Shown: positions 1 to 64,000 of the stretch, piece after piece
Layout: each line of letters opens with the position of its first letter
Numbering within the stretch: the stretch's first letter is position 1
Source of the DNA: Verrucomicrobiia bacterium
Lineage (GTDB): Bacteria; Patescibacteriota; Saccharimonadia; Saccharimonadales; JAGQNK01
Assembly (NCBI GenBank): GCA_035489575.1
Contig: DATHJY010000013.1
Span: forward strand, 155,346-219,345
Reading direction: 5' to 3'
Length of the DNA: 64,000 bases
The notes under the pieces: generated by a model
Database searches by the model: none
What the model saw: the letters and a program-made list of their open reading frames with translations, nothing else
What the model was told of the DNA's origin: nothing
Translations under genes and position numbers: made by a program

Positions 1-800
1 TGACGTACGTCACGTACGGCTCGGCCCGCCACCAGCCCGTCCACTACAGCTTCTACCAGAACCGCGCCAGCGAGCGTGTGCCCGGCCAGGGACCCAACTG
101 CATGTTCTTGCAGTTCCCGACCGCGCATCTGGAGGCAGTGGACGGCCCCAACCACACCCACGACTTCATGCGCGACGTCACGGCCGGGCTGCCCGACCTG
201 GTGTACGTCCCCCGCATGCGCGGAGCAACCCTGGGCGGCCTCGCCACCCGGTCAGCCCTCGGCGCGCCCGTGGTCGTGGAGCATGGTGACTACCACCTCA
301 TCCTGTGCAGCTCGCCCAGCCGCATCCTGGAAGCCCTGGATCAGGTGCCCCCCAGCCGTCGGCCGGCGCATACCGCGCAGCTCGAGGCCCTGGCCGCCTG
401 GTACGGGGAGTGGTACCCGGATCACTCGTTCGTGCTGGCCTGCTTCAACGGCAGCGCCAACCCGCGGCACCCGATCGCCGTCAGGTACGTCCCCAACAAC
501 GACGACGTGGTGTTCGCCCCCGGACTGGACGGCCACACTGGCAACGTGCCGATCATCGGCCAGCCCATCGTGCGTGACTTCTACGTCGCGTTCGCGGTCC
601 AGGGCCAGCAGCTGCCGATCAGCTTCCGCTACCAGCACGGCGGCTTCATCATCCAGCCCGACTGGGCCCCGCTGCCGAACCTGGGAGTCGCCGGCTTCCA
701 CGACAACCGCTTCGACGCCCCCAACGGCGACTACACCGTCGCGGTCGACAGCCTCCGGCAGGGCGCTTCCGGCCACGAGCTGGTGGACGTCCTGATCTGA
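1..800 (+). CDS. hypothetical protein, 5' end outside window (high-GC island I1)
   Basis: Frame 3 is open from nt 3 to TGA at 798-800 (the ORF track starts it at GTG 78). Codon usage is GC3-rich, unlike the adjacent genes. No motif recognised. Confidence 0.6.
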   Translation, partial: TYVTYGSARHQPVHYSFYQNRASERVPGQGPNCMFLQFPTAHLEAVDGPNHTHDFMRDVTAGLPDLVYVPRMRGATLGGLATRSALGAPVVVEHGDYHLILCSSPSRILEALDQVPPSRRPAHTAQLEALAAWYGEWYPDHSFVLACFNGSANPRHPIAVRYVPNNDDVVFAPGLDGHTGNVPIIGQPIVRDFYVAFAVQGQQLPISFRYQHGGFIIQPDWAPLPNLGVAGFHDNRFDAPNGDYTVAVDSLRQGASGHELVDVLI

Positions 801-850
801 CGCAACTTCGATAGGTGATCGAGTAGAACCGATCAAACAACACAAAAAGC

Positions 851-901
851 CCTAGGGTGATGACCTGTTCTTTCGCATTTATGCGAAGTCATCACTCTAG
901 G
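851..901 (+). other. long imperfect RNA hairpin 3' of island I1
   Basis: 851-864 pairs with 888-901 (14 bp, including a G856.U896 wobble valid only on the + strand). An inner hairpin pairs 872-877 with 882-887, with a 7-nt bulge at 865-871. No U-run follows on the + strand. Confidence 0.45.
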
Positions 902-953
902 CACTACCATGTCTTAATCTCCAAGATGTATAAAGTGGTTTATACTCTTATAT

Positions 954-1220
954 ATGGCAAAAAAGACTTATAACGAAGACGACCTGAAGCGCATAGCCGA
1001 GCTCATCACAGAAGACATTGGAATGCGAATCGACGCCCTGGAAGAAAATATGGGTGCCATAGTCGAAAGGAAAGTCCGTCCGGTTGTACAAGAAGAGCTT
1101 GTCGAGGCAAGGGAGGACATCAAACTCATTAAAGCTGCGGTCACTGATACCAGTAATGACCTTCATAAACTTGAAAGACGAGTGGCTCGCCTAGAGGCCA
1201 CACGGGGGATTCCTGGGTGA
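954..1220 (+). CDS. small coiled-coil hypothetical protein
   Basis: 88-aa ORF with a charged heptad-like sequence. Its stop overlaps the xth start by 4 nt (translational coupling). Confidence 0.55.
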   Translation: MAKKTYNEDDLKRIAELITEDIGMRIDALEENMGAIVERKVRPVVQEELVEAREDIKLIKAAVTDTSNDLHKLERRVARLEATRGIPG

Positions 1221-2020
1221 AAATCTACAGCTGGAATGTCAATGGAATCCGCGCCGTGGTCAACAAAGGTGCTTTTCAAGAGTTTATAAAAACGCACCAG
1301 CCAGACATCTTGTGCCTGCAAGAAACCAAGGCCATGCAAGGGCAGGCCGTTATAGAACTACCTGATTATGAGGAGTACTGGCACTCAGCCGAAAAGAAGG
1401 GGTACAGTGGCACCGCCATCTTTACCAAGCACCAGCCCATAGCTGTCATCAACAGTTTGCCAGAAGATATCCAGAAAAAATACGGTCTGGTGGCCGACAA
1501 ATATGGCAACCCCAATAGCGAGGGCAGGGTCATCGCTGCCGAGTTTGAAGATTTTTATATTGTTACCGTCTACACCCCCAATGCCAAGGACGACCTCAGC
1601 CGCGTACCACTGCGCCACAAACAGTGGGATCCAGCTTTCCTGGCCTACTGCCAACAGCTAGAAAAGAAAAAGCCCGTCATCTTTTGCGGCGATCTCAATG
1701 TCGCTCATACACCCGACGACCTAGCCCGCCCCAAACCAAATGAGGGCAAGAAAGGCTTTACCACCGAAGAGCGCGAAGGCTTCCAAAAGTTCATAGACCA
1801 CGGCTTTGTAGACACCTTCCGTATGTTTACCGAAGGCAACGGACACTACAGCTGGTGGTCCCACTGGGGCAATGCCCGCGCCAATAATGTTGGCTGGCGG
1901 ATTGACTATTTCCTGGTGTCAGAGGGCTTGAAGAAAAAGATCAAAAAGGCCCAAATCCATGCCGACGTCATGGGGTCCGACCACTGTCCCATCAGCATAA
2001 CCCTGCAAACATCAGCCTAG
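1217..2020 (+). CDS. xth: exodeoxyribonuclease III (AP endonuclease, ExoIII/APE1 family)
   Basis: N-terminus MKIYSWNVNGIRA, LCLQETK, C-terminus GSDHCP, and typical length (267 aa). Confidence 0.9.
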   Translation: MKIYSWNVNGIRAVVNKGAFQEFIKTHQPDILCLQETKAMQGQAVIELPDYEEYWHSAEKKGYSGTAIFTKHQPIAVINSLPEDIQKKYGLVADKYGNPNSEGRVIAAEFEDFYIVTVYTPNAKDDLSRVPLRHKQWDPAFLAYCQQLEKKKPVIFCGDLNVAHTPDDLARPKPNEGKKGFTTEEREGFQKFIDHGFVDTFRMFTEGNGHYSWWSHWGNARANNVGWRIDYFLVSEGLKKKIKKAQIHADVMGSDHCPISITLQTSA

Positions 2021-2032
2021 GATAGGACAGCA

Positions 2033-2431
2033 ATGGCCAAAACACGTACCATCAGACAAAGCGACACCAGCTTTGAAGAGATAAGTCAGCTGATCTGGAA
2101 ACATCTGGAAGAGCGGGATTGGCTCGGCAATTCGCCCCGAGGCTATGCAACATCTATTGCTATCGAGGCTGGTGAACTGCTCGAGCACTATCAGTGGTCC
2201 GAGAAAGCAGTGGGCGACAAGCAAGCCCTAGCTGATGAACTAGCCGATATACTTATCTACTGCTTCCAGTATGCCCAACGAACTGACATTGATATGACCC
2301 AAGCTATCAAACAAAAACTGAAGAAGGCTGCCCAGAAGTATCCAGCCGAAAATTTTAAGAATAGATCCAAAGCAGACAGACACCAAAACTGGCAAGAAGC
2401 ACTCAGGGCTTATCGCACCGAAAAAACATGA
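2033..2431 (+). CDS. MazG-like nucleotide pyrophosphohydrolase
   Basis: EAGELLEHYQW ... ELADILIYCFQ helix pair typical of the MazG/NTP-PPase fold; 132 aa. Confidence 0.75.
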   Translation: MAKTRTIRQSDTSFEEISQLIWKHLEERDWLGNSPRGYATSIAIEAGELLEHYQWSEKAVGDKQALADELADILIYCFQYAQRTDIDMTQAIKQKLKKAAQKYPAENFKNRSKADRHQNWQEALRAYRTEKT

Positions 2432-2916
2432 AAGAACTAACTCTTGTGTTCCTCATCCGTGACCACCAGGTACTGCTGGCCATGAAAAAACGTGGCTTTG
2501 GTGCCGGCAGATGGAACGGAGCAGGAGGCAAGCTCGAGCCAAACGAGAGCACCACAGAGGCTTTGGTCCGCGAATGCCAGGAAGAAATAGGTGTCACCCC
2601 CACTAGCTACGAAAAAGTAGCAGACCTCACCTTTGACGCCTATATGAACGACCAACGTACTGATCTACATGTCCATGCCTTTCTGTGCCATGAGTGGACT
2701 GGCCAGCCAACCGAGTCCGAAGAAATGCGTCCTCAGTGGTTCAAAACAACCGACATACCTTATGGCGACATGTGGCAAGACGACAAACACTGGCTGCCAC
2801 AAGTTCTGAACGGCAAGAAAGTAGTCGGTACGTTTGCATTTGATAAACAAGATGTCATGCTCAGCCATAAAGTGCAGGAGGTAACAGATTTTGGATCATC
2901 CAACATTTTGGCATAG
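2428..2916 (+). CDS. NUDIX hydrolase (MutT-like)
   Basis: Nudix box GGKLEPNESTTEALVRECQEEIGV. The start overlaps the previous stop by 4 nt. Confidence 0.85.
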   Translation: MKELTLVFLIRDHQVLLAMKKRGFGAGRWNGAGGKLEPNESTTEALVRECQEEIGVTPTSYEKVADLTFDAYMNDQRTDLHVHAFLCHEWTGQPTESEEMRPQWFKTTDIPYGDMWQDDKHWLPQVLNGKKVVGTFAFDKQDVMLSHKVQEVTDFGSSNILA

Positions 2917-3691
2917 ACAAACCATCGACAAACCTCTGTATCCAGATTTGGTATGGAGCCGGCCAGAACGGCGCAGTGCCGCGGGCAAGCTGTTGATCAT
3001 TGGGGGCAACTTACACGCCTTTGCCGCTCCGGCCGAGGCTTTTGCCCGGGCCGAAAAAACCGGTGCCGGTGTTGTCAGGGTAATGCTGCCAGACGCTGCC
3101 AAGAAGATCGTGGGACCCATACTGGAACATGTAGAGTACGCACCCAGCACCCTCAGCGGCAGCTTTGGGCAAAAAGCCCTGGCAGAACTAGTAGCCGCCA
3201 GCGCCTGGGCAGACGCCGTGCTAATAGCCGGCGACCTAGGCAGAAATTCTGAAACAGCCATTCTGCTCGAAAAGCTCGCTCAAAAATACCCGGGCCATCT
3301 GACGCTCACCAAAGACGCCGCAGACTATGTGACATCTGCGCCAGACGCCTTTGTGCACCGCCAAAACACCCTGCTGGTGCTCAGCTTTGCGCAACTGCAG
3401 AAGCTGGCGACAAAGATGGGATACACCAGAGCCTTTACATTCGATATGGACCTACTGCGACTAGTTGATACGCTGCACGACTTTACCACCCAGCACACCA
3501 TCATGATCGTCGTGCAACACCTAGAGCAACTGATTATAGGCGTGAATGGCCAGGTGGTAACCACCACATTACCGGAGGTCCCAGAAGCCTGGCGAGTCCA
3601 AACAGCCGCAGCCGCTAGCGTCTGGTGGATGCAGAACCCGTCCAAGCCGCTGGAGGCTTTGGCGACCACCCTTGTTGCAGATCACGCTTAA
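2891..3691 (+). CDS. YjeF-C/carbohydrate-kinase-like protein (tentative)
   Basis: KLLIIGGN...GAGVVRVMLP...AVLIAGDLGRN...LTKDAADYV resembles NAD(P)HX dehydratase-fold blocks. TTG start; divergent sequence. Confidence 0.4.
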   Translation: MDHPTFWHRQTIDKPLYPDLVWSRPERRSAAGKLLIIGGNLHAFAAPAEAFARAEKTGAGVVRVMLPDAAKKIVGPILEHVEYAPSTLSGSFGQKALAELVAASAWADAVLIAGDLGRNSETAILLEKLAQKYPGHLTLTKDAADYVTSAPDAFVHRQNTLLVLSFAQLQKLATKMGYTRAFTFDMDLLRLVDTLHDFTTQHTIMIVVQHLEQLIIGVNGQVVTTTLPEVPEAWRVQTAAAASVWWMQNPSKPLEALATTLVADHA

Positions 3692-3711
3692 CTCCTTTAC
3701 TGTTGGCCTTT

Positions 3712-5007
3712 ATGTCTGAAGCATTGCCACCTATCATAGAGCACCTAATCGACCAAGTCCCAGAGCACGAGGGCTACCCACGCCCACACGAACTACGCAC
3801 AAACCTAGAGAATCTCGAGACCAAGTATCGCGACGACCCAGACATCTGCGCCGAGTTTAGGGAGCATGTAGACAGCATGGGCCGGTTTTTTGAGGTGTTT
3901 GTTATTGAGTTAACCGACGCAGATCCCGATGCCGGCGTCTTATATATCAAGGACGACGTGCATTCAAACGAGCACGTCGCCAAGGGCACTATGGATCATC
4001 TGGCACCTCGCGTACTGGAAGAGCCCAAGTTCATGGTCCAGCTTGGCCTTAGGCAAATCATCTACTACGACGCAGAATCAGAAAGCGCCGAACGCAACGG
4101 GGACCAGGTATATCAAGGCCCACTGACCACCGAACTCTTCCTGCAGGGCAGCCACCGATCCATGACCAACATAGATTACAGCTACCACCTTGGGTCCCAG
4201 GCGCCCCCAGGCACAATGGCATCCATGAAAATCATGGAGTTCTACCAGCCTACCGTTTTCTTTCCCGGCCACTGCGCTGCCCTCAACGAAGGCGCCTACT
4301 GGCTGATGTCGCACGATATTCCACTGCTGAATGAGTGGCTGATCGCTCTCTCGGATCATGAAGGTATCCCCCGCACTTCGTATGGCAATACTGCCGCCGT
4401 GCTTGCTGACGGAATCTTTGCACGTCGATCGTCTGCCGAGGGCAAGATGTCTCACGAGTACCTCAAAAAAGTAGCGGGGCTCACTGCTTTGGCCGCATTA
4501 AGCGAGGGACCCTACTTGCTGTCTCAGGCCTCGGAGGCTGACACGCCGCCAGGTCAACGCCTAGATCAACTGGGTCATATGGAAGACCTTGTCAGTATTT
4601 ATCAAACCGTCAGAGACACTATAGCTTGCGACGACCTAGCACCAGAAACACAGCCACACTACGACGCGGTAGCAGGATGGCTAGCAGAAGTTGAGCCATA
4701 TCTTGCCGGTGTTACCAACAAGCCAATAGCAGAGCTACCCCAGCTTGATGCCTCTCTCAGACAGATGCTCTACTTTGCCGTCCCGCTTAACAGCGCCCGG
4801 CAAGTGGCCGAATTAAGTAACAAGCCAAAGTTGGCACGGCGAGCGAACGACAAGATCATCGAAATAGCTCAGGCAGTCGATGAAGGGCTGCAGCCTATCG
4901 GGCTCAGACCCCGTCAGCTCATAGCCCTACAGGTAGGCACCATTGCCGCTGCTGCACTAGCACAGAAGCAAGGACTGATTACCGCTGAGAATAATGTAGT
5001 GCTATGA
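3712..5007 (+). CDS. hypothetical protein
   Basis: Long ORF. I prefer ATG 3712 (MSEALPP) over the track start at 3625, which overlaps the upstream gene. Confidence 0.6.
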   Translation: MSEALPPIIEHLIDQVPEHEGYPRPHELRTNLENLETKYRDDPDICAEFREHVDSMGRFFEVFVIELTDADPDAGVLYIKDDVHSNEHVAKGTMDHLAPRVLEEPKFMVQLGLRQIIYYDAESESAERNGDQVYQGPLTTELFLQGSHRSMTNIDYSYHLGSQAPPGTMASMKIMEFYQPTVFFPGHCAALNEGAYWLMSHDIPLLNEWLIALSDHEGIPRTSYGNTAAVLADGIFARRSSAEGKMSHEYLKKVAGLTALAALSEGPYLLSQASEADTPPGQRLDQLGHMEDLVSIYQTVRDTIACDDLAPETQPHYDAVAGWLAEVEPYLAGVTNKPIAELPQLDASLRQMLYFAVPLNSARQVAELSNKPKLARRANDKIIEIAQAVDEGLQPIGLRPRQLIALQVGTIAAAALAQKQGLITAENNVVL

Positions 5008-5030
5008 CATAGAACTGGGTAAGCAATAAG

Positions 5031-5276
5031 CTAGGCAGAAAGCTTATAACCAATCTTTTTGGCTAGCTCGTGAGTCCAACGGTCTAGACGCTCAAGTTGG
5101 TGTCCCATGACAAGCCTTTCGTCATCAGAAATTTCCTGTCGCTTGGCCATCTCATCCAGCAGGGCAAGCACTCGTTGCATATCTAAGCTACTGGCTTTCT
5201 CTGCCAGAGATTTATCAACTTTATCAAAGCGCTCAGTCATATATTTGAATAGCCGTGTGAATTCGTCTTCGCTCAT
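5031..5276 (-). CDS. small hypothetical protein (81 aa)
   Basis: Internal ATG at 5276 (MSEDEFTRLF...). The upstream part of the track ORF runs into the tRNA-fragment region. Confidence 0.5.
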   Translation of the reverse strand: MSEDEFTRLFKYMTERFDKVDKSLAEKASSLDMQRVLALLDEMAKRQEISDDERLVMGHQLERLDRWTHELAKKIGYKLSA

Positions 5277-5344
5277 AACTACCAGTATACGCCAGCCTAC
5301 AGAAGAAGAGGGGGCTGTCTTTAGCACAGCGATTGAGGTTTTTA

Positions 5345-5440
5345 GGTGCCGGAGGAGGGACTGCCTTCGGCAAGTTGCAGAGCTTTCTCGGTGCAAGCAC
5401 CTGCGAGAGCTCTTTGCGAGCGAACCCTCGGCTTCGCCGT
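5345..5440 (-). pseudogene. tRNA-Leu 3'-half fragment interrupted by a 58-nt insertion in the T-loop
   Basis: 5345-5362 is identical (18/18) to tRNA-Leu 5503-5520. 5421-5429 (cgaaccctc) matches the other T-arm half at 5521-5529. The two blocks are separated by 58 nt (5363-5420). Confidence 0.5.
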
Positions 5441-5470
5441 ACGGGTCCGAGGTACTTTCAATACCAAAGT

Positions 5471-5497
5471 AAAAAGCCCGCCAAGAGCGGGCCTTTT
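5471..5497. terminator. bidirectional rho-independent terminator
   Basis: Stem gcccgc/gcgggc (5476-5481 with 5487-5492), flanked by an A-run at 5471-5475 and a T-run at 5494-5497. It lies directly 3' of tRNA-Leu on the minus strand. Confidence 0.7.
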
Positions 5498-5501
5498 ACT
5501 T

Positions 5502-5589
5502 TGGTGCCGGAGGAGGGACTCGAACCCTCAAGCCTTGCGGCACACGATTTTGAGTCGTGCGCGTATACCAATTCCGCCACTCCGGCTCC
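5502..5589 (-). tRNA. tRNA-Leu (anticodon CAA), CCA encoded
   Basis: The reverse complement folds as a class II tRNA. Anticodon arm cacga-CUCAAAA-tcgtg, long variable arm, T-arm gaggg-ttcgagt-ccctc, 3' CCA. Confidence 0.9.
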
Positions 5590-5687
5590 TCTGTGTTAAA
5601 GCACAACCTATACACGGATAGGTTTGACCGTCCTACTGTACTATAATTACCCTGTTAGCGCCAGCGTATGCGGCCACAAGACACCCC

Positions 5688-6929
5688 ATGGATAACCCCT
5701 TTCAAGACAACCCACTATTTCAGAACCTCCAACCCAAAAGACGGGTGGTAGAACCATTACCCGAACAAACCGGCAAGAACGATAATCCGGCCGTTGATTT
5801 GATTCGCCAAAAAATTGGCAACCTCTATATCGAAGAACCAAACGCCAAAGAAGAGCTGGTCGAGGCCAAAGCAGCCGGCAAGAAGCGGTCCAAACACCAG
5901 CAGTTTTTGTACGAGATTAGCCAGTCGGGCAAGCCCCTAGCAGAGATACAAAAAGCCTGGCACACCTATTACCAAGAGCTACCCGACAAAGACAAGCACG
6001 AGGTATGGCAGGAATTTTACGAAGACCACCAGCCCAAGCACACCAAGATAGAACCACATCACACAGAAACCAAACCCAGCAAGCCAGACAAACCCGTGGT
6101 TCACCCCCAGGCCAGCGCACACGTCACCACAGACGCCCCAACAACCGACCTGCGCAGTGTGTCAGATGTCAAAGATCAGCTGCTGGGCCGTATCCAAAAA
6201 CGAGGGACCGCAAAAAAAGGACACCTGCAATCATTGCTGTTTGGTTTGGGCTTGGGAGCTGTCGCGGTTGTTATATTACTCTTTGGTTTTTTTAACGAAC
6301 GATTTATTGCGCCGTTTATCACACCCAGCAAATCTGTCAGCAATAGCCCCATCATCATAGATCCAGCCAGCACCACCGTAGGGACTGCGCCCACCGTTCT
6401 GATACCCAAGATCAACGCCGAACTGCCCGTTGTCTACGACGAACCATCTGTCAGCGAAGCAGCCGTACAAAAGGCCCTAGAGCGCGGAGTAGTGCACTAC
6501 GCCACCACGCCCGGCCCGGGTGAACTAGGCAACGGCGTTATCTTTGGCCACTCTAGCAACAACATCCTCAACAAAGGGCAGTACAAGTTTGCCTTTGTGC
6601 TGCTGCACCGCCTAGAGATTGGCGATACCTTTATGATTCAAAAAGATAGCAAACGGTATATATACCGCATATTCGAGAAGAAGGTGGTCAAACCAACCGA
6701 AGTGGCCGTATTGGGCAAAACCACCAAGGCAGCCACCTTTACCCTCATAACCTGCGACCCACCCGGCACTTCCATAAACCGTCTGGTAGTCATTGGCGAA
6801 CAGATCAGCCCCGACCCCGCAAGCAACATAGCCAGCACCATCCCCCAAGACGAAGCCACCCAACCCCAAGAACTCCCCAGCAACTCCCCCAGCCTCTGGC
6901 AAAGAATAACCTCCTGGTTCACCTCGTAA
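5688..6929 (+). CDS. sortase-family transpeptidase with long N-terminal region
   Basis: One TM segment, then a sortase domain with the catalytic TLITCDP (TLxTC) motif. Confidence 0.85.
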   Translation: MDNPFQDNPLFQNLQPKRRVVEPLPEQTGKNDNPAVDLIRQKIGNLYIEEPNAKEELVEAKAAGKKRSKHQQFLYEISQSGKPLAEIQKAWHTYYQELPDKDKHEVWQEFYEDHQPKHTKIEPHHTETKPSKPDKPVVHPQASAHVTTDAPTTDLRSVSDVKDQLLGRIQKRGTAKKGHLQSLLFGLGLGAVAVVILLFGFFNERFIAPFITPSKSVSNSPIIIDPASTTVGTAPTVLIPKINAELPVVYDEPSVSEAAVQKALERGVVHYATTPGPGELGNGVIFGHSSNNILNKGQYKFAFVLLHRLEIGDTFMIQKDSKRYIYRIFEKKVVKPTEVAVLGKTTKAATFTLITCDPPGTSINRLVVIGEQISPDPASNIASTIPQDEATQPQELPSNSPSLWQRITSWFTS

Positions 6930-7265
6930 CTCCTGAAGTTCCACTGAATAAACCCAGAAACTCTTATTTAAACAGTGCATTCCCCACATACAAGCCAGTA
7001 CGCGGTTGGCCAAACATTACTAGCCAGTAGCTCCCAACTGTCTGGGTCCTGCGGGATTTATTATTGACTTAAAAGATTGCAGGGCCGCAAACAGGTCCTC
7101 GGACCGCAGGCGGCTGGGAGCTACTGGCTAATCAGTTTTGGCCAAAGCGTACGTGACTTCCATGTGGGGAATGCCGCCACGAAACGTGGATGGCTTACCC
7201 CACCTCCGACCAGATCAGGCTTTCCAGAAACTGATTGGGTGGCTGGTCAAGGCTACCGTAATGGT

Positions 7266-8257
7266 TCAATACCTTCGCACCACCAGTCCGAGCGGCGAAG
7301 CCGCGAGCTGGTGGAAAGAAGGGATAATGAACCATATGCCATACACCACTAATCCCAAACTCCCCCGCCTGCGTATGCAGGCTGTGCTCATGGTTCGCCG
7401 TGGCCACAGTGTGCGAGCGGTAGCTCGCCACTTTGGGTACAGCCACAGCACCGTGTCCCGCTGGGTGGCTCGTGCTCCGTTCGATGGACGAGAAACCATC
7501 CCCACACTCCGCAGCAAACCCAAGTCCCATCCCCGGGCTTTGGCCCCAGGGCTTGTGTCAGCCATTGTGGAGGAACGCTTGCGCACCAAGCGCTGCGCCG
7601 AGGTGATCCAGGCGAGCCTTGCCCGCCGTGGCATCACCGTCTCGTTGAGCAGCGTGAAACGCACGCTCAAGCGACACGAACTGGTGCCGTCCCGCAAATG
7701 GAAACGGTATCGCCCACCAGTGGCTCGGCCTCCGGCCGAGACCCCTGGTGCCCTCGTGCAGACAGATACCATTCACTTCCTGGATTGGCAGACCAAGGAG
7801 ATGTTCTACCTCTACACGGTGATTGATCTGCACAGCCGCATGGCACATGCGGCTGTGCACGACCACATCTCACAACACTGGAGCTACCAAACAATCCTGG
7901 AGGCCCAGGCCCTGTTCGGCTTTGCCTTCCAGACGGTCCAGGCAGACAACGGACCAGAGTTTGCCACTTGGCTCAAAGACATGTTGAAGAGCAAAGACAT
8001 ACAACTTCGCCACAGCCGAGTCCGCCAGTCCAATGACAATGCCCACATTGAACGCTTCAACCGGACCATTCAGCAGGAACTGCTGGGCACCAGGCCGCTC
8101 CGCGGCCAGGTGACTAAGACCAGGCTAGACGCCTGGCTCCACTACTACAACCACGACCGGCTACACCTTGGTATTGGACTTAAGACACCAAAAGAACAAC
8201 AAGAACTGGCTGCAAGACAACCGGCCTAACGGCCGGTTAGTGGTGCGAAGGTATTGA
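7266..8257 (+). mobile_element. IS481-family-like insertion sequence (boundaries tentative)
   Basis: 18-bp perfect terminal inverted repeat tcaataccttcgcaccac (7266-7283 with 8240-8257) brackets a DDE transposase. A second, outer imperfect IR pair lies at 7091-7114 and 8270-8293. No clear target-site duplication. Confidence 0.65.
7327..8229 (+). CDS. DDE transposase/integrase-core protein (IS481-like)
   Basis: N-terminal HTH (RAVARHFGYSHSTVSRW) and rve-type core (DNGPEF ... NDNAHIERFNRTIQQE). ATG 7327 is preferred to the track start at 7138. Confidence 0.85.
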   Translation: MNHMPYTTNPKLPRLRMQAVLMVRRGHSVRAVARHFGYSHSTVSRWVARAPFDGRETIPTLRSKPKSHPRALAPGLVSAIVEERLRTKRCAEVIQASLARRGITVSLSSVKRTLKRHELVPSRKWKRYRPPVARPPAETPGALVQTDTIHFLDWQTKEMFYLYTVIDLHSRMAHAAVHDHISQHWSYQTILEAQALFGFAFQTVQADNGPEFATWLKDMLKSKDIQLRHSRVRQSNDNAHIERFNRTIQQELLGTRPLRGQVTKTRLDAWLHYYNHDRLHLGIGLKTPKEQQELAARQPA

Positions 8258-8461
8258 TTAGATTGCGGGCTACCTGCGCTCCGAGGACTGTCTGAAGTTC
8301 TGCTATTCCGTTAAATCAATGACAAAAGCAGAACGAGTTCCGCAGGAGCCGGATAGCTTTGCCGGCTGCCCAGTCACGTTTTTGGAACCGCCTGTCTGGC
8401 GAAGGTGGGGTAAGTACTAGGATCCGAAGGGGTGGGTGTTTTTGGCTTTTAGGTTAGCGAG

Positions 8462-9511
8462 CTACATCGAGGCGGCGATGCGGAGGAGTTGGTCGCTATT
8501 TAATGAGGAGTTGCCCTCTATTTGGTACCAGACGCCTTCATCTACCCAAGTGGCGTTGCTGCCATCGTATATATAAATGGTCCGCTCGCCATCCTGAAAA
8601 GTCTGATAAGCGCGGCGATCACTGGCAACGTATTCCTCGCGCAAAGTCTCGGTATTCCATTCGGATGTCTTCTGGCTTACCCGGAATCCCCGAGTATCAG
8701 AGTTTGACTTGTAGCTAATAGTAATTTGGCCAGGCTTGTACTGAATAGGACCATTCATACCAAAGCCAGCCGGCTGGTAGGCGGGCAGGCTGCCTTGTAC
8801 GCCAGCACGGGCAGTGGCCACTCGCATAGCTAGATTGGGCACGTTCTGAAAGGCAATAAAGCCTGCCAGTAGAACAGTCGCCAAACTGGCTGCTGCTATA
8901 TTGGTTGTTTTGCTGCTGACACGCAGTCTGTGCGCAACTTTTTGCCGCTTAGATAATTTCTTGTGCTTGGGCTGGGTGTGGCTGGTAGCTTGCTCTATAG
9001 CTTTTTCCAGAGACAAGGGTTGCAGATTAGAACCAAAAACTTCGTGGTGCTGGGTGAGGGGGCTGATAGGCGGTGCCGTTGGCTCTGGCTGCACAGGCAA
9101 AACAGATGTGGTTGGGGTTATGGGTGCATGTACGCCAAACCGGCTCACCATGTGGCTCTTGCTAATAGTGGTGGTGCGCGAATGTCGGCCGGGATCTATG
9201 TCCAGGTGCGGAGTAACGTGACGCTTTACACGCATGCGCTCGGGCCCGGCCTTTGGCGTGGTCGGTTTTTTGACCGCGTGACGCATGAGGGTCTTAGATT
9301 TTTCGGTCCTTTGGTGTACTTTTTTGGCGGGTGTTTTGGCATGGGTGCGCTTGGCAAACCCATCTAGCACTACACCACTTTGTTGGGCGAGCGGTTTTAC
9401 GTAGGTCTTATTGCCGCTCGTGACTGTCTCTTGAGCCGACATTAATTTGCCGGTCCGAGCATCGTAGTGCCGACCATTCAACTGGATAGTGTTTTGTTTG
9501 GCAGAACCCAT
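8462..9511 (-). CDS. membrane-anchored hypothetical protein
   Basis: Basic/proline-rich N-terminal half, one TM segment (AAASLATVLLAGFIAF), and a globular C-terminal domain. Start ambiguous (ATG 9511 or TTG 9532). Confidence 0.6.
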   Translation of the reverse strand: MGSAKQNTIQLNGRHYDARTGKLMSAQETVTSGNKTYVKPLAQQSGVVLDGFAKRTHAKTPAKKVHQRTEKSKTLMRHAVKKPTTPKAGPERMRVKRHVTPHLDIDPGRHSRTTTISKSHMVSRFGVHAPITPTTSVLPVQPEPTAPPISPLTQHHEVFGSNLQPLSLEKAIEQATSHTQPKHKKLSKRQKVAHRLRVSSKTTNIAAASLATVLLAGFIAFQNVPNLAMRVATARAGVQGSLPAYQPAGFGMNGPIQYKPGQITISYKSNSDTRGFRVSQKTSEWNTETLREEYVASDRRAYQTFQDGERTIYIYDGSNATWVDEGVWYQIEGNSSLNSDQLLRIAASM

Positions 9512-9723
9512 CTTATTTGTTTGTACCCTCAAAGATTTCCGAAAAAAGCTTTTGCTTCATTTATCTTAACCCTTGATCAGGGTTTTCGCAAATGAATGGA
9601 ACGGAAGGAGCTCAGAGCCTATTCCAGATCTCGCTTTCGATACCAAAATCGATACATTCCGGGCGGTTTTGGGGCAAAATTGGAGATCTGGAATAGGTTC
9701 TGGAGTTATACTAGTGGTGGAAT

Positions 9724-11202
9724 ATGGATTTTCTCGACCCAAAAAAGAAAAAGGCCCACATCATACGACTGTACATCGGCTACTTTTTGATGGCCGTTGC
9801 CCTGAGTATCGGCACCCTTATCTTACTGTTTGAGGTATCAGGTTACGACTACGACCGCAAGACCGGCACCGTTATTCAAAATGGCCTGGTATTTGTAGAT
9901 GCTCACCCAGAGCAGGCCACCATTTTTATGAATGGCAAGCAGGAAGGCCAGACCGACACCAGACTGACCCTGCCAGCCAACAAATACGACTTCGAGCTCA
10001 AACGTGACGGCTACCGGACATGGCGCCGAACGCTACAGCTAGAGGGCGGCAGCATAGAACGCATGGTGTATCCGTTCTTGTTCCCTGAAAAGCTAGAGCC
10101 AAAAGACGTACAACTATATGGCAGCAGTCCCGGACTGGCCACCCAGAGCCCGGACCGCAAGTGGCTCTTGGTCCAAAAACCCGCCACCCTCACGTCTTTC
10201 GACATAGTAGACCTTGGCAATAGCGCCAACCCCGCCACCACGCTGACACTGCCAGACACACTTTTTGCAGCGGCCAGCGGCGACCACAAGCTGGAGGCAG
10301 TAGAGTGGTCTACCGACAACCGACACGTATTGGTCAAGCATGTCTACGCCGGTGGGCCAGAATTTGTCATGGTAGACCGCGAACAACCAGCCACCAGCTT
10401 CAACATAAACAAAACATTTAACCTAGCGCTGAGCGACGTCGCGTTGCGTGACAAAAAGTTTGATCAGTTCCATTTGCTAGAAAAAAGCGGTGGCATCTTG
10501 CGGCATGGCGACGCCAAATCTGCCCAGCTAACTCTGCTAGCCAACAGAGTGCTGGTCTTCAAGTCATACGGCGACGACACACTTGTCTACGTTACAGAAG
10601 AAGGCGCTGCGGTCGGCAAGACCGTGGTCCAGCTACGCAAGGGCAACGACAGCTACAAACTACGAGAACTACCAAAAGGTGATATCAACGTAGTAGACGT
10701 CAGCCGGTTCGACGACCGGTGGTATGTGGCTGCCGGCACCAGTGCCGAGAACAAGGTCTATGTCTACGAACAACCCTTTGAGGCGCTGATTCAACAAAAA
10801 GACAGAGCCCTGGCACCCGTCGCCGTACTGAAGCTAGACAAACTAGAATATCTGTCAGTATCGGCCAACAGTCGATTTATTGGCGCGCAGGGCGGCAGTA
10901 ACTTTGCGGTATACGACTCCGAGCACGACCGCACCTATCACTACGATACCAAGCTGCCCCTGACACCCGGCTACAAGGCCCGTTGGATGGATGGCCACCG
11001 CTACATGGTAGTCTCCGAGGGACAGGTGGCAGTCTTTGATTTTGACGGTATCAACATACAAAAGCTAAACCCTTCAGACGCCGCCTTCTTGCCATTCTTT
11101 GATAGAGATTATGACTTCTTATACAGCATAGGTCCGTCGGTGACAGTCCAGGGCAAGCCGGCGTTACTGAGAGCTCCCATGCGAATCTCTTCGGATCAGT
11201 AG
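9724..11202 (+). CDS. PEGA-domain membrane protein
   Basis: N-terminal TM segment, then a PEGA-like block (HPEQATIFMNGKQEGQTDTRLTLPANKYDFELKRDGY), then a long beta-rich region. Confidence 0.65.
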   Translation: MDFLDPKKKKAHIIRLYIGYFLMAVALSIGTLILLFEVSGYDYDRKTGTVIQNGLVFVDAHPEQATIFMNGKQEGQTDTRLTLPANKYDFELKRDGYRTWRRTLQLEGGSIERMVYPFLFPEKLEPKDVQLYGSSPGLATQSPDRKWLLVQKPATLTSFDIVDLGNSANPATTLTLPDTLFAAASGDHKLEAVEWSTDNRHVLVKHVYAGGPEFVMVDREQPATSFNINKTFNLALSDVALRDKKFDQFHLLEKSGGILRHGDAKSAQLTLLANRVLVFKSYGDDTLVYVTEEGAAVGKTVVQLRKGNDSYKLRELPKGDINVVDVSRFDDRWYVAAGTSAENKVYVYEQPFEALIQQKDRALAPVAVLKLDKLEYLSVSANSRFIGAQGGSNFAVYDSEHDRTYHYDTKLPLTPGYKARWMDGHRYMVVSEGQVAVFDFDGINIQKLNPSDAAFLPFFDRDYDFLYSIGPSVTVQGKPALLRAPMRISSDQ

Positions 11203-11236
11203 CAAATCTACCTCTGTTTTCGTATAATCAACCAAT

Positions 11237-12661
11237 ATGACAGTTAGAACCAGGTTTGCCCCCAGCCCCACGGGCTATATGCATGTCGGTGGTGTACGTA
11301 CCGCTCTGTTCGCGTGGCTGATCGCCAAGCAGAACAATGGCGTGTTTATGCTGCGGCTAGAAGATACCGACAAAATCCGCGAAGTCGAAGGCTCCGAACA
11401 GCACATCATGGAATCACTCAGGTGGCTCGGCCTGGAATGGCAAGAGGGCATCGATATTGGTGGGGCCTATGGCCCTTACAAGCAGAGTGAACGGCTGGAT
11501 ACTTATAAGGAATGGGGCCAAAAGCTGGTGGACGCCGGCAGGGCCTACGGCGACCCCTATACAGCCGAAGAAGTACAAGCCTTTCGTGAGCAAGCCAAGA
11601 CCGCCAAAAAGCCATTCTTGTTCCGCGACCACCGACCAGATAACCCACCCACGTGGGATGGCAGTCAACCCCTCCGGTTCAAGTCCCAGCCCAAAGCTTA
11701 CACCTGGCATGACGCTGTCATGGGAGATTTGTCGGCCGGCGACGAAGCCGTGGACGACTTTATCCTCATAAAATCAGACGGCTATCCAACTTATAACTTT
11801 TGCCATATCATTGACGACCTCCTGATGGAGATCACCCACATCATCCGCTCGCAAGAGTTTATTGCCAGTGTCCCCAAGTATTTAAATTTGTACGAAGCCC
11901 TGGATATCAAACCGCCGGTGTTGGCCACCGTTCCTATGGTTATGGGGCCAGACGGCAAGAAAAAACTCAGCAAGCGTGACGGCGCCAAAGATATCCTGGA
12001 TTACGCCAAGGAAGGCTATCTGCCAGAAGCCCTTATCAATTTTATGGCTACCCTGGGTTGGAACGACGGTACCGAGCAAGAGATCTTTACCGCAGACGAA
12101 CTTATTCAAAAGTTCAGCCTAGAACGGGTCCAAAAGGGCGGTGCCCATTTTGATGATCAGCGGCTGATTTGGCTAAACGGCGCGCATATCAGAAAGCTGG
12201 AACTGGACGATCTGTACCAAAAGGTCAAAGACTTTTGGCCACCAGAAGCCAAAGACTATGATGATGTTCATAAAAAACAGGTGCTTGGGCTGGTACAAGA
12301 ACGCCTAAAATACTTTGCCGAGCTGCCAGACCTAACCCGATTCTTCTTTACAGACCTACCACTCAATCCGGCACTTATCAGCGAGCACAAGCAGCTGAAA
12401 AAGCTAGAGAAAGAAACACTCAAAACGCTATTAGAAACTGCCCAAACTCAACTAGAGCAAAGCGATTTTAGCGTGGACGACCTGACCACACGCCTGAACG
12501 AACTGTTGGCCGCAACCGACACCAAACCAGCCGTGTTATTCAGCCTGGTCCGTATTGCCACTACCCAGGCCCCGGCCAGCCCCGGCCTGGCAGAGACCCT
12601 GGCCGTCCTGGGCAAAGAGGTTAGTCTGCGCCGCCTGCAAACTCAGCTTGCAGCCCTCTAG
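11237..12661 (+). CDS. gltX: glutamate--tRNA ligase
   Basis: RFAPSPTGYMHVGG (HIGH motif), KLSKRDG (KMSKS motif), 474 aa. Confidence 0.95.
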   Translation: MTVRTRFAPSPTGYMHVGGVRTALFAWLIAKQNNGVFMLRLEDTDKIREVEGSEQHIMESLRWLGLEWQEGIDIGGAYGPYKQSERLDTYKEWGQKLVDAGRAYGDPYTAEEVQAFREQAKTAKKPFLFRDHRPDNPPTWDGSQPLRFKSQPKAYTWHDAVMGDLSAGDEAVDDFILIKSDGYPTYNFCHIIDDLLMEITHIIRSQEFIASVPKYLNLYEALDIKPPVLATVPMVMGPDGKKKLSKRDGAKDILDYAKEGYLPEALINFMATLGWNDGTEQEIFTADELIQKFSLERVQKGGAHFDDQRLIWLNGAHIRKLELDDLYQKVKDFWPPEAKDYDDVHKKQVLGLVQERLKYFAELPDLTRFFFTDLPLNPALISEHKQLKKLEKETLKTLLETAQTQLEQSDFSVDDLTTRLNELLAATDTKPAVLFSLVRIATTQAPASPGLAETLAVLGKEVSLRRLQTQLAAL

Positions 12662-12688
12662 CTTCCCGCGCATAGGATGCCTAACTCT

Positions 12689-12745
12689 CTATCGTTTCGC
12701 TGCTATTACAGCTCATCAGCACAATTATTACTTTGTGGACGATAG
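12689..12745 (-). ncRNA. hammerhead ribozyme, type III (HHR-4)
   Basis: Minus-strand RNA: CUAUCGUC|CACAA-AGUAAUAA-UUGUG-CUGAUGA-GCUG-UAAUAG-CAGC-GAAA-CGAUAG. Stem III is 7 bp (12739-12745 with 12689-12695), C17 is at 12738, and the core is intact. It lies 104 nt 3' of the stop of ORF 12850-14094. Confidence 0.85.
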
Positions 12746-12849
12746 TGGCGGGTGGCCGTGAGAGGGGTGCCAAAAAAGGCAACAATCTCAGAGGACCACC
12801 CACCGTGGTAGTTGTTGACCGTCATACCAGGACGGCTAGGGGAGAGGAC

Positions 12850-14094
12850 TCAGCGGGCGTAGGGCTTGCAGACCCGGTGCCTGGTCTCTTGGAAGATCAT
12901 GCGGTAGGTCCTCTTCCGGGGTGGGCCGCCAGGACGCGAACACGACAGCAGCTCCACAGCCGCACGGGTCTGCTTGACCTGCTCACGCCGCTTCTCCTCG
13001 TCACGCTGGGCGCGAGTCTGGCGACGATCCCGCCGGCCTTCGACGATCCGCTCGTACACCTTGCCGAACACGGGAATGCCGCTGACAGCGCCCGCGAACA
13101 GAGCCAGTCCGGCAATGATGCCCAGAAGGACCAGCGGCACCAGGTGCAACAGCAGGCTCACGCCCAAGCATTCCCACCAGCTCCAGCCGAGCCAGTGCAC
13201 AACTCGCTCGTTCTCGGTCACGTGCCAGCTGCTGATCCCCAAGATGATCAGGGCAACCGCCAGCGGCGACAGGGGGTTCAGGGGCAACCGCCAGGCGGGC
13301 AAGCGACGACCCTCTCTGTCGAACCACCAGATGGAGTTGTCGGCCTGCTCGCTGACGTGCCGGATCCGATAGCGCAAGGGGTGGGCAAAGCTCTTGTACT
13401 GCAGGTCGCGCAAGCCCAGCGCAAGCCCGAAAACGACCTGGAGGGTCCGCAACAGGTAGGCCCATGGAAAGTACAGCGGGGCGTAGAGGCCCAGCAGGAT
13501 CATGCGGGCACGGCCCTTGCACTGATCGAACGCCGCGTCGTCCACGAACTTGCCGGTGTAGTCCCGGAACCACTGGGGCAACGGCTTGGCGAACATCTCC
13601 TCCGGCACCACCATGGTGATCTCGTCGAAGACCTCGTACAACAGACAGGCCTCTCGGTTGCCACGGTCATGCCGTCGCACTCGTCGAAGCTCGCCGTCGT
13701 AGTTGTCGAACACGACTCCCGGGCGGAAGACATCACCAAGGCGCCAGCTGCCGTGACCTTCATCATTCCAGATCACAGTGGCACTGATGGCGTTGTTGCC
13801 CGGCCGCGAGCAGGACACATACTGCTGGCCTTCGCTGAACGGCACGATGTACTGCTTGGTCACGCTGGAGTAGAGACGCCTCTCCTCGCCATCTCTCTGG
13901 GTGACCGAGTATGGCCGCACCATGATGAGGACGAAGGGGTTGACGATCTCGTGGTGATCCACCAGATCCTGCAGCTCGGAGGTCGGAGCACACCACGTCA
14001 CTTTGACGTTGGCTTCACTCGTCCCATCCTCGTGTATCACCGCACTGAGCTGCAACGGCTCTTGCCGCTCGGTGGGAGTAACGGTGTCAGTCAC
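12850..14094 (-). CDS. hypothetical membrane protein (high-GC island I2)
   Basis: 414-aa ORF with a GTG start preceded by GGAGG at a 7-nt spacing. Soluble N-terminal half, several TM segments, basic C-terminal tail. GC3-rich; the + strand 474-aa ORF is a shadow ORF. Confidence 0.7.
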   Translation of the reverse strand: MTDTVTPTERQEPLQLSAVIHEDGTSEANVKVTWCAPTSELQDLVDHHEIVNPFVLIMVRPYSVTQRDGEERRLYSSVTKQYIVPFSEGQQYVSCSRPGNNAISATVIWNDEGHGSWRLGDVFRPGVVFDNYDGELRRVRRHDRGNREACLLYEVFDEITMVVPEEMFAKPLPQWFRDYTGKFVDDAAFDQCKGRARMILLGLYAPLYFPWAYLLRTLQVVFGLALGLRDLQYKSFAHPLRYRIRHVSEQADNSIWWFDREGRRLPAWRLPLNPLSPLAVALIILGISSWHVTENERVVHWLGWSWWECLGVSLLLHLVPLVLLGIIAGLALFAGAVSGIPVFGKVYERIVEGRRDRRQTRAQRDEEKRREQVKQTRAAVELLSCSRPGGPPRKRTYRMIFQETRHRVCKPYAR

Positions 14095-14237
14095 CGTGTA
14101 ACCTCCATAGGTAAAAGAGCAACGAGACGATCTCGTTACTACGCTACTATATCCTAAAGTGGCTGGAGTTTCTACTTTATTCTCTAGCCCGTGTAAGTAG
14201 GCTGGCTGCAGTTGACATCCACGTCATCCACATCTAT

Positions 14238-14438
14238 CTAGTCAGAAGGGCTGAGTCCGTGCCTCTCGTTGGCAGCCCGAACATCAGCAAGCAACTGAAC
14301 CGCTTCGTCCTCAAGGTAGGCAGCGGTATCTTCTAGACATGCCGTTCTGGCCAAGACAGTCAGTGTTTGGTCATCAAGTTTACGCAACGTTTCGTCGGGC
14401 GTATCAAACTGGGCCTCGAAAGCATCCATATTATCCAT
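14238..14438 (-). CDS. small acidic hypothetical protein, probably leaderless mRNA
   Basis: 66-aa ORF. Its ATG lies 7 nt downstream of a near-consensus -10 box. Confidence 0.5.
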   Translation of the reverse strand: MDNMDAFEAQFDTPDETLRKLDDQTLTVLARTACLEDTAAYLEDEAVQLLADVRAANERHGLSPSD

Positions 14439-14445
14439 GAGGTAT

Positions 14446-14474
14446 ATAATACCACTATTTTACTAAATAGTCAA
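14446..14474 (-). promoter_or_regulatory. sigma70-type promoter TTGACT-17-TATTAT
   Basis: -35 at 14469-14474 and -10 at 14446-14451 (minus strand), 17-nt spacer. Confidence 0.5.
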
Positions 14475-14478
14475 TATC

Positions 14479-17415
14479 TTATCTGAGGCGAATGACTGTT
14501 TCGTCGCCACTCGTCGTGGAGGGCTTTGGGGGCTCTGGCGTGGGCTTGTCCGTCTTGGGAGCAGGAGTTTCAGATCTCCGAGGCTCGGCAGGCTTGGGGG
14601 CCGGCCTTTCTTCGCCTCTTTCTCTTGGCTGGCGGTTGCCAGTGCGATCGGATTGCTCGGTAGACACGCCGGGTTTTTTGCGACGTCGGCTGCGCGTTCG
14701 TTTGCGCTTGGGCCTATCAGCCTCTTCACTGGCTGGCGCCAGAGGCGGTACGGGTATAGGCTTAGGCTCTGGTTTGGGTTTTTCCGGGGGCGCTGCAGGT
14801 CTGGGTGCTTCAGCGGGGGCTGGTACAGCAGGTGCAGCTGCTTCAGATGCAGGCTTGGGCTGTGCCATGTGCGTCACGGCTTTGCCGAGGTCTTTTACTT
14901 TAGTGACGGTATCTTTCACTTTCTTTTCTACTGGCCGAACGACGGCAGCTACTGCTGCTGGTGCAGCAGGTGCAGCCACGGGCTTATGTGCTGGCGTGGC
15001 AGGCTTGGGGGCCTGGTGAGCAGGCTTTGGATTGTTATTTGGATTATTAGCAGGCCTGGGCTTGTCCTGATGGTGACCTTTTGGCTTGGTGTTGGTCTGG
15101 ATGGCTTTTGCTATTTGTTCCGGCGTTAGGTAGCGTTCACGAACGTAATCTTCTATGTCGGATTTCTTATAAGCAAAGTTTTCACGGCTGGCAGCAATAA
15201 TCTGCTCGCTGTAGTCTTGATTCTGGGGCGGTAGTTCTAGCGAGGTGGCAGAGAAAGCCTGCACCTTTTCACCCTCTATGGTCATGCTGATAACAAAGTG
15301 ACGGTTATGCATGTGCACCAGGTCATGTTCTTCAAACTTTGGTTCGAAATACTTGGTCATAATACGCGAGTCGTCGGCACTCATACGGAAGCCAACTATA
15401 GAACCCACGTTGCCAAAGACAGCATCTTTGACTTCCATGCTCATCTGGGCAATGTACTGGTTGGCTACGGTCAGATTTAGGCCGTACTTACGAGCCTCGG
15501 ACAAGATGGTAGCAAACGAGTCAGTGGCAAAGTTCTGGAATTCGTCCACATACAGATAGAAAGGCACACGCTCGCTCAGGTCCATATCTGCCCGGGACAT
15601 AGCTGCCATCTGAATCTTGGTTACCAGCAGCGCACCTAGCAGGCTGGCGTTATCTTCGCCGATCAGGCCACGTGACAAGTTGACGATCAAAATCTTGCGC
15701 TCGTCCATGATCTTGCGGATATTAAAGCTGCTGTGCGGTTGGCCGATGATATTACGAACAGTAGGGTTGGCGGTAAAGGCACCTACTTTGTTCAGCACTG
15801 GCGCTACGGCCTCGGTGGCAAATTTGTCGTTCCAGCTGGCAAATTCTACATTCCAGAAGTTGACCACTACGGGGTCAGTCACGTGCTTTATAACGTCCTG
15901 GCGGAACTTTTTCTCTGTCAGCATGCGGGTGATATCCAACATGGTCGCTTCCGGGAACTCCACCAGCGCCAGCAGAGTGTAGCGCAAGATATATTCCAAA
16001 CGTGGACCCCATGACTCGAACATACGCTTGAGCACCCCAATCAGTTCCGACACAATGTGAGTACGCAAGTTGGGGTCAGAGACCTCTAGGGGGTTAAAGG
16101 CTACCGGGAAATTAGTATCAGAAGGGTTAAAATAAATAACGTCGTTCACCCGCGCCTCAGGGACGCGGCGCATGACGCTCAGGGCATAGTCACCATGAGG
16201 GTCAATAATCGCAAAGCCAAAGGGACTATAAATATCAGATATACTCAGTAGCTCGAGCAGACCAGACTTACCAACACCGGTCTGTCCAATAATATACAAG
16301 TGACGTCCACGGTCGTTCCGTGGCAGACCAAACATAGAGTTATGGCCCCTAAAGTTGGTGACAGCAACGGGGCTGATAGTGTCTCGGTTCTTCTCGTTTA
16401 CAATGGGCAGGATAGCCGGTGGTTCGGCCGTCTTGGCCCGAGCCCACAAAATATTCGGCGTCTCTACGTTGGTATGGGGCAGGTGATACAAGCTGGCAAC
16501 TTCTTCGATGTTACAGACAAACCCCCGGCGGCCAACAGTGCGCGCCCGATACAACTCGACATACCGAGGGTCCTCACCCAAATACTTGGCCGTAAAACCG
16601 TTCAGGTAGGTGGTGTTGAACTGTTTGAAGCTGGCAGTAATAGCCTGAATACGCATACGGGCCTGGGGCGCACTGGTGTTGCCACGGTAAATCAACCGCA
16701 CGGCAGTTTCGTAGGCTAGCTTGTGGCTTTTGGCTTCGGCCGCACTGGCCCGGGCTGTTTCGTGCTCGGCCAGCTTGGGCGCGCTGCCACCACCGCCACC
16801 CTCACCGGGCGGTTCCCACAGTACTTTGATCATGCCAAACCCCATAGGCCCGGCGCCGCCGCCACGAATACCGGCTACGTATGATTCGCTTCGTTTATGC
16901 CAGTTGGAAGGGGCGGGGCGTATCACCACCTGCAACCAGGCCTCTTCGTCTTCGTCAAACTGGGCCAGGGCAGCTGTTATGGCCGCCAGAGGATCAACCT
17001 CGAAGCTCGGAAAGGTCTTGATAGGCAAAGCCTCGTTGGCAGTAAACTTTATCTCTGCTGCTGCCTGGACAACCACCTGGGCGTCGGCCGTGTGGGTATA
17101 ATCATCAACTTCGGCAATGTGCACGTCTGGGTATTGGGCATAAATTTGTTCTTCGACAAAGCTCTTCAAATGTTCGGGCACCCAGATATAAAAGCCAATG
17201 CTTTTGTTTTGCACGGCAATCTCAAAACTCACCCGCTCGTGCACCTCTGTTTTGAAAAAAGAAGCCTGGGCTGTGGTTAATAAGCCATGCAAGCTGGCAA
17301 ACATCTGCTCTGCGGCCAGTTCCTTCTTTTCGTTGGTACGGGGGACTTGCAGCAGCAGGACGGTGCCAGGGTCGGTGGCGACGGGATTAGATAATTTTCC
17401 GAACAGTGAACCCAT
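14479..17415 (-). CDS. VirD4/TraG/TraD-like type IV coupling ATPase with low-complexity C-terminal tail
   Basis: Walker A GQTGVGKSG and a TraD/TraG C-terminal block (VDEFQNFATDSF...EARKYGLNLTVANQY). ATG 17415 is preceded by GGAGGGG. The last ~230 aa are Pro/Ala/Lys/Glu-rich. Confidence 0.8.
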   Translation of the reverse strand: MGSLFGKLSNPVATDPGTVLLLQVPRTNEKKELAAEQMFASLHGLLTTAQASFFKTEVHERVSFEIAVQNKSIGFYIWVPEHLKSFVEEQIYAQYPDVHIAEVDDYTHTADAQVVVQAAAEIKFTANEALPIKTFPSFEVDPLAAITAALAQFDEDEEAWLQVVIRPAPSNWHKRSESYVAGIRGGGAGPMGFGMIKVLWEPPGEGGGGGSAPKLAEHETARASAAEAKSHKLAYETAVRLIYRGNTSAPQARMRIQAITASFKQFNTTYLNGFTAKYLGEDPRYVELYRARTVGRRGFVCNIEEVASLYHLPHTNVETPNILWARAKTAEPPAILPIVNEKNRDTISPVAVTNFRGHNSMFGLPRNDRGRHLYIIGQTGVGKSGLLELLSISDIYSPFGFAIIDPHGDYALSVMRRVPEARVNDVIYFNPSDTNFPVAFNPLEVSDPNLRTHIVSELIGVLKRMFESWGPRLEYILRYTLLALVEFPEATMLDITRMLTEKKFRQDVIKHVTDPVVVNFWNVEFASWNDKFATEAVAPVLNKVGAFTANPTVRNIIGQPHSSFNIRKIMDERKILIVNLSRGLIGEDNASLLGALLVTKIQMAAMSRADMDLSERVPFYLYVDEFQNFATDSFATILSEARKYGLNLTVANQYIAQMSMEVKDAVFGNVGSIVGFRMSADDSRIMTKYFEPKFEEHDLVHMHNRHFVISMTIEGEKVQAFSATSLELPPQNQDYSEQIIAASRENFAYKKSDIEDYVRERYLTPEQIAKAIQTNTKPKGHHQDKPRPANNPNNNPKPAHQAPKPATPAHKPVAAPAAPAAVAAVVRPVEKKVKDTVTKVKDLGKAVTHMAQPKPASEAAAPAVPAPAEAPRPAAPPEKPKPEPKPIPVPPLAPASEEADRPKRKRTRSRRRKKPGVSTEQSDRTGNRQPRERGEERPAPKPAEPRRSETPAPKTDKPTPEPPKPSTTSGDETVIRLR

Positions 17416-17826
17416 CTTAAGCCACCCCTCCAGCCTCAGCCCGTTCTGACGGCACAACAAGGTCCCCACAAAATCTGTTTTGTGGGGTGTGTGCGCTTTG
17501 CCAGTCTTGCTTGTCGGCGTACCTACGGGTACGCCTTCGTACAAGAACTGACAAATCGTACTTATCAGAATAGGCTTTGCTTAACAGACGAGGGGCTTTA
17601 GGAGGATTCATAGACATATCAATTATACGGTGTTTTGTTTATGGTAACTACCGGAACACGCCAGAGGAGTGGGTTTCCGGGCAGCCAACACCTGAATACA
17701 CTGAGCCAAAAATGTATTTAGGTGTTGTCAGGAGAGAGGAGAATGCGCGAATGGGTGAAGGAGCCGTAGGGCCACAATGCACGCACCGCGCACCTCCTCG
17801 CTCCTGGGAGCTCATGTAGAAGTGGG

Positions 17827-18000
17827 TTAGCGCTCGGCAGAGTGACCGGGCACGATCAGGCCGAGGATCAGGAACACTGCGCCAACGATGATGGGGATAG
17901 CGACGACGGGAACATCGACGGAGTCAGTGTTGCCATCAGCAACGAGCTTGAGGGCCGTGAGGCAAGCCACGAAGGCAATGAAGTAGAGCAGAACTTTCAT
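17827..18000 (-). CDS. 57-aa hydrophobic peptide, 2 TM (high-GC island I3)
   Basis: MKVLLYFIAFVACLTALKLV...PVVAIPIIVGAVFLILGLIV; GC3-rich. It has its own promoter and a ~170-nt leader. Confidence 0.55.
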   Translation of the reverse strand: MKVLLYFIAFVACLTALKLVADGNTDSVDVPVVAIPIIVGAVFLILGLIVPGHSAER

Positions 18001-18178
18001 ATCCGCCGACCTTTCAAAGGTTGTCTGCAACGTGCAGCCCGATCGCTGGGGAGCGATTTCTTATCTTGCGATTGGGAGTAAGGGCACATTCATCTGGATG
18101 CACTTATATCCAATCACAAGTTCACTTCTTAGAACTTAAGGTGCGTTGTCCCTTTGCAGGGTACTAACACAGTAATAT

Positions 18179-18207
18179 ATTTTACACTATTTTATATTAA
18201 AAGTCAA
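18179..18207 (-). promoter_or_regulatory. sigma70-type promoter TTGACT-17-TAAAAT for island I3
   Basis: -35 at 18202-18207 and -10 at 18179-18184 (minus strand), 17-nt spacer. Confidence 0.55.
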
Positions 18208-18264
18208 TCATCGTCTGTACTCAGCATAAAAGAAGCTTCGAACAGTATTTAGATATTTGTCAAA

Positions 18265-18504
18265 ATGTCATTATTGCATATCATGATAGGTATGATCGAG
18301 TCCGAGGTAACCGAACGCAGGAGTATTGAAGCCACTATGCCTGATGTGGCTCAGCAGCTGGTAGGTATAGGCACAGAGATCGAGACTGCACAGGAAGCGG
18401 CTGCAGTAGCTAGCGAGCTGCTCGCAGTGCGGCACGAGCTGGGTGATGACCGGATTGGTCTGCAGGGCGAGCGGATGCTAGAGGGATTCGAGGCCCCACA
18501 CTGA
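18265..18504 (+). CDS. small hypothetical protein
   Basis: 79-aa ORF immediately upstream of, and probably co-transcribed with, 18509-20614. Start uncertain. Confidence 0.4.
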   Translation: MSLLHIMIGMIESEVTERRSIEATMPDVAQQLVGIGTEIETAQEAAAVASELLAVRHELGDDRIGLQGERMLEGFEAPH

Positions 18505-18508
18505 TCTG

Positions 18509-20614
18509 ATGCTTCGGGTAGGCAAAACCATCCTTGAACTAGGGTCTAGCGCAGCAGGAATAGCGATTGTGCAACATGTGACTTACCGCAGTGGGGAAGC
18601 CACGCCCGGTCGGTTCAAGCGCTCACCTAAATTTCGCCGTTTTATGGGTGACTGCCAGCGACTAGCCCGAGCGGTTCTGGACGAAGACGAACCAGATGTA
18701 GTCGGCGCGACCAACGCCGCAGATCTGTCTATCCCTGGCTGGCTACGCGACCAACGCCGCACCGATTCCAGCCTGACCAACCAACTGCCCCTGGCCGAAC
18801 TGCACAATCAGACCAAGCAAGTACACCAACGGGCCACAGAAACAGTTACACCTGCCGACGCGGCTCTATTTGTAGCACGGACTTTTGTGGATTCGGTAGC
18901 CCTGTTCGATGCCTGTGACCCAGACAGCCTGGACCAGGTGCGAGCCGCACTGTCAGAAGAGCAGGACTGGAACCCCATATTCTACAAGCAACCCTGGCAA
19001 CAAGCCCTGATCATGGCTGGGTCGTTAGTGGACAACGATCCTGACAACGGCTATGCCAGATTGGCTACCGTCCACACCGTTCTCTTGGGATTTGTTGACC
19101 CAGACCGTCTAGAAGGCCGCGCCAAGAGCAGCGACGGTGGGCTATTCAAAAGACTTCGGCAGCGCCGACTGGGCCTGGACCCAGCAGCGTCACCCTTGCC
19201 CCAAATACACAAGACTATCACCGCCAACTACCAGACCTTGCGTGGCGACATAGACAGTTTGGCAGTACAGTGGGGGGACTGTTTTGCAGACGGATACCAG
19301 CAAGTACGAACAACTCGAGAATCCCTATTAGAGGCACTGGCTGGCCGAGACCTTAGCTCGCCCGATGCCATGCTGGGTGCGCTCTCCCTAGAAAAACTCC
19401 TGACCGCCGGGACACTGCAGTTGTGGGAAAAGCGGCCCCGGTTCCGGCAGATGCAGCCGCTGGCAGCCGTCACTGGTGAACTCGCACTACACGAGGCACT
19501 GGCCCGGGCCATAGAAGTCGAGGGTGTCGAGGCACGCCGACAGCAAGTTCAAACATTGCTGACCGAACATGCCGAGGTACACGCGCCGTACGAGCTATCG
19601 CGCACCAACTTCCGCAAGCTGGTCGATCCCGACAGTCGGTATGTCCGCCAACTGATGGATGGCTTTGGCTCGGAGCTGGTGGGCCGAGCGCGGATTGCTC
19701 CTGTAGATAAAAGTTTTGCCCGTGACTTCCTGACCATGATGTATGTGGTCAACGAACGGCTAGCCACTACCGATCATCAGGTTGTTTTTGACGAACTACT
19801 AGAGGACGCGCAGCGCCTAGAAACAATTCGGACCGACCTGGAAGATCTCAGAGCCGCCCACCGCCTGGAGCGCCCAACTCCCCAGTTGCAGCAGGTACTG
19901 AGCTGGTACTTGGCTAACGAGCTCATCCTAACCAGCTCCTACATCAAACTACTGCCAGACTTTGCCCAAAATGTCATAAAACAGTTTGATGCCTACTGGA
20001 ACGAAACCCAGGGCGAAGAGGCTGTCGCTACAGATGAGACCAAACAGGCAATCGAGCCACTGCCCGCATCCGACCCACGACGGGCAGCCATCTTAGAAAT
20101 TATTAACAAATCCACCCCCTTAAACTTCCGGGTTTTCCCACCTGGAGTCAGCATGTCCGAGCTGCGCGGCGAACTAGAAGCGCATTTGGCCACGGACAAA
20201 AAGGCGCTCCAGCGCGTAGAGTGGGAGCGGCTGGAAACAATGCATGAACTCTATCTACAACTGGGAGCAATCGATGATATCACGGCTACTCTCTACCGGG
20301 CCTTACCCGGTTCGCTCAAGCAAAAGATCCCGTACTTTGTGCTAGAGCTGAAGTTTAAGCACCCCGAAAAAAAGATCGAACAAATCGTCACTGTGGGCGA
20401 CAATCCACTGTACGGCAACGCTGCCTATGCCTACGCGGAGCGCCCGTACCTGAAATGGCGCGAACTCTATCGCTTGTCCAAGGCCAACGCCCAGGCTCAC
20501 GGTGCCGAGGCGCTTCGTCACCCCCACGGCAGCGATATGCGTAGACACCGCATGCGAATGGTAGCCAGCATCCAGGCTTTGGCCGCCCAGGCAGCTGCCG
20601 CGGCCGAAGAATAA
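18509..20614 (+). CDS. large hypothetical protein (701 aa)
   Basis: Uninterrupted ORF, helical-looking, no motif recognised. Confidence 0.65.
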   Translation: MLRVGKTILELGSSAAGIAIVQHVTYRSGEATPGRFKRSPKFRRFMGDCQRLARAVLDEDEPDVVGATNAADLSIPGWLRDQRRTDSSLTNQLPLAELHNQTKQVHQRATETVTPADAALFVARTFVDSVALFDACDPDSLDQVRAALSEEQDWNPIFYKQPWQQALIMAGSLVDNDPDNGYARLATVHTVLLGFVDPDRLEGRAKSSDGGLFKRLRQRRLGLDPAASPLPQIHKTITANYQTLRGDIDSLAVQWGDCFADGYQQVRTTRESLLEALAGRDLSSPDAMLGALSLEKLLTAGTLQLWEKRPRFRQMQPLAAVTGELALHEALARAIEVEGVEARRQQVQTLLTEHAEVHAPYELSRTNFRKLVDPDSRYVRQLMDGFGSELVGRARIAPVDKSFARDFLTMMYVVNERLATTDHQVVFDELLEDAQRLETIRTDLEDLRAAHRLERPTPQLQQVLSWYLANELILTSSYIKLLPDFAQNVIKQFDAYWNETQGEEAVATDETKQAIEPLPASDPRRAAILEIINKSTPLNFRVFPPGVSMSELRGELEAHLATDKKALQRVEWERLETMHELYLQLGAIDDITATLYRALPGSLKQKIPYFVLELKFKHPEKKIEQIVTVGDNPLYGNAAYAYAERPYLKWRELYRLSKANAQAHGAEALRHPHGSDMRRHRMRMVASIQALAAQAAAAAEE

Positions 20615-20647
20615 AATTACCACGTAGTTTACCCTTACGAACCGGTA

Positions 20648-21937
20648 ATGGTAAACTACATGGTAATGATGGATGACATAAAGCCGTCTCGGCCGCGCCC
20701 AGAGGCGTCGCCAGAAATGGCACACACAAAAACCAATATCAAAAACGTAGCGGTCATGCCAGCACCGGCTTTTGTAACACCCGAACAAGCCGCAGAGGCT
20801 GACATGGGTGGTCCGCCGCCCACGCAGCCGACCACCTTTCATCGGCATGCACCGCCAAAAGGACGGGGGCCAAAGGCTTGGCTGGCCAAGTGGAAACACC
20901 TCAGCCGCAACAAGAAAATCATTATATTGAGTATCATTGCCGGACTGCTCATTGCCGGCGGACTCATTTGGTGGTTTGTATTACGTGACAAACCGCAGCC
21001 CGCCAAACCTGCCACCAAACAAGAAGCCAAAGTAGAGGAGCCACCCAAGCCCACCACCGTCGCCTCTCGCCTGACAGGTGTACAGGTTGCCCCCGAGCTC
21101 AATAATTTGCCCATGACCGGTGTCATGATAGAAAACAGCCCAGATGCCCGCCCCCAGGCCGGCCTGTACGACGCAGGCGTTGTCTACGAGGCAATCGCCG
21201 AGGGCGGTATAACTCGTTTCCTGGCCCTATTCTTAGAGACCAAGCCCGGATATATCGGGCCCGTGCGCTCTGTGCGGCCATATTTCCTGGATTTCTTGGT
21301 GCCCTATGATGCTGCTATCGCTCATGCCGGCGGCAGTGGTGAAGCCCTGGCCCAGATCAAGCGCGAACAGATAAAAGACATCGACCACGGCGCCAACGGC
21401 AGCACCTTCCAGCGTGTCAATAACCGCTTTGCACCCCACAATCTCTATACCAGCCGAGACGCACTGCTAACCGCCCAAAGCGCCAGGGGGTACAACAGCA
21501 GTAACTTCAGTGGCTTTGTTCGCAAGGCCGACAAACAAGTTTCGCCAGCCACAGCCCGGACTATCGACCTGACTATTAGCGGCTTCCTCTACAACCCGCA
21601 CTTTGACTACGACGCCACCAACAATACCTACTACCGCAGCGAGGGTGGCAAGCCACATATGGACGAGAAAGCAGCCAAACAGATCAATCCCAAGGTGATC
21701 GTAGTGCTGGTTATGTCACACCGTTACGCCGGAGTGTACTCGCAGTACGGCACTACGGGTTCGGGCAAGGCTTATTTCTTCCAAGATGGCACCATGACCG
21801 AAGGCATATGGGAGAAGTCGCAGCGTAATAGCCAATTCAAGTTTGGCGATGCTAACGGGGCCCCGCTTGCCCTCAATGCCGGGCAAACATGGGTGTCTAT
21901 AGTAAGTTCAGCCGGAGCAGTAGTAGCAAAGCCATAG
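20648..21937 (+). CDS. DUF3048-like (YerB-type) membrane-anchored protein
   Basis: One TM segment, a Pro/Lys linker, then GVMIENSPDARPQAGLYDAGVVYEAIAEGGITRFLALF, which is typical of DUF3048. Start among several Met codons at 20648-20671. Confidence 0.6.
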   Translation: MVNYMVMMDDIKPSRPRPEASPEMAHTKTNIKNVAVMPAPAFVTPEQAAEADMGGPPPTQPTTFHRHAPPKGRGPKAWLAKWKHLSRNKKIIILSIIAGLLIAGGLIWWFVLRDKPQPAKPATKQEAKVEEPPKPTTVASRLTGVQVAPELNNLPMTGVMIENSPDARPQAGLYDAGVVYEAIAEGGITRFLALFLETKPGYIGPVRSVRPYFLDFLVPYDAAIAHAGGSGEALAQIKREQIKDIDHGANGSTFQRVNNRFAPHNLYTSRDALLTAQSARGYNSSNFSGFVRKADKQVSPATARTIDLTISGFLYNPHFDYDATNNTYYRSEGGKPHMDEKAAKQINPKVIVVLVMSHRYAGVYSQYGTTGSGKAYFFQDGTMTEGIWEKSQRNSQFKFGDANGAPLALNAGQTWVSIVSSAGAVVAKP

Positions 21938-22112
21938 AAAGGGAAGTACCCCGCTCCACCCACCATGACCACCTCAGACTCACCTCAGCGCACAGGAGCA
22001 CTCCCGCAGATCCGCTCCGCACTCATCGTAGCTACGGCTACGACTCGTTTACGGTGCGTTCCACAGCAGCACTCCCGCACAGCTGACGAGAGCCTGAGGC
22101 TGGCCACAGTAG

Positions 22113-23663
22113 GTGGAGCAGGGTACTAGGGTGGACAATTTTCAGAAGCTGGAGCGCAAAGCTTACACCTACCTCATAGTGCTGCATTGTCTGTTGATAG
22201 TCTTTGCCTTGTCCATATGGCTGGTCGGAACCCAGTTTGGCCTTCCTCCAGTGGTGATAGTCTCGACAGACGCCATCGTTACGCTAGTACTGGCCCATTT
22301 TGCCGCCAAAGCTGGCAGCAGCTACCTCATGAAACCCCTCAAGGCCCTGTGGCAGGCAATATTGCACGTAGCGCCCGACACAACAACAGTAGCCGCCCCC
22401 AATATGACCGAGCTGCGCATGGGTCGCGAGCTCATCACCTCACTGGCCAATCGAGTGTATCAGTTTGCCAGCCAAGAAGATGGCCGAGACCTAGCCACTC
22501 ACCGCAAGTCAATTCTGCAAGCCGTTAACGTAGTTAGCCGGTTTCCGCTGCCCGTCTTTGTGTTTAACAAAGAACAATTTGTTACCAACGCCAGCCTAAA
22601 AGCCCTGGAATACCTCCAACTGGAAAGCCCACAGGTGTTTGGACAACGCATTTTCGACAGCGTTAACTTTGAATTTCCCAGCGAATTTACACTGGAAAAG
22701 TGGATTGATGATTGCCAGCAAAACAAAGTAACCGACCAAGCCTACTGGGAGCGCGTCCATGTGGTTTTACGGGACGGCAAGACCGTAAAGCAGTGTGACA
22801 TTGCCGCCTACTACAACCGAGACAACGAAAGTGGCACCGAATTCATCGTGACCCTCTTTGACCACACAGAAGAGTACAGCAAAGACGATCAGTCGCTAAG
22901 CTTTGTGGCCTTGGCCGTACATGAACTGCGTACCCCACTGACGGTTATGCGCGGCTACATAGAGGTGTTCGAAGAAGAATTAGAAGGCAAGCTAGACGAC
23001 GAACTGCAAACCTACATGGATCGCTTGCGTGTCTCTGCAGATCAGTTATCTGCTTTTGTAGGCAATATCTTGAACGTTGTCAAAATAGAAGAAAACCAGC
23101 TGTCGCTACAGATGGTAGAAGGCACGTGGGAGTCGCTCCTGAGAACTGCCTCGCTCCCTATGCAAAACCACGCCCAGGCTCTTGGCAAGTCTATAACCTT
23201 CACCATAGAGCCCAATCTGCCCACGGTGGCAGCTGACCCCGTCAGCATTTCACAAGTGGTGAACAACCTGCTGGACAATGCCATCAAGTACAGCAACACC
23301 ACTACCGAGATTATCGTTACCTCATCCTTAAACCAAGAGGGAATGGTAGAGACAACCGTACAAGATTTTGGCGTAGGTATTCCAGAAAGCGTGCTGCCCA
23401 ACCTGTTTGAGAAGTTTTATCGCAACCACCGCACCAAGGCGCAAATCGGCGGAACGGGCCTGGGACTGTACCTGAGCAAGGCCATTGTAGACGCCCACGG
23501 TGGAAACATTTGGGTCCGCTCCAAGCCAGGGAAGGGCAGTAGCTTTAGCTTTACCCTACAACCCTACGCTCAGCTTGCTGACGAAGTAAAAAACAGTAAT
23601 AATACAGACATTGTGCGCCACGCCCATGGCTGGATAAAAAATCACTCGTTGTATCGAAAATAA
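22113..23663 (+). CDS. sensor histidine kinase
   Basis: Two N-terminal TM segments, H-box HELRTPLTVMRGY, N/G boxes (DNAIKYS, DFGVGIP, GGTGLGL). Confidence 0.85.
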   Translation: MEQGTRVDNFQKLERKAYTYLIVLHCLLIVFALSIWLVGTQFGLPPVVIVSTDAIVTLVLAHFAAKAGSSYLMKPLKALWQAILHVAPDTTTVAAPNMTELRMGRELITSLANRVYQFASQEDGRDLATHRKSILQAVNVVSRFPLPVFVFNKEQFVTNASLKALEYLQLESPQVFGQRIFDSVNFEFPSEFTLEKWIDDCQQNKVTDQAYWERVHVVLRDGKTVKQCDIAAYYNRDNESGTEFIVTLFDHTEEYSKDDQSLSFVALAVHELRTPLTVMRGYIEVFEEELEGKLDDELQTYMDRLRVSADQLSAFVGNILNVVKIEENQLSLQMVEGTWESLLRTASLPMQNHAQALGKSITFTIEPNLPTVAADPVSISQVVNNLLDNAIKYSNTTTEIIVTSSLNQEGMVETTVQDFGVGIPESVLPNLFEKFYRNHRTKAQIGGTGLGLYLSKAIVDAHGGNIWVRSKPGKGSSFSFTLQPYAQLADEVKNSNNTDIVRHAHGWIKNHSLYRK

Positions 23664-23684
23664 CCACAGCCACGCACCACAAAA

Positions 23685-23720
23685 GCACAGAGGGGCTTTG
23701 CCCCTCTGTGCTTTTGTTTT
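23685..23720 (+). terminator. rho-independent terminator after the kinase gene
   Basis: Stem gcacagagggg/cccctctgtgc (23685-23695 with 23701-23711), followed by cttttgtttt. Confidence 0.75.
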
Positions 23721-23850
23721 CAGGCACTAGACCTGATTTTCGCCTGCGTTACTCCTGGGCAGTGCCTTTTGCACAGCCCGGTCCGTTACTCGTCGAGAAA
23801 TCAACCCTAGCACCCGAATGCATGGCTGTGGACGTGCTACTATTTAATGA

Positions 23851-24240
23851 ATGGATGAACCAATATCCCAAACTGTTAAAAAAGTTCTCTGCATAGAGGA
23901 CGAACACTTTATAAACGAGCTCTATGAACGCGCTCTGAAAAAAGCCGGCTACCAGGTAAAGATGATCATAGACGGGGAAGAGGGCCTGCACGAAGCCCTG
24001 ACCGATATTTACGACATTATCCTGCTGGACATTATGATCCCCAACATGACCGGCACCGAGGTGCTCAAACGCTTGCGAGCCGAAAAACCAGACCTAAAGG
24101 CAAAGATCGTCATAACCACCAACCTCGAGATGGGCGACGAAGACCGGGCCGCCATAGAGAGCCAAGCCGACGGCTATGTAGTCAAGGCCGAGATGACTCC
24201 ACGACAACTGGCCGAGTTTTTAGGCCAGCTCAACACCTAG
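23851..24240 (+). CDS. single-domain response regulator (CheY-like receiver)
   Basis: KVLCIEDE...ILLDIMIPNMTG...K(IVITT) receiver signature; 129 aa. Confidence 0.85.
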   Translation: MDEPISQTVKKVLCIEDEHFINELYERALKKAGYQVKMIIDGEEGLHEALTDIYDIILLDIMIPNMTGTEVLKRLRAEKPDLKAKIVITTNLEMGDEDRAAIESQADGYVVKAEMTPRQLAEFLGQLNT

Positions 24241-24277
24241 GCACGCGGACTTGCCACTATCTCCTCTCTATTTAATT

Positions 24278-24306
24278 TTGCAAAAATATAAAAAATGTGT
24301 TAAAGT
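24278..24306 (+). promoter_or_regulatory. sigma70-type promoter TTGCAA-17-TAAAGT
   Basis: -35 at 24278-24283, 17-nt spacer, -10 at 24301-24306. Upstream of ORF 24382-24603. Confidence 0.5.
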
Positions 24307-24381
24307 AACATAACTTCTACATCACCATTGTGTCGAAGATTCTTTGTCGGCAACAGAACAACAATCTCTCCGGAGGTAGCC

Positions 24382-24603
24382 GTGTCCTTTCAAGATCACT
24401 CCGTCCTAGTCCCTCACCTCCCTCTCAAGAAGAGAGAGATCCCCAGCGAGCCCGAAGACTGCGACGAGATCGCACGAATCGCCCAAGCCTTCTGGGAAGG
24501 AACTCTCGAGTGCCTTCCGAAGGGCTACACACCCAGCGAGTGGAGATCTGCAGTAACCCGCAAGCCTAACTGCTCCGCGATGATGCTGATCTACAACACC
24601 TGA
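24382..24603 (+). CDS. small hypothetical protein (island I4, moderately GC-rich)
   Basis: GTG 24382 is preceded by GGAGG (24372-24376) at 5-nt spacing and is in frame with track ORF 24328-24603. Confidence 0.5.
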   Translation: MSFQDHSVLVPHLPLKKREIPSEPEDCDEIARIAQAFWEGTLECLPKGYTPSEWRSAVTRKPNCSAMMLIYNT

Positions 24604-24625
24604 TCGCCCTACGCACGCCACCACC

Positions 24626-24724
24626 AAGATGCCACCGCCGCGCGTGGAACTCGGCCACCAGCCGAGCACCACGCGCCGGTGGCGCATCTTATCCGTGAGG
24701 AACTCCTGTTGTTTTTGTCTTTTA
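24626..24724 (+). terminator. large GC-rich hairpin plus T-rich tract
   Basis: 24626-24647 pairs imperfectly with 24669-24690 (~20 bp), with an inner hairpin ctcggc/gccgag, followed by tgttgtttttgtctttt. Confidence 0.55.
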
Positions 24725-24833
24725 CGTCCTAGAGCCGCCCGCATACTGGCACCCCGCTCCGTAAAACCCCCGTTGCCGACAAAAACACCTTATTATTCTG
24801 TGCGCAAAGGGGATACTTCTCAAGCTTAAGGTA

Positions 24834-24861
24834 TTGTATATTCTGATAAATATTGTAAAAT
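24834..24861 (+). promoter_or_regulatory. sigma70-type promoter TTGTAT-16-TAAAAT for island I5
   Basis: -35 at 24834-24839 and -10 at 24856-24861. Confidence 0.45.
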
Positions 24862-24867
24862 AGCTTG

Positions 24868-24907
24868 GTCATTCTGACATAGGTGCTAGGCCTACCCTAG
24901 AAGTGAA
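24868..24907 (+). promoter_or_regulatory. conserved leader element, copy A
   Basis: gtcattctgacat-aggtgctaggcctaccctagaagtgaa is nearly identical to 25969-26012. It contains the palindrome GTCAttcTGAC, the hairpin ctagg/cctag, and AAGUGAA. Confidence 0.6.
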
Positions 24908-24951
24908 CGCAGGGCCTCCCTGCAGTTTGCGCCGTTCCCTGAGGAGGGGAC

Positions 24952-25125
24952 ATGTTCAAGTTGTTCCTGTTCCTGGTTGTCATCGTCGTCACCGTCGTCA
25001 CCGTCTACGTGATGGCCAGCCTCCTGGCTGCGGTCGTCGCCGGGTTCATCCTGGTCGTCGGCACGCTGGCCTACCTGATCATCGGTGGCAAGCGCCTCGT
25101 CGAGAGCCAGACCCCGGCCAGCTAA
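24952..25125 (+). CDS. 57-aa hydrophobic peptide, 2 TM (high-GC island I5); not in ORF track (<60 aa)
   Basis: ATG 24952 is preceded by GAGGAGGGGA. Sequence: MFKLFLFLVVIVVTVVTVYVMASLLAAVVAGFILVVGTLAYLIIGGKRLVESQTPAS. The overlapping 155-aa Arg-rich track ORF is a frame artefact. Confidence 0.6.
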   Translation: MFKLFLFLVVIVVTVVTVYVMASLLAAVVAGFILVVGTLAYLIIGGKRLVESQTPAS

Positions 25126-25319
25126 CCAGCGCCGCCGACGCCCCCCTCACACCCCGGACCTCTTACCGAGAGGATAAGTTCCTGCCAAAGGGACAAAGAC
25201 GGACTCTGTGCCCCAGAGACCCTCCACCACACCCCAAGAGACCATACACTTTGTACCCGCGCTTTCATGCGTTGGCCCCACACAGTGCATTTGGTCTCTT
25301 TTTACATACTGGGTATATC

Positions 25320-25328
25320 TGTTATAGA
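25320..25328 (+). promoter_or_regulatory. extended -10 promoter TGtTATAGA for island I6
   Basis: TG at 25320-25321 and hexamer at 25323-25328. The palindrome-like GTCAATCCTGACA follows at 25337-25349. Confidence 0.4.
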
Positions 25329-25371
25329 ATGAATCGGTCAATCCTGACACCGCGCACCCCCAAGGAGTGAA

Positions 25372-25863
25372 GTGGAACTATTACTCAATGCCTCCATCGC
25401 CGAGGACTCCATCCAGGACGCCGTCCCCACCATCGACAACATCGTCAGTGGTGGCCTGACCAACGGCAGCGACAAGCTGTACATCGTTGCCGGCTTCCGC
25501 AACCCGGACGGTACGGGTGGCATCCTGACCACCTTCGCCTACGGCGACAGAAGGGGATGGAAGTACCCCATCGACGACATCGCCCTCGGCAAGTTCGACA
25601 TCTCCGCAGCCACCGGCTTGCCCTCGCGCCTGGTACAGACCCAGGAACCCGAGCGTCTTCGTGACGGCGACGTCAAGTACGGCGGCAGCTGGGTCCTGGG
25701 ATCCATCGTGGTCGCCGCCTCCGGGTTTCCGTCCTACTGGGACGAGCAGATCTGTGCCATCATCTGCCACATCATGAGGGGCCGGGTGCACGTGCTGCGC
25801 GAGCGCCTAGAGAAGGCAGCAGGCGAGGACGTCTACCTCGTGCGCTCCCGGCTGGCGGCCTAG
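25372..25863 (+). CDS. hypothetical protein, possibly GlcG/DUF336-like (high-GC island I6)
   Basis: GTG start with AAGGAG 4 nt upstream; 163 aa. YGGSWVLGSIVVAASGFPSYWDEQICAI weakly resembles DUF336 blocks. Confidence 0.6.
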   Translation: MELLLNASIAEDSIQDAVPTIDNIVSGGLTNGSDKLYIVAGFRNPDGTGGILTTFAYGDRRGWKYPIDDIALGKFDISAATGLPSRLVQTQEPERLRDGDVKYGGSWVLGSIVVAASGFPSYWDEQICAIICHIMRGRVHVLRERLEKAAGEDVYLVRSRLAA

Positions 25864-25875
25864 GGGTCACCGCTA

Positions 25876-25943
25876 AAGGGTTTGAGCTGGTTGCTTGCTA
25901 TGCGCATGATGCGTGCAAGCGACCAGCTCACCCTTGATTTTTT
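25876..25943 (+). terminator. rho-independent terminator after island I6
   Basis: 25876-25898 pairs with 25915-25935 (~21 bp, two mismatches), followed by gatttttt. Confidence 0.75.
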
Positions 25944-25970
25944 AATAGAAATGTGTTAGAGTAGTATAGT
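25942..25970 (+). promoter_or_regulatory. sigma70-type promoter TTAATA-17-TATAGT for island I7
   Basis: -35 at 25942-25947 and -10 at 25965-25970. Confidence 0.45.
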
Positions 25971-26012
25971 CATTCTGACATGATAGGTGCTAGGCCTCCC
26001 CCTAGAAGTGAA
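25969..26012 (+). promoter_or_regulatory. conserved leader element, copy B
   Basis: gtcattctgacatgataggtgctaggcctccccctagaagtgaa. See copy A. Confidence 0.6.
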
Positions 26013-26061
26013 GACAGAGGTAATTCTCTGACTTTGCGCTCTCCCCACAAAGGAGACTCTC

Positions 26062-26547
26062 GTGCAAGAAGCCAAGTGGGCTGCCATCGGAGCTGTCTGG
26101 GCCGCGATCGTCCTGATCGTGTCAATCGGCGGCGGCGGCGGCGGAGTGCTGATCGTCGGCATTTGTGTGCCGCTCATCATCTTCGGCATCGTCCGTCTTG
26201 TCAATCGGTTCCGCAACAAGCCCGCCGAGAAGAAGACACTGACACCGGATGACAGGCGACGCCACGTCCGCAAGGAAGACCAAGCCACAGTGGACGCCCT
26301 GATCGACGCCGTCCAGGAACGGATCGACGACTACACCACCTCGACAGTGCCCGACTGGGAGACCTCCTACTCGCTGGTCGACAACGCCAGCAAGCAAGTG
26401 CCGAGGGCAATCGTCGAGAACGTCAGGGTCCACTTCGAGGACAACGGCTGGGAGACCGGTATCAAAGACGACGAACTCGTCGTACGCGACCCAAAGAACG
26501 CGCCCAAGCCAGCCACCCCGCCGACTGCGCCGTCCACCACCAGCTAG
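26062..26547 (+). CDS. hypothetical membrane protein (high-GC island I7)
   Basis: GTG start with AAAGGAGA upstream. Two N-terminal TM segments around a GGGGGG tract, then a cytoplasmic domain and a Pro-rich C-terminus. Confidence 0.65.
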   Translation: MQEAKWAAIGAVWAAIVLIVSIGGGGGGVLIVGICVPLIIFGIVRLVNRFRNKPAEKKTLTPDDRRRHVRKEDQATVDALIDAVQERIDDYTTSTVPDWETSYSLVDNASKQVPRAIVENVRVHFEDNGWETGIKDDELVVRDPKNAPKPATPPTAPSTTS

Positions 26548-27041
26548 ACCAGCTCCGGCTGATCAACGCGAGACTAGGGGTGTCTAGGATTTATAAGTGC
26601 TCCCGCATCGGAGCTGCCTAGACACCCCACCGTGGGACCAAGACTTTTGCTTTGCCACGCTTTCAAGCGTTGCACCCCCAAGCAAATATCTCGGTCCCTC
26701 TTTCTTTTTTGGTTTATACTAAGGGGAGTCATGGGAGTACTTTCTGGCAGAACCTATCCCAGACCTCCAGTCCCGCCCCAAAACCACTCATTCCGGCGCC
26801 AATCCGCCCTGACTTTCCAGCCGTAACTATGGTTACGCCTGAAAAGACCAGAACGAATTGTCATCCGAAATGTATCGGTTTTGGCATCGGGAGCGAGATC
26901 TGACATAGGCTCTAAGAATTTCCACCCCCAGGCTCTATCAATTACCTTGTCTTCGTTCTTCTGGACGATGGCTCTAGCCAGCCTCACTGGCTTCAAACCT
27001 AACTCTTTTTTATAACCTTCTAGTCTCGAAAGGTAATTGAT

Positions 27042-27380
27042 ATGTATTATGAAAAACCCGGCGGCGTGTCTGTGCACGATGGTTTTCCCAACCCCGCCAC
27101 CGACGCCAGCTTGCAAGGCGTCGACCTCAACAAGATGCTGGTGCGCAATGGTGCCAGCACGTACTTTATGCGCATCCTTGGCAACGATTGGCAGGACAGT
27201 GGGATCTTTGACGCCGATATCATTCTGATAGACCGTGCCCTGGCACCGCGCAAGACCGACCTAGTGGTGTGGTGGTACGACGGCAGCTTTGCCGTATCGC
27301 CCCATCACCAGCTGCCAGAGGGCAGTGAAGTATGGGGAGTTATCACCACCGCTATTCATCCGTACAGGAACAAGACATGA
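27042..27380 (+). CDS. umuD: UmuD-like S24-family protein lacking the catalytic Ser/Lys dyad
   Basis: By-eye alignment to E. coli UmuD: GFPNPA...ASTYFMRILGNDWQDSGIFDADIILID. GDSM is replaced by GNDW, and the Lys97 position reads FAVSPH. It overlaps the umuC start by 4 nt. Confidence 0.7.
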   Translation: MYYEKPGGVSVHDGFPNPATDASLQGVDLNKMLVRNGASTYFMRILGNDWQDSGIFDADIILIDRALAPRKTDLVVWWYDGSFAVSPHHQLPEGSEVWGVITTAIHPYRNKT

Positions 27381-28669
27381 ACGCGCCCATATTTGCACTC
27401 ATAGACTGCAACAACTTTTTCGTGTCCTGCGAGAAAGTATTTCGGCCCGACCTAGAAGGCAAGCCAGTGGTAGTACTCAGTAGCAACGACGGCTGTGCCG
27501 TGGCTCGCAGTAACGAGGCCAAAGCCCTGGGCATTGCCATGGCCGCACCGGCTTTTAAATACCGTGACTTGTTCAAGCAGCACAACGTGGTGCAGTTCAG
27601 TGCCAACTTTGACCTGTACGGCGACATGTCTCGCCGCATTACCGAGCTGCTGACCACTATCACTCCACGCATAGAAGTATATTCGGTAGACGAGTCTTTT
27701 CTAGACCTCAGCCAACTGCCCATCCAAGACTACGCCGCCTGGGCCCAAGGGGTACGCGAGGCTATCTGGCGCTGGACCGGTATACCGGTGTCTATTGGTG
27801 TAGCCCCCACCAAAACCCTAGCCAAGCTGGCCAGTGAGCGTGCCAAGAAAGATCCAGAACTCAACGGAGTCCTGAGCTTTATAGATATGCCTGCGCAACT
27901 CGTAGGCCGGCAGCTGCACACCGTGCCCGTGTCAGAGGTATGGGGTATTGGTTGGCGACTGGCACCCAAAATGCGCGCCGAAGGCATCAGCACCGCCTAC
28001 CAGCTCTCTCAGCTGCGCCCTCAGCGGGCCCAGCAACTCATGGGTATCAAGGGGCGACAGCTCATTGCCGAGCTAAATGGCGTCAGTTGCCATCCACTCG
28101 GGCTCGAAGCACGACTGCCCAAAAGTATTGCCCGAACCCGTACTTTTGGCGAAGATACTAATCAGAGTGCAGTGGTAGAGGCTGCCTTGGCATCGTTTGC
28201 CGCCCAAGCCGCTTTTCGGTTGCGGCGCAGTGGGCAACTCACCAGACGAGCGGCGCTGTTTGCCACCACCAATAAACACAAACCAGGCTATCGTCGCTGG
28301 AGCAGAGAAGTGGTGTACGACGTTCCCACGGCAGACACCAGCCGCATTATCAGCGACCTTGTTGGGCTATGGCACCAGCTATACAAGCCTCAGCAGGCCT
28401 ACCACCGAGCCGGTGTGATGCTGTACGATTTTGCCCCCAGCCGCTTTGTACAAACAGATCTCATGGGATATATAGACATCCCTCTGCACGATGCCGCTAC
28501 TCGGCGCATGCAAGCCGTAGACTCCCTCAACGAGCGCTTTGGCAAGCGCACCATCCGCAATGCTACCGAGCTCCTGGCTCAGACCTGGCGGCCTCGCTAC
28601 AACTTGCGCAGCCCACGCTACACCACCCACCCGAGCGAACTCCCCCAAGCCAGGATTGTCACACATTAA
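27377..28669 (+). CDS. umuC: Y-family DNA polymerase (UmuC-like, Pol V catalytic subunit)
   Basis: FALIDCNNFFVSCEKVF...VVLSSNDGC, SVDESFLD, and typical length. ATG 27377 is preferred over the track start. Confidence 0.9.
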   Translation: MNAPIFALIDCNNFFVSCEKVFRPDLEGKPVVVLSSNDGCAVARSNEAKALGIAMAAPAFKYRDLFKQHNVVQFSANFDLYGDMSRRITELLTTITPRIEVYSVDESFLDLSQLPIQDYAAWAQGVREAIWRWTGIPVSIGVAPTKTLAKLASERAKKDPELNGVLSFIDMPAQLVGRQLHTVPVSEVWGIGWRLAPKMRAEGISTAYQLSQLRPQRAQQLMGIKGRQLIAELNGVSCHPLGLEARLPKSIARTRTFGEDTNQSAVVEAALASFAAQAAFRLRRSGQLTRRAALFATTNKHKPGYRRWSREVVYDVPTADTSRIISDLVGLWHQLYKPQQAYHRAGVMLYDFAPSRFVQTDLMGYIDIPLHDAATRRMQAVDSLNERFGKRTIRNATELLAQTWRPRYNLRSPRYTTHPSELPQARIVTH

Positions 28670-28683
28670 GTTAAGGTACCAGT

Positions 28684-28711
28684 TTGATTTTTTATCTCAT
28701 CCTTCTATAGT
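28684..28711 (+). promoter_or_regulatory. sigma70-type promoter TTGATT-16-TATAGT for island I8
   Basis: -35 at 28684-28689 and -10 at 28706-28711. Confidence 0.5.
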
Positions 28712-28778
28712 AGGTAAGTTATCGCCTCGGTGATGGCACGTTAATACTCTCTGTTATCTGACTCCCGAAGGGAATTCT

Positions 28779-29411
28779 GTGTCCACGACAACCACCATAC
28801 ACACACCGTGTACGGTCAACATGCGCGTCTTCGACCTCAGCGCCGACGACGCACCCGGCCATGTCGTCTTCGGCCGACTGGCCTTCCAGATCGACCAGCT
28901 CTCCCCGACTTCGGTCGTGGCACTGCAGCAGGTGCTCAACGGTCACCGCGGGCAGCTCACCAAGGCATGCCTGGCAGACATCGTCATCTGGGCTACCGAT
29001 CACGCCACCAAGCAAGAGGGCCGACTCCGTCTGCTGCTCAGCAGCCAAGCCGATCGAGAAGGTCGCCGGATTGGGATTGGCCTGGTCAATCCGACCCTTC
29101 CCACCGTCTGCACGGTTGCCGTCAGCGTGTTCAACGACGACGGAGCCATCAAGTCCTTCGAGTTGCCAGATGTGCCCACCGACACGGTCCGCTACATCCA
29201 GCGGGGGATGAGCCACTTCAGTGGCGTACTCACCAACCCCTGTGGCGATCTGATGCATGCCTGGGCCGTCATGTGCTGTCCTCATGTCGTACCAACGCTC
29301 CTGACCGAGCTGCGGGGCTACCACAACATCGGCTTCAAGATCGACGCCGTTCGGATGGAGCACACCACGGTGTTCGTGGCCGAACCACCTAGCGAGGACA
29401 TCATGCCATAA
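28779..29411 (+). CDS. hypothetical soluble protein (high-GC island I8)
   Basis: GTG start with AAGGGA upstream; 210 aa; GC3-rich. The antisense 279-aa ORF is a shadow ORF. Confidence 0.65.
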   Translation: MSTTTTIHTPCTVNMRVFDLSADDAPGHVVFGRLAFQIDQLSPTSVVALQQVLNGHRGQLTKACLADIVIWATDHATKQEGRLRLLLSSQADREGRRIGIGLVNPTLPTVCTVAVSVFNDDGAIKSFELPDVPTDTVRYIQRGMSHFSGVLTNPCGDLMHAWAVMCCPHVVPTLLTELRGYHNIGFKIDAVRMEHTTVFVAEPPSEDIMP

Positions 29412-29539
29412 CAGAGAGTTCGGGACGGAAACCCAGTGCGGCCGAAGCTTCAGCTTCCCCCTGGCTCCGTCCCGACCCTCTCTTTTGTCCAATCCAGTTC
29501 GTATTCCAAAAGGGGTCAGCAAAATTCTTGGTATTGAAT

Positions 29540-30466
29540 ATGAAAGTGCCCATGACATACGCTAGGTCTATGTCTTATTCACTGCGCCCAGGACCAAACT
29601 ATAGACCAAATACGCCAATTACTATTGAAGTTTGCTTTTTTGATATAGATAACACCCTTATCTCAAATGACAGTGCCGAGTTACCAAGCAAGCGCTTTCA
29701 ACAGATCTCGCGCAAAGCAGGCAAAAACACCCTCATAGGTGTAGCAACCGCTCGTTCACTCCAGCGTGCGCAGCACATTCTAGATGCAATTGGCTCAAAT
29801 AGCATATCAATACTAAGCAATGGCGCCGTGCTTTATGATGCGGCAAGCAAAAAGATCGTTGTCGACAATAGCCTCCCGCTTGACGCAACCAACGAGCTTA
29901 TTCGGGAATTTCGTAGGCGCACCTTTAGCTACGAAGTCCAAGATGATGGCATTGATTACACTTGGGCATATCCGGCAGGGAATGCGCCAGGAAACATGAC
30001 CTACACTTCTGCAATTGATCCACTTCATCCTCAGGGGCCTCGCAGGAAGGTACCGGACTACACTCCACGCCACCCTCGAATACTGTGTGCAACTGTTTTT
30101 AGTGATGTTGATGTAGAGCGAGTACACGCGCTGGCGTCAAAATATGCAGACAAAGATGTGACTTCTCTTGTTGGGCATACAACTCTACTTGCCGGCGGAA
30201 AGACTAAGTACGAAATCTTTGTTGTTCACAAGAACGCAAACAAGCAATGGGCAATGGCTAAGGCACTGGAAATTTTAGGCATACCTGCAAAAAACGCACT
30301 AGCAGTAGCCGACGGCCACAATGACCTGGCGTTAATGCAAATGGCGGGGATTGGAGTTGCCGTTGATAACGCAGTTCCCGAGGTGCTTGCTAACGCAACT
30401 TTTATAGCTCCCAGCCAAGAGGATGATGGCGCCGCAACTGCGCTTGAACAGTTGATAAAATTATAG
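29540..30466 (+). CDS. HAD-IIB (Cof-type) phosphatase
   Basis: FFDIDNTL (DxD motif) and ADGHNDLALMQMAGIGVAVDNA (motifs III/IV). Confidence 0.8.
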   Translation: MKVPMTYARSMSYSLRPGPNYRPNTPITIEVCFFDIDNTLISNDSAELPSKRFQQISRKAGKNTLIGVATARSLQRAQHILDAIGSNSISILSNGAVLYDAASKKIVVDNSLPLDATNELIREFRRRTFSYEVQDDGIDYTWAYPAGNAPGNMTYTSAIDPLHPQGPRRKVPDYTPRHPRILCATVFSDVDVERVHALASKYADKDVTSLVGHTTLLAGGKTKYEIFVVHKNANKQWAMAKALEILGIPAKNALAVADGHNDLALMQMAGIGVAVDNAVPEVLANATFIAPSQEDDGAATALEQLIKL

Positions 30467-30669
30467 ACAAAAGAGACGATATGTTCGTTTCTAGACTGTT
30501 TGTCACGCGCTAGGTAATAGGGGTACTTTTCAGCACCCGAAGGTTAAGATTGCTAAGGAGTTCGTTGCTTGTGAGAATGGCATGCCAGTAGGGCACATAA
30601 AAAGTCTCACCGCGACGGACGAGACTTTTTCTATCTGGGAGCGTTTCGACAAACGCTCAAAATTCAGCA

Positions 30670-30701
30670 TGGTAAGGCCATAGGGTGGTTAAGGTCGAAA
30701 C
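30670..30701 (-). repeat. ~31-nt repeat (copy 1) ending in ..ACCA, upstream of a terminator
   Basis: Minus strand: gtttcgaccttaaccaccctatggccttacca. Related to 32867-32897 and 33968-33998. Terminator hairpin at 30604-30626. Confidence 0.55.
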
Positions 30702-30765
30702 AATTTTAGAGATTGCTGAACAGCTTGACCCTAAACTTAAAGCTTTAGAGACTGTAGATACTAAG

Positions 30766-31800
30766 CTACGAACCAGTCGTAAGATTACTGTCGTCCTCAA
30801 GTGGCTTTCTGAATCGATGGTGTTCTTTCAGCGCTGAGAATCCAAGATTATCATAAAGCTGTCGACCGCCCATCTTACCATCGGCATCTGTATGCAAACG
30901 AACTATTTCCATTCCCCGAACATGAAGTGACCTAAGACTCTCCGCCATTAGCGCACCCGCCAACCCTTTACGGCGAAAAACAGGCAATACACCCACTTGT
31001 GTCACTTCGGCCACCTGAGTGTCGCTACCCGCTGCACTTTGCCTAGCCTCAACCCTGCTTAAGACAAAGCCTGCCACTTCATTGCCATGCCATGCTACGC
31101 GCCACAAGGATGAGTCGGGGCTTTGTGCTAGAAAATCTTGGTAATCCTCATCCGAATCGGGCGTATTCCCCCATGTGCCCTCATAAATTTCTTTATTTGC
31201 TTTGTATACTTTGTGTTTATCTTCTTCAGATTCTACCGGGCGGAGTTCATACCCCTCGGGCAGTGTGATGCCGTCTATTTTAGAAAAGTCCGTGAACTCC
31301 ATCTCAAGCGACGACCAGACCTTTTGATAGCCATTTTTATCGATTAACGCCAATGTGTCTTTTTCGCTTTCAGATGCATTGGCGCCCAACATCTTGGGCG
31401 CATCAATCGGATGCTCTGCGACGATCTCTTTTATCCTGTCTTGAAGTGTTTCGAGGAGACTGCCACCCACACCCTGTCTACGGTGAGCCGGATCTACCCG
31501 ACCCTGATGTAGGTACAAAAAAGTTCCATCCTCTTCGTCCCACCAGCTAACTTTTCCGTAGCCAACCACTTCATTCGTCTCACCATCAACAGCAACAAAA
31601 ACGTCAGCATCAGTGTCCGAGTTATTGGCTTCCAGAGAATTCACCAAATCTTCCAAGCTAGGGATGGATTCGAGCGTTGACAGGGAATCCACCCCATCAT
31701 TAAGTGCTGCCCTCACAGCCACTCTGTGCATGCTTGCAGCATCATCTGGTTGATAGGGCCGTATGTAGTGATTGCCGTTTTGGTCAGCCATGCTCATCAC
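30766..31800 (-). CDS. tandem-GNAT N-acetyltransferase
   Basis: Two acetyl-CoA binding blocks (HRRQGVGGSLL and FRRKGLAGALM); 344 aa. Confidence 0.8.
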   Translation of the reverse strand: MMSMADQNGNHYIRPYQPDDAASMHRVAVRAALNDGVDSLSTLESIPSLEDLVNSLEANNSDTDADVFVAVDGETNEVVGYGKVSWWDEEDGTFLYLHQGRVDPAHRRQGVGGSLLETLQDRIKEIVAEHPIDAPKMLGANASESEKDTLALIDKNGYQKVWSSLEMEFTDFSKIDGITLPEGYELRPVESEEDKHKVYKANKEIYEGTWGNTPDSDEDYQDFLAQSPDSSLWRVAWHGNEVAGFVLSRVEARQSAAGSDTQVAEVTQVGVLPVFRRKGLAGALMAESLRSLHVRGMEIVRLHTDADGKMGGRQLYDNLGFSALKEHHRFRKPLEDDSNLTTGS

Positions 31801-32518
31801 CGATTTGTGGATCTATGGGACTATACAAACTTTCTGATTTTCCATAAAACCAAGCCCATACTTGGTCACCATACGAAAAGTGATACCACTCAGGCATGCA
31901 GCTTGCAAAGCCTGCATCTAGCATGGCCCTTAAAAGTATTTGTCTAGTATTTTTTTGCTCTTGAGTTAGGTCGGAATAGTACAAGAAAGTTTCATCAGAA
32001 TCATCATTTATTTTGGCACCAAAATCCATGGACTTATTAGACTTAGCATCCAATATATACACGTCTACGGCAGCGGCACAAACATGTGGAGGCAGCGTTA
32101 TGTCGGGGTCACTTATAAAGGTCCGTGCGTGCTTCAGTGCCTCCTTTTCAGTAGCATCAGGATGCTCATCTTTATACTCTCTAGCGCATTCCACCAAGAG
32201 CTTACGTTGCACTTCAATTGGCCTATGTCCGGCTCGAATGACAAGTCTATACTGTTCATCCAATGAGTTGGCTGCTACTTGCAGTCTTTTGGCTACTTCC
32301 GAACGCAAATAGATATCGTCATATTCCGGATGTTCGACAATATAATCTCTGTATTGTTTTCCATCCCAATCGTCCTCAACCGTCCAACACGGCTCGACAA
32401 TCAGCTTGCCTGCACTGCTAACTTTTACAAGTGGGTCATCAATATTGGCAGACTGATACTTTGAAAAATCAATTCTCTCAGTGCTTTTTGATCGCTGTAT
32501 TTTTTCATCTAAGTTCAT
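31784..32518 (-). CDS. M15-family D-Ala-D-Ala dipeptidase-like protein (VanX/DdpX-like)
   Basis: AGHRPIEVQ, AAAVDVYILD and PEWYHFSYG resemble VanX blocks but are divergent. Confidence 0.55.
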   Translation of the reverse strand: MNLDEKIQRSKSTERIDFSKYQSANIDDPLVKVSSAGKLIVEPCWTVEDDWDGKQYRDYIVEHPEYDDIYLRSEVAKRLQVAANSLDEQYRLVIRAGHRPIEVQRKLLVECAREYKDEHPDATEKEALKHARTFISDPDITLPPHVCAAAVDVYILDAKSNKSMDFGAKINDDSDETFLYYSDLTQEQKNTRQILLRAMLDAGFASCMPEWYHFSYGDQVWAWFYGKSESLYSPIDPQIGDEHG

Positions 32519-32683
32519 TACTAGTTAGTATACAACAATCACCTCTGTTAACTACGTAAGCACAACAACACAAGGGAATCGAACCTTGCCAACAGATGAG
32601 ACTTTTCGGTAAACAAAAAGTTCCAGCTACTGCTAGAACTTTTCCTATCTGTCGGTGTTCGACAAATCTATTTCCCTAAAAAT

Positions 32684-32822
32684 GGTGACCTCGGGGAATC
32701 GACCGACGTTCCGCCGGCCCGGAACTTCTGCCATGGCAACAAGTTGCCAGGTGAAGATTCCCTTGCGAACAGCCACAGGCTGTTCTCACCCGATTGCGGC
32801 AATCGAGGGTTCGATGCTCAAG
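32684..32822 (-). ncRNA. candidate small RNA: structured module M fused to a degenerate tRNA-Glu 3' end, then a U-run
   Basis: Minus strand: ...gcaatcggg-[74-nt module, 32718-32791]-...ggtcgattccccgaggtcacca-ttttt. The last ~22 nt match the 3' end of tRNA-Glu (34748-34772) apart from indels. Confidence 0.4.
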
Positions 32823-32866
32823 AAATAACCAAGAAAAATACCCCACACGAGGTGGGGTATTTTTCT

Positions 32867-32897
32867 TGGTGAACCATAGGGTGAGTAGGGTCGAAAC
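32867..32897 (-). repeat. ~31-nt repeat (copy 2)
   Basis: Minus strand: gtttcgaccctactcaccctatggttcacca, directly followed by terminator hairpin 32838-32860 plus a U-run. Confidence 0.55.
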
Positions 32898-32988
32898 GTT
32901 CTTCGGTGAGATGGAATATCTTGAACCAAGGCTGAAAGCACTCGAGGTATGATAAATGCATGAAGACGGGGTGCTACACACGCTGTGT

Positions 32989-33903
32989 CTAGCCTTCAAA
33001 AACATGAATTGGACCATTCGCTAACCATGCCTCAATATTGGCGATCATCATATCATTGCCAATTCTGCTGGTAGTAGTGCTGTATGAAGCGATGCATGGA
33101 GTGGCGAGCACTTTGGGATGCGTTTGTAATTTCAAATATAGTGGATTCGTGATGTCACCAGGCTTTGCATTCATAACATCAAAAGCTACTACAGCCAGCC
33201 TGTTGCTATCAAGCGCATCAAGCATTGCGTCAAAATCAACCGTAGCATCTACGGTTACAGAGATAAATGCGGCGCCGGTCTTGAGTGACTGAAAGAACCT
33301 CTGATCCAGTAATCCTTTGGTAGTAGGATTAGCACTGAGGGTATCTACGACTATGTCGGCATCCTTAACTTTTTCGACCAAAGTATCGCCTCGCTTAAAA
33401 TACTGTACATCCATATCCAAGGCCTTGCATACCGAGCCAACGCGCTTGCCGATATTGCCACAACCCAGAATTGTTATATTCTTATCGGCTAAGCCAGGCG
33501 AGCGAACAGGCGTTGGGGTAGTGGGTTCTTCTGTTGTATTTATATAGTGCATGAACTTGCGCGTAGTCTCGAGCACCATAAAAATGATCCATTCCGAAAC
33601 AGCATGACGATTACTGCCAGGGCTATTACAAAGGGTGATCTTTCTTGACGCGAGTATTTCCGAATCTGCAAAGCTACTCACCCCAACGAAAGGTACCGTG
33701 ACAAGCACATCACTTAGTCCGCTATAACTCTCTCGGAGCCCCGTTATTCCTGAACATACAACATCGAAGCCAGCGCAGCGCCTGAGCCATTCTTCTGGTG
33801 TTACTGCTATATCATCATAGAATGTCACAGTCCCCAAGCTGTTAAGCTTAGTCTTTTGTTCTTTTGACAAATCTAAAGGCTGAGTAACAACAATTTTCGT
33901 CAT
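32989..33903 (-). CDS. D-isomer-specific 2-hydroxyacid dehydrogenase family protein
   Basis: NAD-binding ILGCGNIGKRVG. ATG 33903 (MTKIVVTQPL) is preferred to the track start. Confidence 0.8.
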   Translation of the reverse strand: MTKIVVTQPLDLSKEQKTKLNSLGTVTFYDDIAVTPEEWLRRCAGFDVVCSGITGLRESYSGLSDVLVTVPFVGVSSFADSEILASRKITLCNSPGSNRHAVSEWIIFMVLETTRKFMHYINTTEEPTTPTPVRSPGLADKNITILGCGNIGKRVGSVCKALDMDVQYFKRGDTLVEKVKDADIVVDTLSANPTTKGLLDQRFFQSLKTGAAFISVTVDATVDFDAMLDALDSNRLAVVAFDVMNAKPGDITNPLYLKLQTHPKVLATPCIASYSTTTSRIGNDMMIANIEAWLANGPIHVFEG

Positions 33904-33967
33904 ACTGTCATGATAGCAATCGACGTAACAAATGAAAAAGCCCGAATTTGACGTTCGGGACTTTTCA

Positions 33968-33998
33968 TGGTGAATCATAGGGTGAGTAGGATCGAAAT
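33968..33998 (-). repeat. ~31-nt repeat (copy 3)
   Basis: Minus strand: atttcgatcctactcaccctatgattcacca, followed by terminator hairpin 33941-33959 plus a U-run. Confidence 0.55.
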
Positions 33999-34098
33999 CT
34001 TGCTTGACGATTTGGAGGAGATGGATTTAAAATTTGAAAGTATTAGGTATATAATAGTATACGAAGGTTTACATAGTACTTAGTCAGGAGAAATAGTT

Positions 34099-34374
34099 AT
34101 GTCGGCAACCCAAGCCATAAAGCTAGATGATGAAACCAATAATCGCCTAAAGGCACTGGCACAGCAGCGCGATAGGTCTGCACACTGGTTAGTGCGCGAT
34201 GCACTACAACGATACCTCGCCGAGGAAGAACGCTTTGAACGCGAGAAAGCGGAAGACTTAGCAGAATATGAAGATTATCTACTTACCGGTAAGGCCATCG
34301 ATAACGAAACAGTTACGTCTTGGCTTACGGAACTCGCAGACGGCAAGAAGACAGCATGGCCAAGGCAAAAATAG
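34099..34374 (+). CDS. ribbon-helix-helix antitoxin (ParD/CopG-like)
   Basis: N-terminal RHH (IKLDDETNNRLKALAQQRDRSAHWLVRDALQRYL). It overlaps the toxin gene. Confidence 0.7.
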   Translation: MSATQAIKLDDETNNRLKALAQQRDRSAHWLVRDALQRYLAEEERFEREKAEDLAEYEDYLLTGKAIDNETVTSWLTELADGKKTAWPRQK

Positions 34375-34655
34375 TCTGGCGCGAACGCGCTCTTGGTGAT
34401 ATTGATCGCCTATACAATTTCTTGTTCGACAAAAATGAGGAGACGGCCGCAAAAGCAGCTCAAGTAATCTTGCGAGGCAGCTCACTGCTTGAGCAGTCGC
34501 CACGACTAGGGCGTCCCATGGCAGACGGCACAGGGAGACGTGAAATATTTATTCCATTTGGGGCTGGTTTTTATGTACTGCGTTACTTCCTCGCAGATGA
34601 CATTGTTGTTATTATTCGCGTTTGGCATGGACGCGAGAATCGAAAAGAAGCTTAA
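34356..34655 (+). CDS. ParE/RelE-family toxin
   Basis: MAKAKIVWRERALGDIDRLYNFL...YVLRYFLADDIVVIIRVWHGRE is typical of the ParE/plasmid-stabilisation fold. Confidence 0.75.
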   Translation: MAKAKIVWRERALGDIDRLYNFLFDKNEETAAKAAQVILRGSSLLEQSPRLGRPMADGTGRREIFIPFGAGFYVLRYFLADDIVVIIRVWHGRENRKEA

Positions 34656-34716
34656 AAACTGGATTACGACTGGCAAACATGCAGTAAAAGTTCGATGCCC
34701 AAAGAAATAGCCAAGT

Positions 34717-34744
34717 AAAAAGCCCACGCATTGGTGGGCGTTTT
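34717..34744. terminator. bidirectional terminator 3' of tRNA-Glu
   Basis: Stem gcccac/gtgggc (34722-34727 with 34734-39), flanked by an A-run and a T-run. Confidence 0.7.
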
Positions 34745-34747
34745 ACT

Positions 34748-34822
34748 TGGTGACCTCACGGGGAATCGAACCCCGATTGCCAGGATGAGAACCTGGTGTC
34801 CTAACCGTTAGACGATGAGGCC
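34748..34822 (-). tRNA. tRNA-Glu (anticodon CUC), CCA encoded
   Basis: The reverse complement GGCCUCAUCGUCUAACGGUUAGGACACCAGGUUCUCAUCCUGGCAAUCGGGGUUCGAUUCCCCGUGAGGUCACCA folds as a cloverleaf. Confidence 0.9.
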
Positions 34823-34930
34823 AAATATCGAGTAGGCAAGAAATTTGCGGCTCATACAAAGCATGAGGCCATGAACGATGAAATTCGAGAAGTATACTAC
34901 CACAACAGAGAGGGAATGTCGAGAAATAAA

Positions 34931-34959
34931 TTGACTTAATTATGATAAAATGTTATAAA
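34931..34959 (+). promoter_or_regulatory. sigma70-type promoter TTGACT-17-TATAAA for island I9
   Basis: -35 at 34931-34936 and -10 at 34954-34959. Confidence 0.55.
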
Positions 34960-35015
34960 TACATAGTTCATCAACCATCCGACAGGACCGTTGTCCTTCA
35001 CAATTCGAGGTAACC

Positions 35016-35345
35016 ATGACACTTCCTCTCGCATCCGAGCGCCTGCGCGACGAATCCGCCGCCAAGTGGCGATGGGCCTTCCTACAGTTCATCCTGCTCC
35101 TGGGCGCCCTCGCCGCCGCAGTCTGGGTGAGTCTGGACGTTACCGTCTGGATCCCCAAGGGAACCGAGCCCGATCCCGGCTTCGTTGATACGTTCGCGAT
35201 CTGCGGCTGGGTCGTCGTGGCATTCATGTTGCTCCGTTCGATCCCGGCAACCATCATGGAAGCCAAGCTCCTCTACCAGCGAGCCAAGCTGGCCATCGTC
35301 AGCGAACATGCCGTTCGCAGCGGGCCAACCACCACACCACGCTAA
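35016..35345 (+). CDS. 109-aa membrane protein, 2 TM (high-GC island I9)
   Basis: ATG preceded by GAGGT at 5-nt spacing. Contains WAFLQFILLLGALAAAVWV and FAICGWVVVAFMLL. GC3-rich. Confidence 0.65.
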   Translation: MTLPLASERLRDESAAKWRWAFLQFILLLGALAAAVWVSLDVTVWIPKGTEPDPGFVDTFAICGWVVVAFMLLRSIPATIMEAKLLYQRAKLAIVSEHAVRSGPTTTPR

Positions 35346-35601
35346 CCCGCCGATGAACAACCCCTCGGGGCAGCCCATGCGTCCGCCACCCGGCAGGCAG
35401 CACTGGAACCCTCGAGGGAAGCGCCGTGCGATAAGCATATGTACCTGGACTTTCACCGTCCATCTACCTCTATAAACTTACCGCACGTCTCCCCTCATTT
35501 TTATACACACCAGAAGCCCACGTAAATTACCCTTATCACCTTATTTGGCTTATACTGAACATCAAAGCATAAGATGTTTGTATGGTGGTAGATAGCAAAA
35601 C

Positions 35602-37443
35602 ATGAATCACGTCCCTCGTTCTTGGCTCCAACGTTTCCAGGCTAGCCTGGCTGTTTTTGACCTATTGCTCATAGGCGTCTTTGTCTACACTAGATTTCTG
35701 TCCGATGCCGTACCTCAGGCTCTGGAAGGTGGCATCCATTCCCACGGCGCAGGTATTGTGGGAGCTCCCTGGGGTGTCACGTCGCTTGTCGCTGGCCTGG
35801 CTTTGTTCCAGCTGGTCTACCTTGCCGGATTTGTCTGGTGGCTGGACAAAAAGTATCAGCTATGGCGAATACATGCGCCGAGCGTCCTCATAACCGGAAT
35901 CATATTGTCGCTGTTGGTCAATGCCGACACGCCCGCACATATGCCTTACCATATACTGCTCATGATCTTTATGTTCTTGGCGGCCATGGTTGGCACGTTG
36001 GTTGTGGGCCTCACTTTCTCTCTGGCGTTCACACTCCTGATTATCGGATCCTTGGGCTCAGGGCACCTTGTTCATGATCCCAGCGGACATGTCATAGAAA
36101 TGATCTTGGTCAGCCTGTCTGGTGTAGCTGGCAGCGCAGGATGGTTTGTGTTTCACAAAAAATACGTGCAGGCCGTAGATACCAAGGCGCTAGCTAGCCT
36201 GACCAACCTTATCAAGCAAGAGCGCACCACGGTCAGCCTCATACTCGAGTCAATTGCCGATGGTGTCATGGTTATCAATACCGAAGGCATTGTGCAGGTT
36301 GTCAACGCCAGCTGTGCCAAGATGCTAGGCTGGACCAAAGAAGACGCCCAAAACTTGCAGTATGAGGTTTTGCTGCAGCTCGTAAAGCCCGAGGAAAAAT
36401 CAACCAACCCAACGCCTGAAGCCACACAGGAATCTCTGATAATACCCCTGAGTGCCAGCACCGGACAGCCGCAGCAACAAGTCAGCTTGGTCAAAACGCG
36501 GGACGGCCGGCAGATCTACGTAGACATCACAGCCTCGCCCATCTTCCAAGAAGAAAGGGCAGCCGCGGGCACCCTCAAAAAAGTAGTAGGTGTCATTGTG
36601 GTGCTCCGTGATGTTGACAAACAAAAGCGCGAAGAGCAACAACGCAGCGAGTTTATATCGACAGCCAGCCACGAAATGCGCACCCCCGTAGCCGCCATAG
36701 AGGGCTACTTGGCGCTAGCACTCAATGCCCAGGTCAGCCAGGTAGACGCCAAAGCTCGGAGCTTCCTGGAAAAAGCCCATGCCAGCACCGAGCACCTCGG
36801 TAAGCTATTCCAAGATCTGCTGACCAGCGCAAAAGCAGAGGACGGACGCCTGGTCAGCCATCCTCAGGCTGTAGAGATGGGAGCTTACCTAGAGCAGTTG
36901 GTCGACAGCCTACGGTTTGCAGCAGAGAAAAAAGGACTGCTTATGGACTTCACCGTAGGGGCCGGCAACGAGGCCGCCGAACTATCCACGGGTAAGGTTA
37001 TAAAACCCCTATATTTTGTGCATGTTGACCCGGACCGCCTGCGCGAGGTTATCACCAATCTGTTCGACAACGCCGTCAAATACACGCCTTCGGGCAAGAT
37101 CTCTGTCGGGCTAACCGGCAACCAACAGGTTGTCCAGTTTTTCATCCGCGACACTGGCCCAGGCATTCCTGCAAACGACGTCCCGCATCTGTTCCAAAAG
37201 TTCTACCGGGTAGACAACTCGGCCACCCGCACCGTCGGCGGTACCGGTCTAGGGTTATTCATTTGCCGCAAGATAGTCGAACTCTACAAGGGCCGCATCT
37301 GGGCAGAGAGCGAGCTAGGGCAGGGCAGCAGCTTCTATATAAACCTGCCTCGTATTGACAGCCAAAAAGCCTCCGAGCTCCAAACCCTCGAGGCACAAGC
37401 CCAGGCCAACACCAGTCCCCTCGACAACTCAACCCAGCACTGA
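35602..37443 (+). CDS. multi-TM PAS sensor histidine kinase
   Basis: About six N-terminal TM segments, a PAS-like region, H-box SHEMRTPVAAIEGY, and an HATPase domain (DNAVKYT, DTGPGIP, GGTGLGL). Confidence 0.85.
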   Translation: MNHVPRSWLQRFQASLAVFDLLLIGVFVYTRFLSDAVPQALEGGIHSHGAGIVGAPWGVTSLVAGLALFQLVYLAGFVWWLDKKYQLWRIHAPSVLITGIILSLLVNADTPAHMPYHILLMIFMFLAAMVGTLVVGLTFSLAFTLLIIGSLGSGHLVHDPSGHVIEMILVSLSGVAGSAGWFVFHKKYVQAVDTKALASLTNLIKQERTTVSLILESIADGVMVINTEGIVQVVNASCAKMLGWTKEDAQNLQYEVLLQLVKPEEKSTNPTPEATQESLIIPLSASTGQPQQQVSLVKTRDGRQIYVDITASPIFQEERAAAGTLKKVVGVIVVLRDVDKQKREEQQRSEFISTASHEMRTPVAAIEGYLALALNAQVSQVDAKARSFLEKAHASTEHLGKLFQDLLTSAKAEDGRLVSHPQAVEMGAYLEQLVDSLRFAAEKKGLLMDFTVGAGNEAAELSTGKVIKPLYFVHVDPDRLREVITNLFDNAVKYTPSGKISVGLTGNQQVVQFFIRDTGPGIPANDVPHLFQKFYRVDNSATRTVGGTGLGLFICRKIVELYKGRIWAESELGQGSSFYINLPRIDSQKASELQTLEAQAQANTSPLDNSTQH

Positions 37444-37515
37444 CCTTCAAAAACACACATGGTACAATGAAAAGGATAAGCATTACTTAGCTAAATAACA
37501 GAGGAAAAAAGCCGT

Positions 37516-38772
37516 ATGCCAAAAATTATGCTCGTCGAAGACGACAATAACCTACGCGAAATATACGAAGCGCGTCTGCTCGCCGAAGGCTACGAGATTG
37601 TTTCCGCAAAAGACGGCGAAGAAGCGCTGGCAATGGCCGTAAAAGAAAAGCCAGATCTTATCATATCTGACGTCATGATGCCCAAAATAAGCGGCTTCGA
37701 CATGCTAGATATCCTGCGTTCTACCCCAGAAACCAAGAACGCCAAGGTTATTATGATGACAGCCCTCAGCCAGGCAGAAGATAAATCTCGAGCAGACAAG
37801 CTTGGCGCAGACCGATACCTGGTAAAATCCCAGGTTACCCTAGAAGATGTCGCCAAAGTAGCCCGCGAGGTCCTGAACGGCGAAGACTCCACACCACCTG
37901 CCGCTAAACTAGTGGCCTCAGTAGACATGCCAGCCAACAATCCTCCAACGCCACCACCTGCCGCTCCAGCAGTTACACCGGTGCCCGTAACACCCGCGCC
38001 AGACCCTACGCCACCAGTAGAGCCGCCCGCCGCCGATCCTCCCATACCACCGGCGCCCTCTCCACCGGCCGAACCACCAACCCCTCCAACGCCACCCGAG
38101 CCGCCCGTAACACCGGCGGCTACTACTTCTGAGCCCCCTGTGGCAGCGCCTACGATCGATCCGGCACAAGCCCAGACCGCGGCCAGCGAAGAAAAAGCCG
38201 TAGACGACCAGATCAACCAATTTATCAACAACCTGCCTACTCAGGCACCGCCCGCAGTGACGCCCACACCTAACCCCACACCACCGGCAGAGCCCCCAGT
38301 CCCTGTCACACCACCCGAACCTACAGCCCCTACGCCACCAATAGAAAACCCATCGCCCCAGCCAGAGGAACCAACCCCAGGCCCAACAGTCCAGGCCGCA
38401 GCCGACGCCGCTAATCTGGCACACACCGTAAACGACATATTCGACAAGAAAGATACCCCGTCAGCCCCGCAAGCCGTAGACACCACCACCTCAGGCACCA
38501 GCAGTGGCGGCAGTATGTCCATTGCCGGCAAAAAAGTTATAAAGCCGCTGAACGATATCACCACTCAAGGTCCCGACCTGAACAAACTGCTCGAGAAAGA
38601 GCAACAGGCTTCTTCAGTATCTCCGCCTCCAGCCACGTCAGTAGTAGCCCCCGGCGGCGAAACTGTTACACCAGCGGCGCCCAATAAAGCCCCAGACAAC
38701 CATGCCCCTGGCAATGTTATTCAACCCGGTGGCGGACCAACTGGGGTAGACCCCAACTCAATTGCGCTCTAA
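37516..38772 (+). CDS. response regulator receiver fused to ~290-aa Pro/Thr/Ala-rich low-complexity region
   Basis: Receiver signature (MLVEDD...DLIISDVMMPKISG...K), then PPTPPPAAPAVTPVP-type repeats up to the C-terminus. Confidence 0.8.
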   Translation: MPKIMLVEDDNNLREIYEARLLAEGYEIVSAKDGEEALAMAVKEKPDLIISDVMMPKISGFDMLDILRSTPETKNAKVIMMTALSQAEDKSRADKLGADRYLVKSQVTLEDVAKVAREVLNGEDSTPPAAKLVASVDMPANNPPTPPPAAPAVTPVPVTPAPDPTPPVEPPAADPPIPPAPSPPAEPPTPPTPPEPPVTPAATTSEPPVAAPTIDPAQAQTAASEEKAVDDQINQFINNLPTQAPPAVTPTPNPTPPAEPPVPVTPPEPTAPTPPIENPSPQPEEPTPGPTVQAAADAANLAHTVNDIFDKKDTPSAPQAVDTTTSGTSSGGSMSIAGKKVIKPLNDITTQGPDLNKLLEKEQQASSVSPPPATSVVAPGGETVTPAAPNKAPDNHAPGNVIQPGGGPTGVDPNSIAL

Positions 38773-38782
38773 ACTCTAGGAT

Positions 38783-39436
38783 ATGAGACTTAACAAATAC
38801 CTAGCCCTCGCTACCGGTATGTCGCGTCGTGCTGCCGACACGGCTATTGCCAACGGACGAGTCAAGCTAGGAAGTCAACACGCAGAATTGGGTCAGCGTG
38901 TCCAAGAAGGCCAAACAGTCACCCTGGACGACCAACCGCTCGCCATACCAGAGCACACTACTACCATCATGCTCCATAAGCCCGTCGGTTTTGTGTGCTC
39001 ACGCGACGGGCAGGGCAGCCAGACCATATACAACCTCTTGCCGCCGGACTATCAGCGCCTAAAACCAGTGGGCCGTCTAGACAAAGATTCCTCTGGTCTG
39101 CTGCTGCTTACCAACGACGGTCGACTTGCCCAGGACTTGACTCACCCCAGTCACCAAAAAACCAAAATCTACGAGGTACAGCTGAACCAAGAACCCACCA
39201 AAGCCGACCTGACCAAGCTCATGACCACCGGTGTCATGCTGGACGATGGACCCAGCTCATTCGAGGCACGAGTCATAAAGGGAAGCAGCCTAAAAGTCAC
39301 CATGCACGAGGGGCGCAACCGCCAAATCCGTCGTACCTTCGCAGCCCTTGGCTACAAGGTCTTCAAGCTCCACCGAACCCACTTTGGCTCCTATGCACTG
39401 GGAGCGTTGGCTTCCGGAAAAACCACATCTGTATAA
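38783..39436 (+). CDS. pseudouridine synthase, RsuA/RluB family
   Basis: S4 domain (MRLNKYLA...) and catalytic GRLDKDSSGLLLLTNDG. Confidence 0.85.
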   Translation: MRLNKYLALATGMSRRAADTAIANGRVKLGSQHAELGQRVQEGQTVTLDDQPLAIPEHTTTIMLHKPVGFVCSRDGQGSQTIYNLLPPDYQRLKPVGRLDKDSSGLLLLTNDGRLAQDLTHPSHQKTKIYEVQLNQEPTKADLTKLMTTGVMLDDGPSSFEARVIKGSSLKVTMHEGRNRQIRRTFAALGYKVFKLHRTHFGSYALGALASGKTTSV

Positions 39437-39439
39437 CAG

Positions 39440-40987
39440 TTACTTCTCAGCTTCGTAACTCTGGACCAAGCTCTGTGCATGCTCCAACCAAGACCTCACT
39501 GTTCTCAGGGCCGTACGCATCTGCTCGCCGCCCGTATGGTAAGTCAGCAGATCTTGCACATCATCCCAGTGGACTAAGACCGAGTCTACCGCGTCCCAGA
39601 GGGGCGACTGACGCACCGCATCCTTCGGTACTTCTGCTGAATGATTAGCAATGACAGCAGCAGCGTCATCGTACTCTCGCTGCAACTTAATCTCGTAATC
39701 TATGGCCCTCAAGAAACTCATGCGACCTTCTTTGGCCACCGCCTCGTCCTCTGCTAGGGCTGCGTCCCGCAAGTGAGTCACTATCGATATCATGCCCGTA
39801 GCCCGTATTCGGTCTATGTCAGGCAATAGTCGGTCCAAGAACTGAGCACTCTCAGCAACTGTCGCGTTTCGATCATCGTCTTCTGGCATCTGCAGCCAAG
39901 GCTCAGCCAATTCTTTGTGCCTGTCGGGCAATTCCCGTAGCTCTACGATAAAGGGGTCGGCAGCCTCCTGGAGGGCAGCCTTGTGGGGCTCAAAGAGTTC
40001 CACCATTTTAGCATCACCAGCTTCCCAGGTATCTGCTAGCGCGTCATAGCGGGCCAGGGCTACAATCAGCTCCCTGCGGGTATCACGCAGCTTGCTATCA
40101 GTTGGTCCGGGTTTTACCCTATTTTCAAACACAACCGGAACTGCCGCGCCTATTTTACGGACAAGGGTAGTACGTCGCTGTAGATCAGCCGGCTCCCGCG
40201 ACAGGGTGGGGATAGCATCTATACCAATCCTCCACTGGCTCAGTAAGCGGTCTCTGTTGAACGCCTCTACAACGTTTCTCCGGTCAAAGACACCCTTAAG
40301 ACGCGACAGGCAGAAAGCAGCCATATACTCTTCGGCTATGTCTATCCGAGCCATTCCGCTTCCCCAGGCCGCCCGCATAACCCCTACGCGCTGAACAGGG
40401 TACAAATCAACCAAACTATGCAGGTCAAATGGTTCTGCCTCGGCCATATACTTTTCAAAGCGAGAGGCGACAATCTGCTGCTGCTCGCTCATATCGGTTG
40501 GCATAGTGTCATCACCCCATGACTCAAGATTTTCAAGCATATCCGTATCACCCACCAGAGCATGCCCTAAAGCAATCTGGTAGTCATAGCTCCTTGTGGT
40601 CAACCGAGCAATGCGTATAACTTCTTCCAATCTATAGTGGTGGCCAACGTAAGAAACCTGTGGCCCTGTGGCCCCTGGAACGGCTGCAGCTCGTTTGGCA
40701 GGGTTGCCAGAACGTGATTTATTCGGCTTTCTCGATTGTCCACCTTTGTTTTTGTTTATTTTTTGAGGCTGCAAGTCCTGTCTCATCCCCTCAAATCGTG
40801 GCTCCAGCTCCAAGAAGTCTACGGCGATACTGCCCAGGTACCGATCACCATCACCCAAGACGGCGCGGGTAGAGCGCACCAAGTCCAGCGACTCTTCAAC
40901 GACCTTTCCCGGCATGAGCAACTCAAGGGCGCATGTCTCTACGTCCAAGGGCTCTTCCAGAGAACTTTCCAGAGCTTGTCTAGGCAT
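39440..40987 (-). CDS. hypothetical protein (515 aa)
   Basis: ATG 40987 (MPRQALESS). The 156-codon N-terminal extension in the track overlaps der on the opposite strand and is rejected. Confidence 0.6.
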   Translation of the reverse strand: MPRQALESSLEEPLDVETCALELLMPGKVVEESLDLVRSTRAVLGDGDRYLGSIAVDFLELEPRFEGMRQDLQPQKINKNKGGQSRKPNKSRSGNPAKRAAAVPGATGPQVSYVGHHYRLEEVIRIARLTTRSYDYQIALGHALVGDTDMLENLESWGDDTMPTDMSEQQQIVASRFEKYMAEAEPFDLHSLVDLYPVQRVGVMRAAWGSGMARIDIAEEYMAAFCLSRLKGVFDRRNVVEAFNRDRLLSQWRIGIDAIPTLSREPADLQRRTTLVRKIGAAVPVVFENRVKPGPTDSKLRDTRRELIVALARYDALADTWEAGDAKMVELFEPHKAALQEAADPFIVELRELPDRHKELAEPWLQMPEDDDRNATVAESAQFLDRLLPDIDRIRATGMISIVTHLRDAALAEDEAVAKEGRMSFLRAIDYEIKLQREYDDAAAVIANHSAEVPKDAVRQSPLWDAVDSVLVHWDDVQDLLTYHTGGEQMRTALRTVRSWLEHAQSLVQSYEAEK

Positions 40988-41075
40988 AATGTCAATACTA
41001 CCTAAATACTTTTCACGGTCAAAGCATAAGTAACCCGCTTTGTTTGACGCTGTTTTCTCTGTTAGGATAGATGGA

Positions 41076-42419
41076 GTGAAGAAATTGCCTATTGTCGCCA
41101 TAGTCGGACGAGCCAACGTTGGCAAATCCAGCCTGTTTAACGCCATCCTCAACCGCCGAGAGGCTATTGTGGCGCGCGAGGCCGGTACAACGCGCGACAG
41201 TATCACGGCCAAGGCTATATACCGGGACCAACATTTCTGGCTGGTTGACACGGCCGGCATGAAAGATGCCGAAGACGAGTTCGAGTTTACCATCCAAGAG
41301 CAGATCCTCCAGGCCGCCGACAGCGCTGACATCATCTGGGTCGTCATAGAGGCCAACACTATTATTAGCGAAGAAGACCGCCGGGTCGCCAAGCTGGCGC
41401 TGAAGAGCCGCAAGCCAGTCTTTTTGGTAGTCAACAAAATAGACAAAAAACCCAAGGTTATACCCGAAGATTTTCAGCGGCTGGGCATCAAACCCATTCT
41501 ACTAACCAGCACCACCCAAAACCGGGGCATCGAGGACTTGCTAGAGACTCTGGTAGCCCAGATACCCAAAGCAACCCTGCACGAGGCCGACGACCGGGTC
41601 CATCTGGCTATCCTGGGCCGCCCCAACGTTGGTAAGTCAGCTATGTTTAACTCGCTCGCCAAAAAGCAGCAGGCCATCGTGGCGGACAGGGCAGGCACCA
41701 CCCGCGACGTCAACCGCGCAACTGTCCGATACCAAAGTAGAGAGATAGAAATCATGGACACCGCCGGTATCCGCCGGTCAGGCAAGATAGGCCAGGGCAT
41801 AGAGCGCTTCAGTGTCGTCAGAGCCCTCGCTGCTATCGAGCAAGCCGACGTAGCCCTCATGCTCATGGATGCCAACGAGCTCAATGTTGCACTCGACCAA
41901 AAAATTGCCGGGCTCATCAAAGAGGCAGGCAAGGGGCTCATACTGGTGGTCAGCAAATGGGACAGCGTGCATAAAGACGCCTATACCCGCGACGCGCTTG
42001 CCCCGCAGATAGCCCATAACTATGCCTTTGTGCCATGGGCACCACTGATCTTTACCAGCTCTATTACCGGGCAGAATGTCACCAAGCTGTTCGACCTCGT
42101 CCTAGATATCGTCCAAAAGCGCCAGACACCCATCAAGACTACCGAACTCAACCGCTGGCTCCAACAGATTACTGACGAACACCCACCAGCCGGGCTCAAA
42201 AACCGCGCCCCCAAGCTGAACTACATAGTCCAAGAAAAAGAGAATCCCACCAACTTCAAAGTATATGGGTCGCATACCAAGTATTTGCACTGGAGCTACA
42301 AACGTTTCATGGACCGCCGACTGCGCGAGGCCTACGGGTTCGAAGGCACACCGATCCGCTTCTGGTTCTTTGAAAAACACGAGACCCACAAACACGGTCG
42401 CAGCCCCACAAAAGATTAG
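41076..42419 (+). CDS. der: ribosome-associated GTPase Der/EngA
   Basis: Two G domains (GRANVGKSSLFN and GRPNVGKSAMFN) plus a KH-like C-terminus. GTG 41076 is the preferred start. Confidence 0.9.
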   Translation: MKKLPIVAIVGRANVGKSSLFNAILNRREAIVAREAGTTRDSITAKAIYRDQHFWLVDTAGMKDAEDEFEFTIQEQILQAADSADIIWVVIEANTIISEEDRRVAKLALKSRKPVFLVVNKIDKKPKVIPEDFQRLGIKPILLTSTTQNRGIEDLLETLVAQIPKATLHEADDRVHLAILGRPNVGKSAMFNSLAKKQQAIVADRAGTTRDVNRATVRYQSREIEIMDTAGIRRSGKIGQGIERFSVVRALAAIEQADVALMLMDANELNVALDQKIAGLIKEAGKGLILVVSKWDSVHKDAYTRDALAPQIAHNYAFVPWAPLIFTSSITGQNVTKLFDLVLDIVQKRQTPIKTTELNRWLQQITDEHPPAGLKNRAPKLNYIVQEKENPTNFKVYGSHTKYLHWSYKRFMDRRLREAYGFEGTPIRFWFFEKHETHKHGRSPTKD

Positions 42420-42540
42420 ATCCTTTCTTTAACGCATACGCTTGCATCCCAGGCGGCGCAGTGCCAAACTTACAGGAATGGCGTTATTTCAGAGAAACCC
42501 TTTCGCGACCCGGCAAGAGCAACCCCTCTTTACCATCGGT

Positions 42541-43125
42541 ATGAATAAAACCGTCCTGGTCGTCGGCCTTGGCAATAGTGGCAAGCAGTACGACGGTAGC
42601 CGTCATAACATTGGCTTTGCCAGCGTCGACGCCTTTGCCAACAGCCAGGAATTCGAACCTTGGACAGACAAAAAAGACCTCAAGTGTCTGCTAACCAGCA
42701 AGGTCCTGGGCGATACGCGCGTCCTTATAATCAAGCCCACAACCTTCATGAACCTCAGCGGCGAGGCCGTCCAAAAGGCCACCCACTTTTATAAAATCCC
42801 AGTCCAAGACGTCATTGTGGTGCACGACGAACTAGATGTAGCATTTGGCCAGATTCGTACCCGTGTAGGGGGCGGCTCGGCCGGCAACAACGGTATCAAG
42901 TCACTCATACAACATGTGGGCCCAGACTTCAACCGCGTACGCGTGGGTATTGGCCCCGCCCAAGACAAAATGGACAGCGCCGACTTTGTCCTAGCCAAAT
43001 TCTCCAAAGAAGAAAAAGCCCATATCCCGGCTCTGACCAAAGAAGTTATCAGCATTTTGACCGAGTATATATTTAGTAATCAGCTGCCACATGACACCCG
43101 CCAAGTGATCGATATCACCCCTTAA
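42541..43125 (+). CDS. pth: peptidyl-tRNA hydrolase
   Basis: MNKTVLVVGLGNSGKQYDGSRHNIGF and GGSAGNNGIKS. Alternative upstream ATG at 42478. Confidence 0.85.
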   Translation: MNKTVLVVGLGNSGKQYDGSRHNIGFASVDAFANSQEFEPWTDKKDLKCLLTSKVLGDTRVLIIKPTTFMNLSGEAVQKATHFYKIPVQDVIVVHDELDVAFGQIRTRVGGGSAGNNGIKSLIQHVGPDFNRVRVGIGPAQDKMDSADFVLAKFSKEEKAHIPALTKEVISILTEYIFSNQLPHDTRQVIDITP

Positions 43126-43143
43126 GCACCCAGATAAAAGCGC

Positions 43144-43172
43144 TAGACTTATAAATAAAAAGATGGTATAGT
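43144..43172 (+). promoter_or_regulatory. sigma70-type promoter TAGACT-17-TATAGT for the PspA island
   Basis: -35 at 43144-43149 and -10 at 43167-43172. The leader motif GTCATCCGACAG lies at 43187-43198. Confidence 0.5.
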
Positions 43173-43231
43173 TTTCCGGTCTGATTGTCATCCGACAGTC
43201 ATCGAACATCCCAGAGAGAAGGTCAACACCG

Positions 43232-44023
43232 ATGTTGAAGCTCTTCCGCAAGTGGTGGAAGTACCTGACGGCCAAGCTGTCCTCGTCGTTCAGCGAGAAC
43301 GCGGACCCCAAGGTCCAGCTGGAACAGGCTCTCATCGAGGCCCAGGACCAGCAGCGGCGGCTGAAGGAGCAGGCGGCCAACGTCATCGCCCATCAGAAGC
43401 AGACCGAGATGCGGCTCAACCGCACCATGGACGAGCTCGAGAAGGTCAACACCAACGCCGTCCAGGCCGTCAAGATGGCCGATCAGGCTGCCGTGGCGGG
43501 TGACGAGGCCAGGGCGTCGCAGTACACCAACACCGCGCAGACCTTCGCCACCCGGCTGATCCAGCTCGAGAAGGAGGTCGCCGACCTCAAGACCATGCAG
43601 CTGCAGGCGACCGGCGCAGCCGACCAGGCCAAGAAGGCCGTCTCGCAGAACGCCATGGCCCTCCAGCAAAAGCTGGCCGAGCGTCAGAAGCTGCTGTCGC
43701 AGCTGGACCAGGCCAAGATGCAGGAAACCATGAACAAGGCCATGTCGTCGCTGTCCGAGACGGTCGGCCAAGACGTGCCCACGCTCAACGAGGTCCGCGA
43801 CAAGATCGAGGCGCGCTACGCCAAGGCCAAGGGCGCCGCCGAGCTCAACGCCGACTCCGTCGAGGTCCACATGCTCGAGGTCGAGGCCGCGACCATGGAC
43901 GCCGAAGCCACGACCCGTCTGGACGAGATCAAGGCCCAGCTCGGCATCGCGACCGCCCCGGTCACCGACGCCATCCCGGCGATCCCGGCGACCCAGCCGC
44001 AGGAAGCCGAGTCGGGCAACTAG
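43232..44023 (+). CDS. pspA: PspA/IM30-family protein (high-GC island I10)
   Basis: N-terminus MLKLFRKWWKYLTAKLSSSFSENADPKVQLEQALIEAQ with long coiled coils, typical of PspA/IM30. GC3-rich; the antisense 215-aa ORF is a shadow ORF. Confidence 0.85.
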   Translation: MLKLFRKWWKYLTAKLSSSFSENADPKVQLEQALIEAQDQQRRLKEQAANVIAHQKQTEMRLNRTMDELEKVNTNAVQAVKMADQAAVAGDEARASQYTNTAQTFATRLIQLEKEVADLKTMQLQATGAADQAKKAVSQNAMALQQKLAERQKLLSQLDQAKMQETMNKAMSSLSETVGQDVPTLNEVRDKIEARYAKAKGAAELNADSVEVHMLEVEAATMDAEATTRLDEIKAQLGIATAPVTDAIPAIPATQPQEAESGN

Positions 44024-44054
44024 TCCTTCGGGACGCCCACTCTCTACACCCAGG

Positions 44055-44098
44055 CCCGGGTATCATGTCATGCTGCCAGCATGATTTTGGTACCCGGG
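44055..44098. terminator. compound hairpin between convergent pspA and pcm
   Basis: cccgggta/tacccggg (44055-62 with 44091-98) and inner catgctg/cagcatg. Only weak T-runs on both sides. Confidence 0.5.
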
Positions 44099-44110
44099 TC
44101 GTAAATTCTT

Positions 44111-44734
44111 TTATGGGGCCATGAGTGGCACAAACAAGAAACCTTCGTAGGTCTCAGTGTGCACCTGACCATGCTCATCTTTTATAACTTGTACCAAGGC
44201 ATGCCCAATCGGCATAACCAACACTCCTGGCGCTGCCAGCTGATCTAATAACTCTTGCGGAACCTCTTGAGCCGCCGCCGATACCAAAATCCGATCGAAC
44301 GGTGCCTCCTCGGGCAGGCCCATCACCCCTGACGCACACTCATGCATGTGCAAATGGGACATGTTGAACTTGGCGACGGCCTTGCGACTCTTGTCTACCA
44401 GTTCGGGGATTCGTTCCACCCCGTGGACTACGCCCTGAGGCCCCACAATATAAGCCAATAACGCCGAGGTCCACCCAGAACCCGAGCCCACATCCAGCAC
44501 CTTATTGCCCGTCTCGGGCCGCAGCAGTTCCAGCATAAAGCCCACAGTGTAGGGCTGCGAGATAGTCTGGTGGTGGCCAATAGGCAGTGCCTGGTCGTAG
44601 TAGGCCTGGGCCTTATGAAAAAGCGGCACAAATTGCCGCCTGTCGATATGGACAAATGCCTCGTAAATACGAGGCGTGTGCGCCACATGATCGTTTCTGA
44701 GCCTTCGTGCGAGTGATCTGTTACTCATATCCAA
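44111..44734 (-). CDS. pcm: protein-L-isoaspartate O-methyltransferase
   Basis: TISQPYTVGFMLELL and SAM motif VLDVGSGSGWTSALLA. Confidence 0.85.
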   Translation of the reverse strand: MDMSNRSLARRLRNDHVAHTPRIYEAFVHIDRRQFVPLFHKAQAYYDQALPIGHHQTISQPYTVGFMLELLRPETGNKVLDVGSGSGWTSALLAYIVGPQGVVHGVERIPELVDKSRKAVAKFNMSHLHMHECASGVMGLPEEAPFDRILVSAAAQEVPQELLDQLAAPGVLVMPIGHALVQVIKDEHGQVHTETYEGFLFVPLMAP

Positions 44735-44759
44735 AAAATATCATAAACCCCGCTTAAAA

Positions 44760-45500
44760 ACAGCCAAAAACCTCTCACAACATGAGAGACCCCGAGCGGG
44801 TCTCTCATCGCGCGGGGAAAATGTGCTCCATTTTCTCCGGCTGCTCTTCCTGAAAACGGATAAGTACTTTTGGGAGTAAATCCCAAAAGTACTTGCTTTA
44901 TCAATGGGTTTGCACAAGAGGAAAGCCCGAGAACTTGTTCCTCGGCGCGCTAGGAGGGGAAATCATCTCCTCCTAAAATTAACTAAAAAGAGCCCGCAGA
45001 GGGTGAGACATGCCTGTGGCATGTTGCAAGGGAACCTTCCGATGGCAACTTGTTGCCAATCGCGAAGTTCCGGGGTCGCGCTAGCGCGACTGGGCACCTG
45101 GCCGTAACTAAAAACGGGCCTCCGAGAGGGGGTGGGCACCACTCGAAGACCCGATTTTAGGGAACAACCGAAGTTGCTCCCAACCACCCTTCAACCCACC
45201 CCAGCGAAGCGTCGATGTCCAAAACTCCATAAAGACTCGCGCCGGCCTCGAAAGGCCATACTTGCATACTCACTTTGAAACGGGGACCCTTAGATTCTCG
45301 AAAGATCCTAAGGGGCTAGTTAAAGGGGTTAGTTTGTTTTAGAACGCCGCCCGCCGGCAAGCCAGTAAGCAACGCCAAGAATAAGTGGAGGGTAACAACT
45401 CATAATCAGCACGTTCTAAAACAATCTAACAAAACATTCTGTGTAAACACAGAACTGTTAGAATAGGGGGTATAAGGTGCGTAATTTACCATTACAGTAA
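44760..45500 (+). ncRNA. large structured non-coding region (candidate ncRNA of unknown class)
   Basis: About 750 nt with no credible ORF, densely packed with perfect local hairpins (for example gtacttttggga/tcccaaaagtac at 44874-44902 and gtcgcgc/gcgcgac at 45085-45100). It contains module P at 45011-45084. Strand is inferred from a G.U pair in hairpin 44825-44849. Confidence 0.3.
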
Positions 45501-45533
45501 TTACAAATTGTCATTTTACCAAAAATATTATAT

Positions 45534-46406
45534 TTGTCAACACCTTTTATGAAAAAAGTCAACATGGTTACGCTTGAGGAATCCGCACTTCCGGACAGGA
45601 TTACCTCTGTTATACCACCACCAAAACAGCTCTATATACAGGGACCTCTAAAAAGTTTTTTGCAGGCCCCTTGTATTGCTATTGTGGGCAGTCGCCGGGT
45701 CAGTCCCTACGGTCGGGCGGTCACCCTTAGATTGGCCCAGGAACTGGCCGAACGGGGCATTGTTATTGTCAGTGGGCTGGCCATTGGCGTTGATAGCCTG
45801 GCCCACCAGGCAGCCCTGGATGCCGGGGGACGGACTATTGCCATTTTGCCGACGGCCCTCAGTAGCATCTATCCACGCAGCCATACCCACCTGGCGCAGA
45901 GCATATTACAGGCAGGCAACGTCCTGGTAAGCGAATATGCCGACGATACCCCGCCCATGAAGCACCAGTTTATTGCTCGCAATCGCCTTATTGCCGGACT
46001 GGCAGATGCCGTCCTGATACCAGAGGCAGCAGAGAAGAGTGGCAGCCTACACACCGCAGCCTTTGCGCTAGAGCAGGGCAAAACCATCCTGGCAGTACCT
46101 GGTAACATCACCAGCGAGTTATCACGGGGCACGAACAACCTGGTCAAAACAGGGGCCATTCCCGTCACGGCTGTGTCAGATATTTTCTATGCGCTTGGCA
46201 TAGAACCCACCCTCAGACAACTCCGCCTCCCCGCGGACGAAACAGAGTCAATTATCTTAGACCTGCTCCAACAAGGCACAACCGATATGACCCAGCTCCA
46301 GATCCAGAGTGGACTAGACCCGGCTCTATTTAATCAAACACTCACGATGCTGGAACTAGCTGGCAAGATCCGTTCCGTGGGCGCTGGTCATTGGGCCACC
46401 ACATAA
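45534..46406 (+). CDS. dprA: DNA-processing protein DprA (Smf)
   Basis: IVGSRRVSPYGR...IVSGLAIGVDSLAHQAAL. Start uncertain (TTG 45534 or ATG 45549). Confidence 0.85.
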   Translation: MSTPFMKKVNMVTLEESALPDRITSVIPPPKQLYIQGPLKSFLQAPCIAIVGSRRVSPYGRAVTLRLAQELAERGIVIVSGLAIGVDSLAHQAALDAGGRTIAILPTALSSIYPRSHTHLAQSILQAGNVLVSEYADDTPPMKHQFIARNRLIAGLADAVLIPEAAEKSGSLHTAAFALEQGKTILAVPGNITSELSRGTNNLVKTGAIPVTAVSDIFYALGIEPTLRQLRLPADETESIILDLLQQGTTDMTQLQIQSGLDPALFNQTLTMLELAGKIRSVGAGHWATT

Positions 46407-46516
46407 AAATACACATGGCTTTATAATCATAAATATGATATAAATGCAGGCTAACGTACGTCTTACGGCTGACGTTTGTTTTTTTGATAGATGTATGAGA
46501 AGCGTTTCTTCGGTGA

Positions 46517-46577
46517 GACGGTTTATTTGGGATAGGACAGCAGCAGTCAATGCTGTGCTATCCCAAATAAACCCGTC
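46517..46577 (+). promoter_or_regulatory. long hairpin in the leader of island I11
   Basis: 46517-46535 pairs with 46558-46577 (19 bp, one bulged C). It ends 26 nt before ATG 46604. Confidence 0.45.
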
Positions 46578-46603
46578 TTGTGCTCCGTGCACCATCGAAA
46601 GGA

Positions 46604-47062
46604 ATGCCCGTGTCTTCTGCCCCCGTCACCAGCTTTCCCCAAGAGCTCCGCCGGGTCCGACCCATTGTCTGGATCGGGTCCGCGCTCGTCTGCTTCTTCC
46701 TCGGCGTGGGACTCACCCTGTGGGTGACCCATAACGACAGGATCGAGGTCGACAAAATCAGCACCGTGGTCTACAGCCATGGACCGGCCGAACGCGCCAG
46801 TTACATCGCCGAATTCACGGTGACCGACTGCTACCCTGCGGATGCCGATTTCAGCGGACCCACCTGGAGCGCAACCCAGACCGAGTTGTCCAGGAACTAT
46901 CCCTCCGCACGTTTCGACTTCCACGGTGGTGACCCCAAGGGATTCGTCACCGTTAGGCTCGACCTGGACGGCTTCAAGGAAAGTCCGGAGCTTCGATTGG
47001 TCGCCAACGACATCCACCGTGTCTTGCACAGCAAGCACGCCTGCGAGCCCCCGAAGTCCTGA
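46604..47062 (+). CDS. membrane-anchored/secreted hypothetical protein (high-GC island I11a)
   Basis: N-terminal TM segment (IVWIGSALVCFFLGVGLTLWV), then a soluble domain. Start ATG 46604, or TTG 46580 / GTG 46610. Confidence 0.6.
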   Translation: MPVSSAPVTSFPQELRRVRPIVWIGSALVCFFLGVGLTLWVTHNDRIEVDKISTVVYSHGPAERASYIAEFTVTDCYPADADFSGPTWSATQTELSRNYPSARFDFHGGDPKGFVTVRLDLDGFKESPELRLVANDIHRVLHSKHACEPPKS

Positions 47063-47109
47063 TCTCCCAGATCTCAGTCCCTCAAAAACCTCGAAAGGGG
47101 GGAAACAAC

Positions 47110-47193
47110 ATGGGTTACGTCATCGGTGTCATCGTGGTCGCAGCTGCTGCGGCCTTCGGCTGGAACAAGTACAAGCAGAGCCGCTCGGCCTAG
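47110..47193 (+). CDS. 27-aa hydrophobic peptide (island I11b); not in ORF track
   Basis: ATG preceded by AAAGGGGGG. Sequence: MGYVIGVIVVAAAAAFGWNKYKQSRSA. GC3-rich. Confidence 0.45.
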   Translation: MGYVIGVIVVAAAAAFGWNKYKQSRSA

Positions 47194-47211
47194 TCGCCGG
47201 CGTAGGTCTTC

Positions 47212-47260
47212 GGTGGTAGCCGGCTCGTTCGTGCCTTTGGCGCAACAGCCGGCTGCCACC
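47212..47260 (+). other. 14-bp GC-rich hairpin in the 3' UTR of island I11
   Basis: ggtggtagccggct (47212-25) pairs with agccggctgccacc (47247-60), including one U.G wobble valid only on the + strand. Confidence 0.5.
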
Positions 47261-47368
47261 AGGCCGCCCCTTCATACATCATCAAACTTTTACAGGCTCC
47301 TGGCAGTCAGCGACCACACAGACCGCACCCTTGGTGCATTCTTTAATACCTCCTGCCAGTCCTGTACC

Positions 47369-47434
47369 CGCTTCTATGAATGTGCGATACCTTTCGCAAA
47401 ACTCATACTGATGAGTCCAAGAGGACGAAAAGCG
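47369..47434 (+). ncRNA. hammerhead ribozyme, type III (HHR-1)
   Basis: CGCUUC|UAUGA-AUG-UGCGA-UACCUU-UCGCA-AAAC-UCAUA-CUGAUGA-GUCC-AAGA-GGAC-GAAA-AGCG. Stem III is 5 bp (47369-73 with 47430-34), C17 is at 47374, and the G10.1-C11.1 pair is present. Confidence 0.9.
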
Positions 47435-47449
47435 AGTACAATTTGATAT

Positions 47450-47620
47450 ATGGAAACCAAAACAATGGTCTGGATTGGCCTAGGTGTCGGCAGTACCGTA
47501 GGGGGCTTGCTGGGTACCATGCTAGACCATGGAAACTTTCTAGGCCTGTGGTCACTAGCCCTTGGCACCCTGGGTTCACTTATAGGCATCTGGGCCGGTT
47601 TCAAACTGGCTAATATGTAA
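47450..47620 (+). CDS. 56-aa Gly-rich small membrane protein; not in ORF track
   Basis: METKTMVWIGLGVGSTVGGLLGTMLDHGNFLGLWSLALGTLGSLIGIWAGFKLANM. Backbone-like GC content; it starts 16 nt after HHR-1. Confidence 0.55.
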   Translation: METKTMVWIGLGVGSTVGGLLGTMLDHGNFLGLWSLALGTLGSLIGIWAGFKLANM

Positions 47621-47700
47621 ACGGAATTTGCTTTTACATACCGTAACGTAGTAGTGTTACTTGCTGTAACTCAAATAATCAGTACACTAAGCGTAAGCAC

Positions 47701-49986
47701 ATGGCAAAAAATCTCGTTATTGTAGAAAGTCCGGCCAAGGCCAAGACCATAGAGAAATATCTTGGCAAGGATTACTCGGTCAAAAGCAGCTTTGGACACA
47801 TCCGTGACCTGCCTAAAAAAGGCATGTCTATAGATATTGCCAAAAATTTTGCACCCACCTACGAAATCAGTCCAGAAAAGAAGAAGGTCGTTGCCGAACT
47901 CAAAAAAGCCCTCAAAGGCGCCGAAGTCTGGCTGGCAAGCGACGAAGACCGCGAAGGGGAGGCTATAGCCTGGCATTTATGCGAGGCTCTCAAACTAGAC
48001 CCCAAGAAAACCAAACGCATTGTCTTCCACGAAATTACCAAGTCCGCCATAGAGGCAGCCATAGAAAACCCCCGCACCGTAGACATGAATCTAGTAGACG
48101 CTCAGCAAGCTCGACGCATCCTAGACCGTCTAGTAGGGTACGAACTCAGCCCCGTCCTCTGGAAAAAGGTCCGTCCGGGCCTCAGTGCTGGTCGCGTCCA
48201 GTCGGTAGCCGTCCGCCTCATTGTCGAGCGCGAGCGCGAGATAAAAGACTTCCAGACACAGAGCAGCTTCAAGGTTACTGCCACATTCCATACCCCAGAG
48301 AAAGCCGAGCTACCGGCAGAATTAACAGATAAGATCGTAGACGAAGAGAAGGCCGAAGCCTTCCTGCAAGCCTGCGCAGGCGCTACCTTTACCGTCAAAG
48401 ACGTCGCCACCAAACCCGGCACGCGCAACCCGGGCGCCCCCTTTACTACCTCTGTCCTACAGCAAGAAGCCGCCCGTCGCTTGGGCTATAGCGTCAAACA
48501 AACCATGACTCTAGCTCAGCGTTTATACGAAAACGGTCATATCACTTACATGCGTACCGACAGTACCATCCTGTCCGGCCTGGCTATAAAGGCAGCCGAA
48601 GACTACATCACCAAAGAATACGGTGCCCAGTATCATCAGGTTCGCCAATACAAGACCAAAGACAAGGCCGCCCAAGAGGCCCACGAAGCCATTCGCCCCA
48701 CAGACTTCCGCAAGGTAGCCGCTGGCGATGATCCCCAGCAAAAGAAGCTATACGACCTTATCTGGCGCCGCGCCCTGGCTAGCCAAATGGCCCCCGCCCA
48801 GATAGACCGCACCGAAATACTTATAGATGTCAGCGACCGCACAGAACAATTCTTGGGCAAAGGCGAGATCGTCAAATTCGACGGTTGGTTCAAGGTGTAC
48901 GGCGGCGGCAAAGAAGATGTCCTGTTGCCACCAGTACAAGTAGGCGAGAAGCTAGCGCTGCAAGCCGCAGAGGCCCATCAGACCTTTAGCCGCCCGCCAG
49001 CCCGCTATGGCGAGGCCGGCCTGGTGCGCAAGCTCGAAGAGCTGGGCATCGGTCGCCCAAGCACCTACGCGCCAACCATCAGCACCATCCAGACCCGTGG
49101 CTACGTAGAAAAGGGCGACTTGCAGGGAGAAGAACGGACAGTAGTACACCTAGCACTCCTGAAAGGCGCCGTCCTGCGCGACGAACAAACAGAGGTACAT
49201 GGGGCAGATCGCAGCAAACTCACTCCCACCTCTGCGGCAGATGTAACTACCGACTTCTTGGTTAGGCACTTCGCTTCAGTTGTCGACTATGATTTTACTG
49301 CCACCGTCGAAGAAGACTTTGACGCCATTGCTGACGGCAAGCGCAAATGGGAAGACATGCTCAAAGAGTTTTATAAAGATTTCCACGCCCTCGTGAAAGA
49401 AGGCGAGAACGTCAGCCGCGAAGAAACTTCTCAGGCACGCGTACTTGGCCCAGACCCCAAGAGCAGCAAGCCTATTATCGCTCGTTATGGCCGCTTTGGA
49501 CCAATGCTCCAACGGGGAGAAACCGAAAGCGAAGAAAAACCAGACTTTGCACCGCTTCCAGAAGGCGTAGACCTAGAGGACGTCACATTAGAGCAAGCAC
49601 TCGAGATGTTCAAGCTTCCACGCACCGTCGGCACGACAGAGCAGGGCGAGGAGATAAAATCCAACATCGGCCGCTACGGCCCGTATATCCAGATAGGCAA
49701 GCTGTTTGTGTCCATCAAAGGTCACGACCCTATGAAGATTACCGAGGAAGAAGCCCGAGAACTATACGCTGCCAAGCTCAAACAAGAGGCAGAGAGGCAC
49801 ATAGCCGACTTCGGCAAGATCAAGATACTGAACGGCCCCTATGGTCCGTACGTAACAGATGGCACGAAGAACGCCCGTATCCCCAAAGAAACAGACGCCA
49901 CAAAGCTAACAGAGACAGACGCCAAAAAAATACTGGACGAAGCACCCGCCAAAAAGCGCTTCGGCAAGCGTGCCGCTAAGAAGTAA
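47701..49986 (+). CDS. topA: DNA topoisomerase I (type IA)
   Basis: Toprim N-terminus MAKNLVIVESPAKAKTIEKYLG, the catalytic-Tyr region ITYMRTDS, and a basic C-terminal tail. Confidence 0.95.
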   Translation: MAKNLVIVESPAKAKTIEKYLGKDYSVKSSFGHIRDLPKKGMSIDIAKNFAPTYEISPEKKKVVAELKKALKGAEVWLASDEDREGEAIAWHLCEALKLDPKKTKRIVFHEITKSAIEAAIENPRTVDMNLVDAQQARRILDRLVGYELSPVLWKKVRPGLSAGRVQSVAVRLIVEREREIKDFQTQSSFKVTATFHTPEKAELPAELTDKIVDEEKAEAFLQACAGATFTVKDVATKPGTRNPGAPFTTSVLQQEAARRLGYSVKQTMTLAQRLYENGHITYMRTDSTILSGLAIKAAEDYITKEYGAQYHQVRQYKTKDKAAQEAHEAIRPTDFRKVAAGDDPQQKKLYDLIWRRALASQMAPAQIDRTEILIDVSDRTEQFLGKGEIVKFDGWFKVYGGGKEDVLLPPVQVGEKLALQAAEAHQTFSRPPARYGEAGLVRKLEELGIGRPSTYAPTISTIQTRGYVEKGDLQGEERTVVHLALLKGAVLRDEQTEVHGADRSKLTPTSAADVTTDFLVRHFASVVDYDFTATVEEDFDAIADGKRKWEDMLKEFYKDFHALVKEGENVSREETSQARVLGPDPKSSKPIIARYGRFGPMLQRGETESEEKPDFAPLPEGVDLEDVTLEQALEMFKLPRTVGTTEQGEEIKSNIGRYGPYIQIGKLFVSIKGHDPMKITEEEARELYAAKLKQEAERHIADFGKIKILNGPYGPYVTDGTKNARIPKETDATKLTETDAKKILDEAPAKKRFGKRAAKK

Positions 49987-49991
49987 AATCA

Positions 49992-50020
49992 TTGACTTTT
50001 AGCTAATTTTATACTATAAT
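49992..50020 (+). promoter_or_regulatory. consensus sigma70 promoter TTGACT-17-TATAAT for island I12
   Basis: -35 at 49992-49997 and -10 at 50015-50020. The leader hairpin GAGUG...CACUC follows. Confidence 0.65.
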
Positions 50021-50087
50021 ACACTTGAGTGATTTTCCACACTCGTCAAATGGAAATGGACCCCCAAGCACCCCTGGGAGAAACCCC

Positions 50088-50597
50088 ATGCTTTCCAATC
50101 GAACCCTCGGCCTCATGGCCGGCATCATCGTGACGCTCATCGGCATCACGCTCTGGCTCAGCTGGAACTTCGGCTACTGGAGCGACGACGGCCCGCGTGT
50201 CGACCACACCAGCCTGTTCCTGCCCAGCGCAATCTGCGGTACCCTCGGCATCATCGCCGCGGCCATCATCATGATCGCGACCATCTACGGCCCCAAGTCG
50301 GTGTACGGCAATCCCGGATTCGTCAAGCATCTCGCAAACGAGTGCGCTGGCTGGGGAGCTGTTGTCCTGATCCTGCCGTCCTTCATGGGCGCCCTCATGG
50401 CTGGGACCGACATCCCCAACAACGTGTCCAACGGTTCTGTCCCGTTCCACTGGGCCACCTTCGGCAGCTACTCCGGTAGCCTCCTCGCTGGCCTGCTGGT
50501 GACCAACCTGTTGCTGTCCCTGGTGCTGTACTTCTGGGCAGACCGGCCTGGTGACCTGACCATCGACAGCTGGCTGAGCCGAGTCGTCCAAGCCTGA
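50088..50597 (+). CDS. 169-aa 4-TM membrane protein (high-GC island I12)
   Basis: ATG 50088 is preceded by GGGAG, and the GC shift begins ~50060. The antisense 181-aa ORF is a shadow ORF. Confidence 0.7.
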   Translation: MLSNRTLGLMAGIIVTLIGITLWLSWNFGYWSDDGPRVDHTSLFLPSAICGTLGIIAAAIIMIATIYGPKSVYGNPGFVKHLANECAGWGAVVLILPSFMGALMAGTDIPNNVSNGSVPFHWATFGSYSGSLLAGLLVTNLLLSLVLYFWADRPGDLTIDSWLSRVVQA

Positions 50598-50657
50598 GGG
50601 CTGGCCCTAGGACAAGGCAACACGCCGCCGTGCATGATACCTGGAGGGTCCAGGACG

Positions 50658-50713
50658 TGAAGTGGTAGAGGTGATGGATCATCCATCGACAACCCCTCAT
50701 ACCTCCCACTTCA
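50658..50713 (+). repeat. 56-nt perfect direct repeat (copy 1), structured 3'-UTR element
   Basis: Identical to 51422-51477. Outer stem ugaagugg/ccacuuca encloses GAGGUGAUGGAU-C-AUCCAUC-(GACAACC bulge)-CCUC. Confidence 0.85.
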
Positions 50714-50720
50714 CGCCCAC

Positions 50721-50790
50721 ACAGTTTCTATGAATGTGCAGCCAACACTGCAAGAGTCATACTGATGAGTCCAAGAGGACGAAAAGCTGT
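50721..50790 (+). ncRNA. hammerhead ribozyme, type III (HHR-2)
   Basis: ACAGUUUC|UAUGA-AUG-UGCAG-CCAACA-CUGCA-AGAG-UCAUA-CUGAUGA-GUCC-AAGA-GGAC-GAAA-AGCUGU. Stem III is 7 bp including one G.U, C17 is at 50728, and the distal stem I covaries with HHR-1. Confidence 0.9.
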
Positions 50791-50809
50791 AAAACTTCTT
50801 TGACATTAG

Positions 50810-50818
50810 TGCTATAAT
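50810..50818 (+). promoter_or_regulatory. extended -10 promoter TGcTATAAT for island I13
   Basis: TG at 50810-11 and hexamer at 50813-18. The adjacent TTGACA (50800-05) is only 7 nt away, too close to serve as its -35. Confidence 0.5.
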
Positions 50819-50878
50819 ATTTTGCGAGTGATTCGTTTCTGCACTCACAAATAACCCTCGAGGCCTCTTGGAGGAATC

Positions 50879-51373
50879 ATGTTCAGCATGCTGACGTTCC
50901 GTCGCATGACACTCGCCACGCTCGGCTTGGGCGCGCTGCTTTTCCCGATCTGTTGGTTTGCCGCCTACGGAACCCAGGAATTGTCCAGGGCACCTCATGG
51001 TGACCTATTCAGCGCTGGCGTCATATCCGGCATTATCGGTGTGGTGATCGCCTACGTGCTCCTCATGGGCACCATCCATGTCGAAGATGCCGACTTCGGT
51101 GAAAGTCAGTTCCTGGGACACCTGATGGCAGCCTTCGGGATCGTCGCAGCTGTGCTGTTCGTGTTGGGCTGCATAATCGCCGGCTTCGTCTCCAGCTCCC
51201 CCGAAGGTGGTCCCATCGACACGGGCGTGTTCGGCACCATCGTCATCAGCCTACTCGCCAGCTACCTCACCACCTTTTTCGTCCTGGTGGGTGCGTTCGG
51301 CGACGAGACGTGGATCGGTGGCAAGAAGACTGACAACAACCTCTTCCGGGACGGTGTTATCAGCGGGCCCTAA
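50879..51373 (+). CDS. 164-aa 4-TM membrane protein (high-GC island I13)
   Basis: ATG preceded by GGAGG at 5-nt spacing. GC3-rich (63% GC in the first 60 nt by hand count). Confidence 0.7.
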   Translation: MFSMLTFRRMTLATLGLGALLFPICWFAAYGTQELSRAPHGDLFSAGVISGIIGVVIAYVLLMGTIHVEDADFGESQFLGHLMAAFGIVAAVLFVLGCIIAGFVSSSPEGGPIDTGVFGTIVISLLASYLTTFFVLVGAFGDETWIGGKKTDNNLFRDGVISGP

Positions 51374-51421
51374 GGCACACACTGGCCAACAGAGAGTTAC
51401 AAATCCTGGAGTACCAGGTCA

Positions 51422-51477
51422 TGAAGTGGTAGAGGTGATGGATCATCCATCGACAACCCCTCATACCTCCCACTTCA
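51422..51477 (+). repeat. 56-nt perfect direct repeat (copy 2)
   Basis: Identical to 50658-50713. Confidence 0.85.
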
Positions 51478-51483
51478 TGTCAC

Positions 51484-51533
51484 AGCTTCTACAAATGCGA
51501 TTTGTACTGATGAGTCCAAAAGGACGAAAAGCT
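51484..51533 (+). ncRNA. hammerhead ribozyme, type III (HHR-3)
   Basis: ACAGCUUC|UACAAAU-GCG-AUUUGUA-CUGAUGA-GUCC-AAAA-GGAC-GAAA-AGCU. Stem III is 5 bp and C17 is at 51489. Confidence 0.9.
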
Positions 51534-51564
51534 ATAGCCACAGAGGCAACAGAGAAGGAAATAG

Positions 51565-51593
51565 TTGACAAATACTGTTTTTATTATTAAAAT
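51565..51593 (+). promoter_or_regulatory. sigma70 promoter TTGACA-17-TAAAAT upstream of island I14
   Basis: -35 at 51565-70 and -10 at 51588-93, followed by a ~225-nt leader. Confidence 0.55.
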
Positions 51594-51820
51594 AACATAG
51601 TTTTACATGGGTTTTCACCCCTAAAACGTATTATTGACAAGCAGGCAGACAGAGCGGAGTATTGTGGGCTTTTTGTAAGCAAAGAGCACAGAATATTCTG
51701 CTCCTGTCACCACAAGAACAGACACATCCGTGGCTTTAGCCGTGGGGACTCGCAAAAGCAGGTCAAACTGCGCGAGTTAGAAGGAAATCTCAGTCCAGCC
51801 AACCGAAAGGCTTCGGCACC

Positions 51821-52081
51821 ATGAGCATCACCACCCTCGCCAGCATCCCCGCCACCTACAACACCCCCACGTACTACGCCCCCGCCTACCAGCCGCGGGT
51901 CGACCTCGTGTCGATCAGCCTCACCCTGGTGTTCGAGCGGCAGAGCGTGATCCGCCTGGGCTACGCCTGGATCGATGGCTACTTCGTCGCCATCGACCTC
52001 CTGGTCGTCACCCAGTACGCCGTGGTCATCGAGAAGACCGCCCTCCTCGTCGACGGCGACATCGTCGTCTTCATCGGCTAG
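51821..52081 (+). CDS. 86-aa hypothetical protein (high-GC island I14)
   Basis: ATG start, GC3-rich, beta-rich hydrophobic sequence. Weak Shine-Dalgarno site. Confidence 0.5.
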   Translation: MSITTLASIPATYNTPTYYAPAYQPRVDLVSISLTLVFERQSVIRLGYAWIDGYFVAIDLLVVTQYAVVIEKTALLVDGDIVVFIG

Positions 52082-52097
52082 TCGACTTCGTCGGCTC

Positions 52098-52203
52098 GGT
52101 ATGACGAGTAGGTGGGTGCGGATGTGTACAGCAAAAGGATGTGGCCTATGGCTGCAACTCTCCTTTTTCTGTTCCCCTCTGTTCACCCGCCTGCTGTCAT
52201 ACC
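52098..52203 (+). other. long-range 20-bp stem closing the 3' UTR of island I14
   Basis: 52098-52118 pairs with 52184-52203 (one bulged G and two U.G wobbles, which would be A.C mismatches on the other strand). Confidence 0.5.
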
Positions 52204-52544
52204 AACATGATTTTATAAAAAAGCATTTGACACAAAAGTAATATGCTGTTATTATATTTAAGACCTATCTGTTTTACAGAGCTGTACATAACAAGCATAA
52301 GCGTTTACGAACAGTCGAATTGTAGAGTAATATTCGCTCTAACAGATTTAGGTTGAATATTTATCCACAATTTTACAGAGATACAACATATACCTCTTAT
52401 AGCTTCCTATGCAACAGTTTAAGCATAACCGTCCATTTAGTGATACAATAGCTATATCTACAAAGGGTATTGACTCAGCAGACTATTTGTTTTACAATAA
52501 TATTAAAACTTGAGATTACCCAGACCGGGTAAGGGAAGTAAATA

Positions 52545-53582
52545 ATGACAGAAGCTAATCGAAACCGGCTGCAGATCGAAAAGATCATTACCGACATTTT
52601 GGGCACTATTGATCGCGAACGTGAACGCGAGATTATTGCACGTCGTTATGGTTTGTTCGACCGCAAAGAAACTCTCGAACAAATCGGCGAGCTTCTTGGT
52701 ATTACCCGTGAGCGCGTTCGGCAGCTCGAGAAGGCCGTTATGGCTCGTCTCAAGGCAATGGCTGACGCTGGGCAACTACCGCATATCAAAGAAGTACAGA
52801 CCCTTTTGCTCGACGAAGTTAACACTATGGGCAAAGTTGGCCGCGTAACCGACCTCAGCGGACGACTTACCAAAGACAACAGCCGCGTAGACCAGGCTCG
52901 TATCTCTTTCTTGGCAGAGCTCAGTCCTAAGCTGGCTGTCGTAGAAGACAACGACCACTTCCATCACGCTGTTGGCGTAGCTGAAGTTCACGACGAAAAG
53001 ACCATTAAAGAGCACGTCATGACTATTATTGCCGCCATCAAAGATATCGGCGAACCTAGCGCTATCGAGCATGTCACCACGACAGCCGGTAAAGAAGACG
53101 CTGAGCACGTAGCCGCTCTGGCTAGCACTAGCAAGCAGCTTGCTACCCTTAACGGACGCTGGGGCCTCGTGAAGTGGCCCATGGTCAACCCAAAGAACAT
53201 TCGTGACAAAATCTACGTTATCTTGCACGAAGCAGGGCAGCACATGCACTTCAACGAGATCTCTGAAGCCATCAAGGGTTCAGACTTCAAGCGCAAAGAC
53301 GTAACTACCCAAGCTATCCACAACGAACTCATCAAAGACAAACGCTTTGTCCTGATTGGTCGTGGTATCTACGCCCTCAAAGAGTGGGGCTACGAAAAGG
53401 GTACCGTTGCTGACATCATAGAAGAAGTCTTGCGTACCGCAAGCGAACCTATGCACCGCGACGAGATCGTTAAAGAAGTCCTGAAGAGTCGTCACGTCAA
53501 AGAGACAACCATTCTTCTGAATCTACAAGGCAAGCCGCAATTCAAGCGCGTTGCCAAAGCTACCTACGCCCTCGCTGAGTAA
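52545..53582 (+). CDS. sigma-70 region-4 HTH plus HARE-HTH-like domain protein
   Basis: REIIARRYGLFDRKETLEQIGELLGITRERVRQLEKAV (region 4.2-like). The C-terminal half resembles the winged-helix domain of RNAP delta. Confidence 0.6.
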   Translation: MTEANRNRLQIEKIITDILGTIDREREREIIARRYGLFDRKETLEQIGELLGITRERVRQLEKAVMARLKAMADAGQLPHIKEVQTLLLDEVNTMGKVGRVTDLSGRLTKDNSRVDQARISFLAELSPKLAVVEDNDHFHHAVGVAEVHDEKTIKEHVMTIIAAIKDIGEPSAIEHVTTTAGKEDAEHVAALASTSKQLATLNGRWGLVKWPMVNPKNIRDKIYVILHEAGQHMHFNEISEAIKGSDFKRKDVTTQAIHNELIKDKRFVLIGRGIYALKEWGYEKGTVADIIEEVLRTASEPMHRDEIVKEVLKSRHVKETTILLNLQGKPQFKRVAKATYALAE

Positions 53583-53700
53583 GTTCTGGATATCCCATGG
53601 TCACCTCCTCACCGTGAGGTTGATACACCATGGGACCCAGAGCCTATCATATGGCAGGGTAAAGGCCCCGGTGGCAAGAGGGGAAGGAAGCCTTTCGGTA

Positions 53701-54237
53701 ATGGAAAGACACGAACAAGAAGATACCACCAGTAACATGATGGAGCTCACTAATGGCTCTACGTTTCTGGGCCGTGACGAAGAGCCATACATAGAGCTAC
53801 TCGCTCAAGCAGGCGAAGAGGGCCTTACGGCCGCTGATTTCGTAAACGCCCACATCCACAAAAGAACTGCAGTATATAGCACCTTAGCCCGGCTAGCAGC
53901 AGACGAAGTTATCGTGAAACGAATCGATCGTTCGGGTCTGGCTTCTCGTCCACCGGAAAGAATAGTCCTTGACCCCAAACGCCTCCCAGAAGTCATAGCT
54001 CATTTCGAATACCTCGCACAGCGAGTCCAAGGCACCTTGCGGCGCTCAATGCCCAAGCAGAGCAGGAGACAGAGCAAGAGTTATAAACAAAAAGCGAACA
54101 TTACTAGTAGCATAGTACGAACAAAGAAATACAAAAACCGAACAAGTGTTCATAAAAAATACAGCTCGAGAAATTATAAGACAAGACAAAACAGCCAGCA
54201 TTTTTCAAAGGCCATGCAGAACGGGCAGGGACAATAA
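53701..54237 (+). CDS. hypothetical protein with winged-helix-like N-terminus and Lys/Arg/Ser-rich tail
   Basis: ATG 53701 (MERHEQ...) is preferred to the track start, which overlaps the previous gene. Confidence 0.45.
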   Translation: MERHEQEDTTSNMMELTNGSTFLGRDEEPYIELLAQAGEEGLTAADFVNAHIHKRTAVYSTLARLAADEVIVKRIDRSGLASRPPERIVLDPKRLPEVIAHFEYLAQRVQGTLRRSMPKQSRRQSKSYKQKANITSSIVRTKKYKNRTSVHKKYSSRNYKTRQNSQHFSKAMQNGQGQ

Positions 54238-54747
54238 AAATCAAAGCCAAACATAAGGGCAGAGGGCACAAAACAGCCGCGGGTGATTGGCGAGCGAACC
54301 AAAACCAAACATACACATGACGTCGCACAATGTATATTTTGCGACTCACATATAGGATTTATAGACGACTATCGATACCCCTCCTGCAGGGGATAAGCAC
54401 AGGCAGTATGGCACTTGGCTTACGGTTTACATTTATGCGTGCCCTAAAGCACACACCTAACGCTGTTTAAGCCCCGCGGCCGTCCAGCCACTCGTTTGCT
54501 GTACCGGAAAGCTCTGTTGTATTTACCGACATTCCCACGACTTTTCCACACCCGGCCGTGAAAACATTTGCTTTTTCGCTATTTACTTTGTTTTATATAT
54601 TATTCCCCTTTACTTCCTCTGCTCTGCTTTTTTTGACTTTTGCCCTACTTTGTATTTTTGTATAGTTTTTTCACGGCCTTCCACAGCACTTTTATATTGA
54701 ACGTTTTACGAACATGAGGGAGGGGTAAAGCGGGGGACCTTCACTGC

Positions 54748-55653
54748 TTACTTATAAAAGGCTTTTTCTGATACCCGCACATCTATGTACTCTGCTGGCA
54801 GGACGTTGTCCTTTTCCAGTCGTTGCTTGACCGCTATAAACGTCCCTGCCTGAAGCTTCCCCTCCCCTTGGGTGTCAAACTTGACGTAATATGGCCTGTC
54901 TTTGGGACGGACTCGTAATTCTCGGGCGGCTGGCAGGCTCATGCTATCCAAAGGGATGTTCTTGGCCCGTAACTGCGCTGACACATCGGTAATAAATTGC
55001 ACCACCTCCTTAGGCAGGGCGGATTTGCCAGGCTCTAGCGATACACCTGATTCATCACGCACGAGAGGCAGCCTGTCACGCGTCGAGCTATCGACCTCGC
55101 TGGCTTTTACAATAGCACGACCATGCACATCCACGATAAACGCACCACTACTACGCGTCCCCAGTACCAGCGCCGGCTGAGCGGGCTGGGCCTGTATTAC
55201 CAGCCGCCGGCCCATCAGCGGCATAACAACAGCAATATCACCCAGCTCCGGAAAGGCTTCTCGCAGTTCGGCCGCCAGCTTTGTGGTATCTATGGTCAAC
55301 TTACTACTGTTCAGTAATGACCGGGCCAGTATATCCCGGGCTTCTTTTTCATACACCGCTCTGTTTCCAACCAATGTTTGGTCACTGCTGCGCAGTATCT
55401 GTACGTTGGGTAGCGTACTGAGTGTCGACATATACACCAGCGACACCAGCAGGACGACAGCAGCAACCATAGAAGGTGCATACTTCAGCGCCTCTTTGTT
55501 TACACGACGGCTCGTAGCCGTTTTCTTGGGAGTCATATTCCGACCAACCGACGGCTCTGACGAGCGACTGGCATAATATGAAAAGACTTGTGCCGATTGC
55601 TGGGCACGAACGTTTCGTTGGGCTGGTTGTGGTTTTTGTTTTTTGCGGAACAT
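54748..55653 (-). CDS. ftsQ: cell-division protein FtsQ/DivIB-like
   Basis: Position after murG in the dcw cluster; basic N-terminus, one TM segment, POTRA-like region. Confidence 0.7.
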   Translation of the reverse strand: MFRKKQKPQPAQRNVRAQQSAQVFSYYASRSSEPSVGRNMTPKKTATSRRVNKEALKYAPSMVAAVVLLVSLVYMSTLSTLPNVQILRSSDQTLVGNRAVYEKEARDILARSLLNSSKLTIDTTKLAAELREAFPELGDIAVVMPLMGRRLVIQAQPAQPALVLGTRSSGAFIVDVHGRAIVKASEVDSSTRDRLPLVRDESGVSLEPGKSALPKEVVQFITDVSAQLRAKNIPLDSMSLPAARELRVRPKDRPYYVKFDTQGEGKLQAGTFIAVKQRLEKDNVLPAEYIDVRVSEKAFYK

Positions 55654-55670
55654 AGTGCTAATTGGGGGTT

Positions 55671-56822
55671 TTATTTGGTCTGTACTTCTAATAATAACAG
55701 TGCCAGCTTGCGGGACGCATCAGGTATGCTGATATCTTGTAGTTTGCTGGCCAATTTCTGACGGCGTTCAGGATCTTGCAACAGACTCCGTATTGCCGCG
55801 TCCAGAGCAGAAGTGTCTCTCTTAAAATCAGCCTCATCTACAACCAACACCGCATTATGCCTTACCAGATTTTCGGCATTTTTGAGCTGGTGGCCCCCTG
55901 TTAGGAGGGGATTTGGCACAACCACACAAGCCTTGCCCTGTACCCCAAACTCAGCCAGTGCATTGGCGCCCGCTCGCGTCACCACCACGTCCGCAGCACC
56001 GCTGTACCGATATAAAGGTTGTAAAAATTCCAACACCTCCAGGCGCTCATGACTGAAATCCCCATAAGTATCTGCCTGTCCCTTCCCTACCTGGTGAATA
56101 ACAAAAAGATCTGCATAGTCCTGAAGTAGCCCGGGCACCACCTGTCGCATGCCGTCGTTCAACCGACGCGCACCTGTGCTACCCCCTGTTATCATAAGTA
56201 CCCTGCTCTTCCCTGGCAGAGATAGTTCTTTTTTGTACTGTGCCTGCAGGTGCGCATCTACCGGCTTGTAGTCGGCAGTGGTCAGAACACCCACATACCT
56301 CACGCTCTCTGGTGGGTAGGTGTAGAATTCGGCAGGCATGCCTGTGGCATGATATACAGCCCACTTGGCCACCAACCGGTTAGCCAGCCCTGGCATAGCG
56401 TCGGAATCATGGGTGACAAACGGCTTGCGCCAAAAAGCCGAGGCTACCCCTATGGGCACCCCTACAAAGCCGCCCTTTAAAAGCACTACATCTGGCCGCA
56501 ATTTCTTGACCAGGAAGATGCCCTGGATAATGCCCAGCACTATGTACACGGCATCTCGTATGTTCAGGGCAATGGTCTTCAGGTCCAGCAAGCGGCGCAG
56601 CCACGACTCGCCATGATACCTGCGGAACTTGCCCGCAAAGATGGTAACTATTTTATCAATATCAGCGTTTCCGTCAGTCATGTGTGCAAACCGTCCGTTA
56701 CGTTCACCAGCGTATATGACGTAACAATCCGGGTCGGCTTTTTTCAGCTGGTGGGCCACTGCCAATAGTGGCGATATGTGCCCACCAGTACCTCCACCGG
56801 TCAGTAGGATCCGTTTAGGCAT
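55671..56822 (-). CDS. murG: UDP-N-acetylglucosamine--N-acetylmuramyl-(pentapeptide) pyrophosphoryl-undecaprenol GlcNAc transferase
   Basis: GGTGGHISPLLAVA N-terminal motif and dcw cluster context. Confidence 0.9.
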   Translation of the reverse strand: MPKRILLTGGGTGGHISPLLAVAHQLKKADPDCYVIYAGERNGRFAHMTDGNADIDKIVTIFAGKFRRYHGESWLRRLLDLKTIALNIRDAVYIVLGIIQGIFLVKKLRPDVVLLKGGFVGVPIGVASAFWRKPFVTHDSDAMPGLANRLVAKWAVYHATGMPAEFYTYPPESVRYVGVLTTADYKPVDAHLQAQYKKELSLPGKSRVLMITGGSTGARRLNDGMRQVVPGLLQDYADLFVIHQVGKGQADTYGDFSHERLEVLEFLQPLYRYSGAADVVVTRAGANALAEFGVQGKACVVVPNPLLTGGHQLKNAENLVRHNAVLVVDEADFKRDTSALDAAIRSLLQDPERRQKLASKLQDISIPDASRKLALLLLEVQTK

Positions 56823-58071
56823 TGGCTTCGCTCCTAGCTCGGTAGCGACTGATTGGCCGGCCGCTAGCTGGCTGTCGATCGGTCGAGACGCCTCCCGTAT
56901 TTACCCCATAGGAAGTGTACCGGGATATATTAAACACCAGCCCTACGGCAGCCATCACGAATATGACGCTCGTACCACCATAACTAATAAACGGCAATGT
57001 AATACCTTTGAGCGGCAGCAGACCAATCATCGCCCCAATGTTGATAACTGTCTGGGTACTGAGCCAAGCCAACACCCCAGCTACGATCAGGCGTGAAAAA
57101 TCGTCAGTGGTACGTTCCATAATGTTTTTTATGCGTACAAAGAAGGCCATAAGCAGACAAATCAACAGTGTCGCCCCTATAAAGCCGAACTTCTCTGCAA
57201 TGATAGCAAAGATAGAATCGTTGGCAGCCTCTGGAAGATAGCCAAAAGCTTGGCCGCTATTTTGCAAGCCAATACCAAATATACCCCCAGAGCCCACTGC
57301 AATCAGCGCCTGACAGGCCTGGTAACCCGTACTCTGACAGTCACGCTCAGGGTTCAGAAAGGTGCTTACCCGGTCACGGCGATAGCTAAAAGGCAGAATG
57401 AGCAGTGCCAGACCAATGACCACGACTCCACCGGTTTGAGCAATGCGCTTGAGCGGCAGCCCCGCCACAAATGACATGGCAGCTAGCATAGCCAGAACAA
57501 CCGCAGTAGACCCCAGGTCCTTTTGGGCGATAGCAACCACTACACCAACCACTGCCAGTACGAACATCAGCGGCTTGAGTGTTTTTTGGGTGCTTCCTAT
57601 CTCGCCCTTTCTAATTTGCTGCTCCAGAAATGCAGACAGGCAGATAACCAGTCCAAGCTTTACCAGCTCTACCGACTGTAGCGACAGGCCACCAAAGCGT
57701 ATCCAACGATGTGCCGGATATTCGGCGCTGACGGGCAGCACCAGCGAAATAAGGGTAGCCAACACCGCAGCCACCAGCAGTGGTCGTTGCAGTTGGCGCC
57801 ATTTTGTCAGAGGAATCGCCGCCACAATGGCAAAGGCCACTACCCCCAAGCCAATGGCTGTTAGCTGCTTGGTTACAAAATAATTCTCGCCGACATTCTT
57901 CTGGGCACTCAGGCCGGGGCTAATGGCATATACCACAATCAAACCCACGGCCAACAGCAAGGCGCTGATAAGTACCAGTGTATAGTCTGGCTTGTGTCGC
58001 CTTTGCAGCGTACCACTGTCACGCGCCAGAACTGCTGGCCGTCGACGCCCTCCTGTAGTTCGCGCAAACAT
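56815..58071 (-). CDS. ftsW: SEDS-family peptidoglycan polymerase FtsW/RodA
   Basis: About 10 TM segments, C-terminal PFISYGGTS motif, dcw cluster context. ATG 58071 is preferred. Confidence 0.85.
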   Translation of the reverse strand: MFARTTGGRRRPAVLARDSGTLQRRHKPDYTLVLISALLLAVGLIVVYAISPGLSAQKNVGENYFVTKQLTAIGLGVVAFAIVAAIPLTKWRQLQRPLLVAAVLATLISLVLPVSAEYPAHRWIRFGGLSLQSVELVKLGLVICLSAFLEQQIRKGEIGSTQKTLKPLMFVLAVVGVVVAIAQKDLGSTAVVLAMLAAMSFVAGLPLKRIAQTGGVVVIGLALLILPFSYRRDRVSTFLNPERDCQSTGYQACQALIAVGSGGIFGIGLQNSGQAFGYLPEAANDSIFAIIAEKFGFIGATLLICLLMAFFVRIKNIMERTTDDFSRLIVAGVLAWLSTQTVINIGAMIGLLPLKGITLPFISYGGTSVIFVMAAVGLVFNISRYTSYGVNTGGVSTDRQPASGRPISRYRARSEANA

Positions 58072-58082
58072 ATCTAGTACCC

Positions 58083-59117
58083 CTAACTGTTGCCAAGCAG
58101 GTACAAGATGAGACCGAGGACACCGAACACCTGACCCAGTATCCAAAAGCGCATCGTTACTTTTGTTTCGGGCCAGCCAATAGCTTCAAAGTGGTGGTGG
58201 ATAGGAGACGATAGAAATACCTTCTTGCCATGGCGCAATTTGCGCGAGGTGCGGTTGATGATAACCGAGCCAGTCTCTGCAACATACACAGCGCCAATGA
58301 TAGGCAGCACGTAGATAGTATCTGTCTGCAAAGCAATGATACCCAGGGCGGTACCCATAGCAAACGACCCAATATCGCCCATAAAGAAACGCGCCGGATA
58401 GATATTAAACCAGGTATAGCTCAGCAGTGCTCCCACAATAGCCAGACAGAATCCTGCCAGAGCGTACTGCTGTTGAAAGGCACAGATAATGGTATAGACC
58501 CCGAAAGAAGAGGCCAACAACCCGCCAGCCAACCCATCAAGTCCATCAGACATGTTCACCGCATTGGCCGTCGCAATAACTACGAACCAGAACAAAACAA
58601 TAACAAAGACACCCAGCATAACATCGCCAAAGCCAAAATTCAGACTGGTAACGTCAAGCTTGGCATAAAACCACCACCCACCAACAAGCCCCACCGTACT
58701 ATGCAGCAAGAACTTTACCTTGGCACGCATACCAGCAACTTTACTGCTGCCACGAATATTCATCCAATCATCTATAAATCCAACCGTGGCAGCCCCTAGC
58801 ATACCGGCCAGCGGTAGCCAAGTCTCTTGCCTGTCCAAGTTGGCAACAAGGGTCACGAACGTGACCGCCAAAACAAAAACGATGCCAGCCATATTAGGAA
58901 TGTTGCGCTTGTGTTTGGCAGCATGCAGCTTGGCATAGACAGGCGCCTTGACGCCACCCATTGCCTCTGTTCGTTGCTTCTTCCACCACTCGTATTTGTA
59001 CGCAACGGTGGTGTACAACGGCGTCAATACCATACTAAAAGCAAAGCTCAGAAAGCCTAGTAGCAATATCTGCATGACGGTGCTGGTTTCAACGACGAGG
59101 CTTATTGTTTCTGTCAT
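58083..59117 (-). CDS. mraY: phospho-N-acetylmuramoyl-pentapeptide transferase
   Basis: NAVNMSDGLDGLAGG, multi-TM topology, dcw cluster context. Confidence 0.9.
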   Translation of the reverse strand: MTETISLVVETSTVMQILLLGFLSFAFSMVLTPLYTTVAYKYEWWKKQRTEAMGGVKAPVYAKLHAAKHKRNIPNMAGIVFVLAVTFVTLVANLDRQETWLPLAGMLGAATVGFIDDWMNIRGSSKVAGMRAKVKFLLHSTVGLVGGWWFYAKLDVTSLNFGFGDVMLGVFVIVLFWFVVIATANAVNMSDGLDGLAGGLLASSFGVYTIICAFQQQYALAGFCLAIVGALLSYTWFNIYPARFFMGDIGSFAMGTALGIIALQTDTIYVLPIIGAVYVAETGSVIINRTSRKLRHGKKVFLSSPIHHHFEAIGWPETKVTMRFWILGQVFGVLGLILYLLGNS

Positions 59118-59140
59118 GGTTAGTTCCTTGTATTATACAC

Positions 59141-60898
59141 TTACTTTTTTGGTGTTACACCAAAGTTATTAATCAGCATGCCCGTTAGATCAACAAAGAG
59201 CGGGGCCGCCGCCTTTGACCCTGCATACCCGCCAATCTTTGGCTTATTTACACGTACCAGTATTACATATTGCGCATCATCTCCACCAACAAATCCCATA
59301 AACGTACCGTTAAATACGTCGTCATAATAGCCACCCTCGGGCTTTGCCACTTCAGCTGTTCCGGTCTTGCCACCAATACTGTAGGCAGGATAGTCTTGTT
59401 TGAATCCATAGGTTACCCGATTTTTGGCAACCGTATATTCCATCATTTCCTTGATAGTGCGGCTCACCTCTGGCTTAACTGCATTAGTACCTATAACTTT
59501 TGGTGCTACCTGCTGCTCGCCCTTATCGGTAATAGTCTTGTCAATCAGGCGTGGCTGGTAATAGGTGCCTCCGTTGACCACAGCTGCCAGAGCGGCGGCC
59601 ATCTGAAGCGGCGTGGCCGTCATACCCTGCCCAAAGGCGGTGTTGGCGTACTGGATATTCAAGCCATAGCCTTCGACTGGGTCAGGTATGGACCCACCAG
59701 ATTCGTACCCCTGTTCTATCCCCGTTGGCTTGCCAAGATGGTAGTGCCCTGTCATGTAGTCGTACCAGCGCTGCCTGGCCTGTTGGTTTATTTCGCCGCC
59801 GCCCATCTGCATGAGCAACCAGGTGGCACCCGTGTTGAGCGACAGTTGCAAAATATCCCGAACGCTATGGGTCCCTGGCCCACCATCTTCTTCGATATTG
59901 CTTACCGTAGCATCGCCCACCTTATATTTGCTGGGGTCGTAATAGGTTGTGTCCTTGCCTACTACACCCATATCCAGTGCGGCTGCGGCGGTCAGAGGCT
60001 TCATGATAGATCCCACTTCTAGCGGATCGCTTACCACGGCGTTGTTAAAGGTATTGCCATCTTCTACTTTAGAAAATTCGCCAGGGTTATAGGTGGGATA
60101 GTTGGCCATGGCCTTTACGGCGCCAGTCTTCGCCTCTAAGATCACGGCGCCACCAGAATCAGACTTGGCCCGGTCAAGCCCCGCTTTTAGCATGTCTTCT
60201 AGCTGCTGTTGCATGCCAATGTCTATGGTCAAGACCACTCTTTCGCCCGACATGGGTTCAGTCATAACGTTTTCGCGGTTAGCCGCCAGCGGCACACCCT
60301 CGGCATCAGTAATCGCCTTGAGCTGTCCCGGCCTGCCCTTTAGGCGCGTGCCCAAGAACTGTTCTAGGCCATATTTGCCCTCACCTTCATCGTTTACAAA
60401 TCCCAGCAGCTGGGCAGCCAAGGCCCCTTGTGGATAGGTCCGGTACGGAATCCCTCGCGTGCCAATCCCTTTCAGCTTTAGCTTGTCTATTTTCTCGCTC
60501 TGGGACTTATCAAGTTTCTTGGCAAGTACCACGTACCGAGTCTCTGGCGTTCGGAGTTTCTCTTCATAGTCGTTGGCGTTGCCCCCTATGGCGCGAGCAA
60601 TCTCATCGGCCGCCTTGCGTTGGTCGTGTACATAGACCGGATCGGCATACAGAGTGTAGCGGGTCTCGTTCAATACAATAGGCACCGTAGCTGACCCATT
60701 GTGAGCCTCTATCACTCCCCGCTCTGCCGGGATTTCATATTGTTTGAGCTGTCCAGTCAGTGCAGCCGTCTGGTAATAATCGTGGCGAATAACCTGCAGA
60801 TAGAAGAGCCGAATAATAAACACCGCGCACAATATCAGCAACAAGGCATACCATATACGGATACGCCTAACAGGATCTACTTCCAGAACCAACTTCAA
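59141..60898 (-). CDS. ftsI: penicillin-binding protein 2/3-type transpeptidase
   Basis: N-terminal TM segment and SxxK motif (GSIMKPLT). TTG start preceded by GGAGGTG. Confidence 0.9.
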   Translation of the reverse strand: MKLVLEVDPVRRIRIWYALLLILCAVFIIRLFYLQVIRHDYYQTAALTGQLKQYEIPAERGVIEAHNGSATVPIVLNETRYTLYADPVYVHDQRKAADEIARAIGGNANDYEEKLRTPETRYVVLAKKLDKSQSEKIDKLKLKGIGTRGIPYRTYPQGALAAQLLGFVNDEGEGKYGLEQFLGTRLKGRPGQLKAITDAEGVPLAANRENVMTEPMSGERVVLTIDIGMQQQLEDMLKAGLDRAKSDSGGAVILEAKTGAVKAMANYPTYNPGEFSKVEDGNTFNNAVVSDPLEVGSIMKPLTAAAALDMGVVGKDTTYYDPSKYKVGDATVSNIEEDGGPGTHSVRDILQLSLNTGATWLLMQMGGGEINQQARQRWYDYMTGHYHLGKPTGIEQGYESGGSIPDPVEGYGLNIQYANTAFGQGMTATPLQMAAALAAVVNGGTYYQPRLIDKTITDKGEQQVAPKVIGTNAVKPEVSRTIKEMMEYTVAKNRVTYGFKQDYPAYSIGGKTGTAEVAKPEGGYYDDVFNGTFMGFVGGDDAQYVILVRVNKPKIGGYAGSKAAAPLFVDLTGMLINNFGVTPKK

Positions 60899-61127
60899 AA
60901 TTCACCTCCGTCCTGCAGCCTTGATGCAGGGAAACCTTGCCGATTTTTGCTTCGCAATGTAGCTATGGCTACCTTTTGTCGCAATAAATCGTCAATCTTT
61001 CTCCTGCATCCGGCCTTCGGAACCGAAGGAAATTCTGAAGTTGGTTCTAATTGTACGGGACTCAGTGTTGGCCGCATGCTTGTCCTTTTGGCCCTCCTGC
61101 CACCCCATGATGCGGCGACTGCATAGA

Positions 61128-61475
61128 TTAGTTTTGCAGTGTAGCAGCTGGAGCAACACCAACCAAATTTTTGGCCGCTTCGCTATTTTTGACACGTTCT
61201 TGTGCCTGCAGCCGTGCCGAGTCAATGGTCAGCTGGTCGTGCTCTGCCTTTAGGCCCGCCTGCTGCTCTTTCAGATCGTTGATCCGGTAGCTATAGGCAT
61301 TAGTCTTGGTAACCTGCGTGAGATACAGCAGTCCAACCAAGCATGCCAAAACAATCAGAATAATAGTGTTGCTAACCGGGCCTACACTTCGGCCACGCTC
61401 ACGGAAGCTTGTCGTATTTTGGTTTCGGGTAGCATAGCGCTGCCGGCCCATCGCCAGTGAGGATGAATATGTCAT
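61128..61475 (-). CDS. ftsL: FtsL/DivIC-like septal protein
   Basis: One TM segment followed by a coiled coil (INDLKEQQAGLKAEHDQL). Located between rsmH and ftsI. Confidence 0.6.
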   Translation of the reverse strand: MTYSSSLAMGRQRYATRNQNTTSFRERGRSVGPVSNTIILIVLACLVGLLYLTQVTKTNAYSYRINDLKEQQAGLKAEHDQLTIDSARLQAQERVKNSEAAKNLVGVAPAATLQN

Positions 61476-61691
61476 GAATGTTTTTGTTTTTTGTTATTTT
61501 TGTATTTCTTTGTTCCCCGACCTCCCCTGGGGGAAGCCGAGGCACACCTTTGTACAAGGGTCAGTCACTTCTAAAGGTTAAACAACCCGGACTTTTACTT
61601 TGTACGCTCGGGAGAGGTTTTTTACCGTAATTGGCATAATCCTCTTCCTTTCTTTTTTTGCTTCTGCCAGAAAATTTTGTCCTGGCAGACG

Positions 61692-62606
61692 CTATTTTTG
61701 TTTCGCTGCGGCACGCAATTTTGCACTGCGCGACCGCGGATTGAAAACAAGTTCATTTGACTCAGCCATAATTGGTTGCTTACTCAGCAACGTTAGGACG
61801 GCGTCGTAGCGGTTACCAGCCAGCTCGTTAAATGCTTGTTTAACGATGCGGTCTTCCAAGCTATGGAAGCTGATAACCACTATTCGCCCTCCCGGGGCAA
61901 GCAGGTCTATCCAGATTGGTATGGCTTGCTTGATTTGGTCAAGTTCGCTGTTCACCGCTATTCGGAGCGCTTGGAACGTCCTGGTAGCTGGATGGACTTT
62001 GCTGTGCCCCGGCCAAGCTGGGGCTATGACAGCTGCAAGTTGTTGGGTTGTTGTTATTGGCCTATGGCTTACTATCAAGCGAGCTATTTTATTCGCCCGT
62101 GGCTCTTCGCCATACTCATGGATTAGATTACTTAACTCCTCCTGGTCATAGCTATTCACTATGACTTCGGCTGTTAAGCTTTGTGTCTGGTCCATGCGCA
62201 TATCAAGTGGTCCATTCAGCTTCAAACTGAATCCTCGACTGGCATTGTCAAGATGTGGTGACGAAACACCCAAATCGGCCAAAATCAAATCGAATTGTCT
62301 ACCTGCTGCTTGCAGTTCTTGGCTTGCACCCAGAAAGTCTTTTTGCACTATCTGGACGCCACCACCTTTGAACTCTTTTTGCAGATGTTCAATTGCATTT
62401 TGATCGCGATCTACAAGAGTAGATTTGCTTGGTTGTAAGGTACGTTCCAGTATTGCCCTAGCATGTCCGCCGTATCCTGCCGTTAGGTCCAGGTACGATT
62501 CCCCTTTTTTTGGTTGGAGATAGTGTACGGCTGCTTCAAGCAGCACTGGAAAATGTGAATTAGTTTGATTTTGGTTGTTTGTTTTGGTGTTTTTGTTTTC
62601 AGTCAC
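61692..62606 (-). CDS. rsmH: 16S rRNA (cytosine1402-N4)-methyltransferase
   Basis: HFPVLLEAAVHYL...DLTAGYGGHA and DLGVSSPHLD motifs. Confidence 0.9.
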   Translation of the reverse strand: MTENKNTKTNNQNQTNSHFPVLLEAAVHYLQPKKGESYLDLTAGYGGHARAILERTLQPSKSTLVDRDQNAIEHLQKEFKGGGVQIVQKDFLGASQELQAAGRQFDLILADLGVSSPHLDNASRGFSLKLNGPLDMRMDQTQSLTAEVIVNSYDQEELSNLIHEYGEEPRANKIARLIVSHRPITTTQQLAAVIAPAWPGHSKVHPATRTFQALRIAVNSELDQIKQAIPIWIDLLAPGGRIVVISFHSLEDRIVKQAFNELAGNRYDAVLTLLSKQPIMAESNELVFNPRSRSAKLRAAAKQK

Positions 62607-63191
62607 GCCATAAAGATTATAGCGTAACTTCTTGTAAGGTCATTACTTTCTGCTTGGCTTTTGGCCTCACAGGGTACCTGTTCCCTACAAGCAAGGTCAC
62701 CTATTTAGCAGTCAACTTTTTGTTTTTTGGAAAGTTTTTGTTTTTATGGTGTTGGTAAATGCGTAATGAAGGGACATTTTTTGCGGGTTTTTGTAACCTG
62801 CGGCGTCCTTTCCGCGTTTACTAACGGTTTGAGAGACTTATGTGTGAGGTGGAGTTTTGGGAGGTGTTTTGATGTAAGGTGCTAAGGTTTTTTATATGGT
62901 TACCTTCAGCCCATATGTTGACTGCCAAATAGCTAACCTCAAATCATTGCACCGGTCGTGCCATCGCCTGGCAAAGCCAGCCGCTTGCCCGCCCTTTCGG
63001 CGCATCGCTGTGCCCGATTCTGCGATACTCCCTCACCGTACTAAAGTACGCCTCGGTCCGTTTCTCGCCTCGGTCCCACCGCTGCATCCGAATGCAACAA
63101 TTTGCCCCTCAACTAGAATTTGAAGTCTAGTGTCGGTCGCTTGTTATTTGGTCTTCTGATCTAATTGTTAAGGGGCAAGATTTCAGGTTGG

Positions 63192-63548
63192 TTAGGACGC
63201 TTGGAGGCGCCAATACTTCCCTGCTCTTACTGCAATGACGTCGCGAGTCATACCTGCGTGGTCCAACAAGTGCTGCTCTATCACAAAGCGGCCCTGCTTT
63301 TGGTCCAAATCTGCCTCGGTTTTACCGGATCTGAATTGTACGTTCAGGTCGGCGGTACGTTCGTCTAGGATATTGCCCTGGAGCTCTGGCTCCATCAGCT
63401 CATCCCAAACAGACTTTGGGTATAGGTGCAGATATTTCTGGAATCCGCGTGTCAGTACTACCCCGCTGGCAAACTCGACTCTAAGCTCTGCAGGTATTGT
63501 CAACCTACGCTTATCATCAAGCTTCCTCTCGAAATAATCTACTGCCAC
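63192..63548 (-). CDS. mraZ: transcriptional regulator MraZ
   Basis: KLDDKRRLTIPAELR (SpoVT/AbrB-like DXXXR motif) and first position in the dcw cluster. Short at 118 aa. Confidence 0.85.
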   Translation of the reverse strand: MAVDYFERKLDDKRRLTIPAELRVEFASGVVLTRGFQKYLHLYPKSVWDELMEPELQGNILDERTADLNVQFRSGKTEADLDQKQGRFVIEQHLLDHAGMTRDVIAVRAGKYWRLQAS

Positions 63549-63787
63549 TCGTTTCCAACGTCCCGTTTAAATTGCTAGTGGTTTTTATTTTTGTCGCGTT
63601 CTAGGTAGTCAGTTTTGGGCTACCCACGATTACCCACTGACATGAGTGTACAACCCACGTTTACCCACATGCAAGCAGTTTCGCAATAAAAACTGCCGCT
63701 TAAGCGGCAGTTATCCACAGTTTTACTTCTGTATTAAAGATATCCACAACATGTAGCGCTTTGCATATATGCTATGACGCTACTGCC

Positions 63788-64000
63788 CTACTTATGGTCA
63801 AGCTGCACGTCATCCTGGTCTGCATATATATCTGCAGCCTCGGGAACATCTGCCGTGTTACCGGGCTGAAAGGTTTCTTGCCCTTTAGGGATCTGCTCGG
63901 ACAGCTGGCGCGCTACAGGCCTAAGATCTACTTCGCTTGGGTCCTGGCCCGTGTTTACTACTATCCTCTCAGCTATGTTTGTCGGGTTGTCCCCAGGTTG
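63788..64000 (-). CDS. C-terminal 70 codons of an unidentified protein (5' end outside window)
   Basis: The minus-strand frame is open from the window edge to TAG (complement of 63788-63790). It is absent from the ORF track because no start codon lies in the window. Confidence 0.4.
   Translation of the reverse strand, partial: QPGDNPTNIAERIVVNTGQDPSEVDLRPVARQLSEQIPKGQETFQPGNTADVPEAADIYADQDDVQLDHK

Follow-up and report, generated by a model that had tools for sequence, protein, structure and literature searches.

Hammerhead sites and gene modules in the window

The window (the whole stretch of DNA analysed, 64,000 nucleotides) holds four candidate type III hammerhead ribozymes, HH1 to HH4, each located downstream of a GC3-rich open reading frame (ORF). 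HH1, HH2 and HH3 fall within 4.2 kb on one strand, and the ORFs linked to them are unrelated or only distantly related. Neighbours of these arrays in the window and its relatives are pth, pspA, pcm, dprA, topA, a sigma-like gene, ftsQ and murG. The features used below are listed with the evidence for them in brackets.

12689-12745, minus strand: HH4, type III, with a GUC cleavage site, C17 at 12738 and a GCUG/CAGC stem II (descriptor, covariance model R1)
12850-14094, minus strand: ORF4, 414 aa, GC3-rich (0.82) membrane protein upstream of HH4 (codon-position GC)
46580-47062, plus strand: ORF1, an orphan of high GC3 (0.77), predicted to have a single membrane helix at the N-terminus, HH1 following its 3' end (codon-position GC)
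47291-47366, plus strand: long 3' UTR hairpin immediately 5' of HH1 (fold of 47245-47445)
47369-47434, plus strand: HH1, the type III hammerhead flagged at the outset (sequence, fold, descriptor, model R1, ortholog in the relative L243)
47374-47375, plus strand: predicted self-cleavage site of HH1, between C17 (47374) and U1.1 (47375) (position relative to the invariant core)
47375-47407, plus strand: extended stem I of HH1 (folds, compensatory changes in HH2 and the L243 orthologs)
47450-47620, plus strand: 56-aa ORF, glycine-rich, membrane, 16 nt past HH1 (present or absent among close relatives)
47701-49986, plus strand: topA, a conserved housekeeping gene with variable hammerhead-bearing modules on both sides (Pfam, synteny)
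50025-50597, plus strand: ORF2, GC3-rich (0.81) multi-pass membrane protein with a strong promoter-like site upstream at 49992-50020
50650-50713, plus strand: structured 3' UTR block of ORF2, 64 nt (repeated at 51414-51477, 97% identity)
50721-50790, plus strand: HH2, type III, C17 at 50728, with the same extended stem I subtype as HH1 (descriptor, model R1, L243 ortholog)
50879-51373, plus strand: ORF3, GC3-rich (0.77) membrane protein and distant ORF2 paralog (module 50791 to about 51535 absent in L243)
51414-51477, plus strand: second copy of the 64-nt 3' UTR block (repeat of 50650-50713)
51484-51533, plus strand: HH3, type III, in the canonical family form with a 7-bp stem I, C17 at 51489 (RF00008, 42.3 bits; model R1)
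51821-52081, plus strand: ORF5, GC3 0.99, with its own promoter-like site at 51565-51593, the last module of the topA-sigma array and without a hammerhead

The linked ORFs have few relatives. ORF1 retrieved only itself from 5.8 billion proteins, with no family matches, and is 34% identical at the protein level to its positional ortholog in L243; ORF2 and ORF3 share no more than 28% identity as proteins. ORF4 has only four homologs in the same collection, and both of those for which DNA was compared (L241 and L242) are followed by a hammerhead; a distant relative of ORF4 (23% identity) is encoded upstream of the L223 hammerhead. Searches of Pfam, PHROGs, PADLOC and NCBIfam returned nothing meaningful for the linked ORFs, the sole PHROG match being a weak one to the 56-aa ORF. 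Because ORF1 and ORF4 are essentially without homologs among the 5.8 billion proteins, transfer of the linked genes from known high-GC donors is unlikely.

The possibility that the upstream GC-rich regions are non-coding was rejected, since in frame on the ribozyme strand GC3 is far higher than GC1 or GC2; the long antisense ORFs were dismissed as shadows. A second high-GC ORF that the earlier note had placed at 47110-47193 found no support, since this stretch is not conserved in the closest relative (L243). Promoter-like sites are located directly after topA and after HH3, and no terminator-like site was found after HH2 or HH3. HH4 lies between convergent genes and faces gltX at its 3' end. 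Other GC3-rich orphan genes of the window terminate in hairpins that no hammerhead accompanies, so the ribozyme is not required for this class of gene.

Sequence and predicted fold of HH1

The HH1 RNA reads CGCUUC/UAUGA AUG UGCGA UACCUU UCGCA AAAC UCAUA CUGAUGA GUCC AAGA GGAC GAAA AGCG, with the slash at the predicted cleavage site. As expected for a type III hammerhead, the 5' strand of the core (C3-A9) is CUGAUGA at 47408-47414, G12 A13 A14 is GAA at 47427-47429, A15.1-U16.1 is formed by A47430 with U47373, and position 17 is a C (47374), non-G as required; the core-flanking pairs are also standard (G-C at G10.1-C11.1 and U-A at U1.1-A2.1). Stems I and II are capped, the latter with 4 bp and an AAGA loop, and the 5-bp stem III is open. 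Stem III can be extended past a C/A mismatch by a further 4 bp (GUAC at 47364-67 with GUAC at 47436-39), and with these extra pairs the element spans 47364-47439. Stem I consists of a proximal 5-bp helix (47375-79 with 47403-07), an internal loop that retains the AUGUG motif of the family, and a distal 5-bp helix (47383-87 with 47394-98) that is maintained by compensatory changes in HH2 and the L243 orthologs.

The minimum free energy (MFE) fold of 47360-47442 is exactly the HH1 three-way junction (-25.5 kcal/mol, z = -4.77, with none of 200 shuffles as stable). Sequence and folds agree with the earlier note, which had described a full set of invariant core bases with C17 at 47374, three helices in type III order with stem III open, and a stem I carrying an internal loop and a distal 5-bp helix. 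In a 201-nt context the MFE fold contains stems I and II of HH1 without stem III, which suggests that folding may depend on the order of transcription. In the family, the conserved U-G-Y-G-U of loop I and the AAAA/AAGA of loop II are, at the level of sequence, located at the distance from the core expected for a possible tertiary contact between stem I and loop II, the kind of contact that fast cleavage at physiological Mg2+ requires.

Evidence that HH1 is a genuine hammerhead

A core-only pattern (CTGATGA-N6-30-GAAA) matched four times in the window against 0.55 expected. A full descriptor demanding the core, a base other than G at position 17, a stem II of 3 bp or more and stems I and III of 4 bp or more identified exactly four sites, compared to 0.007 per simulated 64-kb window in 300 Markov simulations. 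Searching the window with Rfam at gathering thresholds resulted in two tRNAs only, and in E-value mode the hammerhead matches were weak or misaligned and no twister, pistol, hatchet or other ribozyme was found. The check that the earlier note had proposed, an Rfam score above the gathering threshold, thus formally went against it, as HH1 scored 20.8 bits with Hammerhead_3 (RF00008) against a threshold of 48.5, the alignment breaking at the long stem I. This miss is uninformative because nearly the whole family is likewise below the threshold, with only one of about 27 members in 18 related loci above it; the threshold is an annotation cut-off and no biochemical criterion.

A covariance model (R1) of the family was built from 117 hammerheads of other Patescibacteria genomes with the window sequences excluded. 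HH1 scored 56.2 bits (E of about 1e-14, whole model), HH2 56.1, HH3 67.1 and HH4 29.6 bits. A fifth match (61820-61874) was discarded as a false positive, since it lies within a coding region and lacks the core. The score of HH1 and a conserved ortholog in L243 that differs by neutral or compensatory changes uphold the identity first proposed for the site. HH1 is a new member of a known ribozyme class and, judged from its sequence, 47369-47434 very probably encodes a genuine self-cleaving type III hammerhead. A chance or decayed hammerhead-like sequence without activity would fit the low Rfam score, but is extremely improbable in view of the four sites where 0.007 were expected, the perfect core, the compensatory changes in the conserved ortholog and the E-value of the independent family model.

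A hammerhead subfamily in Patescibacteria

The core-only family pattern CTGATGAGTCCAARAGGACGAAAA was found at 120 or more genome loci, and Patescibacteria lineages are named in 69 of 80 titles among the matches listed. Of the 120 listed loci, 111 also have stem I, stem III and a base other than G at position 17 correctly placed, though the pattern does not demand them. The exact family pattern gave no matches in IMG/VR (2.9 million viral contigs). In an alignment of 117 distinct sequences (A3), where pairing is partly imposed by the descriptor and the unbiased figure is the 111 of 120 core-only loci with stems I and III, 96.1% of cells pair (70.5% when shuffled), double-sided changes number 548 (158 shuffled), and covariation scores 0.71 (shuffled 0.19, slid registers about 0.08). 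Double-sided changes occur at 13 of 17 pairs, and none of 500 shuffles reached the observed score. At 97 of 111 hammerhead loci, a single copy is present within about 8 kb.

In the family signature, U-U-H17 comes after stem III, and the 7-bp stem I ends in U and carries a G-Y-G-U loop, together with the sequence CUGAUGA-GUCC-AAAA-GGAC-GAAA-A. HH1 and HH2 represent a subtype, also found at L245, L248 and L249, in which a small hairpin (16 nt in HH1) is inserted in loop I and the 5' AUGUG is retained. Compared with known type III hammerheads (RF00008; sTRSV and phage), the catalytic core, the helix order and the open stem III of HH1 are identical, and sTRSV and many recovered phage copies have the same stem II plus core, CUGAUGAGUCC-NNNN-GGACGAAA. 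The 7-bp stem I typical of phage copies is shared by HH3. The Patescibacteria family differs in having A at position 15.2 (GAAAA), whereas phage copies have C or U, in its own loop I signature U-G-Y-G-U, and in the 16-nt hairpin insertion in loop I of HH1 and HH2. HH1 is assigned to a large, so far unannotated hammerhead subfamily that has so far been seen almost only in chromosomes of Saccharibacteria and other Patescibacteria (candidate phyla radiation, CPR). A literature search for hammerheads in Saccharibacteria, the candidate phyla radiation or Patescibacteria found nothing relevant.

Association with the upstream gene and a hairpin

In gene calls made with crude custom ORF heuristics, the gene nearest upstream of the hammerhead is on the same strand in 87 cases versus 14, its stop codon lies a median of 100 nt from the ribozyme (interquartile range 70-138), its GC content is 8.3 points above that of its own locus versus 0.0 for 789 other genes (p = 2e-25), and its GC3 is 0.68 versus 0.49. 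By the same calls, 27 of 89 downstream genes are convergent, HH4 and gltX included, and downstream starts lie at widely varying distances (10th-90th percentile 36-356 nt), so that the link to the upstream stop is the tighter one. ORF4 homologs with 77% and 43% identity are followed by a hammerhead about 100 nt past the stop, the latter in a different neighbourhood, and pairs such as L157/L181 and L165/L220 share the gene and the hammerhead and not the downstream genes. A protein family common to the genes upstream or downstream of the hammerheads was rejected, as the upstream ORFs are almost all singletons and the Pfam families are scattered.

Predicted RNA structure is concentrated on the upstream side. 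The mean fold z is -2.39 for the 60 nt before the hammerhead, compared to -0.68 for the 60 nt after it and -0.62 for an in-ORF control, and in 107 of 125 cases a structure of at least 6 pairs ends no more than 12 nt upstream of stem III. The ribozyme is tied to the upstream gene rather than to topA. The earlier note, supported as regards HH1 itself, omitted the three other copies in the window and the family context, which are what link the ribozyme to the upstream gene and not to topA.

Comparison with relatives

In L243, whose TopA is 95% identical, the positional ortholog of HH1 has kept the three stems and the core along with the unusual loop I insertion of 16 nt, and across the HH1 orthologs and paralog, stem I, its distal helix and stem III are kept via compensatory changes. 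The stretch 47247-47435 is 81% identical to L243, far above the identity of the ORF proteins. A hammerhead is also encoded upstream of topA in L122, L133 and L239 as well as L243, though the upstream ORFs differ; L244 has none directly before topA. In L133 a homolog of the 56-aa ORF follows the hammerhead at the same 16-nt spacing as in the window. This ORF is missing in L243, and the left edge of the gap is the last base of HH1 stem III.

Among relatives with TopA 80-95% identical (those at 89% and 80% compared by gene tables), the dprA-topA and topA-sigma gaps contain 0 to 8 small, co-oriented, Pfam-less genes. The window and L243 differ by two indels, the 56-aa ORF and the ORF3 module (module 3), with an edge within a few nt of a hammerhead 3' end, and in L165/L220 and L128/L195 homology ends exactly at the hammerhead 3' end. 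L243 joins an HH2-type body to the flank that follows HH3 in the window, and a recombination or ligation junction at C17 was rejected on this basis. In four relatives, the genes called up to 5 kb from the arrays gave no integrase-family Pfam match, and the neighbours identified in the window are housekeeping genes. The gene, the hairpin and the hammerhead behave as one unit, retained, acquired, lost and relocated as a whole at hypervariable chromosomal hot spots (dprA-topA and topA-sigma).

Comparison with known systems

Hammerheads that occur in clusters in bacteria and prophages (Perreault et al. 2011, PMC3088659; de la Pena et al. 2017, PMC6155905) resemble HH1 to HH3 in the tight spacing of several same-strand ribozymes around small genes that are not conserved and vary in identity, and they have been proposed to cut long transcripts into gene-length mRNAs, as is suggested here. 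Whereas prophage-associated hammerheads have phage or integrase genes nearby, the sites described here are chromosomal hot spots between Patescibacteria housekeeping genes, with one weak PHROG match and no match in IMG/VR. The GC3-rich linked gene, the hairpin directly before the ribozyme and the mostly single-copy loci are new regularities relative to the prophage clusters.

In integron arrays, too, small genes that are mostly orphans and deviate in composition stand co-oriented at a fixed locus, with a structured conserved element (50-70 nt) after each or every few genes and a content that varies among close relatives. In integrons that element is the attC hairpin, an imperfect inverted repeat with conserved R and L boxes at the 3' end of the cassette, whereas here it is a catalytic RNA motif; several modules here have their own promoter-like sites, unlike integron cassettes, and the IntI tyrosine recombinase found beside an integron array has no counterpart among the integrase-family searches of the four relatives. 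The arrays of the window are not integron members, and the likeness would be one of function. As presented in PMC6765202, the work of Felletti et al. 2017 on 3' UTR ribozymes and engineered insulators describes self-cleavage in a UTR that sets mRNA ends and decouples parts of a transcript. The cases described there are reporter constructs or isolated natural twisters, whereas the hairpin-plus-hammerhead arrangement here is natural and lineage-wide, with a presumed effect on expression.

Proposed function and alternatives

The function of bacterial self-cleaving ribozymes is treated as an open question in reviews (PMC6155905, PMC6765202), and the roles proposed for bacterial hammerheads and twisters include the processing of polycistronic mRNAs and action in 3' UTRs (PMC3088659; PMC6765202). 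We favour, with moderate confidence, the reading that the hammerhead makes mRNA 3' ends and insulates accessory-gene modules from their neighbours. Transcription of a GC3-rich accessory gene (ORF1 in this case) would run through a stable hairpin and, right after it, the ribozyme as the end of the 3' UTR. HH1 would then fold and cut after C17 (47374), leaving the accessory mRNA with the hairpin, a short tail and a 2',3'-cyclic phosphate, and freeing it from the RNA transcribed next, here that of the 56-aa ORF and topA, which would begin with the 5'-OH ribozyme body. Cleavage could in this way affect the stability of the accessory mRNA as well as the downstream genes. The earlier note had predicted that upstream transcripts would be cut after 47374 with the ribozyme body remaining on the 56-aa ORF and topA RNA, which is consistent with the 16-nt spacing and with the finding of no promoter-like site between HH1 and the 56-aa ORF.

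For HH1 itself, a role at the 5' end is inseparable from one at the 3' end, because the next genes are co-oriented, begin 16 nt away without a predicted promoter, and a hammerhead recurs before topA. It is nonetheless unlikely that HH1 serves mainly in 5'-end processing or insulation, giving the small-ORF/topA mRNA a defined 5'-OH leader whatever is inserted upstream. The recurrence before topA in four other genomes despite differing upstream ORFs, the spacing to the small ORF shared with L133 and the lack of a promoter-like site in that interval would all suit such a leader, but downstream genes are convergent in almost a third of cases (HH4 facing the 3' end of gltX), the hammerhead stays with the upstream ORF when the downstream context differs, L244 has no hammerhead directly before topA, and the downstream distances are broad where the upstream link is tight. 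Such a leader would be a natural analogue of engineered ribozyme insulators. A further reading, that HH2 and HH3 excise a 761-nt RNA (50729-51489) which circularises in the manner of retrozymes or viroid-like RNAs, is very doubtful. HH2 and HH3 do lie in direct repeats (the 64-nt block plus ribozyme) around ORF3, a 0.75-kb segment, which recalls plant and animal retrozymes (PMC4918200, PMC7229834), and the sequence predicts perfect pairing between the 5' strand of stem III in HH3 and the 3' strand of HH2. The segment is, however, an ordinary protein gene preceded by a ribosome-binding site, its surroundings showed no reverse transcriptase, and Perreault et al. searched clustered bacterial hammerheads for circular or spliced products without finding any (PMC3088659). 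As a general explanation, retrozymes or circular RNA were rejected, since most family loci have one ribozyme.

The behaviour of the modules raises the question of whether the hammerhead is a boundary or attachment element of mobile gene cassettes, with insertion and excision at the 3' edge of the ribozyme, either at the DNA level, with the conserved 45-50 nt as a portable site, or via RNA that is cleaved, ligated and copied back into DNA; on this view self-cleavage would serve mobility, beyond expression alone. The variable gaps on both sides of topA, the indel edges and homology ends at hammerhead 3' ends, the gene-plus-hammerhead modules in unrelated contexts and the upstream ORFs that are almost all mutually unrelated and mostly without Pfam matches point in this direction. 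We still regard it as distinctly improbable: the junctions amount to a handful, a conserved hammerhead inflates the apparent end of homology, loss of module 3 can be explained by recombination between the repeated 3' UTR and hammerhead, no integrase-family match lies near the arrays of the four relatives, and strict conservation of the catalytic core needs RNA catalysis and not mobility. The RNA-ligation version is also contradicted at the cleavage site by the HH2-type body and post-HH3 flank of L243. It would be a long shot to propose, in full, that Patescibacteria possess ribozyme-delimited accessory-gene cassettes in which the hammerhead 3' edge is the junction at fixed hot spots and the ribozyme also processes the cassette mRNA, an integron-like function with a hammerhead in place of attC.

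Implications

More than 100 hammerheads are present in Patescibacteria chromosomes, almost all of them invisible to standard Rfam annotation, so that genome annotation in this group misses a common RNA element. The family has a fixed architecture, in which a GC3-rich, mostly orphan gene is followed by a hairpin and then a hammerhead, without a link to known phages. This regularity turns a vague idea of mRNA processing into specific questions: whether the ribozyme sets 3' ends, whether it protects or exposes the message, and whether it shields topA and other housekeeping genes from genes inserted beside them. Some Saccharibacteria can now be cultivated and transformed, which should put a dead-ribozyme point mutant within reach. 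The link to hypervariable arrays bears on the gain and turnover of surface and accessory genes in these reduced, host-dependent bacteria and, if the modules did prove to be cassettes bounded by the ribozyme, bacterial hammerheads would act in genome plasticity as well as in expression.

Four type III hammerheads in the window

The RNA of the originally flagged site (HH1, 47369-47434, +) reads CGCUUC/UAUGA-AUG-UGCGA-UACCUU-UCGCA-AAAC-UCAUA-CUGAUGA-GUCC-AAGA-GGAC-GAAA-AGCG. As the earlier note had read from the sequence, the invariant hammerhead positions are complete (C3-A9, G12-A14, the A15.1-U16.1 and G10.1-C11.1 pairs, and the cleavage-site nucleotide C17 at 47374), and the architecture is type III, with stems I and II capped and stem III open. 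Folding 47360-47442 gives precisely this three-way junction as the minimum-free-energy structure (z = -4.77, 200 shuffles), and stem III can be extended past a C/A mismatch by four pairs (47364-67 with 47436-39).

Searching the window for CTGATGA-N6-30-GAAA resulted in four matches, where 0.55 are expected. A full descriptor, which requires the core, all three stems and any base but G at position 17, accepts each of the four as a complete type III hammerhead; in simulated windows it averages 0.007 sites, against four in the real one, and a chance origin is excluded for practical purposes. Beyond these four, R1, a covariance model derived from hammerheads of other genomes, gives no credible match in the window. 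A site at 61820-61874 (+; 15.9 bits, E = 0.04) was rejected as a false positive, as it lies within a 304-aa minus-strand ORF and has no catalytic core.

Hammerheads of the window, all matching the full descriptor, with R1 scores and upstream genes
47369-47434, +, HH1, 56.2 bits, after ORF1 (46580-47062, +) and before topA (47701-49986, +)
50721-50790, +, HH2, 56.1 bits, after ORF2 (50025-50597, +)
51484-51533, +, HH3, 67.1 bits, after ORF3 (50879-51373, +)
12689-12745, -, HH4, 29.6 bits, after ORF4 (12850-14094, -)

HH1 and HH2 have an unusual long stem I in common, and compensatory changes separate their distal helices and stem III. At Rfam gathering thresholds, the window contains two tRNAs and no hammerhead. 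The earlier note had held that the lack of such a match would count against the ribozyme, and formally it is lacking: in E-value mode HH1 scores 20.8 bits with Hammerhead_3 (RF00008), whose gathering threshold is 48.5, in an alignment interrupted by the long stem I. In the same mode HH3 reaches 42.3 bits, the sole match to HH2 is a misaligned type I, and HH4 has none. Since just one of about 27 family members from 18 related loci passes the RF00008 threshold, the miss reflects the model more than the site.

A hammerhead family of Patescibacteria

One genome per species was scanned with the core-only pattern CTGATGAGTCCAARAGGACGAAAA, resulting in at least 120 loci. Among 80 titles listed for these loci, 69 are Saccharibacteria or other Patescibacteria, eight are just 'bacterium', and three belong to other phyla. 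The pattern covers the core and stem II alone; stems I and III and a non-G17 are in register in 111 of the 120 loci listed. An alignment of 117 distinct copies, with the window sequences left out, was the source of R1. Its consensus is a variable stem III ending in U-U-H17 and a 7-bp stem I, the last 5' base of which is an invariant U followed by G-Y-G-U, and then CUGAUGA-GUCC-AAAA-GGAC-GAAA-A. Paired cells make up 96.1% of the alignment (70.5% shuffled), 548 cells have double-sided changes (158 shuffled), and the covariation score is 0.71 (0.19 shuffled, about 0.08 in slid registers), part of the pairing being imposed by the descriptor. On these sequences, the family's helices covary very strongly.

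HH1 is aligned end to end by R1, with 16 nt inserted in loop I; this subtype also occurs in locus L155 and three metagenome contigs, with unrelated distal helices. At L158 (about 6462-6523 in plus-strand coordinates, 1478-1539 in the reverse complement), the 3' core segment is duplicated in tandem (GGACGAAAAGGACGAAAAGG), which creates two alternative stem III registers. At several loci (L136, L143, L157, L172 and others), tRNA genes lie within 1-3 kb of the hammerhead.

A 'persistent relationship with bacteriophages' has been reported for bacterial hammerheads (PMC6155905, PMC3088659). A general pattern allowing any loop II matched at least 120 IMG/VR contigs, with both type II and type III copies, and the classic GUGA-loop core CUGAUGAGUCCGUGAGGACGAAAC is present in one contig of 359 nt. 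In these phage copies, GAAA is followed by C or U; the Patescibacteria pattern, with GAAAA, has zero matches in the 2.9 million viral contigs of IMG/VR. As the window's hammerhead-linked genes also have no meaningful PHROG match, the family departs from the reported phage relationship.

Association with the upstream gene

Genomic context was examined for 132 hammerheads from other genomes and the window, with genes called by a crude ORF heuristic. The nearest upstream gene is on the same strand in 87 cases and on the opposite strand in 14, and its stop codon lies a median of 100 nt from the hammerhead (interquartile range 70-138). Its GC content exceeds that of the locus by 8.3 points, compared with 0.0 in 789 other genes (p = 2e-25), and its GC3 is 0.68 versus 0.49. 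The downstream gene is convergent in 27 of 89 cases; HH4 adjoins the 3' end of convergent gltX. Four observations tie the hammerhead to the gene that precedes it, namely their common strand, the tight spacing from the stop codon, downstream genes that are convergent, and the inheritance of hammerhead and upstream ORF together.

Between the two lies a structured element. The 60 nt that precede the hammerhead have a fold z-score of -2.39, compared with -0.68 for those that follow and -0.62 for an in-ORF control, and in 107 of 125 cases a hairpin with six or more pairs ends no farther than 12 nt from stem III. The ORF1 3' UTR contains a long hairpin (47291-47366). The ORF2 and ORF3 proteins share only 28% identity, and their 3' UTRs have in common a 64-nt structured block with 97% identity (50650-50713, 51414-51477), indicating either strong constraint or recent homogenisation. 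This block can fold into a long hairpin.

The four linked ORFs of the window have a GC3 of 0.77-0.82 in the ribozyme-strand frame (0.56-0.60 for dprA, topA and gltX), a bias that marks them as coding; long antisense ORFs over them were dismissed as shadows by codon-position GC. Hammerhead-linked genes are likewise GC3-rich in lineages whose background GC ranges from 0.31 to 0.58. The upstream proteins are nearly all mutually unrelated, and the few Pfam matches are scattered (glycosyltransferases, NUDIX, DUF350, Csx3, Tad4, Y-family polymerase). Among 5.8 billion clustered proteins, ORF1 has no relative but itself, and ORF4 has four, itself counted. Directly upstream of ORF4 and HH4, 14479-17544 (-) encodes a protein of 1021 aa that combines HerA/DUF87 domains with those of type IV secretion coupling proteins (TrwB/TraG); at L174 a hammerhead is placed upstream of its homolog.

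GC3-rich ORFs (0.76-0.99) with no Pfam match
78-800, +, long hairpin 3'
25372-25863, +, long hairpin 3'
26062-26547, +, long hairpin 3'
28779-29411, +, long hairpin 3'
35016-35345, +
51821-52081, +, GC3 0.99

The hairpins are from the four flanks read, some with a T-run; neither a hammerhead nor another Rfam ribozyme was found downstream of any of the six. High GC3 is not confined to orphan genes, since the conserved pspA/IM30 (43232-44023, +) has a GC3 of 0.95 in a genome of 53% GC, and it may be a mark of highly expressed genes in this lineage.

Modules at hypervariable arrays

Homologs of ORF4 at L242 (77% identity, same neighbourhood) and L241 (43%, different neighbourhood) both have a hammerhead about 100 nt past the stop codon, with all three stems changed compatibly, and a 23%-identical relative at L223 is also followed by one. 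Several genome pairs have gene and hammerhead in common (60-80% protein identity) with unrelated downstream genes. In these comparisons, gene, hairpin and hammerhead behave as a unit.

The window belongs to a Saccharimonadales genome, but its TopA is labelled Verrucomicrobiae in NCBI ('MAG TPA: type I DNA topoisomerase [Verrucomicrobiae bacterium]'). Every close relative (72-95% identity) is from Saccharimonadales, gene content and synteny match Saccharibacteria, and the source bin is probably mislabelled. Relatives were compared across the two gaps flanking topA.

Contents of the dprA-topA and topA-sigma gaps, by TopA identity (P0008 and P0015 from gene tables)
Window, 100%: one module and a 56-aa ORF; three modules
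L243, 95%: one module; one module, one further ORF, contig end
P0008 contig, 89%: none (328-nt gap); two genes
L244, 84%: five small ORFs, two hammerheads; three small ORFs, one weak hammerhead match
P0015 contig, 80%: at least eight small co-oriented ORFs before topA, dprA beyond view; four small ORFs

L243 keeps orthologs of HH1 and HH2, loop I insertion included. Relative to the window, a stem I A/C mismatch is a G-C pair, a distal-helix C-G is U-A, and N7 is C instead of U. Loop II is AAGA in both HH1 (47420-47423) and HH2 (50774-50777) and AAAA in both orthologs, which suggests either that copies in one genome change in concert (gene conversion) or that the mutation arose in parallel. ORF1 and its counterpart (L243:4040-4564) share only 34% protein identity, compared with 95% for TopA and 81% nucleotide identity for the 3' UTR and hammerhead; in the pair L131 and L194, identity is 33% for the upstream ORF and 90% for the downstream ORF. 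While staying in place, hammerhead-linked ORFs can diverge extremely fast.

Two insertions/deletions separate the window from L243, the 56-aa ORF (47435-47619) and module 3 (50791 to about 51535), each of which has an edge a few bases or less from the 3' end of a hammerhead. The glycine-rich membrane ORF of 56 aa is absent at L243:4920-4921, the gap starting at the last paired base of HH1; the more distant L133 has a homolog (4131-4311) 16 nt 3' of a hammerhead. In two further pairs, L165 with L220 and L128 with L195, homology likewise ends at the hammerhead 3' end.

Proposed role and alternatives

On the most economical reading, the 3' UTR of an accessory gene would end with the hammerhead. 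By cleaving itself after C17, the ribozyme would leave an mRNA ending in the hairpin and a short tail with a cyclic phosphate, and would detach the accessory mRNA from downstream transcription; that the hammerhead cleaves, and that cleavage sets stability or insulation, we infer. Strong promoter-like sites follow topA (49992-50020) and HH3 (51565-51593), and neither HH2 nor HH3 is followed by a hairpin and T-run resembling a terminator. At HH1, any read-through RNA that includes the small ORF and topA would begin with a 5'-OH ribozyme body, as the earlier note proposed; our scan found no promoter-like site in the 16 nt between HH1 and the 56-aa ORF. Earlier work has proposed processing of polycistronic RNAs by bacterial hammerheads and a function of ribozymes in bacterial 3' UTRs (PMC3088659, PMC6765202). 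The reading given here agrees with these proposals, but the architecture of this family is far more regular, and its setting is not phage-related.

It is possible that HH1 acts mainly on the RNA downstream, at its 5' end, and hammerheads also precede topA in L122, L133, L239 and L243, but such a role does not fit the whole family. The hot spots and the insertion/deletion edges suggest a cassette boundary or attachment site; few junctions stand behind it, no recombinase is in sight among the genes called within 5 kb of the arrays in four relatives, and the L243 comparison contradicts a junction placed at the cleavage site. RNA circularisation is unlikely, because 97 of 111 hammerhead loci among the matches listed have a single copy.

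Bacterial hammerheads and their clusters around small variable genes have been on record since 2011 (PMC3088659), and HH1 belongs to a known ribozyme class. Full-text literature searches yielded nothing relevant on hammerheads with Saccharibacteria, candidate phyla radiation or Patescibacteria. The near-restriction of the subfamily to Patescibacteria among the matches listed, its absence from viral collections and invisibility at Rfam thresholds, the rule of GC3-rich orphan gene, hairpin and hammerhead, and the placement at hypervariable arrays between housekeeping genes all appear undescribed. The family offers a clean system for asking what bacterial hammerheads do.

Follow-up and report, generated by a model that had tools for sequence, protein, structure and literature searches.

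Hairpin and type III hammerhead modules at the 3' ends of small membrane-protein genes in a Saccharibacteria-like chromosome

Two tandem units, at 49992-50790 and 50791-51535 of the 64,000-nt stretch of DNA that was analysed (the window), each carry promoter elements, a 5' hairpin, a GC3-rich four-helix ORF, a CCUGG hairpin, a second hairpin of 60 nt that encloses an identical 56-mer, and a canonical hammerhead of type III. We propose, with a probability of roughly 0.55, that the 3' part of each unit is a module that makes mRNA 3' ends by self-cleavage and acts as an insulator, leaving the upstream mRNA protected by a hairpin. The anatomy of this module, its conservation, its covariation and its position relative to genes were observed directly. 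A sequence-only reading of the same DNA had listed several candidate roles for the 3' element; the wider evidence favours, as the predicted function, a protective structure left after ribozyme cleavage, and no support was found for a recombination site.

The context differs from the one assumed in that reading: the units lie on a bacterial chromosome with housekeeping genes and not on a phage. Nor did it recognise the arrangement of hairpin plus hammerhead as a widespread module. The neighbours dprA, topA and gltX indicate a Saccharibacteria-like chromosome, of an ultrasmall bacterium. The neighbouring products are DprA, TopA, a sigma-70 r4/HARE-HTH protein, GluRS, a VirD4-like ATPase and PBP2, and the synteny of dprA, topA, the sigma-like gene, gltX and PBP2 is kept across genomes.

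Anatomy of the tandem cassettes

We indeed found the tandem cassettes of common architecture that had been described, both units carrying an ORF, two 3' hairpins and a hammerhead; features are on the + strand unless stated otherwise. The unit 1 promoter (49992-50020; TTGACT, 17-nt spacer, TATAAT) begins 6 nt past the topA stop codon (49986) and matches the consensus at 11 of 12 positions. In unit 2, TTGACA and TGcTATAAT were read from the sequence at 50800-50818, a site absent from the canonical promoter calls of the promoter scan. Since only 7 nt separate these two elements, the unit 2 promoter is at best an extended -10 promoter, and the strong promoter once assigned to each unit is canonical in unit 1 and non-canonical in unit 2. 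Unit 2 might be expressed from this start or through processing of transcripts that read through from unit 1. The GAGUG...CACUC leaders are real and stand at the predicted +1 of each transcript (GAGUG-N8-CACUC at 50027-50044, starting 7 nt after the -10 hexamer, and GAGUG-N11-CACUC at 50826-50846), but with only 5 bp they are thermodynamically unexceptional (folding z of -0.7 and -1.35, respectively). The same GAGTGA...CACTT leader is present in the related locus L206.

ORF1 (50088-50597, 169 aa) follows a Shine-Dalgarno-like GGGAGA (50076-50081) and has four hydrophobic helices, while ORF2 (50879-51373, 164 aa) follows a Shine-Dalgarno-like GGAGGA (50870-50875) and has four hydrophobic segments. 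The description of these ORFs as diverged, high in GC and spanning the membrane four times held up: they are true paralogs with 28% identity over 120 aa (E=7e-10), and GC3, which has a native median of 0.60, reaches 0.81 in ORF1 and 0.77 in ORF2. In three genomes, hammerhead-linked ORFs have a GC3 of 0.74-0.81, where native GC3 is 0.50-0.60. ORF1 is 42% identical to the family member P0127 and 28% identical to ORF2; judged by their sequences, ORF1 and ORF2 are old paralogs. No Pfam family was found for ORF1, and a search of 5.8 billion proteins returned no ORF1 match besides itself; among 1.84 billion proteins, the family has four other representatives (P0127-P0130). Contigs of two other samples encode an identical ORF2 protein, and their DNA is 100% identical to the window. 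The ORF1/2 family keeps the same chromosomal locus in several genomes and is a small, lineage-restricted family of four-helix membrane proteins at the dprA-topA-sigma locus.

As reported earlier, a small 3'-UTR hairpin follows each ORF, CCUGGAgggUCCAGG at 50640-50654 and CCUGGaguaCCAGG at 51405-51418 (sequence and folding). Next comes a long bulged hairpin (50656-50715 in unit 1 and 51420-51479 in unit 2) that holds the identical 56-nt element noted before. This 56-mer occurs in exactly two copies in the window (50658-50713 and 51422-51477) with 0 mismatches, 0 copies being expected from shuffles; at 97% identity, the repeated stretch is 64 nt long. It folds into the bulged hairpin as described (dG -30.9 kcal/mol, z -5.2). 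In unit 1 the stem runs 2 bp beyond the element, and a covarying pair lies just outside it, G50657-C50714 in unit 1 versus A51421-T51478 (A-U in RNA) in unit 2. The hammerhead is close downstream, with a gap between the 56-mer and stem III of 6-7 nt.

HH1 (50721-50790, predicted cleavage after C50728; structural scan and folding) and HH2 (51484-51533, predicted cleavage after C51489; Rfam RF00008 and structural scan) bear out the claim of a type III hammerhead in each unit. Both are canonical, with the core CUGAUGA...GAAA, an A15.1-U16.1 pair, a cleavage-site C, stems I and II capped by loops and stem III left open. All four hammerheads of the window have CUGAUGA...GAAA, U16.1 and C17, so that the catalytic core is intact and the junction pairs are clean. 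None of them has a mispair at 1.1-2.1, 10.1-11.1 or 15.1-16.1, the positions beside the core by which the class (Rfam RF00008, clan CL00010) is judged (PMC3088659). Their stems measure 5-7, 4-5 and 5-7 bp in the structural scan, which found 0.0 motifs in shuffled windows, and the MFE fold recovers the three-way junction in three of the four. HH2 scores 42.3 bits against RF00008 (E=5e-7), short of the gathering threshold of 48.5; this model does not call HH1, HH0 (described below) or the minus-strand copy as type III. These sub-threshold scores reflect the seed set of the model, and the hammerhead core itself is complete. Stem I of HH1, which RF00008 misses, carries a 16-nt extension that forms an extra hairpin and covaries between HH1 and HH0 (GCAG/CUGC against GCGA/UCGC).

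An intrinsic (Rho-independent) terminator was considered and rejected, as the GC-rich hairpin has no directly following U-run in either unit; the tails after the long hairpins read CGCCCACACAG and TGTCACAGC, with no U-tract, and the terminator scan found no intrinsic-terminator-like site after ORF1 (50598-50800) or ORF2 (51374-51540). A dispersed intergenic repeat of the REP or MITE type was also rejected for the window and the collections searched. The only two copies of the 56-mer within these 64 kb belong to hammerhead modules, and its cores (22-26 nt) gave 0 matches in genome, metagenome and viral contig collections, which answers in the negative the earlier question of whether it is a generic dispersed repeat. 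Except for a single isolated match of 11 nt in L086, its arm motifs were found only in the homologous cassette of the related locus L205.

Two further GC-rich cassettes in the window likewise terminate in a hairpin and a hammerhead, with three co-oriented hammerheads within 4.2 kb and another hammerhead at 12.7 kb. Cassette 0 (46610-47434), between dprA and topA, contains GC-rich ORFs (46610-47062 and 47111-47194), a long hairpin (about 47295-47362) and HH0 (47369-47434, predicted cleavage after C47374), followed about 15 nt later by the start codon (ATG) of a conserved 56-aa gene. L052, L205 and L127 share a hammerhead at this position ahead of topA; in the first two, the conserved small gene likewise has its ATG about 15 nt past the hammerhead. 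The minus-strand cassette (12689-14094), convergent with gltX, comprises a 414-aa GC-rich ORF (14094-12850, - strand) with only three homologs, a long hairpin (about 12804-12747, - strand) and a type III hammerhead (12745-12689, - strand) that stands between the ORF and gltX. Both hairpin and hammerhead are kept with the ortholog of this ORF in L123 (77% aa identity). Cassette 3 (51565-52195) is GC-rich and has no hammerhead; it consists of a promoter (51565-51593), an 86-aa GC-rich ORF (51821-52081) and a long hairpin (52107-52195; dG -50.8, z -5.1). Other GC-rich cassettes of the window, without a hammerhead, end in a hairpin plus a T-run, and most cassettes in the window have their own promoter.

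Constraint and gene conversion in the 3' module

The same 3' module is present in the two relatives of the ORF family with DNA. We folded the small hairpin, the long bulged hairpin and the hammerhead in units 1 and 2 and in L205, L206 and L124. The CCTGG-N-CCAGG motif has the same position in all five, and all three hammerhead stems show compensatory changes among them. Ahead of other CPR hammerheads, this motif was found in 1 of 115 only, and there 175 nt away. L205 is well diverged, its TopA being 73% and its ORF about 27% identical, and yet its hairpin arms (about 38 nt; CCAGGTCATGGAGTGGTAGAGGT...ACCTCCCGCTTCATG) are nearly the same as those of the window (CCAGGTCATGAAGTGGTAGAGGT...ACCTCCCACTTCATG) and its small CCUGG hairpin is almost unchanged. 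Arms that remain almost identical while the ORF falls to this level are constrained. Moreover, the two arm differences in L205 both yield G.U pairs, so pairing is preserved only in the RNA of this strand. This cross-genome conservation, together with the pair-preserving changes, places the arms of the 56-mer hairpin under purifying selection. The arm conservation in L205 exceeds, at sequence level, what a block to exonucleases would need, which hints at a specific partner, either protein or RNA.

The apical part of the 56-mer behaves differently, as it is wholly different in L205 and L206. The earlier claim that the 3' element is more constrained than the coding sequence thus holds across genomes for the arms and not for the apical half. 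Because the apical half is unconserved and the hairpins of the other hammerhead cassettes in the window are unrelated in sequence to the 56-mer, the notion that the element is 100% conserved as a result of constraint was overstated. Since ORF1 and ORF2 are old paralogs, perfect identity of the 56-mer also requires concerted evolution, and we infer that its apical identity is better explained by gene conversion between the tandem copies. If the other non-coding identity of the module (82-86%) is taken as the neutral level, the probability of 56/56 identity is about 1e-4, which fits either conversion or constraint. The modules are also mosaic: the stem I extension of HH1 is common to HH0, and the hairpin of unit 1 is common to unit 2.

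A rival explanation is that the hairpin is generic, so that only stem stability matters and the 56/56 identity stems from a recent gene conversion or module swap. We regard this as unlikely. The unrelated hairpins of the other cassettes, the divergent apical parts and the failure to find the 56-mer core in the collections are in accordance with it, as are the mosaic modules and the age of the paralogs, whose 56-mer identity cannot date from their duplication. However, neutral sequence would be saturated at the distance of L205, where the arms and the CCUGG hairpin have hardly changed, and a probability of about 1e-4 that fits conversion and constraint alike lends the generic hairpin no favour.

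Type III hammerheads in Patescibacteria

To place the proposed 3'-end module in a wider setting, we turn to related hammerheads, for which 120 genome loci were collected, 90 of them carrying CPR names. In an alignment of 80 CPR hammerheads, pre-selected by a pairing filter that 122 of 132 core matches pass as canonical, 98.3% of cells are paired, double changes number 399 versus 108 in shuffles, the covariation score is 0.80 versus 0.19, and both partners have changed in 10 of the 16 pairs. A same-strand ORF ends less than 350 nt upstream in 108 of 113 CPR hammerheads (median gap 86 nt), and a helix ends at most 3 nt before stem III in 89 of the 113. The 90 nt upstream fold at -28.7 kcal/mol, compared with -19.3 for shuffles, although the upstream hairpins are often weak (dG -12 kcal/mol or better in only 52/113). 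The next gene runs in the same direction as the hammerhead in 38 cases and towards it in 18, which fits a 3'-end function and not a 5' regulatory one. The upstream ORFs are mutually unrelated (103 clusters from 114) and compositionally deviant. Most CPR hammerheads are solitary, and only 1 of about 24 related ones reaches the Rfam gathering threshold.

Type III hammerheads of this kind are abundant in Patescibacteria, where they follow GC-rich unrelated ORFs, usually abut a hairpin and mostly stay below threshold in Rfam. We found no report in the searchable literature of such abundance, of Rfam mostly missing these hammerheads or of their association with GC-rich ORFs. That hammerheads flank small variable bacterial genes is already known, and the present locus is a clear further example. 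Among 125 core matches on viral contigs, 48 have a hairpin abutting the type III hammerhead; a GGTGTCTTCAAAGACACC hairpin recurs there, and viral hammerheads lack the upstream GC excess.

Proposed function and comparison with known systems

In the model that we favour, the hammerhead would fold co-transcriptionally and cleave its own strand, after C50728 in unit 1 and after C51489 in unit 2. The upstream mRNA would then end in a 2',3'-cyclic phosphate, 10-13 nt beyond a very stable hairpin. With such an end so close past a stable hairpin, the mRNA might be shielded from 3' exonucleases and tailing. RNA transcribed farther downstream would become a separate molecule that starts with the folded ribozyme and a 5'-OH and carries whatever follows, such as the next cassette or, downstream of HH0, the conserved small gene that precedes topA. 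Read-through transcripts would in this way be converted into single-gene mRNAs, and such a protein-independent 3'-end maker and insulator could allow accessory genes to be tolerated between housekeeping genes. The adjoining hairpin probably also guards the ribozyme fold against GC-rich coding RNA. Cleavage alone does not stop RNA polymerase, so termination is not explained by the model, and neither does it account for the persistent GC3 excess of hammerhead-linked ORFs.

A more speculative and rather doubtful extension sees the hairpin plus type III hammerhead as the shared 3' border of accessory-gene cassettes that are exchanged, from one pool, across the Patescibacteria. Unrelated, fast-evolving, persistently GC3-rich ORFs would be slotted between housekeeping genes at recurrent hot spots, dprA-topA being one, and the ribozyme module would serve as an insulator that makes insertions tolerable and as homology for the shuffling of cassettes and modules. 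Shuffling would proceed by natural transformation and gene conversion, biased gene conversion would produce the GC3 excess, and the near-invariant arms of the 56-mer family would be the putative binding site of an unknown partner.

It is less probable again that exchange takes place at the hairpin itself, as folded attC-like ssDNA, or at the 56-64-nt direct repeats, with the hammerhead marking the boundary. Cassette content does vary between dprA and topA among the window, L052, L205 and L127, and after topA between the window and the P0128 contig. The unrelated, compositionally deviant ORFs upstream of CPR hammerheads point the same way, as does the CCUGG module, which is attached to two unrelated ORF families (ORF1/2 and, in L124, the 414-aa family), and the perfect direct repeat could allow RecA-mediated loss of unit 2. 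However, we found no integrase domain among the 20 neighbouring ORFs scanned, and no integrase, transposase or reverse transcriptase in these ORFs or in the gene tables of related contigs. The arm substitutions keep G.U pairs, which as DNA, or on the opposite strand, would be mispaired. Most cassettes possess a promoter, the sequence contains no attC core sites, and all ORF2-carrying contigs are identical, so that no excision variant was seen. An integron cassette proper was rejected, with arms (TGAAGTGG...CCACTTCA) that lack RYYYAAC...GTTRRRY, promoters present and no integrase in the 20 ORFs.

We consider it very improbable that the cassettes are morons or remnants of a prophage or satellite whose hammerheads process phage transcripts. 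The frequent hairpin-abutted hammerheads of viral contigs and the ties of bacterial hammerheads to prophages in the literature (PMC3088659) would agree with such an origin. Against it stand the syntenic housekeeping neighbours, the absence of any DNA match in 50,697 phage records, the presence of the ORF family at one chromosomal locus in several genomes and the lack of an upstream GC excess in viral hammerheads. Least probable is a retrozyme-like circular RNA, in which the HH1 and HH2 cuts in read-through RNA would free a 761-nt RNA (50729-51489), with a 5'-OH and a cyclic phosphate at its ends, for RtcB-type ligation into a stable, translatable circle with ORF2: unit 2 does lie between two co-oriented type III hammerheads with a doubtful promoter of its own, the HH2 stem III 5' strand (ACAGCUU) does pair perfectly with the HH1 3' strand (AAGCUGU) and with one C.A mismatch with its own, and Perreault et al. 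raised the possibility without detecting products (PMC3088659), but CPR hammerheads are mostly single, units 0 and 1 and the minus-strand cassette lack two flanking hammerheads, and no ligase or reverse transcriptase was identified.

The role of bacterial genomic hammerheads has been debated since 2010-2011 without a settled answer (PMC6155905, PMC6765202). The present locus and the comparative set give it a sharper, testable form: the ribozyme is found at the 3' end of accessory genes and almost always abuts a hairpin, and in one clade the complete tail of three parts has changed far less than the protein that precedes it. Saccharibacteria are described as now open to genetic manipulation (PMC10633639).

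For hammerhead arrays around single genes, cleavage has been demonstrated both in vitro and in vivo, and a role in the processing of long transcripts has been proposed (PMC3088659, PMC6765202). For the prophage arrays, the proposal is that long transcripts are cut into gene-length mRNAs with their own stabilities (PMC3088659). Like those arrays (Perreault et al. 2011, PMC3088659; reviews in PMC6155905 and PMC6765202), the window has several close, co-oriented hammerheads that flank small, non-conserved ORFs of unknown function, genes inconstant in the sense of that study; a prophage or integrase neighbourhood, also part of that description, was not found. The present hammerheads instead lie in a Saccharibacteria chromosome between housekeeping genes, and all copies are type III. 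They further differ in the conserved two-hairpin module upstream, in the promoter of most cassettes, in the strong GC3 enrichment of the ORFs and in that most members fall below the Rfam threshold. Plant and animal retrozymes carry type III hammerheads in direct repeats and yield circular RNAs (PMC6155905). Unit 2 resembles them in having two co-oriented type III hammerheads around a segment of roughly 760 nt, but its interior is coding, with promoter elements and an ORF, the repeat amounts to 64 nt plus the ribozyme, related hammerheads are mostly solitary, and LTR-like long repeats, target duplications and primer-binding sites are absent here.

Integron attC cassettes are similar in that variable small ORFs, each followed by an imperfect bulged hairpin of ~60 nt, stand in tandem at a fixed site. 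They differ from the present cassettes, which have no integrase among the neighbouring ORFs scanned and no attC core motifs, mostly possess their own promoters and show substitutions that preserve RNA (G.U) pairing. With intrinsic terminators and 3' stem-loop stabilisers, the module has in common a stable GC-rich hairpin directly after the stop codon, of the kind that protects against 3' exonucleases. Unlike in terminators, there is no U-tract, and the predicted 3' end would arise by RNA self-cleavage with a 2',3'-cyclic phosphate, not by polymerase release. Synthetic insulators of the RiboJ type combine a type III hammerhead from satellite RNA with an adjacent hairpin, and their self-cleavage renders neighbouring transcript ends independent of context. 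In RiboJ, which is a 5' UTR element, the hairpin follows the ribozyme. Here, too, a type III hammerhead stands beside an auxiliary hairpin, but the hairpins are upstream and the main predicted product is the 3' end of the preceding mRNA. If the proposed function is correct, the module would be a natural, protein-independent transcript insulator, comparable to those built by synthetic biologists.

Two tandem cassettes downstream of topA

The two units are co-oriented and lie directly 3' of the stop codon of topA (47701-49986), which encodes a 761-aa type IA topoisomerase (Pfam Topoisom_bac, E=3e-115). Unit 1 opens with a predicted promoter matching 11 of 12 consensus positions (TTGACT-17-TATAAT, 49992-50020), whereas in unit 2 the elements TTGACA and TGcTATAAT (50800-50818) are 7 nt apart; the sequence-only reading had assigned a strong promoter to each unit, and this does not hold for unit 2, which has no canonically spaced one. 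Both leaders carry a 5-bp GAGUG/CACUC stem (50027-50044, beginning 7 nt past the -10, and 50826-50846). These leader hairpins, also noted earlier, are confirmed as placed at the predicted +1 and as conserved, including in L206, a comparison locus that encodes a related protein, but they are thermodynamically not unusual (z of -0.7 and -1.35); it is their conservation and location at the predicted +1 that are notable. A Shine-Dalgarno-like site (GGGAGA in unit 1, GGAGGA in unit 2) then precedes ORF1 (50088-50597, 169 aa) or ORF2 (50879-51373, 164 aa), and each unit ends in a three-part module consisting of a small hairpin (50640-50654 and 51405-51418), a long hairpin (50656-50715 and 51420-51479) and a type III hammerhead (HH1, 50721-50790, and HH2, 51484-51533).

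ORF1 and ORF2 are genuine paralogs (28% identity, E=7e-10) with four hydrophobic helices each. The structure model of ORF1 likewise has four long helices and, at a pLDDT of 60, could not support a meaningful search by fold. Compared by segment, the two units show identities of 65% (ORF DNA), 63% (proximal 3' UTR), 86% (small hairpin), 97% (long hairpin, 58/60) and 82% (spacer plus hammerhead). The perfect 56-mer inside the long hairpin (50658-50713 and 51422-51477) has exactly two copies in the window, where none is expected by chance. The long hairpins differ at one base pair only, G50657-C50714 in unit 1 against A51421-T51478 in unit 2; in the predicted fold this pair borders the 56-mer, and the change is compensatory.

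All window hammerheads have the full core, the A15.1-U16.1 pair, C17 and Watson-Crick core-adjacent pairs, the same features that served as acceptance criteria for Perreault et al. (PMC3088659). A structural scan found four hammerheads in the window versus none in 20 shuffles, and minimum-free-energy folding regained the three-way junction in three of the four. The Rfam type III model scored HH2 at 42.3 bits (E=5e-7), under its gathering score of 48.5, and matched none of the other three. Besides HH1 and HH2, the four comprise HH0 (47369-47434), after the long hairpin that ends cassette 0, and a minus-strand copy (12745-12689), after the long hairpin that ends the cassette of a 414-aa ORF. Cleavage is predicted after C50728, C51489 and C47374 and, in the minus-strand copy, after the C of CUAUCGUC. 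Judged by sequence and predicted fold, the window hammerheads are sound. Pairing of the 5' strand of HH2 stem III (ACAGCUU) with its own 3' strand (AAGCUAU) leaves a C.A mismatch, and the same 5' strand is fully complementary to the HH1 3' strand (AAGCUGU); such cross-pairing would matter only upon circular ligation of the RNA between both cuts.

Conservation of the 3' module in relatives

A word-indexed protein search with ORF1 returned only ORF1 itself, and just four further members of the ORF1/2 family emerged when 1.84 billion representatives were searched exhaustively with a profile. One (P0128) lies directly 3' of topA on a syntenic 109-kb contig, another (P0129, locus L205) between dprA and topA, and a third (P0130, locus L206) upstream of a sigma-like gene. 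ORF1 has a closer match in the fourth, P0127 (42% identity), than in ORF2 (28%), which makes the duplication behind ORF1 and ORF2 an old one.

The 3' module was compared in the two family members with DNA, L205 and L206, with P0127 and P0128 (JGI 3300078620) outside the comparison. In both, the tail is built as in the window: CCTGG-N5-CCAGG, a single base, the long hairpin with its bulges and lastly a type III hammerhead. L205 has, nearly base for base, the small hairpin and the two long-hairpin arms of the window, while its apical part differs and is longer. At the two arm differences, both A to G, an A-U pair has become G.U, and stem II of the hammerhead in L205 reads GGCC/GGCC versus GUCC/GGAC, a compensatory difference. 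In L206 the hairpin (CAUAGAGGA...UCCUCUAUG) is shorter, with three pairs, as read from sequence, doubly changed relative to the window. Cores of 22-26 nt from the 56-mer had no match in genome_contigs, metagenome_contigs or viral_contigs; the contigs bearing ORF2 are 100% identical to the window, and no relatives of the topA region above about 75% identity were found. Samples JGI 3300020034 and ENA ERZ27268085 also contain this genome.

The module is not confined to the ORF1/2 family. At locus L124, the cassette of a 43%-identical homolog of the 414-aa ORF, a protein unrelated to ORF1/2, ends in the same three elements (CCUGG hairpin, long hairpin with bulges, hammerhead), indicating that modules and ORFs have recombined. 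In the syntenic ortholog of the 414-aa cassette (L123, 77% amino acid identity), the cassette's own hairpin and hammerhead are kept nearly unchanged. The inner stem of the long hairpin (50670-50675/50702-50706) pairs a Shine-Dalgarno-like strand (GAGGU/AGAGGA/GGGAGGA) with an anti-Shine-Dalgarno-like one (ACCUC/UCCUCU/CUCUCC), as do its equivalents in L205, L206 and L124.

The dprA-topA spacer is a recurrent site of differing GC-rich cassettes, each closed by a hairpin and a type III hammerhead (window 46406-47700; L052 2775-4404; L205 1702-2932; L127 1732-3184). A conserved small gene for a 56-63-aa membrane protein, with no obvious Shine-Dalgarno site, has its ATG some 10-15 nt after the last hammerhead in the window, in L052 and in L205. 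Membership of the ORF1/2 family could not be demonstrated for the 141-aa 4-TM protein at this site in L052 (hhalign probability 14%). Among metagenomic topA loci, whose best relatives are about 70% identical, only 1 of 80 (L127) has a hammerhead, so the cassettes are lineage-restricted and no general feature of the topA neighbourhood.

GC-rich cassettes and the wider class of hammerheads

The window encodes GluRS, DprA, TopA, PBP2, histidine kinases and a VirD4-like ATPase. GluRS (73%) and TopA (71-72%) resemble proteins of Saccharibacteria MAG contigs; taken with several other proteins, identities to Saccharibacteria-type contigs span 70-96% and synteny agrees, so the NCBI source-MAG name 'Verrucomicrobiae bacterium' is probably wrong. 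Against a median GC3 of 0.60 for native ORFs, an outlier set at 0.77-0.95 comprises ORF1, ORF2, a PspA gene and the ORFs at 78-800, 25372-25863 and 26062-26547; the 414-aa ORF (minus strand, 14094-12850), the ORFs of cassette 0 (46610-47194) and ORF3 (51821-52081) are also GC-rich. HH0 and the minus-strand copy show that two further cassettes terminate in a long hairpin plus type III hammerhead, and the remaining GC-rich cassettes are closed by a hairpin with or without a T-run.

A second GC3-rich family occupies 24800-26720, with a small ORF (24953-25126) and the ORFs at 25372-25863 (GC3 0.86) and 26062-26547 (0.81). Its cassettes have in common a conserved 5' leader (GTCATTCTGACAT..TAGGTGCTAGGCCTnCCCTAGAAGTGAA) and a 3' long hairpin plus T-run containing CGCTTTCA(T/A)GCGTTG, and none has a hammerhead. 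The long hairpin after ORF3 (52107-52195) also stands without one. It has arm sequences (GGTGGGTG...CACCCGCC) in common with the minus-strand pre-hammerhead hairpin (12747-12804), which suggests that 3' hairpin modules have been swapped between cassettes.

The PspA/IM30 gene (43232-44023) has a GC3 of 0.95 versus the genome median, and its protein is 78-81% identical to sequences named Acidimicrobiales, so that pspA, at least, seems to have been acquired fairly recently from high-GC Actinomycetota, possibly from the lineage of the host. The same origin is not supported for ORF1/2 and the 414-aa ORF, since their relatives occur only in related Saccharibacteria-type contigs and GC3 is high there too. 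In the ORF1/2 family it is 0.75 in L205 (topA there 0.50) and 0.74 in L206, giving 0.74-0.81 across three genomes with native values of 0.50-0.60, which argues against simple recent transfer from the host. A phage derivation of the cassettes likewise found no support: megablast of 44000-58000 against phage records gave no match, and Pfam points to a bacterial chromosome.

To look beyond the window, we used the core CTGATGAGTCC-N4-GGACGAAA, seeded with a single stem II sequence (GUCC-N4-GGAC), which matched at least 120 stretches among species-representative genomes (L003-L122; ORF calls are crude and taxon labels are the depositors'). Patescibacteria/CPR names, mostly Saccharibacteria, stand on 90 of the 120 matched loci listed, and 122 of the 132 core matches listed parse as type III hammerheads, with stem I of 6-7 bp, a loop 1 that begins with conserved UG and stem III of 4-10 bp. 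Across 80 hammerheads, pairing is kept in 98.3% of cells, with 399 double changes versus 108 in shuffles. Of about 24 checked, only 1 attains the gathering score of Rfam RF00008, so the CPR hammerheads mostly escape standard annotation.

Of 113 cases, 108 have an ORF on the same strand whose end lies less than 350 nt upstream (median gap 86 nt), and 89 have a helix that stops no more than 3 nt before stem III. The 90 nt upstream fold 9 kcal/mol better than shuffles, and the upstream ORFs are mutually unrelated (114 fall into 103 clusters). GC in the 400 nt upstream has its median at the 86th percentile of the own locus, in the top decile in 46%, whereas the 400 nt downstream are average (+0.062 versus +0.005 relative to the locus; Wilcoxon p=6e-7). 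The persistence of this upstream and GC3 excess is accounted for by none of the explanations so far. In 38 cases the downstream gene runs in the same direction, and in 18 it is convergent. On viral contigs (L207-L326), the hairpin-abutted type III form occurs in 48 of 125 core matches and there is no upstream GC excess; in most viral hammerheads listed, the hairpin abuts the 5' side and is often the recurrent GGTGTCTTCAAAGACACC.

Three candidate generalisations were rejected. CPR hammerheads are not generally accompanied by the CCUGG hairpin (1 match in 115, not at the right distance), and a promoter motif follows them in only 4 of 64, so the promoter claim is kept to the window. In the last 25 nt before stem III, anti-SD-like pentamers occur at 20 of 116 CPR loci and SD-like ones at 2 of 116; this polarity bias concerns less than 20% of loci, so an SD/anti-SD role of the inner stem (GAGGU/ACCUC) is kept as a side observation.

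Probable role of the module and relation to known hammerheads

Most likely, the 3' module would make and protect the mRNA 3' end through hammerhead self-cleavage and set the cassette transcript apart from whatever follows downstream. This reading is favoured by the position of the module, the abutting hairpin, the absence of U-tract terminators and the hairpin plus T-run that ends sister cassettes. It agrees with the first role put forward in the sequence-only reading, a protective 3' structure; the recombination site also suggested there, for the 56-mer or its hairpin, found no support, nor did the idea that the module yields RNA circles.

The perfect identity of the 56-mer is best explained by two layers, constraint on the arms and a homogenisation of the tandem copies over the full length of the hairpin. 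Conservation in L205 and pair-preserving changes show that the arm constraint is real; homogenisation is suggested by the combination of old paralogous ORFs with an apical part that varies freely elsewhere. Since the arms are conserved at the level of sequence, beyond structure alone, they may well have a specific partner.

Clustered hammerheads flanking small, non-conserved bacterial ORFs have already been described (PMC3088659, PMC6155905, PMC6765202), and the role of such hammerheads has been called an open question (PMC6155905, PMC6765202). Transcript processing has been proposed, and never established, for prophage hammerhead arrays (PMC3088659, PMC6765202). Our literature search, mostly outside subscription journals, found no work linking hammerheads with Saccharibacteria, Patescibacteria or CPR. 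Four points appear to be new: the setting is a Saccharibacteria chromosome, the 3' tail is conserved with its three parts, type III hammerheads scoring below the threshold are strongly enriched in Patescibacteria, and these hammerheads are associated with GC-rich ORFs.

Follow-up and report, generated by a model that had tools for sequence, protein, structure and literature searches.

Does the gene that lies between two directly repeated hammerhead ribozymes belong to a discrete RNA that is excised and perhaps circularised, or do the ribozymes end the messages of two neighbouring genes? The question is raised by HHR-2 and HHR-3, which flank one small gene in the window (the whole 64,000-nt stretch of DNA that was analysed); the initial annotation read them as the processing sites of a viroid- or retrozyme-like unit, and offered the definition of 3′ ends and the insulation of cassettes from each other as its fallback. 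Two further hammerheads lie elsewhere in the window, and the four are as follows.

12688–12746, minus strand: fourth hammerhead, type III, predicted cleavage after C12738
47366–47437, plus strand: HHR-1, type III hammerhead, predicted cleavage after C47374
50720–50791, plus strand: HHR-2, type III hammerhead, predicted cleavage after C50728 (= C17)
51481–51536, plus strand: HHR-3, type III hammerhead, predicted cleavage after C51489 (= C17)

HHR-2 and HHR-3 are real type III hammerheads, as displayed by sequence, fold, covariation and position; their description as plus-strand ribozymes with intact cores was confirmed by sequence, folds and model R1, a covariance model derived solely from the hammerheads of relatives, namely candidate-phyla-radiation (CPR) MAGs. 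The hammerhead core is defined by C3 U4 G5 A6 N7 G8 A9, G12 A13 A14, A15.1-U16.1 and H17 with standard core-adjacent pairs (PMC3088659); all four window copies contain CUGAUGA...GAA, A15.1-U16.1, C17 and, next to the core, standard pairs at 1.1-2.1 and 10.1-11.1. Loops close stems I and II, and stem III is left open, a topology supported by covariation. In HHR-2, stem III is ACAGUUU/AAGCUGU including one G·U pair, stem I is UAUGA-AUG-UGCAG-CCAACA-CUGCA-AGAG-UCAUA with an extra distal hairpin (UGCAG/CUGCA), and the CUGAUGA core is accompanied by stem II (GUCC-AAGA-GGAC) and GAA followed by A15.1. HHR-3 shares the CUGAUGA core and features a short stem I (UACAAAU-GCG-AUUUGUA, 7 bp with a GCG loop) and a 5-bp stem III (AGCUU/AAGCU) beyond which lies a C·A mismatch. 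From HHR-1 to HHR-2 the distal stem I changes from UGCGA/UCGCA to UGCAG/CUGCA and stem III changes with compensation, as had been stated.

The RF00008 gathering score of 48.5 bits, an annotation threshold and no biological feature, is reached by none of the four window hammerheads, while the custom model gives HHR-1 to HHR-3 55–64 bits; RF00008 assigns 20.8 bits to HHR-1 and 42.3 bits to HHR-3 (E 1.7e-6), and HHR-2 returns only a partial type I match (24.5 bits) in the Rfam scan because of a 16-nt insertion in loop 1. Model R1 finds all four with E values of 1e-16 to 1e-6 (HHR-1, 55.6 bits; HHR-2, 55.2, with a range of 55.2–59; HHR-3, 63.7, E 1.5e-16; the fourth, 30.8, E 1.3e-6); no other ribozyme class was found in the window by the Rfam scan. 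The three-way junction is both the minimum free energy (MFE) and the centroid structure of each of the four when folded alone, and the hammerhead is also the MFE fold of HHR-2 inside its 198-nt 3′ UTR; the MFE fold of HHR-3 in a 167-nt context pairs the stem III strand elsewhere, which, like its short stem III, counts against the reading favoured below. Across 16 hammerheads, 93.7% of cells are paired, compared with 31–44% in slid controls, and 14 of 18 pairs feature double changes, a level of covariation reached by none of 500 shuffles. The pattern CTGATGA-N6-30-GAAA occurs four times in the window against 0.55 expected (0/100 shuffles reach four), and the 26-nt core three times against none expected. 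We infer that these hammerheads cleave in vivo.

The two ribozymes terminate consecutive cassettes, A (49992–50791) and B (50810–51536), which are followed by a third, C.

49992–50020, plus strand: promoter of cassette A, TTGACT-17-TATAAT, 11/12 matches, right after the topA stop codon
50088–50597, plus strand: ORF A, encoding 169 aa with four hydrophobic segments; GC3 0.85; its 3′ UTR ends in HHR-2
50640–50714, plus strand: 3′ UTR hairpins of cassette A, mini (CCUGGA/UCCAGG, 50640–50654) and long (50657–50714)
50810–50818, plus strand: extended −10 promoter of cassette B, TGCTATAAT, 19 nt 3′ of HHR-2
50826–50846, plus strand: leader hairpin of cassette B, GAGUG...CACUC, a motif also in cassette A and in the related locus L211
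50879–51373, plus strand: ORF B, encoding 164 aa with four hydrophobic segments; GC3 0.77; paralogous to ORF A
51405–51479, plus strand: 3′ UTR hairpins of cassette B, mini (51405–51418) and long (51420–51479)
51565–51593, plus strand: promoter of cassette C, TTGACA-17-TAAAAT, 29 nt 3′ of HHR-3
51821–52203, plus strand: cassette C, an 86-aa ORF (51821–52081, GC3 0.99) and a long 3′ hairpin (52098–52203)

The predicted cleavage sites of HHR-2 and HHR-3 delimit 761 nt (50729..51489), a length that held on recounting, and the extended −10 promoter, leader hairpin, 164-aa four-segment ORF and structured 3′ UTR that the initial annotation placed in this interval are all present. By sequence comparison, a promoter-to-hammerhead unit is present as two tandem paralogues, cassettes A and B: they are collinear from the −10 element, at which the two promoters align, through the hammerhead, and ORFs A and B share 28% identity (E 7e-10). 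The cassette B promoter was missed by a −35/−10 scanner because it lacks a −35 element. The long hairpin of cassette A ends 14 nt 5′ of the predicted cleavage site and lacks a U tract; that of cassette B has a 54-nt core identical to it and ends 10 nt 5′ of its own site, and hairpin plus hammerhead form a direct repeat of ~125–140 nt on either side of ORF B. The ribozyme of A stands ahead of B because the two cassettes are tandem paralogues, and “two ribozymes bracketing one gene” is therefore the product of a tandem gene duplication. The conserved unit, as it is predicted from these alignments, is a promoter, a leader hairpin, a GC3-rich gene with four transmembrane segments (4-TM), a mini and a long GC-rich hairpin, and a hammerhead.

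Other roles for the 3′ hairpins were considered and rejected. The stretches from the stop codons of A and B to their hammerheads (50598–50720 and 51374–51480) contain no terminator-like site, and the long hairpins do not qualify as intrinsic (Rho-independent) terminators; U tracts are absent, and the hairpins are followed by CGCCCACACAG and GUCACAG. Inspection revealed no R″ (RYYYAAC) or R′ (GTTRRRY) boxes of integron attC sites, the cassettes lie dispersed among core genes with promoters of their own, and no integron integrase is present among the scanned ORFs. A micro-ORF inside the long hairpin (MDHPSTTPHTSHF...) has an SD-to-AUG distance of 2 nt and a frame that ends differently in A and B, and is considered fortuitous. 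Cassette C contains no hammerhead by model R1; it shares the GC3-rich, hairpin-ended form without a ribozyme with 25372–25863, 26062–26547 and pspA, and the ribozyme is therefore dispensable for such genes.

The 4-TM family is small: a profile of ORFs A and B returned just four further proteins from 1.84 billion representatives. All four members with available DNA (A, B and the loci L210 and L211) feature a hammerhead 98–131 nt past the stop codon; those of L210 (2634–2690, 61.7 bits) and L211 (746–801, 58.1 bits) both lie 3′ of the stop, and both loci share with cassettes A and B the CCUGG/CCAGG mini hairpin and the long hairpin (CAUGRAGUGGUAGAGGU...ACCUCCCRCUUCAUG). What follows the hammerhead differs, being a small membrane gene in L210, an ancestral spacer and sigma gene in L211, cassette B after A, and promoter C after B. 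As judged from these loci, each hammerhead is co-inherited with the gene upstream while the downstream neighbour varies. The same order is seen across 14 hammerheads from the window and CPR MAGs, in which the stop codon is followed by ~60–220 nt (mostly 63–131), usually containing a strong hairpin, then by the hammerhead and often by a TTGACA-17-TAnAAT promoter. These ribozymes form a CPR subtype with a near-invariant stem I (GAAUGYGUAUUC) and a stem II of UCC-AAAA-GGA, and two further loci (L122 and L123) also display same-polarity hammerheads flanking single genes.

The fourth hammerhead extends the pattern to an unrelated protein, encoded as follows.

12850–14094, minus strand: 414-aa ORF, GC3 0.82, with a 3′ UTR that ends in the fourth hammerhead

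This ribozyme lies 112 nt past the stop codon, at a convergent junction with gltX (11237–12661, plus strand), and therefore serves no same-strand downstream gene. The 414-aa gene is unrelated to the 4-TM family, and its 3′ hammerhead is kept, with compensated stems, in orthologues of 77% and 43% identity (L208 and L209). HHR-1 in turn closes an inserted cassette with ORFs 46580–47062 and 47111–47194.

The hammerhead is accordingly best read as the closing part of a conserved transcription unit, which would form the 3′ end of the message and insulate it from read-through RNA; a probability of roughly 0.6 is given to this reading, and the fallback of the initial annotation is the part favoured by the evidence, co-inheritance with the upstream gene included. 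RNA polymerase would pass the 3′ hairpin, which is no intrinsic terminator, and the hammerhead, once folded, would cut 9–14 nt past it. Because the type III topology would leave no more of the ribozyme on the upstream product than the 5′ strand of stem III (7–8 nt), the upstream mRNA would gain a fixed 3′ end, protected by the hairpin and bearing a 2′,3′-cyclic phosphate. A 2′,3′-cyclic phosphate is expected from general RNA biochemistry to protect an RNA end, and the upstream mRNA would presumably be stabilised. Cleavage would also uncouple this mRNA from the next gene, whose own promoter lies past the ribozyme, or from an antisense run into a convergent gene; the downstream fragment with its 5′-OH may be translated, or may be degraded from the 5′ end like the product of the glmS ribozyme. 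Processing of polycistronic or 3′ UTR RNA has already been proposed for bacterial hammerheads (PMC3088659; PMC6765202).

It is unlikely that the ribozyme instead serves the downstream gene, by trimming read-through or polycistronic RNA to a constant, folded 5′-OH leader of the RiboJ type or by marking it for 5′-end-dependent decay. Type III geometry leaves the ribozyme body on the downstream fragment, and the hammerhead of L125 lies directly 5′ of the promoter of an rpoB-like gene; a gap of 12 nt separates the end of HHR-1 from the ATG of a conserved small membrane gene (47450–47620), and HHR-1 and the L210 hammerhead, with ends 12–17 nt 5′ of the conserved gene's ATG, adjoin −10-like elements (TACAAT or TATACT), so that these two may have a role for the downstream mRNA. 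Against such a role in general, it is the upstream gene that is constant and the downstream partner that changes, the fourth hammerhead lacks a same-strand partner, and most downstream genes have their own promoter past the ribozyme, so that their main transcripts never contain it.

The reading as a 3′-end former must also be weighed against the view that the hammerhead is baggage of horizontally moving cassettes (carried by phage, for example), perhaps acting as a recombination hot-spot and having little host function, which is considered quite unlikely. Foreign composition speaks for such movement: hammerhead-linked ORFs exceed the locus median GC3 by 0.22 (11 ORFs, p 1.6e-6) at the nine loci where crude ORF calls tagged a linked ORF. 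The dprA-topA-sigma spacers behave as insertion hot-spots, spanning 250–350 nt in many relatives and 2559 nt here; the modules are mosaic, HHR-2 having the stem I of HHR-1 and the hairpin of cassette B; and a link to phage genes is typical of hammerheads in bacteria (PMC3088659). Opposing this, an intact core and compensated stems persist at protein identities as low as 43% (414-aa family) and ≤28% (4-TM family), implying that the ribozyme is under purifying selection. A prophage origin was rejected, as phage genes are absent nearby and both the hammerhead subtype and the 414-aa gene are missing from IMG/VR; the neighbours are the housekeeping genes dprA, topA, sigma and gltX, and the sole rve transposase lies ~4.5 kb from the fourth hammerhead and ~39 kb from HHR-1 to HHR-3. 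A general association with the topA neighbourhood was likewise dismissed, since only one of 80 metagenomic topA neighbourhoods (L130) contains a hammerhead; the association is with the cassette genes.

Far less probable is the proposal that read-through RNA cut at both HHR-2 and HHR-3 frees a 761-nt RNA, which an RtcB-type ligase circularises into a stable circular mRNA for a membrane protein or a mobile intermediate; if true, a bacterium would possess a circular coding RNA that is encoded in its DNA and produced by ribozymes. The ribozymes share one polarity with no terminator between the cassettes, so a 761-nt fragment with a 5′-OH at one end and a 2′,3′-cyclic phosphate at the other is a likely by-product; ORF B is flanked by the direct repeat, and the 5′ strand of HHR-3 (ACAGCUU) and the 3′ strand of HHR-2 (AAGCUGU) form a perfect 7-bp pairing. 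This chimeric stem III forms in the circular MFE structure, which rebuilds an intact hammerhead and would therefore re-cleave. That structure is branched and not rod-like (63% paired, 17 hairpin loops, z −1.8), and a unit running from hammerhead to hammerhead is out of phase with the conserved promoter-to-hammerhead module; the 2.36-kb insertion after topA, a lineage-specific one, likewise starts with the cassette A promoter instead of a hammerhead. Single hammerheads accompany the same gene families, one of them at a convergent junction, and the promoter in front of ORF B makes excision unnecessary for its mRNA. The element is single-copy, the hairpin occurring twice in 64 kb and ORF B being unique among 5.8 billion proteins; neither a reverse transcriptase (RT) nor RtcB was found among the scanned proteins of the 64-kb window, and the junction CACAGCTTC|TATGAATGTGCAG (51489->50729) has no match in IMG/VR contigs, which is weak evidence. 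Circularisation is unsupported, every structural and comparative test that was run disfavouring it, and the retrozyme- or viroid-like unit of the initial annotation was rejected because of its coding content, the origin of its repeat, its copy number, the shape of its fold and the boundaries of the insertion.

That the four match by chance, or are dead relics without cleavage activity, is scarcely credible: all fall under the Rfam gathering score and stem III of HHR-3 is short, but the independent model recovers them, every core position and core-adjacent pair is in order, and covariation is strong.

The hammerheads do not form a new category, as gene-flanking hammerheads and the idea of mRNA processing have been known since 2011. 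Perreault et al. 2011 described clustered same-polarity hammerheads that flank single, mostly hypothetical genes or short blocks in bacterial prophage regions, proposed processing into gene-length mRNAs, and sought circular or spliced products without finding them (PMC3088659). With at least two same-polarity hammerheads flanking single genes, the present locus matches this arrangement; it differs in being chromosomal, between housekeeping genes and away from phage or integrase genes, in that each downstream gene has its own promoter, and in the fixed position of the ribozyme 9–14 nt past a conserved 3′ hairpin and its co-inheritance with specific gene families. This closest precedent had been left out when paired type III hammerheads were taken as the signature of viroids and retrozymes, a likeness that stands in part: plant LTR retrozymes and viroid-like RNAs (de la Pena et al. 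2020, PMC7761336) also feature two direct type III hammerheads ~700 nt apart, short direct repeats, and termini predicted to carry a 5′-OH and a 2′,3′-cyclic phosphate. The retrozyme unit is by definition non-coding, whereas the central region here encodes a protein behind its own promoter, the 125–140-nt repeat consists of the 3′ UTRs of paralogous cassettes in tandem and is not an LTR-like boundary, and the element is bacterial, single-copy and branched in contrast to highly self-paired, with no RT seen in the window.

Within RF00008 (clan CL00010) the window copies share the complete catalytic core, the three helices and the type III topology; they differ in scoring below threshold, in the 16-nt extra hairpin in loop 1 of HHR-1 and HHR-2, and in the stems I and II of the CPR subtype, which escapes the Rfam thresholds and for which model R1 provides a covariance model. 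Self-cleaving ribozymes uncouple adjoining stretches of RNA, and the 5′-OH fragment that they leave downstream meets another fate than the primary transcript (reviewed in PMC6765202); the same would hold here, by analogy only. Related cases are the glmS ribozyme, whose product is handled by RNase J1, and synthetic ribozyme insulators such as RiboJ and twister in 3′ UTRs; the hammerheads here differ in having no ligand control and in occupying a 3′ UTR or intergenic spacer, not a 5′ UTR. The role of bacterial hammerheads is largely elusive (PMC6765202), and no paper pairing them with Patescibacteria, Saccharibacteria or CPR was found in the literature searched. Inheritance with the upstream gene, the fixed 9–14-nt spacing and the promoter or convergent gene that follows form an unusually clean comparative argument, which opens the proposed role in 3′-end formation and insulation to direct test. 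Distant genomes also share the sequence of the long hairpin's basal part; such conservation is needless for blocking an exonuclease and hints at an additional function of the basal stem.

Two type III hammerheads on the + strand, HHR-2 and HHR-3, are found where the initial annotation placed them, as are the 761 nt between their predicted cleavage sites (50729-51489; sequence read over 49800-52400). These ribozymes end two tandem cassettes, A and B respectively, each with a promoter, leader hairpin, 4-TM gene, 3' hairpins and hammerhead; cassette C, the ORF 51821-52081 unit, follows B. C17 denotes the cleavage-site C.

49992-50020: strong promoter
50728 (+): C17 of HHR-2; stem III ACAGUUU/AAGCUGU, core CUGAUGA, stem II GUCC-AAGA-GGAC, then GAA-A
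HHR-2 stem I (+): 33 nt, with an internal loop and distal helix UGCAG/CUGCA
50810-50818: TGCTATAAT
51489 (+): C17 of HHR-3; stem III AGCUU/AAGCU, 17-nt stem I hairpin, core as in HHR-2
51565-51593: strong promoter

Scanned on both strands with a descriptor, the window has exactly four type III hammerheads, with C17 at 47374 (+; HHR-1), 50728 (+), 51489 (+) and 12738 (-; the fourth hammerhead); the core pattern is observed four times against 0.55 expected, and the 26-nt core three times against 0. None reaches the Rfam gathering score, and with E-value reporting RF00008 gives 42.3 bits for HHR-3 (E 1.7e-6) and 20.8 bits for HHR-1; owing to the insertion in its stem I, HHR-2 shows up only as a partial type I hit. 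This unusual stem I, with an inserted 16-nt hairpin and a 5' part of 14 identical nt, is common to HHR-1 (47366-47437) and HHR-2 (50720-50791). An exact-pattern core scan of one genome per species finds the core in six stretches, five in metagenome-assembled genomes (MAGs) named as candidate phyla radiation (CPR; Saccharibacteria, Saccharimonas, Taylorbacteria); the sixth is in an uncultured-bacterium MAG. CPR MAGs make up most of the named genomes with this subtype; the MAG of the window itself has the NCBI label Verrucomicrobiae. Ten hammerheads from these loci and locus L130, with no window copies, were aligned (91.6% pairing; double changes in 13 of 18 pairs) to train the covariance model R1, which with filters off gives 63.7 bits for HHR-3, 55.6 for HHR-1, 55.2 for HHR-2 and 30.8 for the fourth hammerhead (E 1.5e-16 to 1.3e-6) and has no further convincing match in the window. 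Across 16 hammerheads, in an alignment fitted to the model, pairing is 93.7% versus 31-44% with slid partners. Folded alone, each of the four window hammerheads has a three-way junction as both MFE and centroid; HHR-2 keeps its hammerhead MFE inside its own 198-nt 3' UTR, while stem III of HHR-3 is absent from the MFE of its 167-nt context, a weak point.

The hammerheads are inherited with the gene upstream. By itself, ORF B comes out of a word-indexed search as an orphan; a profile of A and B recovers four more proteins of 159-170 aa among 1.84 billion representatives, likewise from the dprA/topA/sigma neighbourhood, at differing positions within it. At locus L210, dprA is followed by the 4-TM gene, a hammerhead (61.7 bits), the small membrane gene and topA; L211 has the small membrane gene first, then the 4-TM gene, its hammerhead (58.1 bits), the ancestral spacer and the sigma gene. 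The family's 3' UTR architecture is kept, with wobble pairs preserving basal-stem pairing despite changes. The fourth hammerhead (12688-12746, -) lies 112 nt past the stop of a 414-aa ORF (12850-14094, -), whose orthologues at L208 (77% identity) and L209 (43%) each have a hammerhead ~100-120 nt past the stop, with compensated changes in all three stems; convergent gltX faces this hammerhead in the window and at L208. Judging from these gene orders and orthologues, the upstream partner is constant, the downstream one variable or absent. One layout recurs in fourteen hammerheads: a stop codon, ~60-220 nt (63-131 in most) in which a strong hairpin is usual, the hammerhead and often a consensus promoter. 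Multiple same-strand hammerheads also occur in other CPR MAGs (L123 at 480, 1904 and 4782; L122 at 6163 and 7519) at 1.4-2.9 kb spacing, each ~60-220 nt past a hypothetical ORF, and several of the Saccharibacteria copies have a conserved spacer, GTCTGCTTGTCAT, directly 5' of the ribozyme.

The comparative evidence supports the fallback offered in the initial annotation, and 3'-end formation with insulation of the cassettes is considered the best-supported role for the ribozymes. A terminator scan finds no terminator-like sites between the A and B stop codons and their hammerheads. With type III geometry, the upstream product would retain a scar of 7-8 nt, 9-14 nt past the hairpin; the downstream 5'-OH fragment, the 761-nt RNA included, could be a translatable monocistronic mRNA or, by analogy with the glmS ribozyme product, which undergoes 5'-end-dependent decay via RNase J1, a substrate for such decay.

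Cassettes A (49985-50795) and B (50785-51545) align end to end, sharing in order a -10, the GAGUGAUU leader hairpin, the ORF, a CCUGG/CCAGG mini hairpin, a long hairpin and the hammerhead; the 761-764-nt repeat period is therefore that of a tandem gene duplication. The ORFs have ~45-50% nucleotide and 28% amino-acid identity (E 7e-10); the long hairpins (50659-50712 and 51423-51476) have a 54-nt core that is 100% identical although the proteins are only 28% identical, possibly through gene conversion or a sequence-specific partner. At distant L210 the sequence of the basal stem (CAUGRAGUGGUAGAGGU / ACCUCCCRCUUCAUG), which contains SD-like and anti-SD-like motifs, is conserved too. HHR-2 has its upstream hairpin in common with cassette B although its stem I matches HHR-1, a mosaic of modules that suggests recombination between hammerhead cassettes.

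An excisable, possibly circular 761-nt RNA, proposed initially as the lead reading, is not upheld, given the branched circle, the bounds of the insertion and the tandem duplication. In its circular fold a chimeric hammerhead is rebuilt intact, stem III being a perfect 7 bp, so the ends are predicted to be compatible, yet the circle would contain an active ribozyme and have no rod-like alternative fold; it branches into 17 hairpins, pairs 63% of its bases and has z -1.8. The back-splice junction sequence has no match in IMG/VR, and the scanned window proteins include no RT or RtcB. Retrozymes are defined by TSD, LTRs of ~350 bp, a core that is non-coding and carries PBS and PPT, the lack of a promoter, a multi-copy distribution and circles that are highly self-paired (PMC7761336); this locus departs from that pattern in coding content, its own promoter, repeat origin, insertion boundaries, copy number within the window and fold shape. 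Multiple hammerheads flanking single genes are already known in bacteria (Perreault et al. 2011, PMC3088659), and this locus is another case; in that study, ~2-kb polycistronic constructs were shown to cleave and mRNA processing was proposed, with circular or spliced products not detected. No paper in the literature searched pairs hammerheads with Patescibacteria, Saccharibacteria or CPR, and the useful comparative result is that specific gene families, in a chromosomal setting free of phage genes, keep the hammerhead as a conserved element of their 3' UTRs.

The dprA-topA-sigma synteny is kept in relatives, many of which have a topA-sigma spacer of ~250-350 nt versus 2559 nt here. The ancestral spacer corresponds to ~52345-52545, therefore the insertion runs from promoter A, directly past the topA stop, to the end of cassette C, which has no hammerhead; these are not the bounds expected of a hammerhead-to-hammerhead, RNA-mediated insertion. 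Before the ancestral spacer, 52227-52340 holds a strong promoter (TTGACA-17-TATTAT with TG) and then ~100 nt with no obvious ORF, which may be a remnant cassette or small RNA.

The window is chromosomal, with dprA, topA, a sigma-like gene, ftsQ/murG, gltX, sortase, histidine kinases, pth and others of this sort, and ORFs rich in third-codon-position GC (GC3) are interspersed among its core genes, whose GC3 is ~0.55. All of these GC3-rich ORFs come with an AT-rich promoter, leader and long 3' hairpin, and four of the units are terminated by a hammerhead.

GC3-rich ORFs (GC3 0.77-0.99)
78-800
12850-14094 (-)
25372-25863
26062-26547
43232-44023
46610-47062
50088-50597
50879-51373
51821-52081

Hammerhead-linked ORFs exceed the locus median GC3 by 0.22 (p 1.6e-6; nine loci with a linked ORF called). 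In the 4-TM family the offset persists across three genomes, a pattern not easily accounted for by simple recent horizontal transfer. The PspA/IM30 gene (43232-44023, +; GC3 0.95) has the 3' hairpin and no hammerhead; its nearest homologues, at ~80% identity, carry the label Acidimicrobiales (Actinobacteriota), suggesting that it was recently acquired from a high-GC actinobacterium. The sole mobile-element gene seen in the window is an IS-type transposase (7138-8229, +) with rve integrase core and HTH domains. The motif GTCATTCTGACAT(G)ATAGGTGCTAGGCCT.CCC(C)TAGAAGTGAA, conserved 5' of two different GC-rich ORFs (~24868-24915 and ~25968-26012), may be a shared regulatory leader, and the leader of the HHR-1-terminated cassette contains a near-perfect 23-bp hairpin (46520-46573; 96% complementary, 8-nt loop). 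Exactly 7 nt separate the ATG of the conserved small membrane gene at 47450-47620 from a preceding -10-like hexamer, TACAAT or TATACT (47437-47452; L210 ~2690-2708; L133 ~440-458), and the gene has no Shine-Dalgarno in the window, L210 or L133, suggesting that its mRNA is leaderless; this -10 adjoins the hammerhead 3' end in the window and L210.
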